Origin: an uncultured Candidatus Saccharibacteria bacterium
GTDB lineage: Bacteria > Patescibacteriota > Saccharimonadia > Saccharimonadales > JAGQNJ01
Reading direction: 5' to 3'
Length of the DNA: 64,000 nt
Assembly (NCBI GenBank): GCA_964584895.1
Contig: CAZPAW010000001.1
Span: forward strand, 109,343 to 173,342
Shown here: positions 1 to 64,000 of the stretch, one piece after another
Layout: the number at the start of each line of letters is the position of its first letter
Position numbering within the stretch: the first letter of the stretch is position 1
The notes under the pieces: model-generated
The model's input: the letters and a program-made list of their open reading frames with translations, nothing else
Databases searched by the model: none
What the model was told of the DNA's origin: nothing
Made by a program: the position numbers and the translations under genes

Positions 1-352
1 CAATACCCCAGATAATATCAATTATGACGATTTTTAACGGCCAGTTTTTTAATGTAGCGAGATTAGTTAGGTCATAGGTTGCATAAGCCAACCCACCAAA
101 TACACCACCAAGAACCACAGCTTTAATCAATGATTGCTTTTCTACAGCCGGCATGACAGCCAAGACAATGATTCCTACAATATATGCTAGATAAAAAATA
201 ACTGCTGCAGCCCAGTTTGGTTTGTCTGCTAAAAAACTGCCTAATTCTTTTTTGTATAGGTTTTTTGCTACGACCCCAAGCCATACCATATCGATCGCAA
301 AAAATGCTACTACCGTTAGTAAATAAGTGTATAGGTACTTTATGCCTTCCAT
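1..352 (-). CDS. DUF2177-like integral membrane protein (N-terminal 117 aa; gene continues beyond window start)
   Basis: Absent from the ORF track because it runs off the window edge. Reverse translation from the ATG at 350-352 reads MEGIKYLYTYLLTVVAFFAIDMVWLGVVAKNLYKKELGSFLADKPNWAAAVIFYLAYIVG...ATYDLTNLATLKNWPLKIVIIDIIWGI with no stop down to base 1. The pattern matches my recollection of the DUF2177 family. Confidence 0.6.
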   Translation of the reverse strand, partial: MEGIKYLYTYLLTVVAFFAIDMVWLGVVAKNLYKKELGSFLADKPNWAAAVIFYLAYIVGIIVLAVMPAVEKQSLIKAVVLGGVFGGLAYATYDLTNLATLKNWPLKIVIIDIIWGI

Positions 353-634
353 TTATTTTCTGCGTTTTTTAGATTTTTTAGGCTTTATTACTTTTCCAGA
401 GGTATTAATAATAATAACAGCTGATGTCAGCAAGCCTGCAGCAGCGATAATCAGACCAAAGAAAATCAATAATCCTGCTGCTACATTGGCGCCAACATAA
501 TTAGGATCGCCAATTGTATATTGATTCCAGATAAAACCGCTTACAGCCATGATTAAGCCGATTATTACTGCAATCAGCGATATTATTGTTCCGTTCTCTT
601 GATCATTTGTTATTTTTAATTTTGCCATAAGCAT
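353..634 (-). CDS. small two-helix membrane protein, unknown function
   Basis: 93-aa ORF with two hydrophobic helices and a C-terminal KPKKSKKRRK tail. Its stop abuts the start of the downstream DUF2177-like gene. Confidence 0.5.
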   Translation of the reverse strand: MLMAKLKITNDQENGTIISLIAVIIGLIMAVSGFIWNQYTIGDPNYVGANVAAGLLIFFGLIIAAAGLLTSAVIIINTSGKVIKPKKSKKRRK

Positions 635-703
635 ATTGTAGCAAATAAATATAAAACTGCAGATAAAATGCTAAAGTATATATAAATAATAGGTGAAAAT
701 AAG

Positions 704-2182
704 ATGAAGTCATCGGGTAAGCACATATTGAAGCAAGCCCCGTTAAAAAAAACGGTGCAGATAAAACGCGTCAAGATAAAAGAACCAGACCCTGAAATTT
801 CAATCCGGCACAAAGATAAACCCAAGCACATAAGAGTTATATCCGGGATAGCAGTTGGGTTATTAATCGGATTGGGGATTTTATTGATAGTCAGTCTGAA
901 GTATTCGTTTGTTTCAGTTAATTTAGCAGGTTATCCGATTAGTCAAAATCAAAACAAAGAAGAATTAAAAAATAAAATACAAGCAGAAGCCGAAAAGTAC
1001 AAAATATATATTAAGTCGCCAAAAGCAAAAAAAGCTTTTTCTTTAGAAAAAACGGGTGTATCTATAAATATTGATCGATCGATCGATAATGCCATAAATG
1101 CTAAGATGCCTAATAACTTATTCCGTAGATTAGCGTTTTGGTCATCTGTTAACGTCCCTCTAGACTTAACGGCAAATCAAAAAGAATTCGATAAATTTAT
1201 CAATAATAATCTAATCAAAACTATTAAAAAAACAAAAGATGCAAGCGTAAAAGTCGTCGATGGTGTTGCAGTCATTACTCCAGAGAAAAGTGGGCTAGCC
1301 TACACAGTCGACGATCCACGAGCCATGTTACTTGATCACATATCAAAGCTTAATCAGGGTTCAATAACCTTAATAAAATCAACAGTACCGGCCAAAGTGA
1401 CAAAAAACGAAGCTAAACAGGCCAAAGAAACTGTCGATAAGTTTTTAGCAAAAGATGTAAGTTTTGACATAGCAGGGACTAATATCAAAGCTTCGGCGAA
1501 CGATATTGGGAAATGGCTAGAGATATCGCCAATATCAAAAAATAAAACAATAGATGTGGTTATTAACAGCGGCAAAGTCCTCGAATATCTTGACGCTATA
1601 GCAGCCCCGTATGTATCGCCGCCCCAAAATGCCATCGTATTACCAAAAAGCTCGCGCGTATTAGTTGCGGGCCAAAATGGTGTCGACATTGTCAATAAAG
1701 AAGCGCTAGCAACAGAAATCGCAAAACAAATGTTGGTTAAAAATAAGATAAATCAAACTTTATCAGTCCAATATCAAACCTACAAAACGGTGACAGCAAC
1801 TCCTCACGATAAATGGATAGCTATCGATCTAACCTCAAAAGTTTTATATGTCTACGAAAAAACTAATCTAGTTGGCTCGTTCCCCATTAGTGCCGGCGCT
1901 CCACAGACCCCAACGGTTGAAGGTACATACAAAATTTATTCAAAAATCGCCTCCCAAGATATGGCCGGGCCTAATGCTGACGGTACTCGCTACTTCCAGC
2001 CAGCTGTGCCCTATGTTAATTATTTTTATGCAGATTACGCCATTCATGGCGTTTATTGGAGACCTGACAGCTACCTAGGAAATATTAATGCATCGCACGG
2101 ATGTGTTGGTATGAACGTCGGTAGTTCGGCCTGGATTTATAATTGGGCGCCGATTGGCACAACAGTAATAACCTTTAGTTAG
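704..2182 (+). CDS. membrane-anchored L,D-transpeptidase (YkuD domain)
   Basis: 492 aa with an N-terminal TM segment (VISGIAVGLLIGLGILLIVSL). The C-terminal catalytic domain carries the YkuD signature YAIHGVYW...NASHGCVGM. Confidence 0.8.
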   Translation: MKSSGKHILKQAPLKKTVQIKRVKIKEPDPEISIRHKDKPKHIRVISGIAVGLLIGLGILLIVSLKYSFVSVNLAGYPISQNQNKEELKNKIQAEAEKYKIYIKSPKAKKAFSLEKTGVSINIDRSIDNAINAKMPNNLFRRLAFWSSVNVPLDLTANQKEFDKFINNNLIKTIKKTKDASVKVVDGVAVITPEKSGLAYTVDDPRAMLLDHISKLNQGSITLIKSTVPAKVTKNEAKQAKETVDKFLAKDVSFDIAGTNIKASANDIGKWLEISPISKNKTIDVVINSGKVLEYLDAIAAPYVSPPQNAIVLPKSSRVLVAGQNGVDIVNKEALATEIAKQMLVKNKINQTLSVQYQTYKTVTATPHDKWIAIDLTSKVLYVYEKTNLVGSFPISAGAPQTPTVEGTYKIYSKIASQDMAGPNADGTRYFQPAVPYVNYFYADYAIHGVYWRPDSYLGNINASHGCVGMNVGSSAWIYNWAPIGTTVITFS

Positions 2183-2442
2183 ATTAGATTTTTTTCGACG
2201 TTTTGTTGATTAATGCCGTTGGTTAGATCGGTAAATCCTTGTTGGCGCAATAAGTTAATAGCAACCTGCGATCTGCTACCCGACCGGCAATAGAGAATTA
2301 ACGGCGTATCTTTATCAACTTCGGTTAATAACTTGGCGCCTCCTATCAAATCTGATGGAGGTATATTAATAGATCCTTCAACGTGACTAACGCTGTACTC
2401 TTCTGGTTCTCGAACATCGATAACAAGTGGTTTCATAGACAT
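2179..2442 (-). CDS. single-domain rhodanese-like sulfurtransferase
   Basis: 87 aa with the pattern VIDVREPEEY...ILYCRSGSRS (active-site Cys loop CRSGSRS). Confidence 0.75.
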   Translation of the reverse strand: MSMKPLVIDVREPEEYSVSHVEGSINIPPSDLIGGAKLLTEVDKDTPLILYCRSGSRSQVAINLLRQQGFTDLTNGINQQNVEKNLI

Positions 2443-2458
2443 AATCTTAAATTAATAG

Positions 2459-2656
2459 TTACATTCTATCAGGAGCAAGATAGGCAACAAGTAGAGCGAG
2501 CGGGAAACAGATTAGGCTAAAAATAAAATAACCTAAAAAACTATGACCTTTGCGACCTGCAACCCGAGCCGGCCAAAAAGCGATACCTATCCAGATTAAT
2601 AAAACAATAACCGCCACAACAGTGCTGATTGTATATCCTAATAAATTAAACTCCAT
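2459..2656 (-). CDS. small membrane protein, unknown function
   Basis: 65 aa with two hydrophobic helices flanking a basic loop (ARVAGRKGHS). No family recognised. Confidence 0.45.
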   Translation of the reverse strand: MEFNLLGYTISTVVAVIVLLIWIGIAFWPARVAGRKGHSFLGYFIFSLICFPLALLVAYLAPDRM

Positions 2657-2808
2657 AACACTGTGTCCTTTCTTATTAGTTATCTATTTTAATTATACTC
2701 TTGTAGTCACTATTTAGGTGAACAGCCAATATATGATCGCCGTGTTGGATTTGCTATAAAGTTCACTATAAGTTTAAAGAACAAAAACTAAAATCAGTGT
2801 CGACGAAT

Positions 2809-2885
2809 TGGTGTACCCGAGAGGATTCGAACCTCTGGCCTCATCCTCCGCAAGGATGCGCTCTATCCAGCTGAGCTACGGGTAC
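2809..2885 (-). tRNA. tRNA-Arg, anticodon GCG, CCA encoded
   Basis: Minus strand reads GTACCCG TA GCTC AGCTGGATA GAGC G CATCC TTGCGGA GGATG AGGCC AGAGG TTCGAAT CCTCT CGGGTAC A CCA. This folds as a perfect cloverleaf with A20 in the D-loop and anticodon-loop positions 34-36 = GCG. Confidence 0.9.
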
Positions 2886-3032
2886 TTAATTGCAAAGTTA
2901 ACATGTAAAAGTTCGAATCAGGATTCTGTCACAGATATTTGTTTGATTAACAAATTCCGCGACCCCGTCTCAGCTTGGGCAATAATTTGCTCCAGGCTTC
3001 CGACTCTGCGAACAGTCGTCGGGCTGTTCTCG

Positions 3033-3088
3033 CCTCTGGCCTCATCCTCCATGAGGGATGCGCTCTATCGCGCTTGGGCTACGGGTAC
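3033..3088 (-). pseudogene. 5' fragment of an Arg-like tRNA (acceptor 5' strand through T-stem 5' strand), no 3' half
   Basis: Minus strand reads GTACCCGTAGCCCAAGCGCGATAGAGCGCATCCCTCATGGAGGATGAGGCCAGAGG. The stems are identical to tRNA-Arg at 2809-2885; the D-loop and anticodon loop differ. The copy ends exactly at the T-stem/T-loop boundary and is followed by unrelated sequence. Confidence 0.6.
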
Positions 3089-3136
3089 ATGAAAAGAACA
3101 GGGGTAATACTAGCATGTTCCAACTTCAATTACTAG

Positions 3137-3157
3137 TGGCGGAGAGGGTGGGATTCG
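3137..3157 (-). repeat. 21-bp exact copy of the tRNA-Ser 3' end (T-loop half, T-stem 3' strand, acceptor 3' strand, CCA)
   Basis: tggcggagagggtgggattcg at 3137-3157 is identical to 3320-3340, and the flanks diverge on both sides. This is an att-like direct repeat 162 bp from the intact gene. Confidence 0.85.
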
Positions 3158-3319
3158 CCTTGCAGCAAAAGGAAAATTACTTTTACTAATGCAACCCCCT
3201 ATTGCCTTTGGCAATAATCGGGGCAAGGGTGCTGGAGAATGCTACGACAGCATTCCCGTTCTCATCCCAACTATCAAATATCCTTCATAGCTAAGCCAAA
3301 ATGGATTTGCGACGAAGGA

Positions 3320-3411
<92 letters not shown>

Positions 3412-3436
3412 TCACTACATAGTTTAGACCATAAAT

Positions 3437-4108
3437 TCAAATGGTTTGAGCAAAAACTAAAGCTTCGATATTTTTAAAACCAGATTTTTTTAAGGTTTTT
3501 GTAGCTTCTGTAAGCGTAGCACCGGTTGTCGTTACATCATCAATAAGTAAAAACGACTTCTCCGAATCTACGGCATTATTTGTGCTAAAAACACCTTTTA
3601 ACTGAGATAATCTTTGTTGACGCGATTTTCCTACCTGTTTTGAATTATCGCATCTTGATAGTAGCTCTCTATATTCTAGACCTCTAAGGCGGGCAAACTC
3701 TTGAGCTATCAACTTTGTGTGATTAAATCCCCTCTGCCGAACGTGAGAGGGCACTGTCGGGACAAAACTAACAATCACCCCATCATCATAGTATGGAGCA
3801 TTTTCATCCATGCATTGTGCAATAATCTTTGTCGCATCTCTAGCAGACGCTAACTTCATCTTATGGATTAACTTTTTTATATTTTTGTTGTAAGTGGTGG
3901 TTATAAAAACTCGGCTTAATGATGTTTTGTTTCGACATTTGCTACAAGTATCATGATTTTCTGTCGTAGTTTTACAGATAAAGCATCTGCTGGGAATAAT
4001 TTCTATTAATTCGTATCTACAACTTGCGCAAACCAACAACCCTTCTTCTCTACAAAACAAACAATCGTAAGGTGTTAAGACGCTAATTAGGTAATGTATT
4101 AGATTCAT
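3437..4108 (-). CDS. comF: ComF-family phosphoribosyltransferase-like protein
   Basis: 223 aa with N-terminal Cys-rich zinc-finger motifs (CLFC...CASC, CFIC...CSKC). The C-terminus has the PRTase motif LLIDDVTTTGATL. Confidence 0.75.
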   Translation of the reverse strand: MNLIHYLISVLTPYDCLFCREEGLLVCASCRYELIEIIPSRCFICKTTTENHDTCSKCRNKTSLSRVFITTTYNKNIKKLIHKMKLASARDATKIIAQCMDENAPYYDDGVIVSFVPTVPSHVRQRGFNHTKLIAQEFARLRGLEYRELLSRCDNSKQVGKSRQQRLSQLKGVFSTNNAVDSEKSFLLIDDVTTTGATLTEATKTLKKSGFKNIEALVFAQTI

Positions 4109-4149
4109 GTTGTTGTGTTAATTGCGTTGTAATTTTTGTGTTCAACCCA

Positions 4150-4179
4150 TTGCTAACACCTTACATAATACGCTATACT
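4150..4179 (+). promoter_or_regulatory. putative sigma70-type promoter of the hsp20 gene
   Basis: TTGCTA (4150-4155), 18-nt spacer, TATACT (4174-4179). A GGAGGG Shine-Dalgarno sequence lies just before the ATG at 4237. Confidence 0.4.
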
Positions 4180-4236
4180 TGCATAAGAAATAAAAAGGTG
4201 CCAACATAACAATTACATTATTGGAGGGTAACAACC

Positions 4237-4725
4237 ATGGCTCGAAAAAGCCGGAACGATGAAGATTTATTAATAGAAGATGAGCTGACTGCAGCATTCT
4301 TAAGTGATGAGGACGTAGTAGAAGCTGCAAAAAACGACAGCCCAGAGTCTGCGTCGCCACAGCAAGCTGCTGGCGAAGAATGGGACGAAGAAGAAGCAGT
4401 GCCAGGTCAATTAGCTGTTGACGTATACGAAACTAAAGAAAAATTAGTAGTAAAAGCCAGAACGGCTGGCGTCAATAAAAGCGATTTAGATGTCAATATC
4501 TCTGATAATACACTCAGCATCAGAGGCACTCTGTCAGCAGGCAATGACGATGATGTTGTTAATTACTTTGTCCAGGAATGCTATTGGGGAGAGTTTTCTA
4601 GAAGCATCGCTTTGCCAGTACAAGTCAAAGAAGAAGGCGTAGAAGCCGTACTAAAGGACGGCGTACTAACAATCTCGTTCACAAAAGTTAAGCAAGATAC
4701 TGTTAAAAAAATACAGGTAATGTAG
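4237..4725 (+). CDS. hsp20: Hsp20/alpha-crystallin small heat-shock protein
   Basis: 162 aa with an acidic N-terminal region. The alpha-crystallin domain pattern is LAVDVYETKEKLVVKARTAGVNKSDLDVNISDNTLSIRG...FSRSIALPVQV...AVLKDGVLTISFTK. Confidence 0.85.
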   Translation: MARKSRNDEDLLIEDELTAAFLSDEDVVEAAKNDSPESASPQQAAGEEWDEEEAVPGQLAVDVYETKEKLVVKARTAGVNKSDLDVNISDNTLSIRGTLSAGNDDDVVNYFVQECYWGEFSRSIALPVQVKEEGVEAVLKDGVLTISFTKVKQDTVKKIQVM

Positions 4726-4867
4726 TCTTTTAGACACATTAGCGCTACAGTTGTAGTATTATCTACGCTCTCATAAACTAACAGATACAAGACAAAAACA
4801 GTGCTTGTTTTATATCAAATCAAAGGGCTACAATTATATAAAACAAACATGTTGTTCAAAAATTAAA

Positions 4868-4898
4868 CGACCCAATCTTAATGACTGGGTCGTTTTTT
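4868..4898. terminator. bidirectional rho-independent terminator between convergent hsp20 and the pilin-like operon
   Basis: Stem cgaccca (4868-4874) pairs with tgggtcg (4886-4892), followed by tttttt on the plus strand. The reverse strand has an A/T-rich tail (tttaattttt). Confidence 0.6.
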
Positions 4899-4916
4899 AA
4901 TATCAAGAGTTATCTT

Positions 4917-5336
4917 TTACAGATCCGTTGCTTTGGAAAGTACAAAGTTCACTATTATCTGAGCTAGCGCAACAATCACCAGACCGACGATTGCAAACAA
5001 TATCGTATTCTTAGCAGTTGTAACCTTACCGCTGTCACCACCAGATGTAATGTACTGAAAGCCACCAACAATAATCATAATCACGGCTGTTACACCAACG
5101 ACTATTGAGAATATGTTAATTACAGTTGCGATAATATCATTAACAGTTTCTTGGGCATCGGTCGGATCAACATCGCAACTACCATCGGTGACGTCTAGGT
5201 TACCGCCCTTACATAGGTTTGTTTGTATGTCAGCCTTGTCTTGTGCGTAAACGGGTATTGCTACTAATCCTGCGGGTGCGATCATTGCAACGAAGGCTGT
5301 AGTTGTTAGAATTATTCTTTTTATTAGTTTATTCAT
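4917..5336 (-). CDS. pilin-like T4SS protein, paralog 1 (TrbC/VirB2-like two-helix module)
   Basis: 139 aa with a signal peptide (...AIPVYAQ) and a short ectodomain with one Cys pair (CKGGNLDVTDGSC). It ends in the module VTAVIMIIVGGFQYITSGGDSGKVTTAKNTILFAIVGLVIVALAQIIVNFVL, which is shared with the next five ORFs. Confidence 0.65.
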   Translation of the reverse strand: MNKLIKRIILTTTAFVAMIAPAGLVAIPVYAQDKADIQTNLCKGGNLDVTDGSCDVDPTDAQETVNDIIATVINIFSIVVGVTAVIMIIVGGFQYITSGGDSGKVTTAKNTILFAIVGLVIVALAQIIVNFVLSKATDL

Positions 5337-5424
5337 TGTTGCGTTATTTCCTTATTATCTTGATATAAATTTATCATAAGCGTTGTAATACGGCAATAGT
5401 CTAGTTACTGTTTGTATAATTATA

Positions 5425-6015
5425 TTACGGCTCCTTTGTAAGAGCTGACGGAGTTTTATCGTTACCGGCACTATCAACCCTATTAATCACAAATATTACT
5501 ATCACCTGCGCCATTGCAACAACAACTAACCCAACGATCGCCCACAGGATTCCATTTCTTGCACTAGCTACAGCCGTAGTATCACCGTTAGATATTACAA
5601 ACTTAAAGCCGTTAACTATTATCATAATTACAGCTACTACACCGACCAAAATACTGAGCAAATTAATTACTAAGGCAACTACATCGGATACCGACGTCCC
5701 TTCATTAGTATCGCAACTAGACGTCCCACTAGCATCTACGCCCTTACAGACTGCATCAACTAAACTATCTGATGATGATTCGCCAGTTGCATCAGTGGCG
5801 TCATCCGAAGTAGGTTCTTCAGCGGCAGGGTCTTCAGTTGCAGGTTCTTCTTCGGTTGCAGGATCTTTAGTGGCAGGCGTTTCTGCAAAAGGATCTTCCG
5901 TCCTTGGAGAAGGAGAGGTAGTTCTCTGAGCAAACGCTACAGGCCCAAATAAAAACATACCGACAATTACAATAAGAAGTGTTGCTGATATTCGTTTTAG
6001 TGTTAGCATATGCAT
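5425..6015 (-). CDS. pilin-like T4SS protein, paralog 2, with acidic Pro/Glu/Thr-rich spacer
   Basis: 196 aa with a signal peptide (...PVAFAQ) and a ~70-aa PATEEEPATEDPAAEEP-type spacer. It has a Cys pair (CKGVDASGTSSC) and the conserved module VVAVIMIIVNGFKFVISNGDTTAVASARNGILWAIVGLVVVAMAQVIV. Confidence 0.65.
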   Translation of the reverse strand: MHMLTLKRISATLLIVIVGMFLFGPVAFAQRTTSPSPRTEDPFAETPATKDPATEEEPATEDPAAEEPTSDDATDATGESSSDSLVDAVCKGVDASGTSSCDTNEGTSVSDVVALVINLLSILVGVVAVIMIIVNGFKFVISNGDTTAVASARNGILWAIVGLVVVAMAQVIVIFVINRVDSAGNDKTPSALTKEP

Positions 6016-6030
6016 TTTAATAAAATTATA

Positions 6031-6411
6031 CTACAGCCTTCGTAATATAAAGAACACTATCGCTTGGGCTGATAATGCAACCACTATTCCGATAATTGCA
6101 TATAAAATTCCACTTTTGGCAGAGCTAACCGATTCAGCGTTACCGTTAGACATAACAAACTTAAATCCATTAATAATAATCATAATCACCGACGCGACTC
6201 CAACCACCCAACTCATAATAATAGTTATCCGGGTTATTATGCCGGTTGGTCCAAAGATTGGATTGTCGTCATTAGCCTGACAAACAGGCGAGGATGGCTC
6301 TAGCGCACATGGCTTTTCTAGCGGATCTTCTGCATAGGCCAATTCTGGTAATATCGCCAAAGAAGGGACGAATATCAGTAGGGCAACTAAAATTGTTTTC
6401 AGATATCTCAT
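6031..6411 (-). CDS. pilin-like T4SS protein, paralog 3
   Basis: 126 aa with a signal peptide (...ELAYAE) and a Cys pair (CALEPSSPVC). The conserved module is VASVIMIIINGFKFVMSNGNAESVSSAKSGILYAIIGIVVALSAQAIVFFIL. Confidence 0.65.
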   Translation of the reverse strand: MRYLKTILVALLIFVPSLAILPELAYAEDPLEKPCALEPSSPVCQANDDNPIFGPTGIITRITIIMSWVVGVASVIMIIINGFKFVMSNGNAESVSSAKSGILYAIIGIVVALSAQAIVFFILRRL

Positions 6412-6414
6412 AAC

Positions 6415-6732
6415 CTAAAAGGCCCTCCGTAGCACAAAATTCACAATTGCCCCTGCCGACACTGCGACCACCAAACCAATCACCGCATACAATATTGTAT
6501 TCTTAGCTTTGGCAGTCTTTGCTGGGTCGCCGCTAGATAATATGTACTGAAAACCTGCTATCACTATGATTAGTACCGAAATGGCTCCAAGCGTTCCGAA
6601 TACCACGGTTAAAACATTCGCGATAGTCGTAGAGAGACTCGCTTCAGTAATATCCTTATTAGGCAGCTCAACACCTGGATCGTTTATCAATTGAGCAAAT
6701 CTTGATATCCCAAAATATATATAGTTCATCAT
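6415..6732 (-). CDS. pilin-like T4SS protein, paralog 4 (no signal peptide)
   Basis: 105 aa with no N-terminal hydrophobic leader and no Cys. The conserved module is ISVLIIVIAGFQYILSSGDPAKTAKAKNTILYAVIGLVVAVSAGAIVNFVL. Its ATG overlaps the stop of paralog 5 (ATGA). Confidence 0.6.
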   Translation of the reverse strand: MMNYIYFGISRFAQLINDPGVELPNKDITEASLSTTIANVLTVVFGTLGAISVLIIVIAGFQYILSSGDPAKTAKAKNTILYAVIGLVVAVSAGAIVNFVLRRAF

Positions 6733-7124
6733 GTTGATATTGTCGTCCCTATAAATCTAACAACCGCGCTAGCAAGCACCGCAATCACCAGTCCAATTAC
6801 AGCGTTTAAGATAGCGTCTTTAGCGATCTTTGTGTTTTCGGGTTCTCCCTGGCTCAAAACATACCTAAAACCACCATATATTATGTATACAATCGCAAAT
6901 AAACCCGCTAGAAATAACAGTATCTCTGTTACTGCTAGCCCTATGCCTAGTAGCGAATCCATTTTATTTTGGGCAAACTCACCAATCAAGGCACACTCAC
7001 CAGTCGGGAACTCTTGACCATCGAGGTATTTATACCAAGTAGGAATCCCAAATACACTTTGTTGGGGCGTACAAGGATCGCCGCTAGCAGCGAATCTCAA
7101 CATTAATTCAGCGATATGAATCAT
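6729..7124 (-). CDS. pilin-like T4SS protein, paralog 5 (no signal peptide)
   Basis: 131 aa with no leader and a Cys pair (C18...C54). The conserved module is LFAIVYIIYGGFRYVLSQGEPENTKIAKDAILNAVIGLVIAVLASAVVRFI. ATGA overlaps occur at both ends. Confidence 0.6.
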   Translation of the reverse strand: MIHIAELMLRFAASGDPCTPQQSVFGIPTWYKYLDGQEFPTGECALIGEFAQNKMDSLLGIGLAVTEILLFLAGLFAIVYIIYGGFRYVLSQGEPENTKIAKDAILNAVIGLVIAVLASAVVRFIGTTIST

Positions 7125-7750
7125 GAATTAAATATACCCCCTGGAATCAACCACTGCAAAATACCGAATAAGAAAAACCAAGTCACAAGGGCAATCACCG
7201 CATTAATAATTCGTTTTTTGGCTTGAGCAGCGACCTGAGGATTCCCACCAGATGTCGTATATTGTATTCCGGCCATAATAATAACAATCACAACGATTAC
7301 ACCTATCGCTGCGCTCAACAAATTCGCGATGTCCTTAAGTAACTTCGTTATCGGATTATCATTAACGCATGCATCACCAGTACATTCAAATCGCCCCGTC
7401 GTTGTTGCAGAACCAGATGCAGCAGGAGGAGCCTGATTGGCCGCTCGATTGTCTACCGCCACAGCCTGCCATCGAGTACATTCAGGACTATCCAGAGGCT
7501 TTTCTATTAGGATACCGTTTCTTGCCATATAGCATTGATCTTGAAACAAAGAACCACCCCTAACTGGATTCCTATTAGGAAAAAAGAAAGCTGCGGCTGT
7601 AGCAAAAAAATCGTCACATTGTTCGAGAGTAATAACGTCTCCGTCTTTTTTAAAACATTTTGCGGCTTCAGCAGACACAACTCCACTAAAAGAAAAAATC
7701 GAAATGCTAAATAGTGTAGATAAAATCATCGATAATATAAATTTTTTCAT
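7121..7750 (-). CDS. pilin-like T4SS protein, paralog 6, large six-Cys ectodomain
   Basis: 209 aa with a signal peptide (...GVVSAEA) and a ~120-aa ectodomain containing six Cys. The conserved module is VIVVIVIIMAGIQYTTSGGNPQVAAQAKKRIINAVIALVTWFFLFGIL. Confidence 0.6.
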   Translation of the reverse strand: MKKFILSMILSTLFSISIFSFSGVVSAEAAKCFKKDGDVITLEQCDDFFATAAAFFFPNRNPVRGGSLFQDQCYMARNGILIEKPLDSPECTRWQAVAVDNRAANQAPPAASGSATTTGRFECTGDACVNDNPITKLLKDIANLLSAAIGVIVVIVIIMAGIQYTTSGGNPQVAAQAKKRIINAVIALVTWFFLFGILQWLIPGGIFNS

Positions 7751-8334
7751 TCTACCCCCGTCAGAACAAAATCAAATATTGACAATTGACCACTCTCTGT
7801 ACTTTCTAAACGAAATTCTATGGTAACCGTATACTTATTGTCTTTTGATTTACATTCAAAGGATAATAATATGCGGTTATTTTTATCAACTACACCAGAT
7901 TTCGAAGCAACCGGTTGGCAAGATGATAAATTGAGTTTATTAAACAAAATCATACTTTCGCCGACAAAATCCTCCCTACTAATCCCAGCATTAGGGCTAA
8001 ATAATTCGTAAGCTCCATTCGTGTCGTTAATCCCAGCTTTTTCCATAAAAGCAATCACAGCATTTTTTGCATTTGTGGTATCTACATTACTGTTTGCAGT
8101 ATTACTGCTGTTGCTTGATTTTTTTACATTTTTGTTGGCACCCAGCACCATACCAAAGATCAAAACCCCGATTGTCATAATTACCAAAACAATTATCACG
8201 ATAATCTTTTTATCTAGTGATTTTTTTGAAGGCTCTTGCGACGGATCGTTGACATTACGAATAAAATCTAGATCCGAGTTTGTAATTTGTGGTTTTTGAT
8301 TTTGGGGATTCATGTTTTTGTAATTTTGTAACAA
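7747..8334 (-). CDS. membrane-anchored protein of unknown function, first gene of the pilin-like operon
   Basis: 195 aa with a single TM (IIVIIVLVIMTIGVLIFGMVLG), an Asn/Ser-rich linker and a ~110-aa C-terminal domain. Its stop overlaps the start of paralog 6. The ORF-track start is non-ATG; the ATG at 8313 is an alternative start. Confidence 0.5.
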   Translation of the reverse strand: MLQNYKNMNPQNQKPQITNSDLDFIRNVNDPSQEPSKKSLDKKIIVIIVLVIMTIGVLIFGMVLGANKNVKKSSNSSNTANSNVDTTNAKNAVIAFMEKAGINDTNGAYELFSPNAGISREDFVGESMILFNKLNLSSCQPVASKSGVVDKNNRILLSFECKSKDNKYTVTIEFRLESTESGQLSIFDFVLTGVE

Positions 8335-8379
8335 ACATTACTATTTTGATATAGATGATGGTTTAATTATACCGTAAGC

Positions 8380-9492
8380 ATGATGTCGTTCAAAATAAAC
8401 TCATCTCATTATAAACAGTCAAGAATTTTTATAGTTTTCTGTACTTTTCTGTTTACTCTAATAATGCCAATCGCTAGCGTAGTGTTTCTTACGACTCAAA
8501 ACGTATCAGCACGCGATGCTGAACCCGACGATCCACAAAAAGCCGGTTTAATCGTTCATTTAGTACCGGACGATCCTGATGCAACATTAAGAATCGATCG
8601 TCTGGATGAGCTTGATGGTGTTGAGAGCAGATACGAACTGTCTAGGCATGAAGATCATTACGAAGTAACCGACATAGATATCAAAGGTTGGTGCGAAACC
8701 GGCGGAAACGATATATTCACTCAAGAATTTGCAAAGTTTACTCTCGCAATAACTACAAGTAGAGGTGACGAAATAACAAAAACTGTCGACCTGACCAACA
8801 ACTGTGGTGGAGTAGACGAATTTGATGTCAATATAGAAGACGAGATTGAAAACAAGGTTAAATTAACGTTCGTGCTGTCTTTTTTAGATCCAGAAAATAA
8901 TCTCCAAAAAACACCCTTCCCAAAAACTGATTCCGAGGCCGAACTCGTAAGAGTCTCGGTAACTCCAGAAGGAGGCGGTGACCCAATTATTTTTACACCT
9001 ACTAACGTAACTTCTAACGCAAGAGAATATATGAAACGAATAGATCCGGGTAGATACACCTACGAGCTTTTATATAATTCTAGAATAGATTGTCGTGGAA
9101 GAACCAATATTGTCTTTCTTGATACTGGCGAGCTCAACATGACAACAAATAAACGAGTAGTTCGTACTGTGGGGCCAGCTGATTTTTCTATAGAAGCTTG
9201 CGGAGATGGCTTAGTTTTAACGCCACCAGAGCCGGGACCCGAGGGGCCACAGACGTGTGACGAAAACTTTAAATTTACAGGTGGGTTCTTGGTATGTATC
9301 ATCCTCGGAATAATTGATACTACTGTAGACAATATGGTTGATGCTATAGCTGATATGTTGAGTGTTGGTAGGGCAGAGATTAATGATGATGGGTTGAAGA
9401 CTGCTTGGTCTTACTTTAGGAATATAGCTAGTGTATTGCTTGTGGTTATCGGACTAGTTATGATAATAGGACAAGCAGTAAGTAAGGAATAG
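8380..9492 (+). CDS. T4SS-locus surface protein, paralog A (variable ectodomain, conserved C-terminal membrane module)
   Basis: 370 aa with an N-terminal TM/signal (IFIVFCTFLFTLIMPIASVVFL) and a ~270-aa ectodomain of unrecognised family. The C-terminus reads TCDENFKFTGGFLVCIILGIIDTTVDNMVDAIADMLSVGRAEINDDGLKTAWSYFRNIASVLLVVIGLVMIIGQAVSKE. The last 56 codons are nucleotide-identical to those of 9615..10394. Confidence 0.55.
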   Translation: MMSFKINSSHYKQSRIFIVFCTFLFTLIMPIASVVFLTTQNVSARDAEPDDPQKAGLIVHLVPDDPDATLRIDRLDELDGVESRYELSRHEDHYEVTDIDIKGWCETGGNDIFTQEFAKFTLAITTSRGDEITKTVDLTNNCGGVDEFDVNIEDEIENKVKLTFVLSFLDPENNLQKTPFPKTDSEAELVRVSVTPEGGGDPIIFTPTNVTSNAREYMKRIDPGRYTYELLYNSRIDCRGRTNIVFLDTGELNMTTNKRVVRTVGPADFSIEACGDGLVLTPPEPGPEGPQTCDENFKFTGGFLVCIILGIIDTTVDNMVDAIADMLSVGRAEINDDGLKTAWSYFRNIASVLLVVIGLVMIIGQAVSKE

Positions 9493-9513
9493 TGGATGTT
9501 TGATGCATATACA
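9322..9513 (+). repeat. 192-bp perfect direct repeat, copy 1
   Basis: Base-for-base identical to 10224-10415, compared by eye across all four sequence lines. It covers the last 56 sense codons and stop of 8380..9492, a 3-nt spacer and the first 18 nt (ATGTTTGATGCATATACA) of the VirB6-like gene start. Confidence 0.95.
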
Positions 9514-9582
9514 ACTTATATCATGCACAATACGGTCGACCCCAAAATAAATAAAAATAAATCCACTTTAATTAATACCTAA
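9496..9582 (+). pseudogene. orphan duplicated start of the VirB6-like gene (28-codon stub)
   Basis: The ATG at 9496 lies 902 bp upstream of the genuine start at 10398 and shares the first six codons (MFDAYT). It then diverges and stops at 9580-9582 (MFDAYTTYIMHNTVDPKINKNKSTLINT*). Confidence 0.5.
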
Positions 9583-9614
9583 ATTATGTAACATTCTAAT
9601 ATATACTGTAGAGA

Positions 9615-10394
9615 ATGAAGCTAATGCTTAAATACGAATCTTTGAAACGTTTAATAACTACTTTGCTTTTTGTTGCTCTAATTATTTTCTCCTGTACTCA
9701 ACCTATTTTTGCGCAACAATCTACCATTGACGTTGCGAATAGTGCAAGTTTTCAATTTGTCGTACGAGATGCTACCGAACAAGATATTACAGAAATGAAT
9801 GTAAGAAACATTGCTGGTGTTAATGAAGGAGATGAAATACTTGTAATTGAAATGAAAATTGACGGCAACCTATTTCATACTTTCTACACTAATCCCGTCC
9901 TTGGATCCATAGGTTACATAGGTCTTGGAGCAGATTCTTTTGCAAAGATTACTGATGAGAATTTTGATGATAGGGCTTTCACGTTCACTGCAGCTGGAGG
10001 CGAAACAACAGAGATAGAAGTCACTAATGTAAATCGAGCTAGAGAATTCTTTGGAGATCCTGCTAACGGCGGGGACGATAATAGGCGTGTACCTGGAAAT
10101 GACAATCCGATTCCAGCAGACGACGACAATGCCGACGACGAAGAAAGTGAGCAAACATGTGAAGAAAACTTCGACTTCACAGGCGCCTGGATTGTCTGTA
10201 TGGCTCTAGGCATCATAGATCAGACTGTAGACAATATGGTTGATGCTATAGCTGATATGTTGAGTGTTGGTAGGGCAGAGATTAATGATGATGGGTTGAA
10301 GACTGCTTGGTCTTACTTTAGGAATATAGCTAGTGTATTGCTTGTGGTTATCGGACTAGTTATGATAATAGGACAAGCAGTAAGTAAGGAATAG
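9615..10394 (+). CDS. T4SS-locus surface protein, paralog B (different ectodomain, same C-terminal membrane module)
   Basis: 259 aa with a signal/TM (LITTLLFVALIIFSCTQPIFAQQ), an unrelated ~150-aa ectodomain and an acidic D/N-rich linker. This is followed by TCEENFDFTGAWIVCMALGIIDQTVDNMV... and the same C-terminus as paralog A. Confidence 0.55.
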   Translation: MKLMLKYESLKRLITTLLFVALIIFSCTQPIFAQQSTIDVANSASFQFVVRDATEQDITEMNVRNIAGVNEGDEILVIEMKIDGNLFHTFYTNPVLGSIGYIGLGADSFAKITDENFDDRAFTFTAAGGETTEIEVTNVNRAREFFGDPANGGDDNRRVPGNDNPIPADDDNADDEESEQTCEENFDFTGAWIVCMALGIIDQTVDNMVDAIADMLSVGRAEINDDGLKTAWSYFRNIASVLLVVIGLVMIIGQAVSKE

Positions 10395-10415
10395 TGGATG
10401 TTTGATGCATATACA
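10224..10415 (+). repeat. 192-bp perfect direct repeat, copy 2
   Basis: Identical to 9322-9513. It spans the 3' end of 9615..10394 and the first 18 nt of 10398..12200. Confidence 0.95.
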
Positions 10416-12200
10416 GTAAAGAAGGTGCTTCCCAGACTAGCTATTGCTGTGATTCTGATTCAACTCTCGTGGTTTTTGACCACTGGGGCGATCTTTTTAA
10501 CCAATAAAATCGCTTTTGGTATAGGGGGGTTGATGTATGGCGCATTTGGCGGTACCGAACAATTTGCTTTAGAAGAACTATTATCGAATACATCTGACTC
10601 TAGCATCACAACTATCGGGACTACGGTATTATTTACAGTTGTTGGCACGGCTTTTGGTGGAGGCGTAATCGCCATCGCTGGCTTTATCATCATCGCCGTT
10701 TTAGTCGCTTTTTTAAGTTTGGCGCTACGCCGAGCAATACTAATTATGTTGATACTACTGGCACCAATCGCAATTGTCGCCTGGATATTACCAAACACTG
10801 AGCGCTTCTGGAAAATGTGGTGGGACAACTTTACCAAATTGTTAATAATGTTCCCGATGATTATGGCGATGATTGCTGCAGGGCGCATATTTGCACTAAT
10901 CGGTGGCTCTACGGGTGCTGGAGACATTGTTAAGGTCACAATCGTATTAGCAGGATTTTTCATCCCACTATTACTAATACCAAAAACATTTTCGCTTGCC
11001 GGTAGCGCCTTCGCTGCCATTGGTGGGGCGGTCGCCCAACGTGGTGCCGGAGCCCAAAACTGGGCACAAGGTATGGGCAAAAACCGCCAAAAACAAAAAT
11101 GGGCTGAACGAGGCAAAAACTTCACATCTGGAAATATGAAAGAACGAACGGCCATAGGTCGTAGGGTAAACAGGATTGGTGCAGGCTTGGGAGTAGGCGC
11201 ATCCAATAGGTTTGGTCTTGGCAAAAGAGGTAGAGAAGCTGTTAAGATTAAAAAGCAAGTTGCGGAAGGCGAAGCAGCTAAGAACCCAGAATTACAAACT
11301 ATGATGTTGAATAATGATGATGCGACTGCTTTACTAGGTTTAAGTGGAGGTACAAGCGAAGGGATGAGACAAGCACAAGATGAACTTAGAAATCACTGGT
11401 ACGAACAACAACGGGCCAAGGGTATGTCCCACGCTGATGCCCTAGCGGATGCCGACAGAAGGGTCTCCCAAGCTACGGCCGCCGCTCGTGCTGTAGGTGT
11501 AACAAAAACTAACGCAGCAGCAGCCTTCAATGGTCTTGCGCAAAATAAGGCTCGTTCCCTCGGCGCCGGAGCCAACGGTTTAGTTGCAGCTGGCGCTAGT
11601 AGACTAGCCGACGGTAATGACAGTAAGGCCGCTGAGGCGTTGGGAGCCTTTCAATATCATGCAAGGGGTGCTGGTCGCTTTGATCTGGGCGCTGGGACAG
11701 CAACCGAAGGTGGCGAAAAAGCATCCTTGTATCAACTCGCTAACGCCCAACCATCTACAATACAAGGAATGGGTGAAGAAATTATTGATCGAATGGCGAC
11801 AGGAGACCCCGCCGCCCTAGATCAAGCTGCCGTTTTTAGACAAGAGCTAGATGCCATGATTCCCAACGCTACAGGAGCTACTCGTGATGCACTGATTGCC
11901 CAAAGAGATGCATTAGATGCCCACGGAGCGCCCACAGGTGGTGGTCCTGGAATCCTTCAAACGTACATGCAGACTGCTACTGGAAGAATCGACCCAACAA
12001 CAAGATTACCGGTAACTGTAACATTTGATGAAAAGTATAATTCAGCAAGAGCAGCAGCAGATCCAGCATACGCAGCTACATGGTCAGACCCTATAGACAG
12101 AGCAAGAGGCGTCAGACGAGTTACTAGGGCCGAGACGTGGGCTGATGTTGCTCATGCAAAAGCAAGAACATATAGAGCGCCGGAAGAAGAAAATCGTTAA
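10398..12200 (+). CDS. polytopic membrane protein, TrbL/VirB6-like, with long Ala/Gly/Arg-rich soluble tail
   Basis: 600 aa. The first ~210 aa contain five to six hydrophobic helices, and the remaining ~390 aa are soluble and Ala/Gly/Arg/Gln-rich. Its topology and its position between pilin-like genes and VirB3/VirB4-like genes fit VirB6. No diagnostic motif was seen. Confidence 0.5.
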   Translation: MFDAYTVKKVLPRLAIAVILIQLSWFLTTGAIFLTNKIAFGIGGLMYGAFGGTEQFALEELLSNTSDSSITTIGTTVLFTVVGTAFGGGVIAIAGFIIIAVLVAFLSLALRRAILIMLILLAPIAIVAWILPNTERFWKMWWDNFTKLLIMFPMIMAMIAAGRIFALIGGSTGAGDIVKVTIVLAGFFIPLLLIPKTFSLAGSAFAAIGGAVAQRGAGAQNWAQGMGKNRQKQKWAERGKNFTSGNMKERTAIGRRVNRIGAGLGVGASNRFGLGKRGREAVKIKKQVAEGEAAKNPELQTMMLNNDDATALLGLSGGTSEGMRQAQDELRNHWYEQQRAKGMSHADALADADRRVSQATAAARAVGVTKTNAAAAFNGLAQNKARSLGAGANGLVAAGASRLADGNDSKAAEALGAFQYHARGAGRFDLGAGTATEGGEKASLYQLANAQPSTIQGMGEEIIDRMATGDPAALDQAAVFRQELDAMIPNATGATRDALIAQRDALDAHGAPTGGGPGILQTYMQTATGRIDPTTRLPVTVTFDEKYNSARAAADPAYAATWSDPIDRARGVRRVTRAETWADVAHAKARTYRAPEEENR

Positions 12201-12244
12201 TCCAATTTTGATTTAATAAGGCCCGCTTAATCTAGATCATACTG

Positions 12245-12273
12245 TTGACTATATACAAAGCTTATGCTAATAT
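12245..12273 (+). promoter_or_regulatory. putative promoter giving a leaderless transcript for 12280..13689
   Basis: TTGACT (12245-12250), 17-nt spacer, extended -10 TGcTAATAT (12265-12273). Exactly 6 nt separate it from the ATG at 12280, and there is no Shine-Dalgarno sequence. Confidence 0.45.
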
Positions 12274-12279
12274 ATATTC

Positions 12280-13689
12280 ATGTCAGAACTTCCTCCACAA
12301 CAAACATCGTCAGAACAGCCTACTCCACCGCAAGGACCTCAAGAGGGGCGCCAAACTATTGGCGATAGAATAGATTCTGCGTCTGAATTTACACATGAAG
12401 CAGGCACACAAGTAGTTGAGCGCATAGCAGATATAACATCAACCACTCAAGAATGGGCTCAAGAAAGAGGCGAAGATATTGTTGGTCGTACAGTCAGTGC
12501 CGGTCAAGCCGCTGCCGGTGGTCTACGTAGAATTATAAGCACCGCTAGAGATAAGGTAAGTGAAAAATGGTCGGATATTGGTGACAGGAGAACCGAATCT
12601 AAGCACGATGCCAGCGTTAGGCGCGAATCAACAGCAAAACGAAAAACCGTAGAATCACTAGATAAATCCGAGAAAGATAAACAAAGATCAAGATTTTACC
12701 GACAATTAGGTGGGCTTGTCATCGCCAAAGTAATTGGAGTAGATAAGGTAGAAGCCCAAGGTATTGCTAGTGTTGTGGGTACTGGAAAAGAAAAGACTGT
12801 AGAGCTCGTACCCCCAAGCAGCAAATTTGAAGAATTCATCGAGGATAGAGCCTATAGACGCACAAGAAAGCTTGGCGAGCAACGAGCACACAAAAGTAAA
12901 TCAGGTAAAGGGTCAAATCAAACAGCGGGTATTAAACCATGGTTAAGACAACGAGAAAGACTAGCCCAAGTTAGAGAGCAATATCGCAGTGGCGAAATTA
13001 GTAGAGAAGAGATGGAAAGGAAACAACTTCATATAAGAGCTACCAAATCAAGTGGTTTCGTTACAACAACCAACCGGTATGGCGAAAGAGTCGTGCAACA
13101 AGTCGCAAAACCTGGCACTACACAAAGAAACAGAACCAGGGTAGTCGGAGTTGAAAAATTTGTAACTAAAAAAGTAGGTCAAGCCCTTCAAGAGGCTGGC
13201 AGAATATATAGTCGGGATAGCGACAAAGCACGTGAAAAAGGCCGAAAGCTACGAGAGAAAGGCGCTGAGGCAAAAAGAAAATCTTATCTTCATGCCAAAG
13301 AAGCAAAGGAACGAGCTAAACGTAAAAGAGATAAAGAAATAAGCAAGGTATGGGATGACGCTCATCTAGAAGATAGAGAGCGCTTCCCCGATGAAGACAT
13401 CAGTAAAGTATGGGATGATGCTCATCGTGAAGACGAAAGATTTGATGCAGACCAGGCTAGAAAAAAAGCAGCAGCCAAAGCAAAAATTCCACGCCGAACA
13501 GTTAAAACAAGTCTAAATAAAAGTGCTAAAACTGAACAAAAAATTGATGAAACAGGTTATACGTATGTACAAGATAGCTCTGGTAAAACCCATAAGGTTC
13601 CTATGCCGCCAAAAGGTAGCAATCCTGCAAAGTGGCGTGCTTATGAAAATGAGTTAACTAGAATAAATCCAAACAGAATAATAGTTTAG
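12280..13689 (+). CDS. hyper-charged soluble protein of unknown function within the T4SS-like operon
   Basis: 469 aa with no hydrophobic segment and dominated by K/R/E/D/Q. The motif ISKVWDDAH(L/R)ED occurs twice, 19 residues apart. Confidence 0.55.
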   Translation: MSELPPQQTSSEQPTPPQGPQEGRQTIGDRIDSASEFTHEAGTQVVERIADITSTTQEWAQERGEDIVGRTVSAGQAAAGGLRRIISTARDKVSEKWSDIGDRRTESKHDASVRRESTAKRKTVESLDKSEKDKQRSRFYRQLGGLVIAKVIGVDKVEAQGIASVVGTGKEKTVELVPPSSKFEEFIEDRAYRRTRKLGEQRAHKSKSGKGSNQTAGIKPWLRQRERLAQVREQYRSGEISREEMERKQLHIRATKSSGFVTTTNRYGERVVQQVAKPGTTQRNRTRVVGVEKFVTKKVGQALQEAGRIYSRDSDKAREKGRKLREKGAEAKRKSYLHAKEAKERAKRKRDKEISKVWDDAHLEDRERFPDEDISKVWDDAHREDERFDADQARKKAAAKAKIPRRTVKTSLNKSAKTEQKIDETGYTYVQDSSGKTHKVPMPPKGSNPAKWRAYENELTRINPNRIIV

Positions 13690-13718
13690 TACATTCCCTT
13701 TGAAAGATAGTGCTTTTA

Positions 13719-13748
13719 TCGACATTTTTATTCCGCTTTTGCTAATAT
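13719..13748 (+). promoter_or_regulatory. putative promoter giving a leaderless transcript for the PrgI/VirB3-like gene
   Basis: TCGACA (13719-13724), 18-nt spacer, extended -10 TGcTAATAT (13740-13748), then 6 nt to the ATG at 13755. The geometry matches the promoter at 12245-12273. Confidence 0.4.
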
Positions 13749-13754
13749 GTAAGT

Positions 13755-14660
13755 ATGTCAGAGTATAAAGTAATTCAGGATATCGAGGCCGAAGACAAAC
13801 TTCTAGGTCCACTTACTCTGCGTCAATTCATATATGCGTCGATTGTTGTAGCAATCGGAGCGATTGGTTTCTTTTTTATAAGTAACGACGTCTGGTTTCT
13901 TGCTATCCCACTTATTCCGCCATTCATATTTTTTGGTCTTCTTGCCGCACCATTTGGACGCGACCAATCATCAGAGATCTGGCTACTGGGAAAAGTGCGG
14001 TATATGATTTTTTCTAAAAAGCGTATTTGGGATCAAGAGGGAATCGAACACCTGGTAACAATCACGGTGCCAAAAAAAGTTGAAAAACATTATTCTGATG
14101 GGTTAAGTGGGTCAGAAGTAAAAAGTCGACTAAAAACGCTTGCAAATACCATGGATACACGTGGCTGGATAGTAAAAAATGTAACGCCTGGAAATAGGAG
14201 TTTTGTAAATCAAGATAATCCAGATAGACTACTTGAAATCCAAAAAACTCCAGAAGACGAAGCATTAGCAACAATCAAACCAGCTTCTGACGTACTAAAT
14301 ACATCTGTCGTCAACCCAATTGCTGCAAATTTGTCTAGTATGGTCGACGAAGCCGAACTGCAACATCGACAAGAATTATTGGCGAATATGCGCGATATTG
14401 CCGACCAATACAACAACGCCCCAGCAAAACCTCCAGCAAAAATCACGACAGCCAGACCTAGTCCAATCATCACGCCAACTGCAAAGTTGCCTAAAAACAC
14501 GCCAATTACTCAACCAAAACCAGCAATGACACCACCCCCCAATCCTGTTATAATTGACGGTGTTAATAAGCGTAAGCTTTCTTCAGAGATTGATATAAAA
14601 CAAAAATCCGAAGAAAGTGACGGTAATAGCAATGAGGAAGTTGTCATATCTCTTCATTAG
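13755..14660 (+). CDS. PrgI/VirB3-like T4SS membrane protein with Pro-rich C-terminal extension
   Basis: 301 aa. The N-terminus reads IQDIEAEDKLLGPLTLRQFIYASIVVAIGAIGFFF... followed by a second helix; an LTxRQ motif plus a two-helix hairpin is typical of PrgI-family VirB3 analogues. It lies just upstream of VirB4. The C-terminal part is Pro/Thr/Lys-rich. Confidence 0.6.
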   Translation: MSEYKVIQDIEAEDKLLGPLTLRQFIYASIVVAIGAIGFFFISNDVWFLAIPLIPPFIFFGLLAAPFGRDQSSEIWLLGKVRYMIFSKKRIWDQEGIEHLVTITVPKKVEKHYSDGLSGSEVKSRLKTLANTMDTRGWIVKNVTPGNRSFVNQDNPDRLLEIQKTPEDEALATIKPASDVLNTSVVNPIAANLSSMVDEAELQHRQELLANMRDIADQYNNAPAKPPAKITTARPSPIITPTAKLPKNTPITQPKPAMTPPPNPVIIDGVNKRKLSSEIDIKQKSEESDGNSNEEVVISLH

Positions 14661-14803
14661 TAACACCGTAATCGCCTATTGGTGGGCCCGCTAATGAATC
14701 CTGAAAAAACTCAATATTATTTACACACTAGACAAAATACTATCAACAGTATTGATCGTTGCGCGCCTTACCACAGTCAAAAAATAAAAGAGATTACCGC
14801 GGG

Positions 14804-15688
14804 ATGAACCCTAACTCAAATCAACAACCAACCCAGCAACAACCGCCACAACCGGCTCCACAACCACAGGCCGTTACGGTACCGCCTGCTCAAAATAATC
14901 AACCGCAACCACCACAACAGCAGCAACAATCAACCCAACAGCCGACTAAACCAAAAATTAACCCCGCTAGCACTCAAAACATGCTTCAGATTGCAGAGAT
15001 CAGGGACGGCATTGTCATCATGAATGATGGTTCATTTAGGTGCGTAGTTATGGCAAAAAGTATCAACTTTGATCTGATGAGCCCACAAGAGCAAGAAGCA
15101 GTCGAGGCTGGTTATCAAGCATTTCTAAACTCGCTATATTTTGATATTCAGATTTTTATTCGATCACAAAAAGTTGATATTAGACCTTATTTGGATAAAC
15201 TGGCGAAAACTAGAAGCGAAGAAGACAACATGTTGCTGGGATTGCTAATGGATGATTATATTGATTTTATAACTGACTTATCCACAGAATCAAACATCAT
15301 GGATAAATATTTTTATATTGTCATACCCTTCTTTTCTAATGTATCTGTTAAACGAGCAATTACCCAAAGTAAAACTTTCTTTACAGGTTTGTCAGGAATA
15401 TTTAACAGATCAAAAGAGCCTCATGTAACCGTTACAGAACAAGTATTGGCCGAGGCAAAGGACGAACTCCGCAACAGAGTGCAGGCTGTTGTTGGAGGAT
15501 TAGAGCAGTGTGGCGTTAAAGGTGTGCCGTTGGATACCCAAGAATTAATCGAACTGTACTATGACTTTTATAATCCTGATACCGCAACTAGACAGCAATT
15601 ACATAATTTTGACGATGTGTCTGCGCCGGTAATAACAAAAGGTCAAGGTCAGGCCCCAAAACCTAGCATAGATCAGGGGGTAATGTAG
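14804..15688 (+). CDS. Gln/Pro-rich protein with VirB4-N-terminal-like domain
   Basis: The ATG at 14804 is preferred over the ORF-track TTG at 14759. A ~70-aa Q/P-rich region precedes LQIAEIRDGIVIMNDGSFRCVVMAKSINFDLMSPQEQEAVEAGYQAFLNSLYFDIQIFIRSQKVD. This resembles my recollection of the start of Gram-positive VirB4/TrsE-type proteins. The stop lies 1 nt before the VirB4 ATG. Confidence 0.45.
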   Translation: MNPNSNQQPTQQQPPQPAPQPQAVTVPPAQNNQPQPPQQQQQSTQQPTKPKINPASTQNMLQIAEIRDGIVIMNDGSFRCVVMAKSINFDLMSPQEQEAVEAGYQAFLNSLYFDIQIFIRSQKVDIRPYLDKLAKTRSEEDNMLLGLLMDDYIDFITDLSTESNIMDKYFYIVIPFFSNVSVKRAITQSKTFFTGLSGIFNRSKEPHVTVTEQVLAEAKDELRNRVQAVVGGLEQCGVKGVPLDTQELIELYYDFYNPDTATRQQLHNFDDVSAPVITKGQGQAPKPSIDQGVM

Positions 15689-15689
15689 T

Positions 15690-17618
15690 ATGGGACTTTT
15701 TGGTGGCAAAAAGGCCATCACTGATCCAAAAGAACTCGCTGAAGCCCAACGTCGACGCGAAGAACAAGAGGTTAGTGAAATATATCGCAAGGGTGTCACA
15801 GCATTGCGAGACTTCATTGCACCAAGCTCGATCGAACTCAGCAGTACTCACTTTCAGATTGGAAGTCGATTTGCCCGCACCTATTATGTTTTTGGATATC
15901 CACGCTCACTAACTACCGGCTGGACAAGTGGGCTGATTAACCTCGACGAGATAATTGATATTTCTATGTTTATCTATCCAGTAGAGAGCCGAATCGTACT
16001 AGAAAGTCTTCGAAAAAAAGTATCTCAAATGGAGGCAGGTATCCAAATCGATGAAGAAAAAGGTCGGGTACGTGATCCAGGCAAGCAGGCATCGATTATT
16101 GATGCTGAAGAAATCCGTGACAAGCTCCAAGTCGGCGAAGAAAGATTCTTTAGAATCGGTTTTTATTTTACTCTGTACGCAAACAGCTTGGACGAGCTAG
16201 AATATGTCGCCCATAAAGTTGAGTCAATGCTCGGGCAACAACTTGTCTATTCAAAACCAGCAACCTCACAGCAAGAACAGGCATTGGCTAGCACTGTTCC
16301 GCAGTTTACTGACCAACTAGAGATTAGGCGCAATATGAGCACGGGCGCCGCAAGCACTAGCTTTCCGTTTACTAGCGCCGACCTTAGCCAAGACGATGGC
16401 GTGTTGTATGGGATCAATATGCATAATTCTGGATTAGTAATTTTTGACAGATTTAGTTTAGAAAATGGCAATGCTGTTGTCTTTGCAAAATCGGGTGCAG
16501 GTAAATCTTTTGCTGTTAAGCTCGAGGCGCTTCGTTCAATGATGCTTGGCACCGAGATAGTCATCGTTGATCCAGAAAACGAATACCAGAGAATGTGCGA
16601 GGCGGTTGCTGGAGCATATGTAAGGCTAAGCCTTAACTCTAACACCAGAATCAATCCATTTGATCTACCAAAAGTAATCGATACTGACGAAGCCGATAAT
16701 GCACTAAGGAGTAATCTGATAACTCTACATGGCTTGCTACGATTGATGATGGGTGGTGCTCAGGCTCAAATGCTTGCTTCTCAGGCTAGCGGCGGAGTGT
16801 CTACTCCTGCCTTGTCTCCGGTCGAGGAAGCAGATCTTGATTCTGCGTTGATAGAAACATACGCTAAAGCCGGCATAACCCAAGACCCTCTTACTCACAA
16901 TTCGATCCCTCCGACTATCACAGACCTATATGACACCCTACTTCACATGGGCGGCACAGGACCACAACTAGCTCAACGACTGCGAAAATATACAAGCGGT
17001 ACCTTTGCCGGAATATTCTCTCAACAATCTAATATCGAGATGAAGAATCAAATGGTGGTATTTAATGTCCGTGATCTAGAGGATGAGTTGCGTCCAGTAG
17101 CTATGTATATTGTCCTTAATCACATATGGAATATTACAAAATCAGACAAAAAGAAAAGAATCTTAATCATTGATGAAGCTTGGCAAATCATGCGTTATGA
17201 AGATTCGGCTAACTTTATGTTTTCTTTAGCCAAGCGCGCCCGAAAGTATAACCTAGGTATCACCACAATTAGCCAAGACGTAGAAGATTTTATTGGGTCA
17301 AGGCTTGGTCGAGCAATCGTTGCCAACGCCTCATTACAGTTACTGCTAAAGCAATCGCCATCTGCTGTTGATATGTTAACCGATGTCTTTAAGCTAACAG
17401 AAAATGAATCAAAACGATTAAGCCAGTTCCCGATTGGTCAAGGGTTATTTTTTGCCGGCCAAAATCACGTACATATACAAGTTACAGCTAGCGACACAGA
17501 AACCAGTCTAATAACTACCAACCCAGAGCAAATCGAAGAGTTAGAACAAAAAGGCGTAATTAAAGAAGGACAGGGCAATATTAATTTGGGGCCCATAACA
17601 ACCCCGCCTGCTATATAA
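15690..17618 (+). CDS. virB4: VirB4/TrsE-family type IV secretion ATPase
   Basis: 642 aa with Walker A VVFAKSGAGKSFAV and Walker B KRILIIDEAWQIM. Downstream pattern: ARKYNLGITTISQDVEDF...LLLKQSP. Confidence 0.85.
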   Translation: MGLFGGKKAITDPKELAEAQRRREEQEVSEIYRKGVTALRDFIAPSSIELSSTHFQIGSRFARTYYVFGYPRSLTTGWTSGLINLDEIIDISMFIYPVESRIVLESLRKKVSQMEAGIQIDEEKGRVRDPGKQASIIDAEEIRDKLQVGEERFFRIGFYFTLYANSLDELEYVAHKVESMLGQQLVYSKPATSQQEQALASTVPQFTDQLEIRRNMSTGAASTSFPFTSADLSQDDGVLYGINMHNSGLVIFDRFSLENGNAVVFAKSGAGKSFAVKLEALRSMMLGTEIVIVDPENEYQRMCEAVAGAYVRLSLNSNTRINPFDLPKVIDTDEADNALRSNLITLHGLLRLMMGGAQAQMLASQASGGVSTPALSPVEEADLDSALIETYAKAGITQDPLTHNSIPPTITDLYDTLLHMGGTGPQLAQRLRKYTSGTFAGIFSQQSNIEMKNQMVVFNVRDLEDELRPVAMYIVLNHIWNITKSDKKKRILIIDEAWQIMRYEDSANFMFSLAKRARKYNLGITTISQDVEDFIGSRLGRAIVANASLQLLLKQSPSAVDMLTDVFKLTENESKRLSQFPIGQGLFFAGQNHVHIQVTASDTETSLITTNPEQIEELEQKGVIKEGQGNINLGPITTPPAI

Positions 17619-17669
17619 TAATTATGAAAAATATGGTTAATTTCATAAGCGAGGGTTCATAAAAATAAA

Positions 17670-20636
17670 ATGTCTGTCTATGATCCAGAAAAAACCGAAG
17701 ACAAACGCCTAACCAGTAGTGGTGCTGACAATAATTGGGACAGTTATAAGGACCCCCTAGATAGGGCGAATCGCCAAAAACATAACCCCACTCCCCAAGA
17801 TATTCTCGACGCCGAAAACAGAGGAGAAAGCCTAAAGCCAAGCTCTACCGCATCAAAGGATGAACTAAGACGATTGAGAGACAATAGTCAATCTGATGTA
17901 TCGAGATTTGCTAACAACGGCGATGACACTCTAGATAAGAGCATGGCAAGTACTGGCAATGAGGACGGTTCTAGCTTTTTTAACAAACACAAAGATACAA
18001 TAAAGAATAAATCAAAATGGAAGCTTACTAAAAAACAAGCGGCTGGCGGTGTTGCGGGGGTACTCGGTATTGGTGCGATTGGTGGGATTATGATGACCGC
18101 CAGTGGACCTCTAGCATTTATACATATGGCAAATCTGATGAAACCCTTTCATCACGATAACGGTTCAAATATGCAAGATGGTCGCCTAACTAGATTGTGG
18201 CGCTATGCCAGAGGCGATGGTATCAACAATAACTTAGGAGCTATTGGCAATAGGTACGCCGACAAGGTTGATGCCAGAATGAAAGACCTAGGCATTACGC
18301 CTAATTATAATAATCGTGTTTTGACCAGTTTTACTTTTGATACCGATACGCCTAAAGGCAAGGATGCTTTTGATAAATTAGTAGCCAAAGGGTATGTGCC
18401 GAACGAGATCGATGTCGACGGAAGTGCTGGTAGTGGTAGATATATGCAGATTGATGCAGCAAGAGGTTTCGGTAGTAGGAATAGTATCAGAACAATGGGT
18501 GACGATCTTAGAATCGCTCTCAGCGAGGATGGCATATCCAATGCAATTACGCATAGGTTAGCAAAAAAACGCTACGCAGGCGGATTCCACCCACTGCAAA
18601 ACTTTTACCGAGAGGCTGGTGAATCAATAGTTGACTATATGAAGTCCGTGAAGCAGCACCATGATGACCGCGTAAAGACCGGTGTGCCTGATCCAGACAG
18701 ACCGAAACCCGCCCGTACTCAAGACGAGATAGACGCCGACACACGCGACAACCTACGGCGTAATACTCCAGATGGCATATCGGACGACACTCCATCCGGG
18801 GTTAAATCTAAGATAATAGGTGCTGTAGCGGGTACCGTTGGTGCCGTCGGTCTATATGAACTCATATGTAATATAGATCAGGTAGGCAGGAGCATGGAAG
18901 CAATTAGGCAGGCCGAAATCATCGAACCATTAATGAGGATAGGTCTAGATGGCCTCGCCTTCGGTTCCCAGATTCAATTTGGCGGTCAAGACGTCACATC
19001 AGATGAAATGGGTGCGATTTTTACCAGATTTATGGGCGACACGGACATCGGCAAATTAAGTGCATTTTCAGCTGATAGCATTCAAGCAGAGCTAGGCAAA
19101 GAACAGATTGGAGAAAGAACAGCGACACAAGGGGAAAACACTGGCAAAAGAGTTAAGCCAGCGGATCTACCAGCTAGCTCAAAACCAGGAAAAGAAAATC
19201 CAGCCATGTTTGACGTCATTAATGGGATTATCAGTGCTCTTCCGGGAGGCAGAGATGCTTGTGATGTTTTAATAGACTTGAATGCTTGTGTGGGTAGCGC
19301 TTGTATAGGTGTTTCTGATGTACTTGATGGGGTGGTTGCGTTTGTGTCAGGAGGTGCGTCCTCTGCCGCAGCAAATGCTACTGTTAATGCCATATTCATC
19401 GGTGCTGGTGTGTTGGCGTCTGACTACATAGACTCATTAATACATTGGTTGGCAGGGGCGGCCTTGCAGTGTGCGGATGGCCCCCAATGGGGTAGTTGTG
19501 TCAACTTTGGTAATCGATTAAATGCCAACGATAACGCCCTCAGCTTTGGCGGTAGAGAGTTGCAGCCTGAAGAAGAAGTTGCCCTTGATAATACCCGAAA
19601 AGAGCTAGAACGCTACGACATGAAGAGCAAGAGCCTTTATGCACGATATCTTGACCCTAAAGAAACTAATTCATTGTTTGCATCTGCAATATTCAATAAT
19701 CCTAATTATGTAGCCAATTCAGCATCTTTATCTTATGGTCTACAAGCACCACTAAAAAACTTTAGCAATATATTCTCAAACTTTGGTAGTTTGTTTGGTG
19801 GACAGGCAAAAGCAGCATCGCCCGTTAATTATGACTATGGCTTCCCTGAATATGGCTTTAGTGTAAACGAACAACTGGATGCAAGTTTTGAAAATCCTTA
19901 CAGTATTGCAACTTGGGTTGAGGAAGAGTTGCCCGAAGACAGGCAATGTAGCGGTGGTACAAAGCGACTTGACTGCCTAAACAAAGACTATGGAGAATGC
20001 TTTAACACTACAATAAACAGCGCTACCGGTAAAATCCAAACCACTAAAGCTGTTGACTATAGAGAAATACCTGATATTTGCGATGACGACAATCCTAGAT
20101 TAAAAAAATATAGATTCTATATCGCCGACATGATTACAGCAAAATCTGCTGTGTGCTATGAAGGCGAGGACGAATCAGCCTGCGCTGAACTCGGCTTGGA
20201 TAATGAAAGTGAGGGTGGACCAGGCGCAAACGGCCCTCTCCCAGATGGGACGGTTACCGAAGAGGATATCGAACCTGTCACAGGTCTAACATCTGGTTGT
20301 CATAAAAGTATTGCTGCTAACGCAAATGCCATGATAGCGGCGGCGGCGGCGGATGGCGTAACCTTAACTGGATCATGTTGGAGAAGTAACGCTAGACAAA
20401 TCCAATTAAGACAAATTAACGGCTGTCCAGACATATATACTGCTCCACCATCCTCCTGTCGTGTCCCTACAGCAATACCCGGAACATCAAATCACGAAAA
20501 GGGATTAGCGATTGATTTCGACAACTGCAGAATTAGAAGTACGGCATGTTTTCAGTGGCTCGCCGCAAACGCTGCAACCTATGGATTTTATAACCTCCCA
20601 AGTGAACCTTGGCACTGGTCGGTAGATGGAAGATAA
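17670..20636 (+). CDS. large membrane-anchored T4SS-associated protein with C-terminal VanY/M15-type peptidoglycan peptidase domain
   Basis: 988 aa with one TM (AAGGVAGVLGIGAIGGIMMTASG) after a ~125-aa cytoplasmic N-terminus, and ~700 aa of unrecognised Cys-containing ectodomain. The C-terminus reads SCWRSNARQIQLR...GTSNHEKGLAIDF...EPWHWS, the zinc D,D-/L,D-peptidase motifs of the VanY family. Confidence 0.7.
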   Translation: MSVYDPEKTEDKRLTSSGADNNWDSYKDPLDRANRQKHNPTPQDILDAENRGESLKPSSTASKDELRRLRDNSQSDVSRFANNGDDTLDKSMASTGNEDGSSFFNKHKDTIKNKSKWKLTKKQAAGGVAGVLGIGAIGGIMMTASGPLAFIHMANLMKPFHHDNGSNMQDGRLTRLWRYARGDGINNNLGAIGNRYADKVDARMKDLGITPNYNNRVLTSFTFDTDTPKGKDAFDKLVAKGYVPNEIDVDGSAGSGRYMQIDAARGFGSRNSIRTMGDDLRIALSEDGISNAITHRLAKKRYAGGFHPLQNFYREAGESIVDYMKSVKQHHDDRVKTGVPDPDRPKPARTQDEIDADTRDNLRRNTPDGISDDTPSGVKSKIIGAVAGTVGAVGLYELICNIDQVGRSMEAIRQAEIIEPLMRIGLDGLAFGSQIQFGGQDVTSDEMGAIFTRFMGDTDIGKLSAFSADSIQAELGKEQIGERTATQGENTGKRVKPADLPASSKPGKENPAMFDVINGIISALPGGRDACDVLIDLNACVGSACIGVSDVLDGVVAFVSGGASSAAANATVNAIFIGAGVLASDYIDSLIHWLAGAALQCADGPQWGSCVNFGNRLNANDNALSFGGRELQPEEEVALDNTRKELERYDMKSKSLYARYLDPKETNSLFASAIFNNPNYVANSASLSYGLQAPLKNFSNIFSNFGSLFGGQAKAASPVNYDYGFPEYGFSVNEQLDASFENPYSIATWVEEELPEDRQCSGGTKRLDCLNKDYGECFNTTINSATGKIQTTKAVDYREIPDICDDDNPRLKKYRFYIADMITAKSAVCYEGEDESACAELGLDNESEGGPGANGPLPDGTVTEEDIEPVTGLTSGCHKSIAANANAMIAAAAADGVTLTGSCWRSNARQIQLRQINGCPDIYTAPPSSCRVPTAIPGTSNHEKGLAIDFDNCRIRSTACFQWLAANAATYGFYNLPSEPWHWSVDGR

Positions 20637-20639
20637 GGC

Positions 20640-22337
20640 ATGAATTTAATTAATGTTCGAAAAATTACTTTTATATTATTTATAATCTATATATTTAGTA
20701 TTCTTTTTTCACAATCACAAGTGATTTATGGATTAAGCGATCTTCAGAAACAAATAATTGATGGCAACAGCCTTCGGTTTGATGTAGAAGACCAGTGTAA
20801 AGATGACGCAGACGAAGTAGGTGCCAAAATCTATGTCCTTGGAGACTCGTTAACCGTTGGTATGCGTGATAGTGGAAATCTTAGTGAAAAACTAGAAGCA
20901 AAAAGTTGGGGGTCGCCAAAAATACAAGCAACAGATGGGTTTAATATAAGCGATTCTTTGCCAAAAGTTGAACAAGATAGTAGCGATATTGAGGGAAGTA
21001 GCGCGATAGTGATTGCACTAGGAACAAACCCAGAATCAGATTTGGAAGCAAAAATTCCTACTCTTATTGAAAAACTAAAAGAAAAATCGCCAGAAGCAAA
21101 AATTTATTGGGTTAATGTTCATGTAAAAGATAGCGCCTTTATAGACCAATCATTCTTGGGCAATGAAAGGGTTAACCAATTGATTAATAATAAATCTGGC
21201 GACCTTGGATACACTGTCTTTGACTGGGAAAATGAAGTGACTAGTAACCCTGATAAATATCCTTATCTTGAAGATGGCGTACATCATACCGAAGAAGGTT
21301 ATTCGGAAAAATCGGGTTGGTTAGCCGGCGAGCTCGGTCAAGCTCCACCCGCAAGAGCAACTAATACCGACGTCAGTATTGATACCGGCGCACCTCAAAC
21401 CACCGGAGAAGTAGACGGTGATTTTATTCAAAAAATTTCACCTGCTCCTTTCACAGGGCAACCCATTCAACCCACCGGAGTGGTACTACACTGGACTGGT
21501 GGATCACCAAATACAAGTGTTGAAGACTTTATCTCGATAATTGGAGGTAGGGGTCTTTCTGTACAACTATACATAGATGGATCGGGAAATGTATATCAAT
21601 TAGTTGATGATCTGGCGACGCTAACAGCCCATGCAGCAAATGCAAACAGCAAAACTATTGGGATAGAAATCGCTGCGGGTAGTGATGGTACTGTGGAAAC
21701 CGCCGCACAAGAAATAAACAATAATCCTATACAAGCCGCCGCAGTAGCAAAAACAGTAGCGTATATTATTGATAAATATGGCATGGAAATTGATACTAAT
21801 GTAGGTGAGTTGAAGGGCGTACTGTCGCATCATCTTATTAGCCCAGGACGAAAAAGCGATGTTGGTGATGAATATTTAAATAAAATCATTGAGGCAGTAA
21901 AATCTGGTAATTTCGCAAACATCGATAGTTGTGATGGCTCTGGGCTAACCGGCGGAAGCGGGGGAACGCCCGAAGAAAATAAACGCCTAGGAGAGGCGAT
22001 GGCCGCTGAAAGAGGTTGGACTGGATCAGAATGGACATGCTTAATAGAATTATGGACACGGGAATCAAGCTGGAACCACCTAGCCATAAACGATGCCGAA
22101 GGTAACAACGATACTAATGACGATGGGTCCTTAAATGGTAGCGAAACAATTACCGAGGAAGAAGATGATGCTTATGGAATACCTCAATCTAAGCCGGGCG
22201 GTAAAATGGCTACTGTTGGCCCTGATTGGCGAACAAACCCAAGAACACAAATTACATGGGGTCTAGACTATATTGCAGGAAGATACCAAACACCATGTAA
22301 TGCCCTAGAACACTCTTTCGCATATAATTGGTATTAA
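20640..22337 (+). CDS. secreted three-domain cell-wall hydrolase: SGNH esterase + Amidase_2 (N-acetylmuramoyl-L-alanine amidase) + lysozyme/transglycosylase-like domain
   Basis: 565 aa with a signal peptide. SGNH blocks: IYVLGDSLTVGM, ALGTNPES, EDGVHHT. Amidase_2-like: GVVLHWTGG...IGIEIA...LSHHLISPGRKSDVG. The C-terminus reads WTCLIELWTRESSWNHLAINDAEG...AYGIPQSKPG...QITWGLDYIAGRY, a lytic-transglycosylase-like pattern with a catalytic Glu in RES. Confidence 0.7.
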   Translation: MNLINVRKITFILFIIYIFSILFSQSQVIYGLSDLQKQIIDGNSLRFDVEDQCKDDADEVGAKIYVLGDSLTVGMRDSGNLSEKLEAKSWGSPKIQATDGFNISDSLPKVEQDSSDIEGSSAIVIALGTNPESDLEAKIPTLIEKLKEKSPEAKIYWVNVHVKDSAFIDQSFLGNERVNQLINNKSGDLGYTVFDWENEVTSNPDKYPYLEDGVHHTEEGYSEKSGWLAGELGQAPPARATNTDVSIDTGAPQTTGEVDGDFIQKISPAPFTGQPIQPTGVVLHWTGGSPNTSVEDFISIIGGRGLSVQLYIDGSGNVYQLVDDLATLTAHAANANSKTIGIEIAAGSDGTVETAAQEINNNPIQAAAVAKTVAYIIDKYGMEIDTNVGELKGVLSHHLISPGRKSDVGDEYLNKIIEAVKSGNFANIDSCDGSGLTGGSGGTPEENKRLGEAMAAERGWTGSEWTCLIELWTRESSWNHLAINDAEGNNDTNDDGSLNGSETITEEEDDAYGIPQSKPGGKMATVGPDWRTNPRTQITWGLDYIAGRYQTPCNALEHSFAYNWY

Positions 22338-22349
22338 AGGGGATAGATA

Positions 22350-23678
22350 ATGAATAAAAAGAAAGTTGTCATAATTGCATCTATATCACTAATTATTATC
22401 TATTTGATAATAATTATCGTTACTTTTTTAATTAGAAATAATAAACCCGAGGACAGCAATAAGTTGATGGTCAGTGATATTGTTGCAACTAATATTGCTA
22501 ATACCGACAATTTTTCTTCGCTAGATACAAATGATTTAGGTTTCTTCACTGGATCTTCGAGTGCAACCTTAAATCTAGCGCAGAATAATAATTTTTTGAA
22601 AACCAAATTACTTACCGCTGACTTCCCCTTGTATAACGTAGATAAGGTGTCCGGTATAGATGACAAGTTATTAGTTAGATCGTACTACTATCCACCTAAT
22701 TCTAACTTATTAAACAAATACATAAGTGGCGGTAAGCCAACGGCTCATAAAAAACAAGCATGGTTTATCCTCACCAAAAAGAATCTTAAATCTGCATTCT
22801 CACCAGAATACATAAATGTAGTTGACGCGACACTAACTCCGGATGGAATTGCGTTTTTAGAGTCTTCTGGCAATAAAATTAATCTAGTTCTTAAAGATAA
22901 TACAGGCGTATATCGTTCGATCGGCAACGATATATCTGCCAAAAAAATTATTGGTGTCCTAGGCACAAAAATATATTTATCTGACTATAGTGGATCGATT
23001 TATGAACAAAACGGATCTACATACAAAAAAATAATCAGCAACGCAACTGATGTCACCTTAGATCATGATACTAGCAAGTTAGTGTATTCGGACATAAACG
23101 ATTCAAGTTCTGGTGAAGAAGGAGGTTTTGTTGAAAACAACAAACAAGGTGCCTCTAGTCATAAAATTAATATCCTTGATTTAACTACAAATTCGAACAC
23201 AATTTATGAGCCCCCGCAAGGATATTCTCATACTGATAGAGGGAATATCGTGACAATAAATAAAATCACTCAGCCAGATAAAATCGAAATTTATAATCTT
23301 GGCACTGGCGAGACATTATCGGTTAACATTGATCAAGCAGCATCAAAAATTGTCGACCCCATATCAAAGGTAGTTGTGGCCTCGAAAAACCCTCTAATAT
23401 TATCTGCAATTACCAATAATAATCGATTAGTTATCTATTCCGATAAAGCTATCGTTGAAAACATCGCAAGCTATAAATTACCGAAAATACCTGTCAGACA
23501 AGGTCAATACTCCTTCGATTATAGTATTGTTCAAGGTACTGTAGTGATGGTTGCGGATAAAAGTAATACCAATATCATAGCTAATACTAGTAAAATTTTA
23601 AAAAATACCTGCGAATGTGATTTAAATCAACTGAACAAAGTTTGGACAGTTATTCAAAGAACAGAGGGATCACTTTAG
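22350..23678 (+). CDS. TM-anchored extracytoplasmic protein, possible beta-propeller (TolB/PD40-like repeats), last gene of the T4SS-like operon
   Basis: 442 aa with an N-terminal TM (VVIIASISLIIIYLIIIIVTFLI). Weak recurring segments (TPDGIAFLESSGNKINLVLKD, SKLVYSDINDSS) are present. The 3' end overlaps recF by 9 bp (convergent). Confidence 0.35.
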   Translation: MNKKKVVIIASISLIIIYLIIIIVTFLIRNNKPEDSNKLMVSDIVATNIANTDNFSSLDTNDLGFFTGSSSATLNLAQNNNFLKTKLLTADFPLYNVDKVSGIDDKLLVRSYYYPPNSNLLNKYISGGKPTAHKKQAWFILTKKNLKSAFSPEYINVVDATLTPDGIAFLESSGNKINLVLKDNTGVYRSIGNDISAKKIIGVLGTKIYLSDYSGSIYEQNGSTYKKIISNATDVTLDHDTSKLVYSDINDSSSGEEGGFVENNKQGASSHKINILDLTTNSNTIYEPPQGYSHTDRGNIVTINKITQPDKIEIYNLGTGETLSVNIDQAASKIVDPISKVVVASKNPLILSAITNNNRLVIYSDKAIVENIASYKLPKIPVRQGQYSFDYSIVQGTVVMVADKSNTNIIANTSKILKNTCECDLNQLNKVWTVIQRTEGSL

Positions 23679-24731
23679 ATTTATTAATTGGGTTTTTTGA
23701 ATGTAAGATTTGTCGATTATATCGGCGTCAGTTGTGGTGATAAGTGTTTGGTTAGTACTTAAAAATCCAGTTAATAATTTTCGTCGTTTGCCATCGAGTT
23801 CACTGAAAACATCGTCGAATAGCAGGATTGGTTTTTGTCCTGTTTTTCTCTCAAGTAGCGAAGTTTCGCATTTTTTAAGTGCAAGAATTGCGGTGCGGGT
23901 TTCACCTCTTGATGCAAAACTACGCACATCATTATTATTAAGCTCTATTAAAAGGTCGTCTCTGTGTGGCCCAACTGAAGTGAATCCTCTGGATAAATCT
24001 TTCTCTAGGTTTTGTTCTAGTGCATGCAATAATCGAGTTGCGTAGTTTGATGAACCTAAGATTTTTGATTGATATCGCAGAACTAACCTGTATTTGTCAC
24101 CAGCAATCTCTGTGTAGTTCTCGGCCAGTGTTTTATTTAGCTCGTCGATAAGTTTTAGACGTCGATCAACAATATTCTCGGCGAACTCTGCCAATCTAAT
24201 GTTCCACGCAAATACCGACTGCTGAACGTTTTGACGACCCATTTTTAGCAGTCTATTGCGTTGCATAAGAGCCCTTTTATAGCTATTAATTATTAAACTA
24301 TTGTCTGGATAAATTTGACTAGCAAGGTTATCGATAAAATTACGACGCTCTTCTGGGGAGGTTACGAGCTCGTATAATTGGTTTGGTTCAAAAAGTACCA
24401 CCGGAATTGATTCGTTAGCTGTCGGTCGTTTTTTTACTACACCATCAATCTCGAAGTCTTTTTTAACGCGACCATTATCTTTAGTTAACTTGAGAGTCCG
24501 TTGTCGATTGTCGTCCGTTGTAGCATCAATCCTAGTCCAGCTAGCGCCGGTCCGGATATTGTGGTGATCTGATGAACGAAACGCTCCTATACTACAGACA
24601 TAATAAACTGCTTCTAGTAAATTAGTCTTTCCACTGGCATTTGGTCCCACAATAATATTAGTACCGGATTCAAACTCAAAAGCACTATCCTCATACGACC
24701 TAAAATTCTGAAGCCTAATACTAGTAATCAT
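23670..24731 (-). CDS. recF: DNA replication and repair protein RecF
   Basis: 353 aa: MITSIRLQNFRSY...GPNASGKTNLLEA (Walker A)...ILLFDDVFSELD (Walker B). It lies downstream of dnaN. Confidence 0.9.
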   Translation of the reverse strand: MITSIRLQNFRSYEDSAFEFESGTNIIVGPNASGKTNLLEAVYYVCSIGAFRSSDHHNIRTGASWTRIDATTDDNRQRTLKLTKDNGRVKKDFEIDGVVKKRPTANESIPVVLFEPNQLYELVTSPEERRNFIDNLASQIYPDNSLIINSYKRALMQRNRLLKMGRQNVQQSVFAWNIRLAEFAENIVDRRLKLIDELNKTLAENYTEIAGDKYRLVLRYQSKILGSSNYATRLLHALEQNLEKDLSRGFTSVGPHRDDLLIELNNNDVRSFASRGETRTAILALKKCETSLLERKTGQKPILLFDDVFSELDGKRRKLLTGFLSTNQTLITTTDADIIDKSYIQKTQLINLK

Positions 24732-24768
24732 AAATTAGCTCAAAGCTTAGAGCCCTCAGCTGAGAGCT
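24732..24768. repeat. imperfect 37-bp direct repeat, copy 1 (flanks the four-helix-bundle gene)
   Basis: Read on the minus strand, AGCTCTCAGCTGAGGGCTCTAAGCTTTGAGCTAATTT matches AGCTCAGAGCCGAGGGCTAATAGCTGAAAGCTAATCG (25131-25167) at 26 of 37 positions without gaps. Confidence 0.5.
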
Positions 24769-25105
24769 TTTTTATGAACCCGCTTAATAATTTTGATACA
24801 TCTTCGGTTTTCATGATTAATTCGGATTTCGTTGATTCATTAATATAACTTAATCTCTCGGCGATAATTAACATCGACTCGACTTCGGCTGCCGAGCCTT
24901 TCGAAATCGATAGGTAGTTCCTTAGTCCTTTGTCGCTTCGTTTTGCGTAACCCTCAGCTATATTATTCATTATTGATATAGACGCCCTTCTTATTTGATT
25001 CCGAAAACTATAGTCTTCAATTTTTGCGAATTGCTTATAAATCTCAAAAGTTAGATCATTAGCTTTTTGCCAAACAATTAAGTCCTTAAAAGATTGTGTC
25101 GACAT
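24740..25105 (-). CDS. four-helix-bundle protein (family typically encoded in 23S rRNA intervening sequences)
   Basis: 121 aa: FKDLIVWQKANDLTFEIYK...FRNQIRRASISIMNNIAEGYAKRSDKGLRNYLSISKGSAAEVESMLIIAERLSYI. This is the characteristic pattern of that family. Confidence 0.75.
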   Translation of the reverse strand: MSTQSFKDLIVWQKANDLTFEIYKQFAKIEDYSFRNQIRRASISIMNNIAEGYAKRSDKGLRNYLSISKGSAAEVESMLIIAERLSYINESTKSELIMKTEDVSKLLSGFIKKLSAEGSKL

Positions 25106-25130
25106 ATACTATATTTTAACAGCCTGTTTG

Positions 25131-25167
25131 CGATTAGCTTTCAGCTATTAGCCCTCGGCTCTGAGCT
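25131..25167. repeat. imperfect 37-bp direct repeat, copy 2
   Basis: See 24732-24768. This copy sits immediately after the dnaN stop codon (25169-25171). Confidence 0.5.
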
Positions 25168-25168
25168 C

Positions 25169-26260
25169 TTAGCTTTTTAAAGGCATTACAATGTGTAGAT
25201 AATCTTTGTTTTTTGGATTTCGAAGTAGTAGTGGATCTAGTTTTTCACTAAAATTGACCTCGACCTGTTCGCCTTCAATAGCTTGCAAACCTTCTAACAA
25301 ATAACGAGAATTTAGTGTGAGTTCTCCGTCGGCGTTGACTGTAGCTTTAGTACTAGAGCTATTTTCTCCAACTTGCGAGGCTACCGATGCAACTGTTATT
25401 TTTCCAGCTTCTTTATCTGTTTTTAAAATAATACTCCCCGCGCTCTCGCGAGCAAACAAGCTTGATACCTTGGTTATATTAATGAGTTCAGCCCTGTCCG
25501 CAGTTGCTGTGTATAAGAATTTTTTAGGTATCAATTTTTGATAATCTGGGTATTCTCCCTCTATCATTCGTGCAATTAGTTCAGTTTTTATTGTTTGGAA
25601 TCTTACTTGTTGGCCGTCGCTTGAGATTTTTACCTTTTCCTCGCCGTCTTCTAAAACTCGCAACAACTCTTGCGCAGCGCTAACTGGTATCAACATATTT
25701 ATTTCATCATCAACATCACTAACTGTTTTTTCCGCTAGTCTGTAGCTATCGGTTGCTGCGAGATAGAGTTTTTTGTCATGCGAAGAGAAACATACACCAG
25801 TAAGCACTGGTCTAGAATCATCGCCTGAGGCTGCACCAACTACTTGATGAAGGGCTTTACGTAATACTGTGGTGCTAATTTCCCACTGTTTACCTTGCTT
25901 GATAAGTGGCATTACTGGGAAATCTTCTGCCGATATTCCGTTTAGCGTAGAACTGTAATTATCGGTGTTAATATGCAAGCGGTTGTCTTTTTGAGTTAGG
26001 CTAACAGTGCCGGATGGGAGATTAGAGATGAAGTCCTGCATTAATCTAGCAGGAACGGTTAGAGAGCCTTCCTTAATAACCTTTGCTCCAACAAATTCGG
26101 TAATTGCGATGTCGAGATTTGTGGCTGATAGTTGTAACCTGTTGGCGGTTGTTTTTAAAAGGATGTTGCTAAGGATTGGTAGGGTACTTCTTCCACTAGC
26201 AACTCTAGCTACAACATTTAAGGCTTTGTTTAGATTTTCTTGGGTTAATTTTAAATCCAT
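25169..26260 (-). CDS. dnaN: DNA polymerase III beta sliding clamp
   Basis: 363 aa: MDLKLTQENLNKALNVVARVASGRSTLPILSNILLKT...LSATNLDIAI. It has the three-domain length and sits directly downstream of dnaA. Confidence 0.9.
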   Translation of the reverse strand: MDLKLTQENLNKALNVVARVASGRSTLPILSNILLKTTANRLQLSATNLDIAITEFVGAKVIKEGSLTVPARLMQDFISNLPSGTVSLTQKDNRLHINTDNYSSTLNGISAEDFPVMPLIKQGKQWEISTTVLRKALHQVVGAASGDDSRPVLTGVCFSSHDKKLYLAATDSYRLAEKTVSDVDDEINMLIPVSAAQELLRVLEDGEEKVKISSDGQQVRFQTIKTELIARMIEGEYPDYQKLIPKKFLYTATADRAELINITKVSSLFARESAGSIILKTDKEAGKITVASVASQVGENSSSTKATVNADGELTLNSRYLLEGLQAIEGEQVEVNFSEKLDPLLLRNPKNKDYLHIVMPLKS

Positions 26261-26402
26261 AATAATAACTCCTTTTTAAATACTTAGAATATTGTTGTTA
26301 TAAGCCTTGTTGATAATGTGTATAAAATGCGCATATATTCGGTGAAAAAATATAAATAGTGGTGCATAAATGGTTTTAAAAATGCTAATAAGTCGGTGAA
26401 AC

Positions 26403-26496
26403 GTGTGCACAGTGGAATTAACAACACCGCCTAAATCGATATTTTGTACACCTATTATTCGCGTTATACGTGCACCTATGAACACGTTGTGCACAG
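26403..26496. promoter_or_regulatory. cluster of GTGCAC-core palindromes in the dnaA-dnaN spacer (possible second oriC half or regulator sites)
   Basis: gtgtgcacag at 26403-26412, tgtacac at 26445-26451, cgtgcac at 26469-26475, tgtgcacag at 26488-26496. A DnaA-box-like tgtgtataa lies at 26317-26325. Confidence 0.3.
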
Positions 26497-26510
26497 CCAA
26501 AAAAGTATAA

Positions 26511-27869
26511 TTATGCATATATTTTTTCCTTAATTTCGTTAATAGCAGACTGAAGTCCTGAATCTTTTACCATGTTCTTTTCGACTTTATCTACAGAATG
26601 GATTGCGGTGGTGTGATCCTTACGGCCGAGCTCTCTAGCAATTTTAGGAAAACTAAGGTGGAGCTCACTACGCAACAAAAACATTGATATTTGTCTGGGC
26701 ATCACAATATCTTTATCGCGCTTAGGGCTCATTACATCATCAACCGAAACACCAAAATATTTCGCAGTTTTATCAATCACTGATTTTGGAGATATATGTT
26801 TAGCTCTTGAACGATGCGAACCTAATACTGATTTTGCGAGTTCTACATCTGGTTCTACGCCCTTCATCTCACAAACCGCAACCAGTTGATTGAGGGCACC
26901 TTCTAGCTCTCTGATGTTGGTTCTAATATTGTCTGCGAGTACCTCAACAACCGGCTGAGAAAGAGCAAATGATTGGGCTTCGGCTTTTGTTTGAACAATT
27001 GCGCATCTGGTTTCAAAATCAGGAATTTGCATATCAACACTCATTCCCATCGAAAATCTAGACCGCAATCTATCCTCTAGGGTTGGCACATCTTTGGGCG
27101 CCATGTCGCTTGTTATAATAATCTGCTTGTTGGCTTGGTGTAGGGCATTAAAAGTGTGAAAGAATTCTTCCTGGGTTTTTTCTTTGCCAGCAATAAATTG
27201 AATATCATCAACAATTAACACGTCAGCTGAACGATAGTAACCAGCAAAGTCAGTATTTTTTTTATATCGAATAGCGTCTAAGAACTCTTGGACAAATTGT
27301 TCACTACTAACGTAAATAACTTTTGCATCAGGATTATTGGCGACAACCTCATTACCAACCGCTTCGGCTAAGTGGGTTTTACCGATACCAACGCCACCAT
27401 ACAAGAACACAGGATTATATTTTTTGCCTGGTTTTGCAGCTATTGCTTGGCAGGTCGCGTAAGCTAGCTCGTTGCCTGATCCAACAATAAAAGTATCAAA
27501 AGTATATTTTTCGTTTAAACCACGCCTATAACTGTGGGCGAGAGCGCTTTGCTTTTTTGAACTGCTTGATTGGGTTGACTTAACAATTATTGGATCATCA
27601 TAGACAGCCCTGTTATGTACTTTAGTCGGAGAATATATTTTGTAAGTAATTCGTGCACTAGAAAGTCCGTTCTTTGCTAAGACTTCTAATAATAGGTCGT
27701 TAAACTTTCTCTCTAACTGCTGCTGAATAAAGATATTAGGAACACCTATCACAACTTCATTTTCAGAATGATCTAAAAGATGAGTGTTTTTAAACCAGGT
27801 TACGAAATTGCCTGTAGAGACAGTCATTTCGATTTCTCCTAATACTGCTTGCCACAGATTATCCTGCAC
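26511..27869 (-). CDS. dnaA: chromosomal replication initiator DnaA
   Basis: Walker A is GGVGIGKTHL, Walker B is VLIVDDIQF, and the C-terminal DNA-binding region reads DHTTAIHSVDKV. I place the start at the GTG at 27869, preceded by GGAGGGGAG (then CTATA). The 21-codon ORF-track extension to 27932 has no support. Confidence 0.9.
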   Translation of the reverse strand: MQDNLWQAVLGEIEMTVSTGNFVTWFKNTHLLDHSENEVVIGVPNIFIQQQLERKFNDLLLEVLAKNGLSSARITYKIYSPTKVHNRAVYDDPIIVKSTQSSSSKKQSALAHSYRRGLNEKYTFDTFIVGSGNELAYATCQAIAAKPGKKYNPVFLYGGVGIGKTHLAEAVGNEVVANNPDAKVIYVSSEQFVQEFLDAIRYKKNTDFAGYYRSADVLIVDDIQFIAGKEKTQEEFFHTFNALHQANKQIIITSDMAPKDVPTLEDRLRSRFSMGMSVDMQIPDFETRCAIVQTKAEAQSFALSQPVVEVLADNIRTNIRELEGALNQLVAVCEMKGVEPDVELAKSVLGSHRSRAKHISPKSVIDKTAKYFGVSVDDVMSPKRDKDIVMPRQISMFLLRSELHLSFPKIARELGRKDHTTAIHSVDKVEKNMVKDSGLQSAINEIKEKIYA

Positions 27870-27968
27870 TATAGCTCCCCTCCAATAAAACTTAAATTGA
27901 TAAAACCCGATAAGACCATGGGTTGTATACAACTTTTGTACAGATAACTATAACAGTCGAAGTCGAGT

Positions 27969-28093
27969 TTTTCCACAGATATTGTGTAATTCACTATACA
28001 AATATGTTAAAAACCCAAAACAGAGTAAAAGTTATACACAATCAAGATCAACACCTTAATATTTGTGGATAAAGTATTCGTTTTGGTGGATAA
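27969..28093. promoter_or_regulatory. putative oriC DnaA-box cluster between dnaA and rpmH
   Basis: TTTTCCACA at 27969-27977, TTATACACA at 28032-28040, TGTGGATAA (perfect complement of the TTATCCACA consensus) at 28064-28072, and GGTGGATAA at 28085-28093. The surroundings are AT-rich. Confidence 0.6.
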
Positions 28094-28166
28094 ACTATTG
28101 AATATCGTGGCAAAATATTGTTTATTTGACTTTATCTGCCTAATTCTAAGGTTATCGATTGGTCTC

Positions 28167-28195
28167 TTGACTACAGAGGCCAACTACAATACAGT
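28167..28195 (+). promoter_or_regulatory. putative rpmH promoter (near-leaderless)
   Basis: TTGACT (28167-28172), 17-nt spacer, TACAGT (28190-28195), then 7 nt to the ATG at 28203. Confidence 0.35.
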
Positions 28196-28202
28196 AACAC
28201 CT

Positions 28203-28340
28203 ATGCCAAAAAGGACATTTCAACCAAAAAAACGAAAACGATCTAGAGTCCATGGGTTTTTTAAACGCATGTCGACAACTTCTGGAAAAAACGTCTTAAA
28301 GCGTCGCCGCAATAAAGGACGCAAACTTCTTAGTCGTTAA
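28203..28340 (+). CDS. rpmH: 50S ribosomal protein L34
   Basis: [45 protein letters not shown] (45 aa). The ORF-track start at 28065 is an artefactual upstream extension across the DnaA boxes. Confidence 0.9.
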
Positions 28341-28362
28341 TTGTCTTTTAACCACACCAAGG

Positions 28363-28707
28363 ATGATTAGTAGAAAAAACCGTTTTCATGGATATAACAG
28401 TTTGAAATCAGTGTATTCTCGCGCCCAGACAGTGCGGGATAACACAATAAGTATAAAGTTTGTTGGTTCGCAAAAACGTAGTGATTCTAGAATTGCGGTC
28501 GTGGTGAGCAAAAAAGTACACAAATCAGCTGTAAAAAGAAACCGAATCCGCCGCCGTATTTTTGAAGTTATCAGACTAAACCTACCAAATTTTAACAATT
28601 GTTACGACATTATTATTACGGTATTTGACGATTCGGTAGTTGATGCGCCCTCATCAGCACTTACAAAATCTATAGAAAACCTACTAAAAAAAGCCAATAT
28701 TATATAA
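28363..28707 (+). CDS. rnpA: ribonuclease P protein component
   Basis: 114 aa, basic, with RIAVVVSKKVHKSAVKRNRIRRRIFE (RNR motif). It follows rpmH in the canonical position. Confidence 0.85.
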   Translation: MISRKNRFHGYNSLKSVYSRAQTVRDNTISIKFVGSQKRSDSRIAVVVSKKVHKSAVKRNRIRRRIFEVIRLNLPNFNNCYDIIITVFDDSVVDAPSSALTKSIENLLKKANII

Positions 28708-28821
28708 CGACCATTGTTGTCGCGTGGTATTATTAAGACAGTCTTTTCTGCAATTAATGTCAAAATTTATGCGGCCACCAAGAGAGCTCGCAGTTAGCAG
28801 AACAGGGATCAAGGAGATTTT

Positions 28822-29748
28822 ATGTTTACAACGCTCATAGTTCAGCCAGTATTTAACCTACTGGTATTTATTTATGCGTTACTACCAGGCCATAATTTTG
28901 GAGTAGTTATTATACTATTCACGATTATTGTTAGGCTGGCCATGTGGCCGTTAGTGAAAAAACAGCTTCACCATGCAAAGGCAATGCGTGAACTTCAGCC
29001 AGAGTTAAAACGAATTAAGAAAGAAGCTAAAGGTGATCGGGCTAAAGAATCGGCGATGGTCATGGAGCTTTACAAAGAGAAAGAAATTAATCCTTTTGCA
29101 TCTATTGGTTTGTTGCTGGTTCAGCTACCAATCTTTTTGGCGCTGTACAGTGTTATCAATCGAATCATTAACAATCCACAAAGTTTGGTAGATTTTACCT
29201 ACAGCTTTATTCATGACCTAGGTGCAATTAAAGATTTGGCTGTGGATATTTCACGGTTTGACGCATCGTTAGTCGGGTTGATTGATTTGACGCGACCAGC
29301 AGTAGGACCTGAAGGCTTTTATTTTCCGGCATTTTTATTAGTAGCGGGAAGCGCAATTACCCAGTATTACCAGAGCAAACAACTAATGCCAACAGATCAA
29401 AATTCACGAAAGCTTCGCGATATTCTAAGGGATGCGGGGACAGGAAAGCAAGCCGATCAATCAGAAGTTAACTCTGCTGTTGGACGAAGTACAAAATTTT
29501 TGATTCCTGGTATGATTTTTATTTTTACAATTGGCTTGCCGGCGGCATTGTCATTATATTGGTTAGTCAGCGGTCTTGTTGCTCTAGTTCAACAAAATCG
29601 CATTCTTGGTAAGGATGAAGTAGAACTTGAGGCTCTGGCAGATAAGCCTTCGGCAAAACAACGAGCCAAAGTTGCCAAGGAAGCTGAAATCGTTAAAAAA
29701 CCAACCCCAAAGAAGAATAAAAATAAGAAGAGGAGGAAGAAGAGATGA
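28822..29748 (+). CDS. yidC: membrane protein insertase YidC (short Gram-positive type)
   Basis: 308 aa, polytopic: VIILFTIIVRLAMWPLVKKQ...ELYKEKEINPFAS...LPIFLALY. It has a polybasic C-terminal tail and sits in an rnpA-yidC-jag context. Confidence 0.85.
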   Translation: MFTTLIVQPVFNLLVFIYALLPGHNFGVVIILFTIIVRLAMWPLVKKQLHHAKAMRELQPELKRIKKEAKGDRAKESAMVMELYKEKEINPFASIGLLLVQLPIFLALYSVINRIINNPQSLVDFTYSFIHDLGAIKDLAVDISRFDASLVGLIDLTRPAVGPEGFYFPAFLLVAGSAITQYYQSKQLMPTDQNSRKLRDILRDAGTGKQADQSEVNSAVGRSTKFLIPGMIFIFTIGLPAALSLYWLVSGLVALVQQNRILGKDEVELEALADKPSAKQRAKVAKEAEIVKKPTPKKNKNKKRRKKR

Positions 29749-30215
29749 CAAAGACTATGGAAGAAGCATCGATCTATGCTAAAAAATACCTTGAGGATAT
29801 GCTTTCGTTTTTTGGTCTTAATACTGACGTGCACGCCACGGTCAATGAAGACGATATTATCGAGCTCCATGTCCCCTCTACTCATCTAAATGGATTCTTG
29901 ATTGGCGCACGTGGTGAAACAATCCGCGCAATTCAGTTCATGGTGTCGAACGCACTCCGCAGTCAAGGGTTTGAACAGAGCAGGGTACATGTCGATATTG
30001 CCGATTACAAAAAACAGCGAGCCGAACAACTTACCACCCATGCCCAGGAATGGGTTAACAAGGTCAAAGAATCCAAAGAGCCAATGCATCTTAGGCCGAT
30101 GAACGCAGCCGATAGGCGAACAATTCACAAACTAGCAGATGAAGAGGGTTTAACTTCAGAATCAGCTGGAGAAGGCCGAGAACGCCACGTAGTGATCAAA
30201 CCAAAAGACGACTAA
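29745..30215 (+). CDS. jag: Jag/KhpB-type RNA-binding protein (KH + R3H domains)
   Basis: 156 aa with GFLIGARGETIRAIQ (KH-like GxxG) and RRTIHKLADEEGLTSESAGEGRERHVVIKP (R3H). A 4-bp overlap with yidC is present. Confidence 0.8.
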   Translation: MTKTMEEASIYAKKYLEDMLSFFGLNTDVHATVNEDDIIELHVPSTHLNGFLIGARGETIRAIQFMVSNALRSQGFEQSRVHVDIADYKKQRAEQLTTHAQEWVNKVKESKEPMHLRPMNAADRRTIHKLADEEGLTSESAGEGRERHVVIKPKDD

Positions 30216-30219
30216 TTCT

Positions 30220-31317
30220 CTATTTTTTGTCTAAAACTTGCTTATAAATACTAAGTGTTTGTTTGGCCATTCTTGTCCAAGAATAACTTGTAGATAGTTT
30301 TTTGCCTTTTTGTTCTAGGTTTTGCCGAAGTTTTTTACTAGACAAAATCTTGTCTATGCTTGTTGTTATTGATTCAATATCTTTTGGATTAAAATATTCG
30401 GCTGCGTCTTTGTAGATTTCTGGCAGGCAAGTCATGTTACTGGATGCCACAGGCGCGCCGTGGGCCATCGCCTCAAGTCCAGGCAAGCCAAAGCCTTCGC
30501 TAAGTGACGGAAAGACGTAGCAGGCGGTATTCTCATAAAGCCAGCGTAACTGACCTTCGCTTACAAAATCTGTGAACACAAAATTGGCTATCTCAAGAGC
30601 TTTTACGTGTTTTTCTAATTGCCAATACAGTACATCTTTTTTACCGGCAAAAACTAAATACAGGTCGGGGTATTTTTGTCGCAACGTTTTAAATGATTCA
30701 ATCAATTTTTCTAGATTTTTATGCGGCTGTGGCCTGCCAACATATAACAAGAACTGTCGATCGGCGAGTTCTTCTATTGGTTCTGGCGTTTCAGTAATTT
30801 TATCGGCCGACTCGTAGGTGACTTCAATTTTTCTTGAATTAATCTTTGCAAATTTTGCCACATCATCCTTTACATATTCTGATGGAGTAATGATTGCTTC
30901 GGATTTTCGAGCTACGATTTTTATCACCACCCTATAAACCTTTTGCTTTACCCAAAACACAACCGGGTTTTTAGCTGGGCTTTTAAACCTAGCTGTAGTT
31001 AAATCATGAATTGTCGTTACGGTGTCGCCTCTGTACAGGATAGGTTGCTGTGTCATGCCAAAATGCACCAGATCTGGCTTTAATCCTCGAATTTGCTTGA
31101 GGAGCCTGGTTTGCTCGCTGAAGGTAAATTCTTTAACGCTAGAGGCCACGATATTAAATTTTGGTGCGATTGAATGCAAGAACTCAACACGTTTCTTATT
31201 TGCTATAATCGTAATCTTATAAGCTGGCTTTTCGTTAGCTAGATATTCAATCAACTTGTCGATATATCGACCAGTACTTGTCCCCGACTCTCTCGCATCA
31301 ATTACAATATGCTTCAT
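30220..31317 (-). CDS. glycosyltransferase family 4 (GT-B)
   Basis: 365 aa: FPSLSEGFGLPGLEAMAHGAPVASS (E-x7-E region). Confidence 0.8.
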   Translation of the reverse strand: MKHIVIDARESGTSTGRYIDKLIEYLANEKPAYKITIIANKKRVEFLHSIAPKFNIVASSVKEFTFSEQTRLLKQIRGLKPDLVHFGMTQQPILYRGDTVTTIHDLTTARFKSPAKNPVVFWVKQKVYRVVIKIVARKSEAIITPSEYVKDDVAKFAKINSRKIEVTYESADKITETPEPIEELADRQFLLYVGRPQPHKNLEKLIESFKTLRQKYPDLYLVFAGKKDVLYWQLEKHVKALEIANFVFTDFVSEGQLRWLYENTACYVFPSLSEGFGLPGLEAMAHGAPVASSNMTCLPEIYKDAAEYFNPKDIESITTSIDKILSSKKLRQNLEQKGKKLSTSYSWTRMAKQTLSIYKQVLDKK

Positions 31318-32297
31318 AACTCTGCCTTATATTTGTTAGGTTTTGGTGCTCGGCCACGTACTAGGATACTGTCAATATATTTAGTTGATACTTTTCGGTT
31401 TTTTTGGATCTTTCGTCTTTCTTTTATTGCGTGCGGAATTAGTAGCACCGCAGCACAATAACCCTTTACGTGGGTTAAGTATTGTCTGTGGATAATTGAA
31501 CCGACTGCCATCCGAAAGCTTTGTAGAACAGCAAGCGGGAAGTACTTCCAAAATATCGCCCCTGGCATGTTTTTTAAGAATAATATGTGAAAGTTCTTGG
31601 TGCTGTGGTAGCGCGAAAACGGCCCTAGCTTTGAACTGGTTCCACCGACTTTATGATAGGCGATTGCTTTAGGTTCATAGTAGACTTTCCAGCCAGCCAG
31701 CTGAGCACGAAAACTAATATCTACGTCTTCAAAATATGCAAAAAACTTTTCATCAAACAAGCCAGTTTGCTTTAACATCTCAACACGATAAAGACTTGCC
31801 CCACCGGTTGCCCCAAAAACATAATTAGATTTGTCGTATTGACCACTATCAATTTCATTACGTCCTCTCGGAAAGGGCAACCCACGAGTGGTCAAAAAGT
31901 CGCCAGTGCTATCAAGGTGTTCTTTATCGTTCCTCATAAACTTTCCAGTTACGATGCCTACATTATTACGTTTAGCTAAAGCATGAGCTAGATTTTCTAA
32001 CCAATACTTATCTGCGACCGCGTCATTATTAAATAATGCAACAAAGTCTTGGCTGTTTCTTATAGCTTCTTTGATACCCGCATTTACACCACCGGTAAAC
32101 CCGTGGTTAGTACCTAACTTTATTAATTTTACTTGTTGAAAATTTCGCTCAATATATTCTGGTGATCCATCAACCGATCCGTTATCGACAATAATAATGT
32201 TTGGTGTCACGGATTGTTTCAAAAGGGAGTTAATGCAACTCTTCAAATATTTTTTACCATTCCAGTTAGGAATTACAACGGCGATATTAGTTTTCAT
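31314..32297 (-). CDS. glycosyltransferase family 2 (rhamnosyltransferase-like)
   Basis: The start is taken at MKTNIAVVIPNWNGKKYL (ATG at 32297). The ORF-track extension to 32402 overlaps the divergent permease gene. Motifs: IIIVDNGSVDGS, FNNDAV. Confidence 0.8.
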   Translation of the reverse strand: MKTNIAVVIPNWNGKKYLKSCINSLLKQSVTPNIIIVDNGSVDGSPEYIERNFQQVKLIKLGTNHGFTGGVNAGIKEAIRNSQDFVALFNNDAVADKYWLENLAHALAKRNNVGIVTGKFMRNDKEHLDSTGDFLTTRGLPFPRGRNEIDSGQYDKSNYVFGATGGASLYRVEMLKQTGLFDEKFFAYFEDVDISFRAQLAGWKVYYEPKAIAYHKVGGTSSKLGPFSRYHSTKNFHILFLKNMPGAIFWKYFPLAVLQSFRMAVGSIIHRQYLTHVKGYCAAVLLIPHAIKERRKIQKNRKVSTKYIDSILVRGRAPKPNKYKAEL

Positions 32298-32337
32298 ATA
32301 ACTACCCTCTATTCTATAATAGAACCCGACTAACTGC

Positions 32338-33138
32338 ATGAAACATATATATTCTAAACAGAACAGAGCACTTCTTGCTGAGCTTGTCAGAACAGATTTC
32401 AAGCTCCGCTACCAAGGATCTGTACTTGGATACGCCTGGTCTCTACTTCGACCTCTTTTTATATTTTTGATACTATATATAGTTTTTGTTAAATTTTTAC
32501 GACTTGGTGGCAACATCCCTCATTACCCCATTTACCTATTGTTAGGTATTGTAATGTGGAACTTTTTTACCGAAATTACATCTCAAGGTCTTGGGTCAAT
32601 TGTTGGCAGAGGTGATCTCATTAGAAAAATAAAAATCCCTAGATGGATAATAGTATTGTCAAGCAGTATCTCCGGATTAATTAATGTCGGGCTTAACTTA
32701 CTGGTGGTATTAGTTTTCATGTTTTTAAATCAAGTAGATTTGTTGAGTACATCAGTTTTGTTTCCGTTAACCCTCCTTCAGTTATATATATTTTCTTTGG
32801 GGGTAGCGTTATTTCTATCGACAGCGTTTGTTAAATACAGGGATGTCACCTATATTTGGGAAGTCTTATTGCAGGCGGGATTCTATGTTACGCCAATACT
32901 TTACCCGCTATCACTAGTTACTAACGTAACCGTACAAAAATTAATGCTTCTCAACCCAGTTGCGCAGACTATTCAAGATGCTCGCTATGAACTAGTTACA
33001 CATGAAACCCTTACTGTCTGGAAAGTATTTGACGGCGGCCCTTATGCATTTATCCCTATAGTCATTACTCTCGCAACTTTTATACTTGGTGTTAGGTACT
33101 TCAAAAAAGAATCAAAGTATTTTGCGGAGAATATATAG
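32338..33138 (+). CDS. ABC-2 type polysaccharide/teichoic-acid export permease (Wzm/TagG-like)
   Basis: 266 aa with six hydrophobic segments. The N-terminus reads LVRTDFKLRYQGSVLGYAWSLLRPL, typical of ABC-2 permeases. It is followed directly by the ATPase gene. Confidence 0.75.
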   Translation: MKHIYSKQNRALLAELVRTDFKLRYQGSVLGYAWSLLRPLFIFLILYIVFVKFLRLGGNIPHYPIYLLLGIVMWNFFTEITSQGLGSIVGRGDLIRKIKIPRWIIVLSSSISGLINVGLNLLVVLVFMFLNQVDLLSTSVLFPLTLLQLYIFSLGVALFLSTAFVKYRDVTYIWEVLLQAGFYVTPILYPLSLVTNVTVQKLMLLNPVAQTIQDARYELVTHETLTVWKVFDGGPYAFIPIVITLATFILGVRYFKKESKYFAENI

Positions 33139-34287
33139 ATGGATGAAAAAAGTAGCGAAATAGCGATTAAGGTAGAAGGTTTATCAAAAGTTTTTAAACT
33201 ACCTCATGAAAAGCGGAGCTCAATAAAAAGCGCCTTTGTAAGCTTATTTAGAAGGCAGAGTTATGAAAAACAAAAGGTTCTTAATGATATATCCTTTGAT
33301 ATCAAACAAGGCGAATTCGTTGGAATTGTCGGTAGAAACGGTAGCGGAAAGAGCACTCTACTTAAGTTATTGGCAGGCATCTACAGTCCTACTAGTGGAA
33401 AAGTTACGGTAAATGGCAAGCTAACGCCGTTTATCGAACTTGGGGTTGGCTTTAACCCAGAACTAACTGGTAGAGAGAATGTTTTTTTAAATGGTGCATT
33501 ACTAGGATTTAATCGCAAAGAAATGGTGAAAATGTATGACGAAATTGTCGAATTTGCCGAATTAAAAAAGTTTATGGATCAAAAACTTAAGAATTATTCT
33601 TCTGGAATGCAGGTCAGGCTTGCATTTTCGATCGCAATTCGCGCTCGGGCAGACATACTGCTTCTTGATGAAGTTCTGGCTGTTGGCGACTCATCATTCC
33701 AACAAAAATGCTTCAACTATTTTAAAAAACTAAAAAAAGAGGAAAAAACGGTTGTTTTTGTTTCACATGACATGTCGGCAGTGACTAGATTCTGCAACGC
33801 AGCTATTTATATGGTAGATGGGAAGATAGCACGCAAAGGATCAGCCTCGGAAATAGCCGAATTATACAAACTCGAGAATATAGATTCTCAGAAGGATAAT
33901 GGGCATAAAATTTCCCAAAAACATGAACTTGAAGCAAAAATAATCAAACAAATAGAAGATAAAATCCATATAAAGTTTAAATTCAAATCATATAATAAGG
34001 CTAAAATGTATATAGGATTCTCGATAATACGTGACGGTATCTCTATTGCTGAATTGACTACACCAACAACTATGCCTCTGGTTGGTAATGGTAATATATT
34101 ATATCTTCTAGACACATCAATATTAAATAGCGGAGTATACCAAATTACTAGCGCACTGTGTAAAATAGAAGATCGATCCGCTCTGGCTATAGGAAACGAT
34201 ACTATTAAATTTGTAGTAAAAAGTCCTGAAGACATTACTAGAGGTAGTGCGCTCAAGTTACCGAACAACTGGGAACTAAATCACTAA
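33139..34287 (+). CDS. ABC polysaccharide export ATPase (Wzt/TagH-like) with ~140-aa C-terminal extension
   Basis: 382 aa with Walker A GRNGSGKST, signature YSSGMQVRL and Walker B ILLLDEVLAVGD. The extra C-terminal domain (residues ~245-382) is beta-rich in appearance. Confidence 0.85.
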   Translation: MDEKSSEIAIKVEGLSKVFKLPHEKRSSIKSAFVSLFRRQSYEKQKVLNDISFDIKQGEFVGIVGRNGSGKSTLLKLLAGIYSPTSGKVTVNGKLTPFIELGVGFNPELTGRENVFLNGALLGFNRKEMVKMYDEIVEFAELKKFMDQKLKNYSSGMQVRLAFSIAIRARADILLLDEVLAVGDSSFQQKCFNYFKKLKKEEKTVVFVSHDMSAVTRFCNAAIYMVDGKIARKGSASEIAELYKLENIDSQKDNGHKISQKHELEAKIIKQIEDKIHIKFKFKSYNKAKMYIGFSIIRDGISIAELTTPTTMPLVGNGNILYLLDTSILNSGVYQITSALCKIEDRSALAIGNDTIKFVVKSPEDITRGSALKLPNNWELNH

Positions 34288-35072
34288 TAATTTTTTAAGA
34301 TGTAATTAGCCGTAAGTTTATGTTTCCAGGTGTTTTCAAATCCTTTCTGAATTTTTAGCTTTGTATAGGGGTTATGTTTGTACTTATATAGATCCCATGT
34401 GTGGTGATAAGCTTTTGCGTGTTTTGTTCGTGCCCATTTCTTATTCAGAATATCATAACAGTATCTGTGCATAACGCTATCTATGAAAAACTGATCATTA
34501 AGTTCTTTCCATTTAAGGAATGAGGCAAATTCTTTTCCTCTGAAAAGTAAAAGATGACCACCGGTATAAGCCTCAAAATAATCAGCTTTTTCATCAATAT
34601 CTTTAGGTATCCAATTCTTAGCATCCGGGAATGACCTAATCGGAAGGTTTGATTCATCTAATGAGATTCCGCAGCTAAAAACATCTTTGTTATGTTCTAA
34701 AATTTTAGTTTCTTCAATTAGCCAATTATTGTCGTCGCATGTTAAATCACCATCAGTGAACATTACATATTTTTGTTTGCGAATACGTGCGATATCCTTA
34801 GATAAAACAATATCATATGCGTTGTTGGTGATATTGTTTTCGAACAAATAATATTGTTTTATCATTTTTTTACTGCCCAGCGCTTCAATTGTTTGCCGTA
34901 TTTTTGAAGTGTTAGGGCTTGGATTTTCTATCACAATAATATCAAGACTATCTGCATATCTAGCGAGAAAATTTAATGATTTTTTTACTATATTAATTTG
35001 GTCAAAAACTAAAACATAGCAAAGAATTTTTTTTCGTCTTTTCTGAATCATACTTTTTAATATTCTACACAT
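34284..35072 (-). CDS. hypothetical protein, possible GT-A-like glycosyltransferase
   Basis: 262 aa with IIVIENPSPN and a TDGD (DxD-like) motif. The assignment is weak. Confidence 0.3.
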   Translation of the reverse strand: MCRILKSMIQKRRKKILCYVLVFDQINIVKKSLNFLARYADSLDIIVIENPSPNTSKIRQTIEALGSKKMIKQYYLFENNITNNAYDIVLSKDIARIRKQKYVMFTDGDLTCDDNNWLIEETKILEHNKDVFSCGISLDESNLPIRSFPDAKNWIPKDIDEKADYFEAYTGGHLLLFRGKEFASFLKWKELNDQFFIDSVMHRYCYDILNKKWARTKHAKAYHHTWDLYKYKHNPYTKLKIQKGFENTWKHKLTANYILKNY

Positions 35073-35174
35073 TACTAAATTTGAATAAAACAGTAATTAG
35101 ATTAGATATTAAGATTATTATAGTAGCCTATCTATTTGTATATCTAAAGCCAAAAAAGACTGTACAATATATCC

Positions 35175-35918
35175 ATGATAAAACTCAACTTATTTAGAGC
35201 TATGCAAAGATGCACACTCTGCAATGAAAAAGTTCAATTTCAGTCAATCGAAAATGGATTAGGAAAAATCTTGAAAGAAGGGGGTTTCCCTTATAATCTT
35301 GCTGATTTTGAAACTCTTAGTTATAAGACATATTCGTGCCCAAATTGTGCTTCGTCAGATCGAGATAGGCTATACAAACTTTATATTGATAAATTTGAAA
35401 AAATAGAAAACAAAACAAAGATTCTTGATTTTGCTCCCCCTGCCCGACTAGAGAATTACTTGCGGAGTTGCTCAAACAATTATCGATCAGCGGATCTTTA
35501 TGCGAAAGGCGTTGACGATAAGGTGGATATTACAAATATGTCAGGATACAAGGACGGTATGTTCGACTTTTTCATATGTTCTCACGTATTAGAGCATGTA
35601 AACGACGATCAAAAAGCAATGTCAGAATTACATAGGGTCTTAAAGCGCGACGGACACGGCATCGTCATGGCGCCGATTATTAATATGGCTGGCGTTCAGG
35701 ATGAAGACCCGAAGGTTAAAGATAAAAATGAACGAATCCAAAGGTTTGCACAAGATGATCACGTTAGGCTGTACGAGAGAGCTGTATTTTTAAGTAGACT
35801 TAAAATGGCTGGATTCAGGGTGAGAGTATATAGGTTTTGGAGTCTCGGAATCATAGATTGTATAAAAAACGGGATAACTTTTAAGTCTCGGCTATATGTA
35901 GTTAGTAAAGGAGAATAG
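35175..35918 (+). CDS. class I SAM-dependent methyltransferase with N-terminal Cys4 ribbon
   Basis: 247 aa with CTLC...CPNC, ILDFAPP (motif I-like) and FDFFICSHVLEHV. Confidence 0.65.
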   Translation: MIKLNLFRAMQRCTLCNEKVQFQSIENGLGKILKEGGFPYNLADFETLSYKTYSCPNCASSDRDRLYKLYIDKFEKIENKTKILDFAPPARLENYLRSCSNNYRSADLYAKGVDDKVDITNMSGYKDGMFDFFICSHVLEHVNDDQKAMSELHRVLKRDGHGIVMAPIINMAGVQDEDPKVKDKNERIQRFAQDDHVRLYERAVFLSRLKMAGFRVRVYRFWSLGIIDCIKNGITFKSRLYVVSKGE

Positions 35919-35921
35919 ACT

Positions 35922-36554
35922 ATGAGTGAATCACTGGTAAACTTTGGAATTATTGGAAACGGAAACCAGGCAAACGAGATTCAATCATATGGTTTAGGAA
36001 GTGCAGTGATTTTTAGAGCTGTTGATCGGCCTTACCTGAGTGATGATGCGACTGTTGACGTGACTAACCCCAGTGAAGATCAGAGAAACACACCTGTCGT
36101 TGCAGCAATTGGTGCTCCGGGTGCTCGCAAAGAAATGATGGAGAGGTGGCCTGGTCGTGAGTATGTCAATGTTGTATCTCCGCATGCAATTGTAGATTCA
36201 AGCGTAAGATTTGGAGGGGGTTGCATAGTAGCTCCCGGGGCAATTTTAACTACAGATATTTTAGTCGGAAAACACACGACTATTAATATTGCATCTACAG
36301 TGTCGCACAGCTGCGAAATCGGTGAATACGTTACAATAAGTCCCGGAGTTCATATTGCAGGAGATGTTGTATTAGGTGACGGTGTGTTCATTGGAATTGG
36401 CGCTATATTAAGTAATGATATTAAGGTTGCATCAGGTTCGGTTATAGGTGCTGGCGCGGTTGTGGTTGATGATATAGAGGATGAAAATTGTATTTATGTC
36501 GGAACGCCGGCACGCAAGATTGGACAGAATGAAGGTTGGTTGCGTGAAATTTGA
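35922..36554 (+). CDS. hexapeptide-repeat sugar N/O-acetyltransferase (NeuD/PglD-like)
   Basis: 210 aa with an N-terminal Rossmann-like GIIGNGNQANE. The C-terminus has left-handed beta-helix repeats (IGEYVTISPGVHIAGDVVLGDGVFIGIGAILS). Confidence 0.75.
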   Translation: MSESLVNFGIIGNGNQANEIQSYGLGSAVIFRAVDRPYLSDDATVDVTNPSEDQRNTPVVAAIGAPGARKEMMERWPGREYVNVVSPHAIVDSSVRFGGGCIVAPGAILTTDILVGKHTTINIASTVSHSCEIGEYVTISPGVHIAGDVVLGDGVFIGIGAILSNDIKVASGSVIGAGAVVVDDIEDENCIYVGTPARKIGQNEGWLREI

Positions 36555-37668
36555 AATTCCATTTATTAAACCATTAATGCCAAGTTCACAGGGATTAAGT
36601 CGAGCATACGAAACAATAGTTGATTCAAATTGGTTTACTAACTTCGGACCACAGGAACAGAAATTCTCAAAAAAATTAGAAGAGTTCATTGGTCAAAATA
36701 CACACGTGACAACAGTCGCCAATGCTACGCTTGGGTTAATTCTAGCCGTGAAAGCCATAATGATCTCTAGCGGAGATAAAACTAAGAAAAAAGTTTTGAT
36801 ACCGTCATTTACTTTTGCCGCGGTAGCAGAATCATTAGAATGGTGTGGATTACAGCCCGTATATGTTGATATAGAAGACAAATCATGGCAGATGAAACTA
36901 TCTGATGCAGATCGCTATATTAATGAGAATCCCAATGAAATATTAGGAATATTATTTTGTAACGTTTTTGGGGTTGGAGCGCCAGAAATAAATAACTGGG
37001 AAAAATTAGCACGTAAACATGGACTACCAATTATTATTGATTCAGCGGCCGGCTTTGGTTCGCGATACAAGAATGGCGATTTTTTGGGAGCTAGAGGTGA
37101 TTGTGAGATATTTTCGTTTCATGCGACAAAACCTTTTGGTATAGGTGAGGGAGGCGCAATTGCTAGTCAATCAGAAGAATTCATATCTAAAATAAAATCA
37201 TTAGAAAATTTCGGATTTAGCGATAAACGTGAAGTTCACAGTGTCGGGCTCAACGCGAAACTACAGGAAATTAATGCATCAATAGGACTGTGGCGTCTTA
37301 AAAATTTTGAAGCAACCATAAAACGACGACAGAATGTACAACAAATCTTAATGGAACAGTTGGAGCCGCTAGGATATACATTTCAAGAAAATACTGAACA
37401 ATCTACGGTTTGTTTTGTATCGGTAATTTCGAATAACAATGAACAGGCTATTAAGACATTTAATGCCCTAAGATTAAATGGGGTTGAAGCTAACCGATAC
37501 TACAATCCAGCGCTACATAAACAAGCTGCATTTAATAATTATGAGAGAGTTGCGAACTTAAGAACTACAGAAAATATCTGCAGCCGAATTATATCACTTC
37601 CAGCACATCATGACGTAAGTGATGCTGTATTGGAAAAAATCGTATCAATAATCAAGCGATCACACTAA
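36529..37668 (+). CDS. DegT/DnrJ/EryC1/StrS-family sugar aminotransferase
   Basis: Contains FHATKPFGIGEGG (PLP lysine) and SFTFAAVAESL. The start is set at the ATG at 36529 (MKVGCVKFEIPFIKP); the ORF-track start at 36481 would overlap the acetyltransferase more deeply. Confidence 0.8.
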   Translation: MKVGCVKFEIPFIKPLMPSSQGLSRAYETIVDSNWFTNFGPQEQKFSKKLEEFIGQNTHVTTVANATLGLILAVKAIMISSGDKTKKKVLIPSFTFAAVAESLEWCGLQPVYVDIEDKSWQMKLSDADRYINENPNEILGILFCNVFGVGAPEINNWEKLARKHGLPIIIDSAAGFGSRYKNGDFLGARGDCEIFSFHATKPFGIGEGGAIASQSEEFISKIKSLENFGFSDKREVHSVGLNAKLQEINASIGLWRLKNFEATIKRRQNVQQILMEQLEPLGYTFQENTEQSTVCFVSVISNNNEQAIKTFNALRLNGVEANRYYNPALHKQAAFNNYERVANLRTTENICSRIISLPAHHDVSDAVLEKIVSIIKRSH

Positions 37669-37673
37669 AGAAA

Positions 37674-38774
37674 ATGAAAAATTCACCAAAAGTCAGCATA
37701 GTAACTATCACATATAATCAAGCCAAGTATATTGAACAAGCATTACAAAGTTTTGTCATGCAAAAAACAAATTTTACAATAGAGGTAGTTGTTGCTGACG
37801 ACTGTTCAACCGACAATACGCCGAAAATAATCCGTGAGTTTACCAAAAATTATCCCAATATTTTTAAGCCAGTACTAAGACAGAAAAATGTTGGTATACA
37901 ACGTAATTTAAACAATGCCATGCGTAAGGCAAAAGGAAAATATATAGCCTTATGTGAAGGAGATGATTATTGGACTGACCCAAGAAAGCTACAAAAACAA
38001 GTGGATTTTCTTGAAGAACGTCCAGATTATGCTCTCTGCTTTCACCCGGTAAGTGTTGAATATAATGATAAAAAAAATAATTACATATTCCCGGAAGCCG
38101 GTAAAATATCGGAATTTACTCTAGAGAATCTACTTAGTGATAATTATATACAGACTAACTCTGTCATGTATCGCAGACAGAAATATGAAAATATGCCAGT
38201 TGATATATTACCACTCGATTGGTACCTTCATCTTTATCATGCTCGGTTTGGAAAAATAGGCTTTATAGATGAAGTCATGTCCGTGTATAGACGACACCCC
38301 TATGGAATATGGTGGGATTCGTCAGGTAATATTGATGAAATTTGGAAAAAATATTCTGCTGAACATACCCACCTATTTATTGAATTATTGAAACTATATG
38401 GCGATAATTCAGAACATCGCGAAATCTTATATGCTCATATTGGTACAATACTAAATAGCATAATCCGTATTGATATTGAGCAAAAAACTGGATTGCTTGA
38501 AAAACTGTTAAAAACCCTGCCAGAACAAACAGGGTTATTCTTAGAAGCACAGAACCAACTACTTCAGAATCTAGAACGCACTAGCGACCAACAATTAGAA
38601 AAAATCCAAAGCATGACAGAAAAGATAAACCTTAAAGAAGCAGAACTTGCAGAATTAAGAAAGAAATTACGACTTATAGAGCTTTCAAGAGTGTGGAAAA
38701 CTAGAAATCAGGTTAGGAAATCGCTAGATAAATTAATCCAAAAAAGTAACCTCAATGACTCAATAAAATCATGA
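37674..38774 (+). CDS. glycosyltransferase family 2 with C-terminal coiled-coil region
   Basis: 366 aa with VSIVTITYNQAKYIEQAL, VVADDCSTDNT and CEGDDYW. The last ~80 aa are heptad-like (LEKIQSMTEKINLKEAELAELRKKLRLIE). Confidence 0.75.
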   Translation: MKNSPKVSIVTITYNQAKYIEQALQSFVMQKTNFTIEVVVADDCSTDNTPKIIREFTKNYPNIFKPVLRQKNVGIQRNLNNAMRKAKGKYIALCEGDDYWTDPRKLQKQVDFLEERPDYALCFHPVSVEYNDKKNNYIFPEAGKISEFTLENLLSDNYIQTNSVMYRRQKYENMPVDILPLDWYLHLYHARFGKIGFIDEVMSVYRRHPYGIWWDSSGNIDEIWKKYSAEHTHLFIELLKLYGDNSEHREILYAHIGTILNSIIRIDIEQKTGLLEKLLKTLPEQTGLFLEAQNQLLQNLERTSDQQLEKIQSMTEKINLKEAELAELRKKLRLIELSRVWKTRNQVRKSLDKLIQKSNLNDSIKS

Positions 38775-40672
38775 AAGATATAATCGACAAAACAATTAGA
38801 GTGTTGCGGGCACAATCGATGAGACTGTTGTATCTTAAAATTAGTGGTCGTCAGGTATTTGTCAATAAATATACACGACGAATACCTGTGTTCTCACAAC
38901 TATTAAAATTTACCGAAGGCTATATGACTACTAGACATACAGCAAACCTTAGAAAAAATGAATATAAAAAATGGTTAAAAAGTCACTATCCAAGTACCGA
39001 ATTGCTTTCAGCGCAAACACAGCGACAAAAAAGATTTAAAAACAGACCTTTAATTAGCGTTATTGTTCCGACTTACAATACAAACCTAGTACATCTAAGG
39101 GAATGCATAGAATCAGTAATAAACCAATCTTATGATAATTGGCAATTATGTGTTGCTGACGATGCATCTACGAATCAAGATGTTGTTGTAATAATCGAAC
39201 AGTATTGCAAAGGCGACAAAAGGATACAGTTAGTTAAGAGGAAGAAAAATGGTCACATCTGTGAAGCTTCAAATTCGGCTCTAGCTATAGCAAAAGGTGA
39301 ATTTATAGCACTGCTAGATCACGATGATATTTTGTGGCCGAATGCGCTTTTTGAGGTAGTAAAAACCCTCAACGAAAATCCGGACACAGACTTTGTATAT
39401 ACAGATGAAGACAAAATAGACGAAGAAGGGAAAGAACACATTGAACCATTCTTCAAACCAAATTGGAGTCCAGAATTTCTTCGATCCATTAACTATATTA
39501 CGCACTTTGCAGTGTTGCGACGGAGTGTGGTTGAAAAGATAGGTGGGTTTAGGGTCGGTTATGAAGGTACACAAGACTGGGATCTATTTTTAAGAATAAG
39601 TAGGCAAACAAACAAAATTATCCATACCCCAAATATTCTGTATAGTTGGCGCAAATCCACCAATTCAACAGCACAAGCTCCCTCATCAAAAAACTACGCA
39701 TACATTAATCAGAAAAAAGCACTTATGGATGACGTCAAACAACGAGGATACGATGCCGATATTAGTTGGCAGATACCATTTTCTATGTGGAAAGTAAGGT
39801 ATAAAGTAAAGAATAATCCAATGATTTCAATCATTATTCCAACGAAGGATCAATACATATATATACGACGGTGTCTCGATTCGATTAGGCAAAAAACAAC
39901 TTACAAAAATACTGAAATAATAATTGTTGACACTGGCTCAACGGATCAAAAAGTTTGGCAATTGTACGATAAATACAAGAAGACAAACCTAAGAGTAACA
40001 GTCATAGAATGGAATAAAAAGTTTAACTTTGCGTCCGCTTGTAACTTTGGTGCCGACAACGCCAAAGGGGAATACCTATTGTTTCTAAATAATGATACAG
40101 AAGTTGTTACATCAAGCTGGGTTCAAGATATGCTGGGCTATGCTCAACAAAAAGAAATTGGCTCAGTCGGGTGTAAATTATTTTACCCTGATCGTAAACT
40201 ACAACATGCAGGAATTATTCTTGGAGTAGGCGGTATGAATGGAACACCCGGGATTGCTGGCCATTATTTTCCAGCTTTCAATGAGAACCCACCACAAGAT
40301 CCTGCGCTACTTACATATGTTGGTGGGACAAGAAACTTCACGGCAGTCACCGCAGCTTGTGTTATGGTTTCTACCGATAAGTTTAAAAAAGTTAAAGGCT
40401 TTGATGAAAAGTACAGGATTGCTTTTAACGATGTAGATATGTGCTTGAAATTATTTGATAAAGGATGGAGAAATGTATACCTATCTCATGTTGAACTTTT
40501 CCATCATGAATCTGTTTCGGTAGGACAACCAGGTTCAAAAGTTCGTGATTTAAAGGAGTTTGATAAAGAAATAAAAATGATGCTCAATAAATGGGGGACA
40601 TTAATTAAAAACGATCCATACTATCATCCCGAATTTCGTCGCGACATAGCTAGTGCCAGACTGCAAGTATAA
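38771..40672 (+). CDS. bifunctional glycosyltransferase with two tandem GT2 domains
   Basis: 633 aa. Module 1: ISVIVPTYN...CVADDASTN...LLDHDD. Module 2: ISIIIPTKD...IIVDTGSTD...FLNNDTEV. Confidence 0.8.
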   Translation: MKDIIDKTIRVLRAQSMRLLYLKISGRQVFVNKYTRRIPVFSQLLKFTEGYMTTRHTANLRKNEYKKWLKSHYPSTELLSAQTQRQKRFKNRPLISVIVPTYNTNLVHLRECIESVINQSYDNWQLCVADDASTNQDVVVIIEQYCKGDKRIQLVKRKKNGHICEASNSALAIAKGEFIALLDHDDILWPNALFEVVKTLNENPDTDFVYTDEDKIDEEGKEHIEPFFKPNWSPEFLRSINYITHFAVLRRSVVEKIGGFRVGYEGTQDWDLFLRISRQTNKIIHTPNILYSWRKSTNSTAQAPSSKNYAYINQKKALMDDVKQRGYDADISWQIPFSMWKVRYKVKNNPMISIIIPTKDQYIYIRRCLDSIRQKTTYKNTEIIIVDTGSTDQKVWQLYDKYKKTNLRVTVIEWNKKFNFASACNFGADNAKGEYLLFLNNDTEVVTSSWVQDMLGYAQQKEIGSVGCKLFYPDRKLQHAGIILGVGGMNGTPGIAGHYFPAFNENPPQDPALLTYVGGTRNFTAVTAACVMVSTDKFKKVKGFDEKYRIAFNDVDMCLKLFDKGWRNVYLSHVELFHHESVSVGQPGSKVRDLKEFDKEIKMMLNKWGTLIKNDPYYHPEFRRDIASARLQV

Positions 40673-40688
40673 AATAATACATAATATA

Positions 40689-42422
40689 TTAAAGGAGTTT
40701 ACTACGTAATAGGTAAGTAATGACAGGTGCTGTATTCACACCCCACTGGCGTGCCTGTGTAACGGTTGTTGATGTAGTTATTTCACCATCTATTCCTACG
40801 AAATAATATGTGCCGTCTCTTTTAAAACCAGCACCAAGCGGTTCGGCAATAGTTGAAACGGATAAAAAGTCTGGGTGAAGACTGGGTCCTGATAACGTAC
40901 TAATGTCTTCCCACCTTCCAGGATAATAACTAGGCTTAATCCATCTAATTTTACCGTGATCAAATACATATTGTTGGCCACCACTACTAAAACCGGCATT
41001 AATCGAGTTATCCACGATGGAATTTGCACTTTTAATATCACTTAAAAGTGATCCAGAAAATGTTGCCATTGGTACGGTGTCGTAGCCACGTATAAGAGAT
41101 AGACTAGATGTGTCAACTGAATCAGCAGATGTTCCTTTAATATGATGCAAAACACCTTGGTCCATGAGATACGCTTTCCCGGTATTAGCCGACTTAGCTA
41201 GTCTTGGGACCTTGGTGAATATTGCTAAATCCTTAAGTGTAGCTCCTTTAAGTTTAGGCACTGCCGAATGATCACGATATAGATCATCTTGACCCCATGC
41301 TCTAGCAATAGAAAGACTTTGTAGTCTCCACTGACTTTGAGAATCTGTTATATATAGCCGTCCTGTATCCCTTGATCTTGCTAGCCAATCAAGAGGGATT
41401 GCGTAAGACCTATAATTACATCGTGGACTATTCTCGGTAAATTCATTTTCTTCAAAACCCCAAGCATTTATAGCATCGGCGGTAAGCTGTCGTTTCATTT
41501 TAATAAAACGCTCAACAATGTACTTCTTACCACTACATTCAATTAGTGAATAGTTTTGCACACTCTGCGTACTACCAAACCAAATATTGTAATACCACCA
41601 GAAATTCTTGTTACCGTACGCACCACAAGTTACGGTTTCGCCAAGATCTACGCCTAGAGTAGCGTTATTTGGGGTATAAGGAGTGTAGTTATATAAGCCG
41701 GCAGTAGCCTTATTCTCGATGTAAACATTCCTACCTCCACAAGATGCTTTGGGGTTGTATTGTATATAGTTTGTTCTACCGGAACGATAGTTATAAGAAC
41801 TTGGACTTTTTGCATAACGTTTGAACTGACGAGCTGCGTTATATACCTGATTGAAGAAGCCATAGTATTGAGAGTCACAAGGTGCGGTGTCTGGGCAACC
41901 GTAACCCATAGCTATCTTGTACTGAATAGGCCATGGCCATTCATCTGTTATTAATGCTTGCTCTTTTTGCAGCATTACGAGAAGAACCTTACTATCAATA
42001 CCGCAAGCCTTAGATACGGAATAAATAATTTGTGCTGCTGTCTGCCCGGTTTTCGCTGACATTGCTTTACATAAACCCGCTGATGCGCCCTTTGATGTTG
42101 TAGACAACAATCTAGACTTTAGACATCTGTAGGGTGGGGGTACACCCTGAGAGGTTCCGTATTCAGCACGCGTAACACCGCTACTATGCATCTCTTCTCC
42201 GTTAGTGTCGCAGTTCGGAACTTTATTATTCAAAAAGGTTTGTATACTAGATATAGACAAACTGGATTCTCTATAAAAAAGAGAATCGTTAATGATATTT
42301 CCTCTGTTAAATTGACTACCAGATAGCGCGCTTCCTTGAGGACTGTTCAGTAAAAATAAACCGACACTTAACAGGGTAAACAACGATATAAACCAAATTT
42401 TAATTGATAATCGGCGATTCAT
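40689..42422 (-). CDS. secreted protein of unknown function (possibly cell-wall active)
   Basis: 577 aa with a signal/TM (IKIWFISLFTLLSVGLFLL). The segment ACGIDSKVLLVMLQKEQALITDEWPW resembles segments of secreted wall-associated enzymes I recall, but no catalytic motif was identified. Confidence 0.35.
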   Translation of the reverse strand: MNRRLSIKIWFISLFTLLSVGLFLLNSPQGSALSGSQFNRGNIINDSLFYRESSLSISSIQTFLNNKVPNCDTNGEEMHSSGVTRAEYGTSQGVPPPYRCLKSRLLSTTSKGASAGLCKAMSAKTGQTAAQIIYSVSKACGIDSKVLLVMLQKEQALITDEWPWPIQYKIAMGYGCPDTAPCDSQYYGFFNQVYNAARQFKRYAKSPSSYNYRSGRTNYIQYNPKASCGGRNVYIENKATAGLYNYTPYTPNNATLGVDLGETVTCGAYGNKNFWWYYNIWFGSTQSVQNYSLIECSGKKYIVERFIKMKRQLTADAINAWGFEENEFTENSPRCNYRSYAIPLDWLARSRDTGRLYITDSQSQWRLQSLSIARAWGQDDLYRDHSAVPKLKGATLKDLAIFTKVPRLAKSANTGKAYLMDQGVLHHIKGTSADSVDTSSLSLIRGYDTVPMATFSGSLLSDIKSANSIVDNSINAGFSSGGQQYVFDHGKIRWIKPSYYPGRWEDISTLSGPSLHPDFLSVSTIAEPLGAGFKRDGTYYFVGIDGEITTSTTVTQARQWGVNTAPVITYLLRSKLL

Positions 42423-43001
42423 CTAATTTCTCCACTCAATTTGTTTAGTAACAGTGCCATTGGATTTTGATGAAGTATAACTAACGGTCGTAGTCCATGT
42501 GCCGGGAGTAACTTTTGAATAATCTACAGCAAGTTCACCACAACTCATAGTTGAAGGGTTTTGAATAGCGGCACTTGTACCACTAAGAGTTGTCGAGCCT
42601 TTTTTCATGGTTAATTTACACTTACCGTCTGATTCAAGAACTTGTGCATATGCGCCGACTTCGAATCTTGTACCAGAATCTGATTGGCCCCAGTTAGTAA
42701 TCACAACCTCAACAGTTTTAGTTTTAGAATAATCCGTCGAAGTAGTTGTTTGACTGTCTTTTTGAGATGAAACTTCATCCTTTACTCTATCTGTGTCAGA
42801 ACTCTCTTGTTCTGTAGGAGGACTATAATTAATTTTCTCGCTAATTTCATCAATATTGCTAGTTGTTGTAGTTGGGTCTGGTTTGTTTTTGATTACAAAC
42901 CACGTAATTACTGCGCCAAGAGCTAATAATATAGCCAGCACAAATAATGTGTTTCTTTTTGAGTTATTTTTATTGCCTGTATGGTACTTTTTGTTTTTCA
43001 T
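42423..43001 (-). CDS. membrane-anchored Thr/Ser-rich protein, unknown function
   Basis: 192 aa with a TM (LFVLAILLALGAVITWFVI), a T/S/D-rich linker and a ~90-aa C-terminal domain with two Cys. Its stop abuts the start of 40689..42422. Confidence 0.45.
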   Translation of the reverse strand: MKNKKYHTGNKNNSKRNTLFVLAILLALGAVITWFVIKNKPDPTTTTSNIDEISEKINYSPPTEQESSDTDRVKDEVSSQKDSQTTTSTDYSKTKTVEVVITNWGQSDSGTRFEVGAYAQVLESDGKCKLTMKKGSTTLSGTSAAIQNPSTMSCGELAVDYSKVTPGTWTTTVSYTSSKSNGTVTKQIEWRN

Positions 43002-43104
43002 GGAACACTTTAACTATAGCAAAAATAACAGATTAAGTCAATGTTTATGGTTGGGTTTTTTTGATTTAAGTGGAATAAATAGTAGAATCTTGATACAGGA
43101 TACA

Positions 43105-44625
43105 ATGAAGTTAAAATCTCACAAAAAAACGCGAAAAACCGTCGATTTAGGTTGGCTAAAAATACTAGATAACAGGATAATTCTCGGCTTACTAGGTGTT
43201 TTGTTGATTCTTGTGTCGGTCGGAAGCTTGTATTCGATGACTCTACCGTACAAATATTTAGGCGGTGACTCTATAGGACATATTGATTATGCCTGGCAAG
43301 TATATAATGGTCGTTTGCCGAAATTTAAAGAAGGAACCCAAACACCATTTATGCCACATCGGAATGTACAGTTTGTATCACAACACCCACCTCTGTACTA
43401 CACTCTAATCGGTCCGACCATTGGATACAATATTAGTAGAGACCATTTTAACCGAGCCATATTAAGTGCAAGATTCATAACGTTATTTTTTGCACTAGTA
43501 TCAGTTATTGCTTTGTCTTGGGCTGGCTGGGTCTTCGGTGGCGAAAAGAAAGCTTAGTTTGCAGTAGCTCTACCTGCTTTAATTATTTCGTTTGTGCCTT
43601 TTGTAAAAATATCCTCTTTGATAATGAATGACATTTTGGTGTTATTGGCTTCAGTTGTAAGCATGACACTGTCTGGTATTATCATACTTAAAGGACCTAA
43701 TACTAAATTAATAATATTATTGGCAATTTCTTGTTTGGTTGGTATGTCGTCAAGAGCTACATTTTTAGCGACATTAGTTCCGAGTGTTTTTGCCGTTATG
43801 GTTGGAGTGTGGTTAAATTCAAGCTATAGTTTTAAAAAACGCTTACAACAAGGTCTGACCAATGCTTCGATCATAATTATTGTAGTTTTGTCTGGAATAG
43901 GGTGGTTTTATTACAGAAATTACCAGATTAGTGGAAATTGGTATAGATCTGGTCCACAAGATTGGGTGAAAGCACAAGGAAGAGAATACAGACCATTTGA
44001 TTCGGTAGTCTCTAATGCGAAAACCTGGACATTGCTAGCTGATAATTTATATGGAGAGCCCTGGAAACCCATCAACAACTGGACAGGAGAATTGATATCT
44101 AACAATAGACTATCAATAACAGTGTTTATCGGTTCCGTTGGAATGGCTGGGGCCTGGGCGTATAAAAAACGAAGAAGTTTTGACATAAAAGAGAAAATTG
44201 TAGTACTAATATTTTCGACTCAAGTGGCTTTACTATGGATGCAACAAATTATTCATTCTACGGGATATGGAGCAATAAATGTTCGATACATAATACCGTC
44301 GTTGTTACCATTAGGTTTGATAATGTGTTACGGGCTCCTTAGTGTTAACAAATTGAGAGGATTGATGGTTGCTGGCATAGTTGGCCTAGGGCTAGTTTTA
44401 TCAATAATTAATTTGTCATGGATGTTTCGAAAAAGTGATTTTTCTTATTACACAGTTGGTAATGCGATAATTAGAGGGTTAAACCAAAACGATTTTAGTG
44501 AGTCATTACTTTATATTGCAGTATTGGCGATATTGATAGGTATTATGTTGATAACTGTTTCATTATGGAAACTATCAAAAGGAAAGCCCAGAAAGGATAT
44601 AATAGGCAGTATTGAAAGACATTAA
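43105..44625 (+). pseudogene. GT-C-like (ArnT/PMT-like) polytopic membrane glycosyltransferase interrupted by one in-frame TAG
   Basis: ORFs 43105..43557 (ATG at 43105, MKLKSHKK...) and 43594..44625 are in the same frame. They are separated only by the TAG at 43555-43557. The 12 codons after the stop (FAVALPALIISF) continue a hydrophobic helix. Confidence 0.55.
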
Positions 44626-46051
44626 ACATAAATTAATAGAAATAGTTATAAGTAAATACTTTCTAAGGATTGTAGTGGCATTATTTGCAATCCAGGCGGT
44701 TTTTTTCTCATTTTCAATTAAGTTCGGTATACCGCCAGACGAAGCCTATCACTACTCCTCAATCAAATACTATTCCAATCAGAGCATTACTGAAGGCCCG
44801 GTCATTAGTGAGCAGTCACCGGAATCGATACCTGAAATCAGAACTTTAAATCGAAGTGCTAGTTACCTATATCACTATCTATCTAGCTTTAGCCTGAGGA
44901 TTATAAAAAACTTTTCTGGGAATGTGGAAACGCAAGTTTTATTGCTCCGCTTGCAAAGCATAGTGTTTGCTGTTGCAACTATTCTTTTTCTTAAGAAATG
45001 CCTAGATGAAATCAGTGATAGTGAAGCTCTAAAAAATCTATCGATTATGTCGCTTACTTTTGTTGGTATGTTCGTCTGGATTGCCTCGTCCATAAATTAC
45101 GATAATCTGGCAAATCTACTGTTTTCGGTGTTCTTGCTTTATTCGATTAGGTATGTAAAACATAAAAAACCTCAAGACTTCATAATGTCTTATATATTCG
45201 GTTTGTTTACTTGTTTGACGAAGTATACTTTCATGCCAACAGTTGGTTTGGGGCTGTTGATTACAGGATATATTTTAATTCACAAGTACGTAAAAACTCC
45301 CCTAAAAGCTGACTTGAAAAAACATCTAAAATTATCCACAGGAACAATTTTAGTGATATTTTTTGCTTTTATTGGAACGGCCATGGCAATTGAACGTTTT
45401 GGTTTTAATTTTGTTAAATATGGAAACATCCAGCCGAGTTGCGTAAAGCTCTTCACAAGAGAAGAGTGTGTAACTAATGCTCTTTATGCCAGAAATTACA
45501 ATCAAAAAGATATTTTTAATAATGTTGATAAAACAAACTTTATAAATAAAGAGAATCCTTTCACTCACAGCGGTATGTGGACCTACAGTATGTATAACAA
45601 CCTATTCTTTTACCTTGGTCACAAAAAAATAATGAGCACCACTACTAGTGAGTTTATCGCAGCTATCAGTGCTATGGCGTTTATTGGCACTATTTTTTTG
45701 CCCAGAGCAAGGCTGTTTAGAAAATTCCACCAATACTACTTGTATCTACTCGTGTTTGCTTATATAGCGGTTTTGTATCTTTTCAACCTAATTACTTTAC
45801 TGAACTACGGTAAACGTTTTGCATATCAAGGCAGGTATCTAATCCCAGTTATAGTATTTGTTTTCTTTATAGCAGGTTTAATTATTGTGAGAACGAGCCA
45901 GAAACTACCAAAAAACAAAAAGGACATTTTTCTATTAACTTGGTTGGTAATTATGATACTTCTATTTGTAACTCATTTGCCAATAATTACATTCATAAGA
46001 GGAGTTAATAGTGGCTGGTATTCGGCTTCATATATAAACTTAATTAACTGA
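44612..46051 (+). CDS. polytopic membrane protein, GT-C-like glycosyltransferase (paralog of 54130..55632)
   Basis: 479 aa with ~11 hydrophobic segments. It shares with 54130..55632 the motifs PPDEAYHY/FDEYVHF, SYLYHYLSSFSLRII/SYLYSYLLSFSFRLI and INYDNLANL/INYDNLMFL. The start codon is TTG. Confidence 0.5.
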   Translation: MKDIKHKLIEIVISKYFLRIVVALFAIQAVFFSFSIKFGIPPDEAYHYSSIKYYSNQSITEGPVISEQSPESIPEIRTLNRSASYLYHYLSSFSLRIIKNFSGNVETQVLLLRLQSIVFAVATILFLKKCLDEISDSEALKNLSIMSLTFVGMFVWIASSINYDNLANLLFSVFLLYSIRYVKHKKPQDFIMSYIFGLFTCLTKYTFMPTVGLGLLITGYILIHKYVKTPLKADLKKHLKLSTGTILVIFFAFIGTAMAIERFGFNFVKYGNIQPSCVKLFTREECVTNALYARNYNQKDIFNNVDKTNFINKENPFTHSGMWTYSMYNNLFFYLGHKKIMSTTTSEFIAAISAMAFIGTIFLPRARLFRKFHQYYLYLLVFAYIAVLYLFNLITLLNYGKRFAYQGRYLIPVIVFVFFIAGLIIVRTSQKLPKNKKDIFLLTWLVIMILLFVTHLPIITFIRGVNSGWYSASYINLIN

Positions 46052-48031
46052 GTTAAGATTTTTATATATGAAGACATTTGATTTGCTGCCTTCTGGTTTC
46101 GGAATTTCGTACAGGCAAGGCAAGTTTTGAGTTAATCGGTGATCGGATAATATATAATCAGCAGATTCAAGTATTTTTGATGAGCAATCTTTTATGTTTA
46201 TAACAATTAGGTTCCCCTGGGGGAGGGCTATCTCAGGAGCATCTTTAGAAGAAATAAAATTTATGTGAGCTTTTCTGTTGAAGTTATATTCATTGCTTGC
46301 TCCAAACTTATTGATCCAATAGTCTTTATCGGGGTAAAGTTGAACTCCCCCAAGCAAGTCATTGCTAGCAAGCAGTGGCATGTGCTCGTAATATATGCTA
46401 CCGATAACTAACCAAGAATCCTTATCATCCGAAATATTATTAATCGTATCTATGATTTCAGATTTATATAATGGACCTAGTCCAACTTGGAGTGGCATTA
46501 TCCTAAAGCTGCTGAATAAAGAGAATGCCAAAACCGATAGAGCTGCCATAAAATTTTTACCGATAGATAGGAAGAAGATAAATACGGATACCATAGTTAC
46601 GAGTATTAAAAGTTCGTAATTATGTTGTAAAAATAAAGGATAAGATTTTTTTACCCCAAATCCAACGTATGAGAGTACAAGAAAAACCAACGATGTATAG
46701 ACTAGAGCAAACTTTATGTATTGTTTTTTGGCGATTTTTAGCGTGTTAGTTTTTTCAATAAAGTGAATGAGCATTAAGAATCCCAAGAAACCCATCGCAA
46801 TTAGCAATCTTCCATGGGGGACTTTATCTAGGAGCAATAACTTGTATACTTTATCGCCAATAGGAATATACATTCTAGCGAAAATCAATGCTGAACAACT
46901 AATTAGTGCCACTAATTGCCAATCAATCTTTCTTTTCTTTTTATATTCGATAAACGAAACCCAAATTAATGGTATTAATAATATGGGTGCGCTAATAATA
47001 AAGTTGGAAACCTCGCTTTGATTGGAATAATAGTTAGAACCTCGGTAGTCACTCTGAACAAGCGGCATTAAGAAACCTCCTAAAGCCGTAAGAGGAGTTT
47101 GACCGCCACTTACTACATTTCTATCGCCTGGGTAAATCGACTCATTCATTTTACTTATTGCATCATTATGACTATAAATAAAAGCAACGCCTGTTAGTGC
47201 GACAATTAGTAAAGAGATAAGCACAGGAACTAACTTAGTTAATACGGCTTTTAGAGTAATTTTTTTGGTCGTGAAATAATATATAAGGTAACCTAAACAA
47301 TAAAACGCAATAACAACAGCTATAGATATCTGGAAGGGTGGATATAAAATAAAACTGAACCAAATTAAAAGAAATGCTAGCCATAGGATTGATAGTGTCT
47401 TGGATAAAGCAACATTATTAACTCGTTTTATTTGACAGCCGTTAATAATTTGCATAAAAGCCAAAATTATAAAGAATCCAAGTCCAATTAATCCTAAGAC
47501 CGGGGATTGGTACCACCAAAGTACGAAAGGACTTATTGTGAAGGTAACGCTCAATATGGCGGATAATAGATATTTTCCACCTAGTAGTTTTGTAGCGAAT
47601 AAATATGCTCCAATAATTAACATGTAGGCCAAGAACCACCATTTAAGAGCGAAGGCGTATTCTAGAGGTAAAATAAAGAATCCCCAGTTGTGGGGTTTGA
47701 ATACTGCCGACCAATCTTTTGAAGGTATTTCAAAATGTAGAGCCAAGTCACGTCCCCTGCCTAGGTCTTCATTAAAACGAGGAAATCCATTTTTTGATTG
47801 AGACATGGTTAATTGGGTCCACACCAACCATTCATCTGAACGGACTGCTTGGGAGCGACCATATAGCACGGGGGATTTTTCGTTCTGGCTATCTAGAAGA
47901 ATTCTTTGATATACGCCAATCGAACTACCACTAATTTTAAAAGTCACGAGAATCGTAAAAATAACCAACAATAACAGAGGGAAGAGCCAAACGGATTTAC
48001 GCAGTTGTTTGGTCAATAATTTGAAATCCAT
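46040..48031 (-). CDS. large polytopic membrane protein, possible YfhO/GT-C-type extracytoplasmic glycosyltransferase
   Basis: 663 aa with more than 12 hydrophobic segments followed by a ~130-aa C-terminal soluble domain. No motif-level identification. Confidence 0.35.
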   Translation of the reverse strand: MDFKLLTKQLRKSVWLFPLLLLVIFTILVTFKISGSSIGVYQRILLDSQNEKSPVLYGRSQAVRSDEWLVWTQLTMSQSKNGFPRFNEDLGRGRDLALHFEIPSKDWSAVFKPHNWGFFILPLEYAFALKWWFLAYMLIIGAYLFATKLLGGKYLLSAILSVTFTISPFVLWWYQSPVLGLIGLGFFIILAFMQIINGCQIKRVNNVALSKTLSILWLAFLLIWFSFILYPPFQISIAVVIAFYCLGYLIYYFTTKKITLKAVLTKLVPVLISLLIVALTGVAFIYSHNDAISKMNESIYPGDRNVVSGGQTPLTALGGFLMPLVQSDYRGSNYYSNQSEVSNFIISAPILLIPLIWVSFIEYKKKRKIDWQLVALISCSALIFARMYIPIGDKVYKLLLLDKVPHGRLLIAMGFLGFLMLIHFIEKTNTLKIAKKQYIKFALVYTSLVFLVLSYVGFGVKKSYPLFLQHNYELLILVTMVSVFIFFLSIGKNFMAALSVLAFSLFSSFRIMPLQVGLGPLYKSEIIDTINNISDDKDSWLVIGSIYYEHMPLLASNDLLGGVQLYPDKDYWINKFGASNEYNFNRKAHINFISSKDAPEIALPQGNLIVINIKDCSSKILESADYILSDHRLTQNLPCLYEIPKPEGSKSNVFIYKNLNSVN

Positions 48032-48149
48032 TAACTACCATTATAGACATAAAGACTGCGAAAAATCGGCAATTTTGATAATATTAGGTGACTTTCCTTT
48101 TAAGCAGATATACTGGAGGGTATAAACTACTAAAGTAAGATGAGGATAT

Positions 48150-49238
48150 ATGAAAAAAGTTAAAAGAATATTGCAAAAAATACTTGGAATAAAACTAGTT
48201 CGCCAATTAATGAGGTCGATTAATCTTACGATTGCCAGAATTTTTAGTTCGACTTACTTTTTAAGTGTACCGTTTCATTGGCTGATGTTTTTTACATTCA
48301 TGAGAGAGGAAAGAGCAGTATTAAAAGGTAAAAAGAACTATTACATTAATCTGAAACAGGCTAACGCTAAATCTAGAATTGCTTTGAGGCGCAATATACA
48401 CCGTTTGGAAAAAGCATTAATAATGCGCCCGCGTTGGCCTACTTTTGGTCAAGAAATTATTCTCGAAACAGTAGAATTATATGTCGTTTCGGTGAATCAA
48501 TGGCAATCTGACCCGAAATCTTATGATGAATCAGAGCTTAACTGGGCAAATAATGTTTTAGTTCAGTATTTTGGTGCAGTTAAAAAGCCTACAGAGAAAA
48601 TCAATAAAGCTAGAGAACTATTTGAAGAACAAAAATATTTGCCGGTTAAAACAAATATTGCTCCATTTAAAAGAAGTAGACCAAATAATTTGCCTACGTA
48701 TGAACAAATGTTGTCATTAAGCATGTATCGTAGATCTGCACGATGGTTCTTAAAAAAGAAAGTTGCAAGAAAAGATATTGATGAAGCATTGCTAGTGGCA
48801 AGGCAATCTCCAACTGCTTGTAATCGATTGCCGTATGAGTATAGAATTTTTGATGATCCGAAATTAGCAAAAATTGTAACCAATACACCTTTTGGAACGG
48901 CCGGCTATGCTGATAATGTACCTGTTGTTGCGGTTTTAGTAGGGAAACTAGATTCATACTTTAGTACACGTGATAGACACGCTATATATGTTGACTCTTC
49001 TTTATCAGCGATGAGCTTTGCTTTTGCGCTCGAGACTAAAGGTATTTCTACCTGCATGATTAATTGGCCAGATTTTGAACCATTGGAGGCTAAAATGCAA
49101 AAATTGTTAGGCTTAAGATTTGATGAGCGACCAATAATGTTAATCGCGATTGGTTATGCTGATCCGAAAGCAGAAGTACCGTACTCGCAGAAAAAATCCC
49201 TAGACGTGATAAGAAGTTACAACAAGATAAGTCAATGA
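48150..49238 (+). CDS. nitroreductase-family protein with ~170-aa N-terminal extension
   Basis: 362 aa: RRSARWFLKKKVARKDIDEALLVARQSPTACNRLPYEYRIF...VDSSLSAMSFAFALETKGISTCMI...LIAIGYAD. Confidence 0.65.
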   Translation: MKKVKRILQKILGIKLVRQLMRSINLTIARIFSSTYFLSVPFHWLMFFTFMREERAVLKGKKNYYINLKQANAKSRIALRRNIHRLEKALIMRPRWPTFGQEIILETVELYVVSVNQWQSDPKSYDESELNWANNVLVQYFGAVKKPTEKINKARELFEEQKYLPVKTNIAPFKRSRPNNLPTYEQMLSLSMYRRSARWFLKKKVARKDIDEALLVARQSPTACNRLPYEYRIFDDPKLAKIVTNTPFGTAGYADNVPVVAVLVGKLDSYFSTRDRHAIYVDSSLSAMSFAFALETKGISTCMINWPDFEPLEAKMQKLLGLRFDERPIMLIAIGYADPKAEVPYSQKKSLDVIRSYNKISQ

Positions 49239-50155
49239 AAAAACAAAGGCTACGAACTGCTCTAGCTTGGTTAGTTATATTGCTGGCGACATTCTTTTTT
49301 GGAAGAGCACTTGTCCGGAATTGGGCTAATCTACAAACAATAGATTTTTCAGTAAATATTTATTCGTTTATTGGGCTAGTCATGTTAGTTGTAGCAGTAT
49401 TGTATTCGGGACTATTATGGGGCGCTATACTCAAGAAGCTGAATATTGTTATTAGTAAAAAGGAAGCTTTGGCGGTGCATACCTCGTCATGGTTATTAAA
49501 ATATATACCTGGACAAGCTGGTTCTTATGTTAATAAGGTCGCATGGGGTACTAAGAACGGCCACAGCAAAAAGGTCCTGTCGATTTCGTTTATGTACGAG
49601 AATATCTTCTTGCTCTTAGCTTCGTTGTTGCTATCCTTACCTGTAATAGGTTTATTTTTTAATGACGTATCTAACAATATATCTATGTTCACGCCGCTAC
49701 TACTGGGCCTGCTTGCTATACCACTACTCAGTAAGCGAGCTTTCTACAAGATATTCAACACAGTTCTAAAAAAAGTTCGTAATCAAACAATTGGTCAAGA
49801 ATATTTCTTTGACTCTAAGACTCTAATAATATTTGTGGTTAAGTTTTTAATCCCTAGGATAATCACAGCAGTAGCATTTGTGTTTATTGCAGCATCTATA
49901 TTACCGGTTACGCCTGATATGTATATTGGATTAGGATCGATATATACCTTGGCTGGGATTATTGGAATAATGGCAATTTTTGTCCCGAGTGGACTGGGGG
50001 TTAGGGAGGCTGTGATTGTTGCTTTTGCAAGTAATTACTTTTCTACGGAAGAGGCTATTGCATTGGCGTTGTTAGCTAGATTGTATGCTACGGTTGCGGA
50101 TGGAATCCTAGCGATTATCTATTTAATACTAAAAACTAAAGGAGTAAGTAAGTGA
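49235..50155 (+). CDS. flippase-like membrane protein (LPG-synthase-TM / UPF0104 type)
   Basis: 306 aa with 7-8 helices and the family-typical FVPSGLGVREAV motif. A 4-bp overlap with the nitroreductase gene is present. Confidence 0.55.
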   Translation: MKKQRLRTALAWLVILLATFFFGRALVRNWANLQTIDFSVNIYSFIGLVMLVVAVLYSGLLWGAILKKLNIVISKKEALAVHTSSWLLKYIPGQAGSYVNKVAWGTKNGHSKKVLSISFMYENIFLLLASLLLSLPVIGLFFNDVSNNISMFTPLLLGLLAIPLLSKRAFYKIFNTVLKKVRNQTIGQEYFFDSKTLIIFVVKFLIPRIITAVAFVFIAASILPVTPDMYIGLGSIYTLAGIIGIMAIFVPSGLGVREAVIVAFASNYFSTEEAIALALLARLYATVADGILAIIYLILKTKGVSK

Positions 50156-51369
50156 AGTATGTAATTGGCGGTTCGGCAGCATTATACGGTAATAAAGGTG
50201 CTGCAGCGATGCTTGAAGCATCTGTCCAGCAAGTAAGTGAAAAGGATAAGAACGCCGAGTTTGTTGTTTTTAGCCTATATCCTGAGAATGATAAAAAACA
50301 AAATAAATATAAGAATCTCAGTGTTCTATCGACAAAGCCAATTTACTTAGCGTTGGTGGTAAATACGTTGGCACTGTTACACAAAATACTAATCCCGCTT
50401 AGACCGTTAATTAGAAAAAATGATCATATTAAAGCGTTGTACGATTGCGATGTCTATCTGGATGAGCCTGGGATAAGCTTTGTTGACGGCAGGGAAAAGT
50501 TCTTGATATTCAATGTCGCCAGTATTTTACCGCCAATACTCATGAATAAAAAGATTGTTAAATGCGCACAAGCAATGGGGCCGTTTAATAATCCGATAAA
50601 CAGATTCTTTTCAAAACTCCTTCTTCCTAGAGTTAGCCATATCATGGCTAGGGGATCTCAAACAAACAAATATTTAAAAGTACTAAATCTTAATAATGTT
50701 ACCCCTGCATCGGATTATGCATTTTTACTAAAAATAACAGAATCTGAGAAAAAGATTGCAAAAAAAATTCTTTTAAAGTCAAAGTTGTCTTCAACAACAA
50801 ACAAAGATTATGTGATTATTTGCCCTAGCCGAGTAGTTGAAAAAAAATGTGATAAGTTGGGAGTTAATTACTCCGAGGTAATTGCTGATTTTATAAATGT
50901 CAAAAATCGATATAATCAAAAATTTATAATTATGGCTCATGCGGCGAGGGAGGGGTCTGAAAAGCAACACAATAATGACTTACCTTTATGTAATAAGATC
51001 TTTGAATTAGTTGAAGATAAGAATAAAACAGTATTCCTTGACCAAGAGATTTCTGCTCAAGCCCAGCGCTATATAATCTCGACCTCATCGGCTTGTTTGG
51101 TGTCTAGATTTCATGCTATGATCGCGAGTTTGTCTGTGGGTGTGCCGGTAGGGGTAATTGGCTGGAGTCATAAATATAAAGAGATTTTGTCTCAATTTGG
51201 TCTAGAGAGGTATGCAATTGATCTGAAGAAGCTTAATGAGGATAGTCTAGACAAGTTATATAATATGACTAAGAAAGACAAAGTAAAAATTAAGTCGCTA
51301 ATCGACAGCAACATAGAATATGTTAAAAAAGAATCTCTAAAAAACACTCACGCAATAATTGCGGTATAA
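50152..51369 (+). CDS. polysaccharide pyruvyl transferase family protein
   Basis: 405 aa: IGGSAALYGNKGAAAMLEA at the N-terminus and SRFHAMIASLSVGVPVGVIGWSHKYKE near the C-terminus. The GTG start overlaps the previous stop. Confidence 0.55.
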   Translation: MKYVIGGSAALYGNKGAAAMLEASVQQVSEKDKNAEFVVFSLYPENDKKQNKYKNLSVLSTKPIYLALVVNTLALLHKILIPLRPLIRKNDHIKALYDCDVYLDEPGISFVDGREKFLIFNVASILPPILMNKKIVKCAQAMGPFNNPINRFFSKLLLPRVSHIMARGSQTNKYLKVLNLNNVTPASDYAFLLKITESEKKIAKKILLKSKLSSTTNKDYVIICPSRVVEKKCDKLGVNYSEVIADFINVKNRYNQKFIIMAHAAREGSEKQHNNDLPLCNKIFELVEDKNKTVFLDQEISAQAQRYIISTSSACLVSRFHAMIASLSVGVPVGVIGWSHKYKEILSQFGLERYAIDLKKLNEDSLDKLYNMTKKDKVKIKSLIDSNIEYVKKESLKNTHAIIAV

Positions 51370-51411
51370 TAAACATACAAGTATTTAATTCTTTAAAGGA
51401 ACAGCATCAAT

Positions 51412-51732
51412 ATGACGAAAAAACCAGCTAATCTAAAGAAAAACAAACTGTCAGTACTGTTGATAGTTAGCATAATGATGGCAGTGATTTGCGGTTACTT
51501 AATATGGAGAATTATATCAAGGAACCAGACGATCATTTTATATAAAGATACAAATAATACATGTTATTTCGAAGAAGGTGGTCTTGTTTCGTCGACTAAG
51601 GTATCGCGAAATATTGTAAAGGTAGAGATCCCGAAGAAAGAGCTAACGGCTTATTACGCGGAAATAGCGGCAAATAATTATTGTGTTTTTGAGGATATTA
51701 ATCTTAATATACCCGTAGTAATTAGCAACTAA
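51412..51732 (+). CDS. small N-terminally anchored protein, unknown function
   Basis: 106 aa with a TM (LSVLLIVSIMMAVICGYLIWRII) and two Cys in the soluble part. Confidence 0.4.
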   Translation: MTKKPANLKKNKLSVLLIVSIMMAVICGYLIWRIISRNQTIILYKDTNNTCYFEEGGLVSSTKVSRNIVKVEIPKKELTAYYAEIAANNYCVFEDINLNIPVVISN

Positions 51733-51740
51733 GACCAATA

Positions 51741-52691
51741 TTAGTTTTTGTTTTTGTATTGAAGTTCTTTTATGCGTTCTAGACTGTCTTCGAGTAGTGT
51801 GCGGTTTGTGTGAGTTAGATCTGCGATAACCGTTAGAGCGAAGGCGATCATAGATGCAAAGATAAGCACGGCTCCTAAAAGCAGTGATTGAATATGATCT
51901 CCACCATGGTTACCCATCAAGTAAATAACTCCATATCTAATGAAGGGAATAAGACCTACGATTAAAAGAATACTACCCATTGTGATAAAAATAAGATGTG
52001 GTCGATACATGATATAGCTACGGGCGATAGCAGAACCTGATTTGTACATATGTTGCCACATATTTTTGAATAGTCTTGATTCGCGTGTTTTAGGATTAGT
52101 TTTGATTTTTACGCTAGTAATAGGGATACGTTTATTGCCGGCCTGAATTATTGTCTCCATACAGTAGCTGAATTGAGTAACGATATTGAGCCTAAGAAGT
52201 GAGCTTTTAGAATATGCTCTAAAGCCGCTGGCTGCATCTGGCAAGCTAGTGCCTGCTGCTTTATTGACCACGCTACTGCCGATGCGCTGGAATAGTTTTT
52301 TAATAGGCGAGAAATGCTCTATAGTCGAAGTTTGACGATCTCCAATAACAATTTCTGCTTTGCCATCCAAAATTGGTTGGACCAGATTGCCAATTTGTTC
52401 TTGGGGATATTGATTGTCGCCATCAGTATTGACAACAATATCCGCACCAATACGTAGGGCGTAATTAACACCATCGTGGAATGAGCGAGCCAGTCCCATA
52501 TTCTTTGAGTGTTTTACGAAGTGTTTTACGCCGTGTTTTTTTGCTATTTTGATCGTATTATCAGTTGAGCCGTCGTCAATAATGAGGGTGATAATTTCAT
52601 CAATTCCGGCAATTTTTTTCGGTATAGAATCAAGTACTGTTGCTAAAGTGCCTTCTTCGTTTAGGCAGGGAATTTGTACGACTAATTTCAT
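51741..52691 (-). CDS. GT2 polyprenyl-phosphate glycosyltransferase (GtrB/CsbB/DPM1-like) with two C-terminal TM helices
   Basis: 316 aa: KLVVQIPCLNEEGTL...LIIDDGSTDNT...VVNTDGDNQYP. The C-terminal hydrophobic pair is typical of the lipid-carrier-charging subgroup. Confidence 0.75.
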   Translation of the reverse strand: MKLVVQIPCLNEEGTLATVLDSIPKKIAGIDEIITLIIDDGSTDNTIKIAKKHGVKHFVKHSKNMGLARSFHDGVNYALRIGADIVVNTDGDNQYPQEQIGNLVQPILDGKAEIVIGDRQTSTIEHFSPIKKLFQRIGSSVVNKAAGTSLPDAASGFRAYSKSSLLRLNIVTQFSYCMETIIQAGNKRIPITSVKIKTNPKTRESRLFKNMWQHMYKSGSAIARSYIMYRPHLIFITMGSILLIVGLIPFIRYGVIYLMGNHGGDHIQSLLLGAVLIFASMIAFALTVIADLTHTNRTLLEDSLERIKELQYKNKN

Positions 52692-52697
52692 GATGCT

Positions 52698-54053
52698 TTA
52701 ACCTCTTCCTACTCCTATATATTGTAACCCAACGGACTCGATCTTTTTAATATTAAAGCCATTGATTGCGTCAACGAATAGCTGACCTTTCATTAGTTTT
52801 TTATATTGTTGTGGACTCGTATTTATTAATTCTGGCCAATCGGTCGTTATAAATACACCATCAACATTCTTTAGAGCAGATTCTAAAGTTGTAGACAGTG
52901 TAATCTTTATGTTTAAGTCTTCTTTTGCTTCTGTATTTGCTTTTGGGTCATATGCAGTCACAACAGCACCTTCATTAGATAAAATATTAGCAAGTTTAAT
53001 ACCCGGTGAACGTCTAGAGTCACTAGTACCCGCCTTAAAAGACAAGCCAAGTACAGCAATTCGTTTGTCTTTAAGCTCTCCCAAGGCAGACATAGCTTTA
53101 TTTGCTATGTAACCGGCCATTGATTCGTTAACATCTGTAGCAGCGGTCATGATAGGCATATCTATACCATGTTTTTCTGCGCTGGCTATTAATCCACTGA
53201 CGTCTTTCGGAAAACATCCGCCACCATAACCACGCCCTGCGTTTAAGAATGCTCTGCCTATGCGCTTATCAGAACCAATGCCTTCCATAACTTCAATTAC
53301 ATCAGCACCGGTTTGATCAGATAGTTTTGCAATGGAGTTAGCGAATGATATCTTGAGCGCCAAAAATGCATTAGCAGTTACTTTAATCAGTTCGGCGCTA
53401 TCTCGCGAAGTAGATATGTATAATCCGTGATGGTCTTTTGGCGCAGTAAGTCCTGATGTTTTTGCAATATCGGCACGATGTTTTTCAAGGTCCTTATAAA
53501 GTTTAATTATCTGGTTATTGGCGTCTAAATTATTGCCTCCAACTACAACTCTATCAAACCATAATGAGTCAGAAATCGCTGTACCTTCACGCAAAAATTC
53601 TGGGTTTGAAACATAGGAGATGCCTTTTTTTTCAAAGGATAATGAATCTTCAAGATCCACTCCCGTACCGACAGGTACGGTGCTTTTTTGTACAAAAATA
53701 GAACCTGACATCATTAATCTGCTAGCTTTTTCAGCTGCTTGATGAACGTAGCTTAGATTAGAGCTACCGTCTGGATTATCGGGTGTGCCAACACAAGAGA
53801 ACACAACATGGCTTTTTGGAATTGCTTCTTCATAATTATCTGTAGGTATTAAACTTTTGTTTTTTACAGCTAGTTTAATTAACGGATCTATACCTTGTTC
53901 ATAAAAAAAAGATTTTCCACTCTTTATGGTGTCTAATCGCTCTTTATTGACGTCAATTAGGTATACTGTGTAATCAGAATTAGATAGTAGTGATGCAGTC
54001 GACAATCCTACATACCCAGCTCCTATGATAGTAATAGTTTTATGATGATTTAT
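52698..54053 (-). CDS. ugd: UDP-glucose/GDP-mannose dehydrogenase family protein (UDP-glucose 6-dehydrogenase-like); start codon non-canonical
   Basis: The catalytic region is GGGCFPKDV. The NAD-binding motif TIIGAGYVGL lies upstream of the ORF-track TTG start (54005), so the gene must start earlier. The in-frame region back to the TGA (54087-54089) holds no ATG/GTG/TTG. An ATA at 54051-54053 sits 6 nt after AGGAGA (54060-54065). Confidence 0.7.
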   Translation of the reverse strand: MNHHKTITIIGAGYVGLSTASLLSNSDYTVYLIDVNKERLDTIKSGKSFFYEQGIDPLIKLAVKNKSLIPTDNYEEAIPKSHVVFSCVGTPDNPDGSSNLSYVHQAAEKASRLMMSGSIFVQKSTVPVGTGVDLEDSLSFEKKGISYVSNPEFLREGTAISDSLWFDRVVVGGNNLDANNQIIKLYKDLEKHRADIAKTSGLTAPKDHHGLYISTSRDSAELIKVTANAFLALKISFANSIAKLSDQTGADVIEVMEGIGSDKRIGRAFLNAGRGYGGGCFPKDVSGLIASAEKHGIDMPIMTAATDVNESMAGYIANKAMSALGELKDKRIAVLGLSFKAGTSDSRRSPGIKLANILSNEGAVVTAYDPKANTEAKEDLNIKITLSTTLESALKNVDGVFITTDWPELINTSPQQYKKLMKGQLFVDAINGFNIKKIESVGLQYIGVGRG

Positions 54054-54129
54054 AACAAATCTCCTTTCGTACAGTTTTTTATTATATCAGTAAAAAACCT
54101 ATAAATCAGGTATAGTAATATTCACAAAA

Positions 54130-55632
54130 ATGCAGCACACAAAAAAAATAATCAATTGGGTTTACGAATTTAGTAGTCGCGATAAATTCTTTAACCTGAT
54201 TGTAATATTTTTTACAATAAATGTATTTTGGGGGGCATTTAGCTTTATTTATCCCATGGTTTTTGATGAGTATGTACACTTTGGAATGACAAAGCTTTAT
54301 TCCCAGCAATGGAGTCCATTTATTTGGGAACAACCTCCAGAAGCAAGTTTATTCGGAGATATCACTAGAGACCCATCCTATCTTTATTCGTATCTATTGA
54401 GCTTTTCTTTTAGGTTAATTCATATTTTTGTAAAAAGCGAGATTGGATTGATTATTCTTCTAAGGCTATTAAATGCGTCTATAGTAGTTTTTGCTATTTT
54501 TTTATACAGAAAGCTTTTTTTATCTTGGGGAATCTCTAACAGGTCTATTAACTTCGTAACCCTTGCTTTTGCATCGACAATGATAGTCCCGCTAATAGCT
54601 TCGCATATTAATTATGACAATTTAATGTTTCTGATGACCGCTGTATTTTTAATCTTAGGAACCAAGATATTAAGTAGTAAGGACAAGCTTTTTACGAGAA
54701 TCATACTATTTATTAGCATTGGATTTTTGACCACCATAGTAAAACATAATTTTTTACCAATTTTTATCGTTACAGTAATTTATGTCGGATCGATTGCATG
54801 GTTAAATAATCGTAGATGTTTAACAAAGTATTTAAAATCTGTCTGGCAGGATAGGCCAAATAGTTTATTTGTAGTTTTTCTCGCAACGTTGATTATAATA
54901 TCGTTTGGTTTATTTATAGAGCGTCATGGTCAAAACCTTGTTCGCTATAAAACCGTAGCACCCACGTGCGACAGAATTCAACCAGAGTATATATGTAAAG
55001 ATTTTGGCCCATGGTACAGGAACCAAAATAACCTATTGAATAAACCTTCTGATGCTCTTTACGGCAACCCATTTAGCTTTACTCAGCACTGGGTGAGTAA
55101 AATCATGAGAGGATTTTTCGCCCCATTTAGCCATACACCAACACAAGTCGTTTCTGAACATGAACCCTTTGGACCTATTGTAAGAAAGCCGATATCTCCA
55201 CCTCAGATAATTTTTGCATATTCCGTATTGTTCATTGGCATGATTTCGGTATTAATTAATTTCAAGCAACTATGGGCAAAACCATATATTAGGCTTTCTC
55301 TTCTTATTATCTCGATATATATGATAGTGCTATGGCTTTTCAATTTTCAGCTTTATCAAAAGTTAGGGGCAGCCCAGGCTATTCAAGCGCGCTATACTTA
55401 TCCAATATTATTATTGATATTTGTTGTATTTCTTGAAGGATTTAAAAATATTATACAGTCAGCAAGGCAACGTAAGTTTTTGATAACAATATTTTTAGTT
55501 TTTTTTGTGTGGGGTGGGGGGATAACCGGCTATCTGATTAGGGCTGATGATACTTGGTATTGGCAAAATCATACAGTAATAAGCGTGAATCGAGTAACTC
55601 AAGAAATACTAAAAAAAATCGTCATACACTAA
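54130..55632 (+). CDS. polytopic membrane protein, GT-C-like glycosyltransferase (paralog of 44612..46051)
   Basis: 500 aa with ~12 hydrophobic segments. The shared motifs are listed under 44612..46051. Confidence 0.5.
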   Translation: MQHTKKIINWVYEFSSRDKFFNLIVIFFTINVFWGAFSFIYPMVFDEYVHFGMTKLYSQQWSPFIWEQPPEASLFGDITRDPSYLYSYLLSFSFRLIHIFVKSEIGLIILLRLLNASIVVFAIFLYRKLFLSWGISNRSINFVTLAFASTMIVPLIASHINYDNLMFLMTAVFLILGTKILSSKDKLFTRIILFISIGFLTTIVKHNFLPIFIVTVIYVGSIAWLNNRRCLTKYLKSVWQDRPNSLFVVFLATLIIISFGLFIERHGQNLVRYKTVAPTCDRIQPEYICKDFGPWYRNQNNLLNKPSDALYGNPFSFTQHWVSKIMRGFFAPFSHTPTQVVSEHEPFGPIVRKPISPPQIIFAYSVLFIGMISVLINFKQLWAKPYIRLSLLIISIYMIVLWLFNFQLYQKLGAAQAIQARYTYPILLLIFVVFLEGFKNIIQSARQRKFLITIFLVFFVWGGGITGYLIRADDTWYWQNHTVISVNRVTQEILKKIVIH

Positions 55633-55637
55633 TTAAT

Positions 55638-56498
55638 TTACTTCGTTAAGTTTTGTAAGTATTTTCCGTAACCACTTTTTTGTAGTGGTTCAGCGAGCTT
55701 TAGAAGTTGTGATTTGTTTATAAAACCTTGCTGATAGGCAACTTCTTCTATGCAGCCAACTTTTAAGCCTTGACGTTCTTCGATTACTTGTACGAATTGC
55801 GCTGCTTGGTTCATTGTTTCAAACGTGCCGGTGTCAAGCCAGGCCGTTCCGCGGTCAAGTAAGGCTACTTTTAATTTACCTGTTTGCAAATATGCATTAT
55901 GAATTTCGGTAATTTCGATTTCGCCACGGGCACTCGGTTTAGCTTGTTTGGCGTATTCTACTACTTTGTTATCAAAAAAGTATAAGCCTGGAATGGCGTA
56001 GTTAGATTTTGGGATTTCAGGCTTTTCATCAATTGATATTACGTTCATATTTTCATCGAATTCTACTACGCCGTAACGCTCGGGATCAGATACTGGCGCT
56101 CCAAATATCACCCCACCATCGACATCTGTATACTCTGATAACTTGTCACTAATTTGGGTCCCATAAAAAATATTATCACCAAGCACTAATGCTACTTTGT
56201 CTAAACCAATGAATTCTTCGCCAATTACAAAGGCTTGGGCTAGACCGTCAGGACTAGGCTGAACTGCATACTTCAGGCAAATACCGATATCTGAGCCATC
56301 GCCAAGTAGACGCTGGAATTGGTCTTGGTCGTGAGGCGTCGTAATAATTAATATTTCTTTTATACCCGCACTCATAAGAGTAGAGAGTGGGTAGTAAATC
56401 ATTGGCTTGTCGTAGATTGGAATTAGTTGCTTTGAAATACCTTTGGTTATTGGGTAAAGTCGGGTGCCTGAACCGCCGGCTAAAATAATGCCTTTCAT
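55638..56498 (-). CDS. rmlA: glucose-1-phosphate thymidylyltransferase
   Basis: 286 aa: [39 protein letters not shown]. Confidence 0.9.
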
Positions 56499-57349
56499 TT
56501 TGTTAACTCCTTATTTACATAGTCTTTTAGATCGTCTTTCCAGTCACGGGATTTGAAGCCTGTACTTTGAATTTTATCTAGATTCAGTGTGCTATTGAGT
56601 GGGCGAGGGGCCACGCCAGATTTATTTTTAAAGTATTCTTCTGTCGTAGTCCCGGTTACTTTTAATTCAAAACCAGCTTGGGAAAATATTTCGCGAGTTA
56701 CTTCGGCCCAGCTGGCTGGCTCACCATCGTTAGTTAGGTTGTAAGTGCCGAACGGTGCTTTATTGACGAGCAGGTGATCTATGGCTCGAACTAACTCACT
56801 GGTAAAAGTTAGCCGACCAATTTGATCATCAACGACAGTCGGGGATATGCCTTTACTACCAAGATCGAGCATCGTTCGGACAAAGTTTTTGCCTTCTCCG
56901 ATTACCCAGCTGGTTCGCAGTATATAGTGTTTATCCACTTGTGACACCAGCAAATCACCGGAAGCTTTACTAGCGCCATATACAGAAAGCGGAGAGAATG
57001 CTTCGCTTTCTGTGTGTTCTTTTTTTGTACCATCAAAAACATAATCTGTAGAAATATGAACAAAAGTTATGTTGTTACGCCAAACAGGATGGCTTATATG
57101 CCCCACGGCTTCAGCATTAACTTTCCAGGCGGCAACTCTGCCTTCAGTAGTTTCAGCACCATCTACATTAGTGTAAGCTGCGGCGTTTAATACGATATCA
57201 ATTTTTGACCAGTCATATACTTCTACGGATTTTTTATCAGTTATATCTAGTTCGTCGATATCAACTGTTTGTGCTTCAGGATACCGTGCTTTTAGGGCTA
57301 AACCTAGCTGTCCGTTTGCGCCAATAATTAGTATTTTTGATTGGTCCAT
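56495..57349 (-). CDS. rmlD: dTDP-4-dehydrorhamnose reductase
   Basis: 284 aa: [11 protein letters not shown]...[10 protein letters not shown]...YGASKASGD. It lies within the rml operon. Confidence 0.85.
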
Positions 57350-57927
57350 TAGCTACCAACTTTCATAGGGGTTATATCTTTTAGCTGAGGATGTTTTTGA
57401 TCACGATCGGACATAACAGAGTCTGACAGTGCAATAGGCCATTGCACGTTTAAATCTGGGTCAGCCAGATTAACGAACATATATTTGTCATAATCATCAG
57501 CATTCCAATGTTTATTCACGCTGTACAAGTAATATGTTTCATCCTCTAACGTTTGGAATGAATTTGCGACACCTTCTGGCAAGAAAACAGCTTTGTTTGG
57601 TGTAATCTCGATTGTCGCAATTTTGCCAAAATTTGGACCTTGACGTAGGTCAATATATGCTGAAAAAACCTTACCTTTTACTATAGATATATATTTATCC
57701 CATGGTTCAGCATGAAATCCTCTTGTAACGCCTTTTCGTTTGTTATAGGATAGGCTATTTTGGACGACTTGAAACTGTTCTGGCATTCCAGCTTTTATCA
57801 ACTTTTCTTTATGAAATTTTTCTTGGAACCAACCACGTTCATCACCTACATAAGTAACGTCAAAAAAGATTAGGCCCGGAATCTCAGTTTTATGTGCAGT
57901 AAATTCTGTAGTAGCTACATTTGCCAT
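57349..57927 (-). CDS. rmlC: dTDP-4-dehydrorhamnose 3,5-epimerase
   Basis: 192 aa of cupin type: GDERGWFQEKF...RGFHAEPW...SAYIDLR. It sits between rmlB and rmlD. Confidence 0.8.
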   Translation of the reverse strand: MANVATTEFTAHKTEIPGLIFFDVTYVGDERGWFQEKFHKEKLIKAGMPEQFQVVQNSLSYNKRKGVTRGFHAEPWDKYISIVKGKVFSAYIDLRQGPNFGKIATIEITPNKAVFLPEGVANSFQTLEDETYYLYSVNKHWNADDYDKYMFVNLADPDLNVQWPIALSDSVMSDRDQKHPQLKDITPMKVGS

Positions 57928-57933
57928 ATTCTA

Positions 57934-60290
<2,357 letters not shown>

Positions 60291-60294
60291 ACGT

Positions 60295-61434
60295 CTATAG
60301 TACCGCACTAGATTTCGATGATTCCTGAGTTTTATTAATAGTAGGCAATGCCTCAAGATAATTATGTATGGATTGCTGAAATTTTACGGGGTTAAATTTT
60401 TTTGCTTCTTTTTGAATAATTTCGATTTTATAGTTTGAAGCACAAAAAGATTTCAATGTATCGACGAGGGAAGAGACTGTTTGTTCTTCAAAGAATTCAC
60501 CGGTTTTGCCAGGCTTAATATAATCCAGCGAACCACCAGCTTTATAGGCTATTACTGGGGTCCCGGCAGCCATGGCTGCTACGGGTGCGATACCAAAGTC
60601 GTCAAGTCCTGGGAAGATGAACGCTTCGGCAGACTGTAGGAGGTTTACGATTTCTTCGTCAGAGACATAGCCTTTAAAGTCAATTGTTGGCCCGGCAAGA
60701 CGTTTGAGTTTTTTGGTTTCTGGACCCGTACCTAAAACATTTAACGGAAGTTTCAGCTTGTTGCATGCCTCTATGGCTAGATCAAAACGTTTGTAGGGGA
60801 CATGACGGCCCGTGATAATAAAACCTTTCCTAGCCGAGGGCTTAGAGCTAAGAGCTGAGGATAAGTATCTTTCGATTTCGACTGGTGGGTGGATGACGAC
60901 AGAATCGCGATGGTAATATTTTTTAATCTGACTTTGAGTAAAGCTAGAGTTAGCTATCATGTAGTCAGGTCGCTTTGATGCATCTTGGTCCCATTTTCGC
61001 ATAGGGTGGAGCAACAACTTAAGCCCGAGTCGAGCCAATGGATTGAGGACGCCAAAACCAGGATTTTTTAAATACTCTTCATAACGGTTCCAATAATAGT
61101 GGGTTGGGGCATGACAATAATTGATGTGAATAGTGCCTTTTGGGGCTTTAATACCTTTTGCTTCTGCGCCTGAACTACTAATAACTAGATCGTAATCCGA
61201 AAAATCGAGATGCTCAAACCAGTGTTGTCGTAGATATGGGATAAATTTACGGATTTTTGAAAATGGCCAGTGTTGTAAATAGCCGGTAACAACTTTATTG
61301 TCTAGCCGCTCTCTCCATGCTGGCGAGCAATAGGATGTATAAATAGGTGCCTTTGGATACATGCGATGTAGCTCTAGGACTACTTTTTCGGCGCCACCTT
61401 CTAAGAACCAATCATGGACAATAGCGACACGCAA
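60295..61434 (-). CDS. glycosyltransferase family 4 (GT-B)
   Basis: 379 aa: RVAIVHDWFLEGGAEKV...FIFPGLDDFGIAPVAAMAAGTPVIA. The start codon is TTG, 2 nt after the upstream stop. Confidence 0.75.
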   Translation of the reverse strand: MRVAIVHDWFLEGGAEKVVLELHRMYPKAPIYTSYCSPAWRERLDNKVVTGYLQHWPFSKIRKFIPYLRQHWFEHLDFSDYDLVISSSGAEAKGIKAPKGTIHINYCHAPTHYYWNRYEEYLKNPGFGVLNPLARLGLKLLLHPMRKWDQDASKRPDYMIANSSFTQSQIKKYYHRDSVVIHPPVEIERYLSSALSSKPSARKGFIITGRHVPYKRFDLAIEACNKLKLPLNVLGTGPETKKLKRLAGPTIDFKGYVSDEEIVNLLQSAEAFIFPGLDDFGIAPVAAMAAGTPVIAYKAGGSLDYIKPGKTGEFFEEQTVSSLVDTLKSFCASNYKIEIIQKEAKKFNPVKFQQSIHNYLEALPTINKTQESSKSSAVL

Positions 61435-61436
61435 AA

Positions 61437-62873
61437 TTAGGAACTCCGAACGTTAATCAAAACACGAAGCGTCTTTATCAGAATAATTATGTCTAGCCAA
61501 AAGCTCCAGTTTTGAACGTAATACAAATCTAGTTTGCGTCGTTCTTCTGGCGGAATGTCTTTGCGTCCAGAAATCTGAGCAAAACCAGTGATGCCAGATT
61601 TGACACTAACGATGTTATTTTTGGCTTTTGCTTCTTCGATTTCTTCCGGCACTAAAGCGCGAGGCCCAACTAAACTAATATCACCTTTTAACACATTAAA
61701 TAGTTGAGGCAGTTCATCTAGGCTAGTGCTTCTTAAGAATCGCCCAACCCTAGTAACTCTTGGATCATGATCTAATTGATCGCCGTTTTTTCTATATTGG
61801 ATTGCTAGTTCTGGTTTACCCATTTTTTCGAAAGCTTGTTCGGGCGATAGCCCACTATATTTCTTTTTATGAGTTCTAAATTTGTAGATTGTAAATTTTG
61901 TATTATATCTGGTGACTCTTTTTTGTTTGAAAATGACGGTGCCGGGATCAAAAATAAATATCGCAAGTGCACATATTAGATATACTGGCGATAGTAGAAT
62001 TATTAGAACAAAGGATATTATTAGATCAAATAATCTTTTTGCTATTCGTCCCCAGCCAATAAGTGCGGTCTGATGGATGGTAATCATAGGTATTGATGAT
62101 TGAAATAATTCTACGTCCATGTTGCCTACAAATAATTCAGAATTACCTGGAATGAATCGATACGAAATATGATGGTTTTGAGCAAATGTCAGCACCTCAT
62201 TATTGTCGCTGACATCTTTGAATAATTCTGTCTGCATGATGCTATGTATACTGTCAGCGCCAAGCGCTTTAGTTGCAGTTGAAAAATTTTTATATATTTT
62301 GATTTTGCTTGGGTACTTAGACTGTTTTATTTCTCCGACAATTCCAACAATTTTATATCCCGATACTTTTGGATTAGCTAGCCAGTCCACTAGTTCATTG
62401 GTAGCTTCGTTGTGACCAACTATTAATACGTTGCTTATCCCGTAGTTATAAGAAAACAATATTCGTCTTATTAATCGAACAAGGTTTCGCATAATAACTA
62501 AAATCGTGAAAGTTAGGATAAAACCGTAAATCGGAACCAATTTTGCAGGGAAGATAGGTTGGTTGCCAAAAAAATCGACACCTATAACGAATAGTGTACC
62601 GATAGTGGTTCCTATAAATAATCTTCCCAGTTCGCTAAAGCGGTTTTCGTAGATATTTCGGTTGTATAGTCCAATTAGTGCAAAAATAATTACCCAAAAA
62701 GGTATGAGAATTAATAAAATCCCAAAATATGTTCTGGATGGTACTGGATTGAGGATTGGTTTGTCTGTTAACGAGACTCTAAATATATATGCAAGCACAA
62801 ATGCGGATATTAAAGCTGCAATGTCTGCGATGATTAAAAACAAACCATACAGGAACGAAGCGTTGTTCTTCAT
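61437..62873 (-). CDS. polyprenyl-phosphate hexose-1-phosphate transferase (WbaP/CpsE-type initiating sugar transferase)
   Basis: 478 aa with four to five N-terminal TM helices. The C-terminal bacterial sugar transferase domain reads KRLFDLIISFVLIILLSP...PRVTRVGRFLRSTSLDELPQLFNVLKGDISLVGPRA. Confidence 0.85.
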   Translation of the reverse strand: MKNNASFLYGLFLIIADIAALISAFVLAYIFRVSLTDKPILNPVPSRTYFGILLILIPFWVIIFALIGLYNRNIYENRFSELGRLFIGTTIGTLFVIGVDFFGNQPIFPAKLVPIYGFILTFTILVIMRNLVRLIRRILFSYNYGISNVLIVGHNEATNELVDWLANPKVSGYKIVGIVGEIKQSKYPSKIKIYKNFSTATKALGADSIHSIMQTELFKDVSDNNEVLTFAQNHHISYRFIPGNSELFVGNMDVELFQSSIPMITIHQTALIGWGRIAKRLFDLIISFVLIILLSPVYLICALAIFIFDPGTVIFKQKRVTRYNTKFTIYKFRTHKKKYSGLSPEQAFEKMGKPELAIQYRKNGDQLDHDPRVTRVGRFLRSTSLDELPQLFNVLKGDISLVGPRALVPEEIEEAKAKNNIVSVKSGITGFAQISGRKDIPPEERRKLDLYYVQNWSFWLDIIILIKTLRVLINVRSS

Positions 62874-62896
62874 ATATACTATTAATCATATCATCT

Positions 62897-64000
62897 ATGA
62901 TCGATAAACCTGCGGTAAAATCAACAGATAGACTTATTGAATATATGGGGTGGATTTGCCTTTTTATATTTGCGGTGTTGCCATTTCATGCATTTTTAAC
63001 TACATGGGCGGGGTCCACGTTCGGTCATATTGATGTATTTAGAATATGGAAAGAGCTTCTAATTTTTATCTTGGCAGTTAAAGCGATCTACATTGTTGTA
63101 TTAGACAAACAACTCCGAAAACGGTTGATCGGCTCAATTATTTTTAGACTTACACTGTTGTATCTCGTTATTACGATCCTTCGAACCATTTCGGGATATT
63201 ATTCTGGCTCAGTTAATGCCGAGGCGGCCATTTATGGGTTATTAGCGAATCTACGATATCTAGCATTTTTTTATGTAGTAATGATTGTTGCTAGCAAGAC
63301 AAAGATATTAAAGAAATTTTGGGCTTATGCACTACTGGGACCAGCGATGATAGTGATTATTTTTGGGGTAATGCAAAAATTGCTACTTGCGAATGATTTT
63401 CTCTCAAACTTTGGATATTCTAAGAGTACAATTCCGGCTCTACACACAGTTGACAGTAAAGATACATACATGAGAGTACAGTCAACACTACGCGGCCCTA
63501 ACCCACTAGGCGCATACCTAACCCTTATCCTGACTGCCGTTATTGCACTAGGGATAAAAGTTAAGAATCGACGGAAACAAGTATTGTTGTCAATATTTTT
63601 TGGATTGGGTATTTTTGTTATGTTTTTTAGCTTTTCTAGAAGCGCATGGCTAGGTACTTTTGTGAGCCTCGCAGTATTTGGTTGGTTATCGTTTTCAAAT
63701 ATGCGTTCAAAAATGGTCGTTGTTTATGGTGCACTAATGATCATGACATTGTTTATTGGCTTTGTTTATATTGGACAGAATAATGATTTTATTCAAAATA
63801 CTGTTTTTCATTCTGATGAAAATTCAGTATCGCCAACAAGCTCTAATGAAAATCGCCAATCGGGAATAATAACAGGGCTAAATGATGTATATAACCATCC
63901 GCTTGGTCAGGGGGCAGGAAGCGCTGGCCCAGCATCTACCAGAAATGATAAACCAGCTAAAATTTCTGAAAATTATTTTATACAGATAGCCCAAGAAGTC
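62897..64000 (+). CDS. O-antigen ligase/polymerase-like (Wzy_C-type) membrane protein, 3' end beyond window
   Basis: Absent from the ORF track because no stop occurs inside the window. I translated from the ATG at 62897 and found 368 codons without a stop. It is polytopic, with RGPNPLGAYL, FSFSRSAWLG and HPLGQGAGSAGPAS patterns typical of O-antigen ligase-like proteins. Confidence 0.65.
   Translation, partial: MIDKPAVKSTDRLIEYMGWICLFIFAVLPFHAFLTTWAGSTFGHIDVFRIWKELLIFILAVKAIYIVVLDKQLRKRLIGSIIFRLTLLYLVITILRTISGYYSGSVNAEAAIYGLLANLRYLAFFYVVMIVASKTKILKKFWAYALLGPAMIVIIFGVMQKLLLANDFLSNFGYSKSTIPALHTVDSKDTYMRVQSTLRGPNPLGAYLTLILTAVIALGIKVKNRRKQVLLSIFFGLGIFVMFFSFSRSAWLGTFVSLAVFGWLSFSNMRSKMVVVYGALMIMTLFIGFVYIGQNNDFIQNTVFHSDENSVSPTSSNENRQSGIITGLNDVYNHPLGQGAGSAGPASTRNDKPAKISENYFIQIAQEV

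Follow-up and report, generated by a model that had tools for sequence, protein, structure and literature searches.

Ca. Southlakia epibionticum carries six essential VirB2-like pilins, SEML1_0014-0019 (Wang et al., Cell 2023, PMC10633639; reviewed in PMC12857230). By Tn-seq each of the six genes was scored growth-defective and then essential, with 11-16 insertion sites per gene, few as the genes are small, and with upstream essentiality possibly polar on the last gene (position 6 in our numbering); an unlinked seventh pilin was non-essential (PMC10633639). Essentiality of the last gene itself is not explicable by polarity, as it stands last in the array. According to the relevant passages of Quinonero-Coronel et al. 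(Microb Genom 2025, PMC12102498), 441 VirB2 arrays were catalogued in Patescibacteria, comprising 2-11 pilin genes near virB4 and abundant in Saccharimonadia. The same passages give a mean within-array identity of about 25% (maximum 54%), treated as a possible adaptation to different hosts, and report loci close to dnaA with the relaxase absent.

The array analyzed here occupies positions 4917-7750 of a 64-kb stretch of DNA, termed the window throughout. Its pilins are those of a chromosomal, origin-proximal, monoderm-type type IV secretion system (T4SS) of Candidatus Saccharibacteria (Patescibacteria/CPR). Arrays of such pilins are already described, and the one picked out by an earlier sequence-only reading of the window belongs to this known kind, whose genes are essential for epibiotic growth in S. 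epibionticum, the one species for which this is known. Compared by gene sizes, module offsets and synteny only, both loci show six tandem PF18895 genes between a divergent T4SS operon (VirB6-like, PrgI, VirB4, hydrolases) and Hsp20, near the chromosome start or replication origin. The array is followed in Southlakia by Hsp20, a gene of ~675 bp and tRNA-Ser, and in the window by Hsp20, ComF and tRNA-Ser. Gene sizes of 103, 126 and 138 aa there match positions 3, 4 and 6 here, and one 4-nt overlap precedes the 103-aa gene. The species are different, however, and the first two genes encode 132 and 185 aa there versus 209 and 131 aa here, sizes by which they possibly differ in order or type. The published Southlakia table lists no counterpart of the 195-aa gene found upstream. 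With the arrays of PMC12102498, as far as its relevant passages describe them, the window agrees in gene number, virB4 proximity, divergence, lack of a relaxase and dnaA proximity. New here are one-to-one positional orthologs, end-to-end conservation of four of the six genes, leaderless copies, fusions of positions 2 and 3 and a promoter-like block at position 6; positional orthology, leaderless members, fusions and an internal promoter are not mentioned in those passages.

Mbov_0395 and ICE_MMCAP2_0565 of Mycoplasma ICEs (NF045849) are likewise leaderless two-helix modules of ~80 aa from a monoderm T4SS, and position 3 passes the cut-off of this family. The other five copies stay below it, and the Mycoplasma proteins are single-copy and belong to mobile-element conjugation. 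The VirB2/TrbC/TraA pilins of diderm systems (PF04956) are usually encoded by one gene, with homopolymeric pili tipped by VirB5. Shared with these are the small hairpin of two hydrophobic helices, the short K/R loop, a leader (in four of six copies here), genes beside VirB3 and VirB4, and PF04956 matches of weak to moderate strength. In contrast, the window holds six paralogs with large N-terminal extensions, two of them leaderless, in a monoderm host and with no VirB5; one copy only exceeds the PF04956 cut-off, and solved pilins were not singled out by fold search. Minor pilins and pseudopilins of type IV pili and type II secretion are divergent paralogs sharing a membrane/polymerisation module, encoded in one operon, individually required and accompanied by a conserved major subunit. 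Their initiation complexes are a functional analogy only, as fold and machinery are unrelated, and a priming role of positions 1-3 in assembly is hypothetical.

Six VirB2-like pilin paralogs with a common two-helix module

All six consecutive minus-strand ORFs proposed earlier were present with their coordinates and lengths (139, 196, 126, 105, 131 and 209 aa in coordinate order). They were numbered from position 1 (7121..7750) to position 6 (4917..5336). The features of the operon are:

7747..8334, minus strand: first operon gene, 188-195 aa, predicted bitopic membrane protein
7121..7750, minus strand: position 1 pilin, 209 aa, PF18895 44.9 bits
6729..7124, minus strand: position 2 pilin, 131 aa, PF18895 46.1 bits
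6415..6732, minus strand: position 3 pilin, 105 aa, PF18895 55.3 bits
6031..6411, minus strand: position 4 pilin, 126 aa, PF18895 35.1 bits
5425..6015, minus strand: position 5 pilin, 196 aa, PF18895 36.9 bits
5366..5398, minus strand: conserved non-coding block upstream of position 6, TATTGCCGTATTACAACGCTTATGATAAATTTA
4917..5336, minus strand: position 6 pilin, 139 aa, PF18895 49.4 bits
4865..4895, minus strand: terminator-like hairpin, 13-bp stem then T-run, just downstream of position 6

The six genes encode VirB2-like pilin paralogs of the Pfam family T4SS_pilin (PF18895). Every whole-protein score lay above the curated gathering threshold of 26.6 bits, and precomputed matches on identical Logan proteins agreed with the six scores. 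For TrbC/VirB2 (PF04956, cut-off 27.9) position 3 was the sole copy above the cut-off (31.3 bits), followed by position 6 with 27.1 bits and the remaining copies with 12.9-22.4 or no match. Position 3 also scored 47.1 with the NCBIfam model NF045849 (Mbov_0395 pilin-like, cut-off 40 bits), the other five 22.5-36.2. Together with the adjoining PrgI/VirB3-like and VirB4-like genes, these matches bear out the pilin identity first read from the sequence. No holin or bacteriocin-immunity family of Pfam or NCBIfam reached its threshold for any of the six. Neither a match to a non-pilin family nor a lack of expression, both named beforehand as grounds against pilins, emerged from the Pfam scan or the expression literature, respectively. 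Weak sub-threshold matches to unrelated membrane families were also seen in the Pfam search. Foldseek against the PDB returned generic helical hairpins only (best E = 0.27), a solved VirB2 or TraA pilin was absent among the 50 matches listed, and a sequence profile search of PDB sequences found no relevant relative.

The common C-terminal module was present as claimed, with pairwise identities of 35-59% and shuffle z-scores of 10-29, far above chance, but it spans ~73 aa (70-75 by HMM and Pfam) instead of 55-60 aa. An HMM of the module recovered exactly six ORFs in the window (E about 1e-30 each). Its motifs were roughly as given before, with a wider loop consensus, [GNA]G[FI][QKR][YF]xxSxG[DNE], and AR in place of AK within xxAKxx in one copy; loop and helix signatures are alike in all six. 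Each inter-helix loop holds 1-3 K/R, and the N-tails are net acidic. The N-terminal parts of the paralogs are unalignable in the sense that z stayed below 3 in 13 of 15 pairs, and the highest value (5.4) came from an alignment of 49 residues, the two signal peptides included. Cysteine counts (2, 2, 2, 0, 2, 6 in coordinate order, position 6 to 1) and the three ATGA overlaps (6729-6732, 7121-7124, 7747-7750), the latter checked base by base, were as reported. All six copies are complete, and recombination-grade DNA repeats between them were not found, the longest common tract being 86 nt at 66-72% identity.

The split into four copies with Sec-type leaders and two without also held. By a leader heuristic, the four combine 2-3 K/R within the first 8 residues with a strong hydrophobic core and an AxA-type site. 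The copies 6415-6732 and 6729-7124 show neither basic start and hydrophobic core nor an AxA-type site, only a stub of 12-15 aa, and they are not extendable upstream because stop codons precede their ATG by 1 and 8 codons.

A divergent T4SS operon lies beside the array, with PrgI and VirB4 6-8 kb from the pilins:

13755..14660, plus strand: PrgI/VirB3-like T4SS component, PF12666 39.8 bits (cut-off 27)
15690..17618, plus strand: VirB4-like T4SS ATPase, PF19044 96.4 bits, PF12846 48.9 bits
17670..22337, plus strand: two cell-wall hydrolase genes, 988 aa with VanY and 565 aa with amidase_2 and GDSL

More than 100 Saccharibacteria proteins with the names VirB4 or TraC share 78-95% identity with the VirB4-like protein, and the names of database matches in general point to Saccharibacteria. 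The hydrolases would take a VirB1-type role; their paired arrangement recurs in the relatives L008 and L009 and in SEML1_0006/0007. The locus is adjoined by dnaA, dnaN and recF. Synteny of T4SS genes with the pilin array is kept in every relative examined (L008, L009, L013, L014). The more distant L014 manages with four modules, thus six are not obligatory.

Positional orthologs and properties of the individual genes

The six pilins are old paralogs with one-to-one positional orthologs. Comparing the window with four other genomes, the best cross-genome match of each of the 30 modules (30/30) was the module at the same array position, with a mean identity of 0.82 for same versus 0.37 for different positions. 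Although synonymous sites (dS) are saturated, clear conservation across genomes is seen in the N-parts of positions 2, 3, 4 and 6. Four of the six pilins are conserved end to end, and variation is confined to positions 1 and 5. The sequence-only reading had spoken of unalignable exposed domains and had asked for N-domain variation across relatives; this description holds between paralogs and, between orthologs, for positions 1 and 5, but not for the other four.

Position 1 consists of a Sec-type leader, a variable N-domain with six Cys (aa ~28-132), the conserved junction ATGRFECTGDACVxDNPITK and the two-helix module with the subfamily-specific C-terminus QWLIPGG. Its module is 75-93% identical between orthologs, and identity of the N-part drops to about 20% in L008 and L009. 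The N-domain is an orphan, with only 3 matches among 1.84 billion representatives, and is replaced between relatives with the module retained. One homolog, P0122, joins a leader like that of L006 to a mature domain resembling position 1 of the window, a hint of recombination. The first operon gene (7747..8334), coupled to position 1 by an ATGA overlap, gave no family match, and homologs of 185-193 aa stand at the same place in L006-L009.

Position 2 lacks a canonical leader, starting with the stub MIHIAELMLRFAASG only, and overlaps its neighbour by ATGA on both sides. Its N-domain, C..FGIPTWYKYL..C, has an invariant Cys pair; 331 homologs were found, and 85 sequences share C18, P28, W30, Y33 and C44 without exception. 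Among the best 120 homolog clusters listed, 67 have no leader and 6 are fusions, and in 44 a Sec-like leader stands immediately ahead of the invariant Cys pair. By homology, the N-domain of position 2 is predicted to be extracytoplasmic. In the AF2 model (pLDDT 87.7) helices span residues 55-90 and 95-130, both with pLDDT above 90. Position 3, leaderless and without Cys, has a short acidic N-tail and is nearest of the six to the family consensus. In all relatives positions 2 and 3 are leaderless, and the ATGA coupling of positions 1-2-3 is kept in L006-L009. At least two divergent lineages with otherwise similar arrays encode fusions of positions 2 and 3, with position 3 as the C-terminal half; modelling predicts two consecutive hairpins for such a fusion.

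Position 4, with a Sec-type leader, a single Cys pair and the conserved motif NPIFGPTGIITRIT, has orthologs with a mean identity of 0.71 in the module and 0.43 in the N-part. In position 5 a Sec-type leader is followed by a long low-complexity spacer that is acidic and rich in P/T/E; behind it come a Cys pair, the two-helix module and a polar C-tail. The spacer had been recognized earlier as acidic; short, imperfect tandem repeats occur in it at 5812-5867, and the net charge before the first helix is -15. Orthologs of position 5 range from 151 to 204 aa, with a mean N-part identity of 0.28.

Position 6 has a leader of the Sec type, and NLCKGxNLDVTDGxC is its conserved motif. Across five genomes the module is 96-100% identical, with dN of 0.015-0.027 and dS saturated. 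In the relatives examined it is always the last array gene, with Hsp20 next. On the minus strand, the operon has no strong terminator-like site other than the hairpin at 4865..4895. Block 5366..5398 contains a -35 element TTGCCG, a 17-nt spacer and a TGn-extended -10 element TAAATT, followed by an AAGGAA ribosome-binding site, and is nearly invariant in the five genomes despite saturated synonymous sites. As conservation and consensus resemblance suggest, it presumably represents position 6's own promoter; the block was not among the sites listed by a consensus promoter scan. Position 6 is a candidate for the major subunit, because its module is so strongly conserved and a promoter-like block lies upstream.

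Proposed architecture and competing explanations

In our preferred reading the six pilins are non-redundant subunits with position-specific roles that would co-assemble on the T4SS into one heteromeric pilus or short envelope-spanning conduit, possibly for effectors moving out or host molecules moving in; we put the probability of this reading at roughly 0.55. Each subunit would be inserted into the membrane as a hairpin of two helices, its ends lying outside and its K/R loop inside, four of them by Sec leaders. Positions 2 and 3 may have lost theirs and presumably insert N-tail-out, with helix 1 as a reverse signal anchor, as suggested by the leader before the Cys pair in the 44 of 120 listed position-2 clusters, the acidic N-tails and the K/R loops. 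Translational coupling would provide positions 1-2-3 in fixed proportion, as a minor complex and putative tip or initiator; their physical association is suggested by the conserved ATGA coupling, the 2/3 fusions and the predicted two-hairpin fusion. The orphan Cys-rich head of position 1 would be the host-facing, fast-evolving part, position 5 may supply a variable acidic spacer, and position 6, nearly invariant and with its own promoter-like element, would be the abundant major subunit. Of the two readings offered earlier, the heteromeric one thus fits better than interchangeable tips, as positional orthologs, the coupling of positions 1-3, the 2/3 fusions and Southlakia essentiality argue for it. 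Co-assembly of the six pilins has been observed neither here nor in the literature.

A more specific version is put forward tentatively, at somewhat worse than even odds: an ordered appendage in which the coupled trio 1-2-3, containing a 2/3 fusion in some lineages, makes up the tip or initiator with a fast-evolving host-recognition head, and the separately transcribed, nearly invariant position 6 forms the shaft. A six-component fibre is without precedent, since the VirB2-type pili known so far are built from a single pilin and a VirB5 tip, and to our knowledge no ordered heteromeric appendage exists among type IV secretion pilins. If true, it would parallel, by convergence, the initiation complexes that minor pilins form in type IV pili, and could be the physical conduit by which Saccharibacteria exploit their hosts.

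Alternatively, position 6, perhaps with one further copy, might polymerise by itself, the other hairpins being inner-membrane platform parts, assembly chaperones or regulators, with no heteromeric fibre. The distinct conservation and promoter-like block of position 6 would suit this, as would the missing leaders of positions 2 and 3; a T4SS filament was not identified by cryo-ET of N. lyticus TM7x, and monoderm T4SS are normally pilus-free as far as the relevant literature passages state. We nevertheless consider it rather unlikely, as module, loop and helix signatures are common to all six, the position-2 N-domain with its invariant Cys pair is placed outside by homology, and the large exported domain of position 1 would be senseless in a purely membrane-embedded part.

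Less probable still is a repertoire of interchangeable copies, each building a fibre alone or giving an alternative exposed tip, for wider host range or evasion of recognition. According to the relevant passages of PMC12102498, this type of idea was proposed for the tandem VirB2 paralogs of Bartonella and Anaplasma, also host-associated bacteria, and suggested for Patescibacteria, whose arrays range from 2 to 11 genes. Unrelated N-parts of the paralogs, the swapped orphan domain of position 1, the length range of position 5 and the chimaera-like P0122 point in this direction. In contrast to the antigenic or host-range variants cited there for Bartonella and Anaplasma, all six copies here have stable positional orthologs, and in four of them conservation extends between species. 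Strict positional orthology, the completeness of every copy, the translational coupling of three and the scoring of six out of six as essential in Southlakia (PMC10633639) all speak against a repertoire. For four genes interchangeable tips are unsupported, because their N-parts are conserved at saturated dS and recombination-grade repeats are absent. Interchangeable tips or antigenic diversification were thus largely rejected and survive only for positions 1 and 5.

Delivery of the array products to the host, as Sec-exported small hydrophobic effectors that are secreted or insert into membranes, appears very unlikely. Sec leaders occur in four of six copies, and the TM7x array was earlier labelled as 'Sec secreted' or 'putative effector' genes, neighbouring genes being called putative effectors and expressed during host encounter in the relevant literature passages. 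However, the pilin family matches exceed the cut-off, two hydrophobic helices would keep the proteins in the membrane of the producer, and a protein as nearly invariant as position 6 does not resemble a host-facing effector. An identity as holins, bacteriocin-immunity proteins or further generic membrane proteins with two helices, resembling pilins but having no part in secretion, is hardly credible and close to refuted: it would suit the generic hairpins of the fold search and the weak sub-threshold Pfam matches, but holin and immunity families are absent at threshold, T4SS synteny is found in every relative examined, and the pilin and T4SS genes of Southlakia were scored essential together.

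A six-gene pilin array in a type IV secretion locus

Six tandem pilin genes, numbered along transcription, were found on the minus strand of the window exactly where the sequence-only reading had placed them.

Pilin genes of the array
7121-7750, minus strand, position 1 pilin gene
6729-7124, minus strand, position 2 pilin gene
6415-6732, minus strand, position 3 pilin gene
6031-6411, minus strand, position 4 pilin gene
5425-6015, minus strand, position 5 pilin gene
4917-5336, minus strand, position 6 pilin gene

Their products share a C-terminal two-helix module, of which about 73 residues were alignable between the copies (pairwise identity 35-59%, shuffle z-scores 10-29), and a module HMM run against the 64-kb window matched these six ORFs only. 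The N-parts preceding the module had been described as unalignable by eye between the paralogs, which held with z < 3 in 13 of 15 pairs; in the strongest exception (z 5.4) two signal peptides were included in the aligned region. The cysteine counts (6, 2, 0, 2, 2 and 2 for positions 1-6), the three ATGA overlaps, the acidic P/T/E spacer of position 5 and the lack of a canonical leader in positions 2 and 3 were verified as well. For the latter two, a stop codon shortly before the start codon leaves no room for a longer reading frame. The identification as pilins was correct, with all six proteins above the curated threshold of PF18895 (T4SS_pilin; 35-55 bits versus 26.6) and position 3 additionally above the cut-offs of PF04956 (TrbC/VirB2) and NCBIfam NF045849.

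The plus-strand operon that diverges from the array includes genes for a PrgI/VirB3-like protein, a VirB4-like ATPase and two large hydrolases of the cell wall. For a 600-aa (10398-12200, plus) and a 309-aa T4SS protein (14759-15688, plus) the orthologs in the homologous loci L008 and L009 hold stored Pfam matches to TrbL_3 (VirB6-like) and TraC-like, respectively; these were not reproduced by hmmscan of the window's two proteins (Pfam, E <= 0.5). Neither a VirD4-type coupling protein nor a relaxase domain was found among the ORFs scanned, a set with only part of the small ORFs. When a genome collection was scanned with the 469-aa T4SS protein, no relative emerged. The T4SS operon begins with two genes (8380-9492 and 9615-10394, both plus) for proteins of 370 and 259 aa without family match; the former ends in the hydrophobic stretch LLVVIGLVMIIGQAVSKE, and the matches of both C-termini to the pilin-module HMM were insignificant (E 0.6-1.5). 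The VirB4 protein showed 78-95% identity to more than 100 proteins, the named ones belonging to Candidatus Saccharibacteria or Saccharimonadales, and the pilin matches and two named MAG contigs agreed with this assignment; the window therefore derives from an uncultured Saccharibacterium. recF, dnaN, dnaA and yidC (23670-29748) directly adjoin the T4SS operon and thereby place the secretion locus near the origin, which was likewise reported for other Patescibacteria by Quinonero-Coronel et al. (Microb Genom 2025, PMC12102498). Their paper describes 441 patescibacterial arrays of 2-11 pilin genes each, with a mean identity within the array of about 25%, relaxases absent and dnaA nearby, and proposes an adaptation to different host strains.

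An array of six VirB2-like pilins of Ca. Southlakia epibionticum was described by Wang et al. (Cell 2023, PMC10633639). The Tn-seq table of that paper lists SEML1_0014-0019 with 399, 558, 312, 381, 384 and 417 bp; each has a PF18895 match, and next come Hsp20, a 675-bp gene and tRNA-Ser. The window shows the same layout of six pilins, Hsp20 (4237-4725), ComF (3437-4108) and tRNA-Ser (3320-3411). Its array therefore exemplifies a system already known and adds no new kind of system; the putative gene-by-gene orthology to SEML1_0014-0019 is based on synteny, sizes and module offsets.

Positional orthology and the two variable parts

The whole array was recovered from four further genomes, namely the Logan assemblies L006 and L007, L008 (the L010 genome, ENA) and L009 (the L011 contig, GCA_964510945.1), and from the near-identical strain L001. 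An alignment of the six modules was too divergent for use in locus searching, and a search with the position-6 ortholog alignment yielded only two Saccharibacteria MAGs already in the set and one distant contig. All compared arrays consisted of six genes in the same order and of similar sizes (208-239, 126-131, 104-105, 126-132, 151-204 and 139-144 aa for positions 1-6). The best cross-genome module match lay at the same position in 30 of 30 cases. Module identity averaged 0.82 at the same position (minimum 0.58) versus 0.37 at different positions (maximum 0.63), and clustering resulted in six purely positional groups. From this strict grouping it follows that the paralogs are older than these lineages and evolved without concerted evolution. 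The longest DNA tract shared between the copies measured 86 nt, with 66-72% identity. In a contig labelled Candidatus Methylomirabilis (L012; 461-1726, minus; 9941-11767 and 11847-12167, plus) the architecture was the opposite of that in the window, with a pilin-like module at the N-terminus of large exported proteins of 415 and 589 aa.

Synonymous sites were saturated between the compared genomes. In the dN/dS comparison for positive selection, dS was saturated or undefined in every pair, and omega was below 0.5 wherever computable. Despite the saturation the position-6 module retained 96-100% identity (dN 0.015-0.027) and the position-2 module about 91%, and clear motifs persisted across genomes in the N-parts of positions 2, 3, 4 and 6 (FGIPTWYKYL plus a Cys pair; NPIFGPTGIITRIT; NLCKGxNLDVTDGxC). 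Strong variation was confined to two parts, the Cys-rich head of position 1 and the low-complexity spacer of position 5. The position-1 head was only about 20% identical in L008 and L009, while the module reached 75-93%, and the head found three matches among 1.84 billion representative proteins. The PATE-type acidic spacer is encoded by short imperfect tandem repeats at 5812-5867 (18 nt x 2.1 and 15 nt x 2.6), where slippage could cause the length variation of the position-5 orthologs (151-204 aa). An apparent indel in position 5 (196 aa in the window versus 194 aa in L001) was rejected, as the start codon had been called differently.

The sequence-only reading had raised the alternative that the array may be a repertoire of interchangeable exposed tips, for instance for antigenic diversification. 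That idea was mostly rejected: four of the six genes speak against it, and it is plausible only for the head of position 1 and the spacer of position 5. In its favor is the mosaic look of the homologous protein cluster P0122, which carries a signal peptide as in L006-type position 1 (L006 874-1500) and a mature domain almost identical to that of 7121-7750, and hints at recombination within position 1.

The leaderless pair and its fusion proteins

Positions 2 and 3 were without leader in every relative compared. For the position-2 subfamily 331 homologs were found whose match includes the N-domain, and C18, P28, W30, Y33 and C44 were invariant in 85 aligned sequences. Among the best 120 position-2 clusters, 67 possess only a stub of 12-15 residues ending in FAA-like residues, 44 carry a canonical Sec leader whose AxA site immediately precedes the first Cys, and 6 are fusion proteins. 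The stub resembles a vestigial leader. Since a Sec leader precedes the Cys pair in 44 of 120 clusters, the N-domain of position 2 is by homology predicted to be extracytoplasmic. A lipoprotein reading of the stub ('FAA[AG]C' in some homologs) was discarded: in the clade of the window the Cys comes 3-4 residues later, and in leader-bearing homologs it follows the AxA site and is paired with the second invariant Cys.

Four-helix fusion proteins of about 209-219 aa
P0171, P0172, P0180, P0208, P0220, P0236 (homologous protein clusters)
6001-6645, locus L013
6001-6660, locus L014

The N-half of the fusions corresponds to position 2 (40-52% identity over about 110-127 residues), and the best match of the C-half is position 3 (47-53%). 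They represent at least two lineages, with only 36-42% identity between these. Fusion-bearing arrays otherwise keep the gene order, with the position-6 ortholog last, followed by Hsp20. The AF2 model of position 2 comprises a long hairpin and a small beta-hairpin head (pLDDT 87.7), that of the fusion two consecutive hairpins (pLDDT 75). Because positions 2 and 3 are fused elsewhere, they would be neighbours in an assembly by the Rosetta-stone argument. The fusion also indicates that the N-tail of position 3 is able to sit on the outer face without a leader.

Expression and a possible heteromeric structure

ATGA overlaps form a chain from the first gene of the operon (195 aa) through positions 1 and 2 to position 3, those between 1 and 2 and between 2 and 3 being present in all relatives. 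The intergenic gaps after position 3 measure 3, 15 and 88 nt, and the only strong terminator-like hairpin follows position 6. The 88-nt gap contains a 33-nt non-coding block (5366-5398, minus), nearly invariant in five genomes with saturated synonymous sites, which reads TTGCCG (-35-like), a 17-nt spacer and TGn-TAAATT (extended -10-like), with AAGGAA after it. It is a putative internal promoter for position 6. The block was found by alignment, after a consensus promoter/terminator scan, no richer in matches than shuffled sequence, had not listed it. In the Saccharibacterium N. lyticus TM7x, transcriptomics showed expression of the T4SS locus and of neighbouring 'putative effector' genes. The product of the first gene of the pilin operon (7747-8334, minus) is a bitopic membrane protein, conserved, 188-195 aa long and without family match; its short cytoplasmic N-terminus, single TM helix and outer domain of about 130 aa resemble the topology of VirB8-type proteins, a putative likeness.

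The sequence-only reading had suggested a heteromeric surface structure. On the basis of positional orthology, coupling, fusions and conservation pattern this is the favoured interpretation, albeit unproven. The six pilins would be non-redundant subunits of a single heteromeric T4SS-associated pilus or short conduit, with position 6 as the probable major subunit or shaft, positions 1-3 as a probable stoichiometric minor complex bearing the variable host-facing head, and position 5 contributing the variable acidic spacer. Several points speak against it. Such a structure has been seen by nobody so far, no filament is attributed to the T4SS in cryo-ET of TM7x, and the array of a more distant relative comprises just four modules. 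Searches of solved structures did not single out conjugative pilins: a profile search of PDB sequences gave a chance match only, and Foldseek against PDB was uninformative for a simple hairpin. By Tn-seq each of the six Southlakia pilin genes scored growth-defective and then essential, and a seventh, unlinked pilin was dispensable (PMC10633639); polarity may have inflated the essentiality of the upstream genes, but is no possible cause for the last gene, which was likewise essential. That one pilin is accompanied by membrane-resident accessory hairpins is a less probable alternative to the heteromeric structure. Readings of these PF18895 proteins as secreted effectors, or as holins or immunity proteins, are unlikely.

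The T4SS and pilin array were essential for epibiotic life in the sole Saccharibacterium tested genetically (PMC10633639), and a 2024 perspective called the role of the saccharibacterial T4SS 'completely unknown'. The task of this essential machine stays interesting, and the comparative pattern renders the question more testable by replacing a vague 'divergent pilins, maybe host adaptation' with specific assignments: the probable shaft, the probable unit of positions 1-3, an internal promoter site to look for, and the position-1 head and position-5 spacer as candidate host-facing variable parts. Should a monoderm T4SS indeed build a pilus, the rule that Gram-positive-type systems are without one would be overturned.

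Elsewhere in the window, a large surface-polysaccharide biosynthesis cluster (about 30200-62900) includes several GT2/GT4 glycosyltransferases, a DegT aminotransferase, a pyruvyl transferase, a UDP-glucose dehydrogenase, a phosphoglucomutase, a Bac_transf priming transferase and a 663-aa DUF7657/DUF7654 protein.

Follow-up and report, generated by a model that had tools for sequence, protein, structure and literature searches.

Probable recurrent gene conversion of the membrane anchor shared by two split-off VirB6 ectodomain genes in a Saccharibacterial type IV secretion locus

We propose, with a probability of roughly three in four, that two adjacent genes in the type IV secretion system (T4SS) locus of a Saccharibacteria (CPR) genome are tandem split-VirB6 paralogs in which recurrent gene conversion holds the membrane anchor identical while the ectodomains diverge or are replaced. 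The two genes, here called A and B, lie in a window of 64 kb, the whole stretch of DNA that was analysed. The pilin array together with the PrgI, TraC-like, VirB4, VanY and amidase genes identifies the locus as a Gram-positive-type (MPF-FATA-type, monoderm) T4SS, and as dnaA, dnaN and recF are found nearby, the locus is chromosomal. The relevant features are the following:

4917..7750, minus strand: array of six divergent T4SS_pilin (VirB2-like) genes with PF18895 matches, transcribed away from gene A
8380..9492, plus strand: gene A, 370 aa, with an N-terminal hydrophobic signal/anchor, an acidic type I ectodomain and an 80-aa C-terminal module (from ORF and hydropathy analysis)
9250..9321, plus strand: 5' part of the module in A, apparently unconverted, QTCDENFKFTGGFLVCIILGIIDT, with the position-A signature 'GGF'
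9322..9513, plus strand: repeat copy 1, holding the end of gene A, 'tgg' and an 18-nt relic of the VirB6-like start; exact match to 10224-10415
9496..9582, plus strand: orphan stub ORF of 28 codons, opening with the duplicated VirB6-like start (MFDAYT...)
9514..9614, plus strand: unique spacer separating copy 1 from gene B, made up of the rest of the stub and the region upstream of B
9615..10394, plus strand: gene B, 259 aa, with a signal/anchor, a type III ectodomain unrelated to that of A and the same 80-aa module (from the ORF)
10152..10223, plus strand: 5' part of the module in B, apparently unconverted, QTCEENFDFTGAWIVCMALGIIDQ, with the position-B signature 'GAW'
10224..10415, plus strand: repeat copy 2, holding the end of gene B, 'tgg' and the opening 18 nt of the genuine VirB6-like gene
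10398..12200, plus strand: VirB6-like (TrbL_3) polytopic membrane protein, 600 aa, without the N-terminal ectodomain and module of its fused homologs
13755..17618, plus strand: PrgI/VirB3-like, TraC-like/TrsD-like and VirB4 ATPase genes of the same T4SS operon

The module common to A and B consists of a Cys motif, a juxtamembrane helix, one strong TM helix and an SKE tail, whose codons also contain the RBS AAGGA(A/G) of the next gene, just before its ATG; the stop codon of gene B lies 3 nt upstream of the VirB6-like start. In the region of the repeat, the match between 9322-9513 and 10224-10415 extends over 192/192 positions at an offset of 902 bp, as a sequence-only reading of this DNA had reported, and each copy has the described content, namely the 56 terminal sense codons and stop of its gene, then 'tgg', then ATGTTTGATGCATATACA, which is the beginning of the 600-aa VirB6-like ORF. 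On both sides the match stops dead, with not one further base in common. Upstream of it, alignable similarity continues for 72 nt (9250-9321 versus 10152-10223) with 26 mismatches and 64% identity, and the probability that all 26 mismatches would fall within the first 72 of the 264 alignable nt is p=4e-17 if uniform placement is assumed. Here A and B share the motif TC(D/E)ENF(K/D)FTG as well as the residues GIID just upstream of the repeat, encoded by ggaataattgat in one gene and ggcatcatagat in the other; both the motif and the synonymous differences had been noted before and are borne out. The spacer at 9514..9614 has no similarity to the sequence following copy 2. As the 64-kb window contains neither a third copy nor any other repeat of at least 40 nt, the 192-bp pair is its sole long repeat. 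At 9321-9345, the left edge of the repeat resembles the region of the B start (9604-9628) over 25 nt (76%), a likeness set aside as compatible with chance.

The sequence-only reading had left open whether the step to complete identity reflects recent gene conversion or the recent insertion of a 902-bp unit, and had advised comparing the locus in related genomes. The loci of relatives are denoted L001-L007 and L016-L020, W is the window genome, and _A and _B give the gene position; the relatives found by genome scan are short-read MAG assemblies. The two-gene arrangement is present at the same place in 8 genomes of the clade (W and 7 relatives), and T4SS synteny with TrbL_3 is kept in L001-L004. 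The exact A/B tracts measure 222 nt in L004, 192 nt in W, 174 nt in L002, 160 nt in L005, 86 nt in L001 and 29 nt in L003, and, counted from the final stop-codon base, they end, in the same order, at +9, +21, +3, -2, -4 and -13. For L007, A and B are identical at 127/127 positions as far as the contig extends, while L020 carries an 89-nt internal identical patch with divergence on both sides.

The two parts of the module have different nearest neighbours. For the 3' 171 nt, the closest sequence is the in-genome paralog in all of the genomes in which both copies are comparable (6/6), with identities of 84-100% within genomes versus 64-92% between them; A and B are 100% identical over this part in W, L002 and L004, which exceeds any between-genome value, and 88% and 84% identical in L001 and L003, respectively. 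Most members of the clade instead have, over the 5' 66 nt, a nearest neighbour at the same gene position, L003 and L004 being exceptions: the 5' part of W_A is nearest to L001_A (77%) and not to W_B, that of W_B is nearest to L001_B (80%), and that of L005_B to L007_B. Between A and B of the window genome, pS in this 5' part is 0.86. The flanking T4SS genes have a between-genome pS of 0.6-0.88, so the synonymous sites of these genomes are otherwise saturated. Since the 5' part groups mostly by position across genomes (A with A, B with B), the alignments show the A/B duplication to predate the divergence of this Saccharibacteria clade, and they show about 90-220 nt of the 3' part to have become homogenised time and again, separately in each genome. 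The gene conversion alternative is thus strongly supported by the paralog-closest 3' module, the differing tract boundaries and the saturation of synonymous sites otherwise; the 3' module groups by genome.

The module also indicates what kind of proteins A and B are. Neither gene matched a Pfam or NCBIfam family, an exact look-up of the A, B and P0001 proteins in the assembly index returned nothing recorded (the gene B protein is 100% identical to P0001 of a public protein collection), and an AF2 model of gene A built on a 10-sequence alignment was unusable, with a mean pLDDT of 42.6. A phmmer search with the 80-aa module as query, on the other hand, retrieved 303 cluster representatives, both stand-alone and fused. 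In L016, L017 and L018 the reading frame runs from the module straight into MFDAYTVK..., and each of the 120 homologs listed for the fused protein P0048 (697-1333 aa, TrbL_3) contains the module, in nearly all cases internally and upstream of the TrbL_3 part; precomputed tables assign PF19590 TrbL_3 to all 120. In many other Patescibacteria the module is accordingly shown to be fused in frame to the VirB6/TrbL_3 core. The window's own VirB6-like protein (10398-12200) has at least 5 hydrophobic segments by hydropathy, its orthologs of 81-87% identity carry PF19590 TrbL_3 in the precomputed tables, and its gene sits in the T4SS operon with the PrgI, TraC-like and VirB4 genes downstream; a Pfam profile search gave no significant TrbL match for this protein or for P0048. 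With their C-terminal module fused in frame to a VirB6-like protein elsewhere, A and B are, judged by this homology, two alternative, split-off N-terminal ectodomain and anchor pieces of VirB6. The fusion, together with an AF2 model of fused P0048 in which pLDDT is 87-97 over the helices of the module and the first helix of TrbL_3, suggests that the module would contact the VirB6 core. When this model was searched against the PDB with Foldseek, R388 TrwI/VirB6 chains came first, at E-values of 0.6-2 that are not significant and TM-scores of 0.31-0.36 normalised by target length.

The earlier description of A and B as surface proteins with unrelated ectodomains fits in so far as their ectodomains are variable and apparently secreted, and BLASTP shows no similarity between the two; what it lacked is the more specific assignment as split-off VirB6 pieces that the fused homologs make likely. 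An assignment as VirB5/TrbJ minor pilins was rejected, since no Pfam or NCBIfam profile matches and the C-terminal TM helix is strong, the likeness being one of position upstream of VirB6.

The alternative that survives best, although we regard it as unlikely, is that the identity is owed mainly to purifying selection at the nucleotide level on an element in the 3' end of the module (RBS or coupling signal, internal promoter, mRNA structure), with no part for recombination. In its favour, between-genome pS is only 0.02-0.26 over the last 34 module codons, compared with 0.36-0.78 over the first 35 VirB6 codons and the higher values elsewhere; GGACTAGTTATGATAATAGG is kept by most clade members, with a single change in L004 and more in L020, and the AAGGA(A/G) lies within the SKE codons. 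To some extent, then, constraint on the nucleotides or recombination between strains contributes to the similarity of the 3' module. As the main cause, however, such selection fits poorly with a within-genome identity that reaches 100% in three genomes and lies above all between-genome values, and with a tract that in W includes codons -56 to -35, which vary between genomes (pS 0.17-0.72, pN up to 0.25). In L020, moreover, the TM region has diverged, yet the patch upstream of it is identical. The repeat shows an RNA fold z of -1.5 (not significant) and no Rfam match, and scanning 7600-10800 revealed no promoter or terminator enrichment over shuffles.

A second alternative is that the identity simply reflects youth, through a recent tandem duplication or insertion by recombination of a 902-bp unit comprising spacer, B ectodomain and module. 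Its appeal lies in the shape of the repeat, the edges of which are abrupt on both sides and which includes 18 nt of the downstream gene, resembling a duplication junction, and in the variation of B ectodomains among relatives, which implies that B cassettes were replaced at some time. Against this, the two genes occupy the same place in 8 genomes of the clade, the position-specific 5' 66 nt in most of these genomes imply that the copies diverged before the genomes split, and pS between the 5' module parts of A and B in W is as high as 0.86. The duplicated VirB6 start tells the same story. Copy 1 does leave the orphan 28-codon stub ORF at 9496-9582, MFDAYTTYIMHNTVDPKINKNKSTLINT, as had been described, and the duplication of the VirB6-like start is real; it is not a new event but an inherited relic, as the same relic with an identical boundary follows the upstream module gene of L007, whose B ectodomain (the type III ortholog) matches that of W at only 53% identity, and decayed forms are present in L004 and L005. 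The recent insertion put forward by the sequence-only reading is therefore rejected, and recent origin of the unit in any form strikes us as very improbable.

Turnover of the ectodomains is extensive. Among 47 module proteins we count at least 16 unrelated ectodomain clusters, and W, L001 and L002, with VirB4 proteins 95-96% identical, differ in ectodomain type at A, B or both. Ectodomains at both positions are thus shown by sequence comparison to differ between close relatives, which implies cassette replacement and lends comparative support to the swapping of cassettes that had been predicted from the repeat architecture. For the predicted deletion there is one ambiguous case: L005 has the B cassette and L006, 99.6% identical to it, does not, but the L006 contig has a coverage of 0.64 and the missing cassette may be due to the path of the assembler through the repeat. 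Between L001_B and L003_A, ectodomain identity is 76% as against 42% for the VirB6 proteins, and there is no sharp DNA breakpoint; this likeness suggests that a cassette may have moved laterally.

A layout of conserved anchor and variable ectodomain, cassette turnover between relatives and one possible deletion variant are also what would be expected of programmed antigenic or phase variation at high frequency, of the kind known from pilE/pilS, vlsE or msp2, with the repeat as a switching site fed by silent cassettes. We hold this to be hardly probable, as each copy is a complete gene that has a start and a signal sequence of its own, neither further copies nor promoterless cassettes occur within the 64 kb, no recombinase is adjacent to the locus in the window, and three-cassette or silent-cassette arrangements were absent from the loci compared. 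The type I ectodomain of gene A is, furthermore, stable, its orthologs in L002 and L005 being 78-81% identical across synonymously saturated genomes (dN/dS about 0.06). Least probable of all is an assembly artefact, with the repeat wrongly doubled or near-identical copies merged by assembler consensus: the scanned relatives are indeed short-read MAG assemblies, the L005 and L007 contigs break exactly at the repeat and L006 skips the B cassette, so that assemblers evidently struggle here, yet the same architecture was recovered in 8 genomes assembled independently from different samples with different pipelines, truly different paralogs were kept distinct (L001, L003, L020), and each copy has unique flanks, intact ORFs and the expected junctions.

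Under recurrent gene conversion between tandem split-VirB6 paralogs, homogenisation would proceed by an intrachromosomal, homology-dependent process of the RecA/RecFOR type acting on copies 902 bp apart; of this machinery, recF is the only component seen in the window. The 192-bp repeat would then represent the most recent conversion tract of this genome, its left end being a true tract endpoint and its right end probably marking the limit of the old duplicated homology at the VirB6-start relic. Conversion may serve to keep both ectodomain subunits matched to the single VirB6 core and at the same time to preserve the coupling signal to the downstream gene, and the module copies flanking the B ectodomain could act as homology arms by which the cassette is replaced or lost, natural transformation being one possible occasion. 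The outcome would be diversification of a surface-exposed part of the T4SS. Saccharibacteria undergo natural transformation with homologous recombination, and their T4SS is essential, as established for epibiotic growth in the one Saccharibacterium tested, Southlakia epibionticum ML1 (PMC10633639; PMC12857230).

The closest known system, by analogy, appears to be the Trw T4SS of Bartonella, in which, as outlined in the literature, trwL (VirB2) and trwJ-I-H (VirB5-VirB6-VirB7) were amplified in tandem, evolving in concert and under diversifying selection (Nystedt et al. 2008, cited in PMC2883598), and which lacks a coupling protein and functions in host-specific adhesion (PMC2883598). As far as that outline goes, the two share a process: exposed T4SS components in tandem within the operon, beside or including VirB6, with both diversification and concerted evolution, and a multi-copy VirB2-like pilin array is present here as well. 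On the same basis, the systems differ in that the amplified unit here is the split N-terminal ectodomain and anchor of VirB6 and not VirB5 or VirB2 plus whole VirB6, that only two copies exist, in a monoderm MPF-FATA-type T4SS of Patescibacteria, and that conversion is limited to a 3' segment of about 90-220 nt; the A and B proteins are not homologs of Bartonella TrwJ or TrwL. Resemblance also exists to the extended VirB6 and paralog families of the Rickettsiales rvh system, where a polytopic core carries large hydrophilic domains in central or C-proximal extensions and several variants may serve one T4SS (review PMC12857230). Unlike in those proteins, the extra domain here is N-terminal, predicted to be extracellular and often encoded by a separate gene, and that piece alone is duplicated.

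Outside T4SS, conserved segments of babA and babB in Helicobacter pylori undergo partial RecA-dependent conversion while the exposed domains differ, and recombination swaps or deletes variants; such paralogs are dispersed in the genome and chimeras have been observed in real time. A and B likewise combine homogenised conserved ends with differing exposed parts, but they are adjacent and the evidence for conversion is of an evolutionary scale only. In the orphan-module arrays of the polymorphic toxins rhs and cdiA-CT, a conserved junction anchors the exchange of variable modules and displaced copies keep a fragment of the neighbouring gene, much as the VirB6-start stub is a retained neighbour fragment here; there, however, the variable part is C-terminal, toxic and paired with an immunity gene, whereas here an N-terminal ectodomain varies and neither gene is disrupted.

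As no adhesins were detected in Patescibacterial T4SS clusters in a recent survey (PMC12102498), a hypervariable extracellular domain on VirB6, fused or in the form of one to two separate subunits, would offer a candidate for the host contact of the T4SS. More tentatively, and with the balance of probability against it, the variable VirB6 ectodomain may be the host-recognition determinant of the essential Saccharibacterial T4SS, split and duplicated in this lineage, with the module repeat as the recombination anchor through which cassettes are exchanged, lost or gained between competent strains and host range is shifted, and with conversion keeping the cassettes compatible with the single VirB6 core. 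By its recurrence, conversion of the anchor would also mark which part has to remain constant and which may vary, and this leads to the predictions that A and B dock on the VirB6 core via the module, that swapping an ectodomain alters host specificity and that cassettes are exchanged through the repeats. With phylogenies that follow position and phylogenies that follow genome lying within a few codons of each other, the locus would make a clean textbook case of partial gene conversion. In a metagenome scan the conserved 20-mer GTTATGATAATAGGRCAAGC gave 0 matches, and a protein-pattern scan of the same collection recovered one distant locus, L019.

The segments 9322-9513 and 10224-10415 are identical at 192 of 192 positions at a spacing of 902 bp, and the match ends sharply on either side. 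Each copy comprises the final 56 sense codons of a gene (A or B below) with its TAG stop, followed by 'tgg' and by ATGTTTGATGCATATACA, which after the second copy is the genuine start of the 600-aa ORF 10398-12200 and after the first is the opening of an orphan 28-codon ORF (9496-9582); the sequence-only reading had described the repeat, its ends, its contents and the 28-codon stub correctly in every detail. The genes concerned are arranged as follows.

4917-7750, minus strand: array of six divergent T4SS_pilin genes (PF18895, VirB2-like)
8380-9492, plus strand: gene A (370 aa)
9615-10394, plus strand: gene B (259 aa)
Plus-strand order: A, B, VirB6-like gene (10398-12200), gene without assigned function, PrgI/VirB3-like, TraC/TrsD-like, VirB4, VanY-domain protein, amidase/GDSL/SLT protein
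23670-27932: recF, dnaN and dnaA, at a distance of about 6 kb downstream of VirB4; the gap to the cluster's last amidase/GDSL/SLT gene is about 1.3 kb

This locus encodes a type IV secretion system (T4SS) of the Gram-positive (MPF-FATA-like) type in the Saccharibacteria genome and, as dnaA, dnaN and recF lie at 23.7-27.9 kb, it is chromosomal and origin-proximal, a location already reported for Patescibacteria (PMC12102498). A and B match no Pfam or NCBIfam family. Both begin with a hydrophobic N-terminal signal or anchor, continue into an acidic ectodomain and finish with a C-terminal module of 80 aa that they have in common. The module runs from a Cys-x12-Cys motif through a helix that is hydrophobic in part and a loop to a single strong TM helix (IASVLLVVIGLVMIIGQAV), and ends in the tail SKE. 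A and B can be aligned for a further 72 nt upstream of the repeat, with 26 mismatches; assuming a uniform spread over the 264 alignable nt, the probability that all 26 fall in the first 72 nt is 4e-17. The 64-kb window holds no other repeat of at least 40 nt. The region around the start of B (9604-9628, TACTGTAGAGAATGAAGCTAATGCT) shares 19 of 25 positions with the left edge of the repeat (9321-9345, TACTGTAGACAATATGGTTGATGCT), a likeness that is probably due to chance, though it is placed exactly at the tract boundary.

Two module genes directly upstream of the VirB6-like gene, at the same site, are found in seven further genomes (L001, L002, L003, L004, L005, L007 and L020; L008 is the same species as L001 and L009 the same contig as L002), the relatives being annotated as Candidatus Saccharibacteria. 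A 402-kb NCBI contig encodes a protein with 100% identity to B. Over the 3' 171 nt of the module, the in-genome paralog is the nearest neighbour in six of the six genomes in which both copies are comparable, with between-genome identities of 64-92%.

Within-genome identity of the A and B modules and exact shared tracts (W, the window's genome; tract ends are given relative to the final base of the stop codon).
Genome; A/B identity, 3' 171 nt; exact tract; tract end
W; 98%; 192 nt; +21
L001; 88%; 86 nt; -4
L002; 99%; 174 nt; +3
L003; 84%; 29 nt; -13
L004; 100%; 222 nt; +9
L005; 96%; 160 nt; -2

The value for W is 98% rather than 100% because the 171-nt segment reaches 3 nt (one codon) beyond the exact repeat on its upstream side. 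In L007 and L020 the upstream module gene is cut by the contig end; the L007 copies are identical at 127 of 127 nt as far as visible, and L020 carries an 89-nt identical patch within the module with divergence on either side, a classic conversion patch. Module sequences vary between genomes at synonymous and non-synonymous sites, and synonymous sites of the T4SS genes are saturated among W, L001, L002 and L005 (synonymous difference, pS, 0.6-0.88). On these sequence comparisons, recurrent, independent and partial gene conversion is the only simple account. Gene conversion had been the first of two alternatives in the sequence-only reading and is both supported and extended here, as the 3' module groups with its in-genome paralog and tract ends vary. 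An assembly artefact is unlikely, since eight independent assemblies have the same architecture and, in genomes whose paralogs differ (L001, L003, L020), the assemblers did not merge them. In L001, A and B are also 90% identical over 143 nt at their 5' ends (upstream region and signal peptide; 8954-9096 and 9939-10081), which resembles another homogenised tract, at the opposite end of the cassette; the two ectodomains are 60% identical at the protein level.

The ectodomains belong to types that are unrelated to one another. Type I comprises the A proteins of W, L002 and L005 (78-81% identical) and, more distantly, that of L004; type II comprises both L001 proteins and A of L003; type III comprises B of W and L007; the B proteins of L002, L003, L004 and L005 are each unique. 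The 47 stand-alone homologs form 16 BLAST-unrelated ectodomain clusters. W, L001 and L002 are 95-96% identical in VirB4 and 81-88% in VirB6, yet their ectodomain types differ at A, B or both, and position B, with module copies on both flanks, differs more often than position A. We infer that the two module copies could act as homology arms for cassette replacement; Saccharibacteria take up DNA by natural transformation and integrate it through homologous recombination (PMC10633639). The contigs L006 (1-3142) and L005 (427-3565), from different samples, are 99.6% identical over 2 kb; L005 has A, spacer and B, and L006 joins the A ectodomain and repeat straight to VirB6 with the B-type junction TAGTATG, the one found after B in L005. 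L006, a contig with coverage 0.64, is possibly a one-cassette deletion product or an assembler path through the 160-nt repeat, and we leave it out of the evidence. The data do not support a dedicated high-frequency switching system, since A and B are both complete genes, extra or silent copies are absent from the 64 kb, no recombinase is adjacent, and type I ectodomain orthologs are stable (dN/dS about 0.06).

Over the last 34 module codons (102 nt; 9388-9489 and 10290-10391, compared with L001, L002, L005 and L007) between-genome pS is only 0.02-0.26, compared with 0.36-0.78 in the first 35 VirB6 codons, 0.6-1.0 in the module 5' part and 0.36-0.88 in flanking genes. Most members of the clade share the conserved string GGACTAGTTATGATAATAGG. 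The low pS may reflect either nucleotide-level constraint or an embedded signal, or exchange of the stretch between strains; RNA structure (z -1.5), an Rfam family and promoter enrichment were not found. The stretch contains the AAGGA(A/G) ribosome-binding site of the next gene, which would account for such constraint, but constraint alone cannot explain the identity of the copies, since copies in one genome are always more alike than copies from different genomes and the W tract spans codons that vary between genomes.

The first 22 module codons bear position signatures ('GGF/GSF/GNF' in A, 'GAW' in B), and their nearest neighbours are mostly by gene position (A of W and L001, 77%; B of W and L001, 80%; B of L005 and L007, 83%), with L003 and L004 as exceptions. 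The separation of A and B therefore predates that of most of these genomes, and the recent 902-bp insertion that had been the other alternative is rejected. More distant genomes carry a single module gene (L010-L015, L021-L026) or a fusion. L007, which shares only 53% identity with W in the B ectodomain, has the same VirB6-start relic after its upstream module gene, with the same boundary (ATGTTTGATGCATATAC), and relics are retained in L005 (TGGATGTTTGA) and L004 (GGTGGATGT), so the original duplication took in the junction and the first VirB6 codons. With gene conversion acting on this old duplication, the right end of the W tract would be the limit of duplicated homology, at the VirB6-start relic, and the left end at 9322 a true conversion-tract endpoint.

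The decisive clue to the nature of A and B comes from three more distant Saccharibacteria (L016:4693-8862, L017:256-3036, L018:1932-3899), in which ectodomain and module are fused in frame to the VirB6-like protein (LVMVIATALNTQ running into MFDAYTVKRALPRM). The complete fused protein P0048 (926 aa) has 280 homologs; the module is present in all 120 of those listed (697-1333 aa, all with TrbL_3, PF19590, the VirB6-family core) and in nearly all of these is internal, upstream of the TrbL_3 part. A phmmer search with the 80-aa module against 1.84 billion representatives matched 303 proteins, and among the best 150 about 120 are stand-alone, with the module at the extreme C-terminus, and about 30 fused. 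The AF2 model of P0048 has pLDDT 87-97 for the two module helices and the TrbL_3 helices; its top PDB matches, R388 TrwI/VirB6 chains, are not significant (E 0.6). The local Pfam-A gave no TrbL_3 match for P0048 or the 10398-12200 protein and precomputed tables give PF19590.5 for close homologs of both; the versions or contents of these resources appear to be different. Because of the fusion, we conclude that A and B are putative split-off N-terminal 'ectodomain plus anchor' pieces of VirB6, and infer that the separate pieces may dock physically on the VirB6 core. Proteins of about 700-1330 aa combining ectodomain, module and TrbL_3 core occur in many Patescibacteria (P0048-P0167), and a Peptidase_S74 (PF13884, tail-fibre chaperone) or CAP (PF00188) domain is present in some of their N-terminal ectodomains.

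A/B-type genes are not described in two T4SS papers covering Patescibacteria (PMC12102498, PMC12857230), and the Patescibacteria T4SS survey detected no adhesins (PMC12102498). The closest analogue is the Bartonella Trw T4SS, where trwL and trwJ-I-H have undergone tandem amplification, the exposed components have diversified, and concerted evolution is described (PMC2883598, citing Nystedt 2008). The likeness is one of process; the A/B unit is a putative split VirB6 N-terminal piece, the system is a monoderm T4SS of Patescibacteria, and the converted tract is short.

Elsewhere in the locus, the pilin array is syntenic in L001-L004 and L021, and its largest pilin (209 aa) is 33-57% identical among relatives, compared with 86-96% for VirB4. 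Downstream of VirB6, the ORF 12280-13689 encodes a lysine/arginine-rich protein of 469 aa without assigned function, whose gene is missing in L003 and L020; it contains a 44-nt direct repeat (13330-13433, 82% identical, 60-nt spacing) encoding DKEISKVWDDAHLED and DEDISKVWDDAHRED. A large cell-envelope polysaccharide cluster (30220-62873) includes several GT2/GT4 glycosyltransferases, a DegT aminotransferase, a pyruvyl transferase, UDP-glucose dehydrogenase, phosphoglucomutase and a Bac_transf priming transferase.
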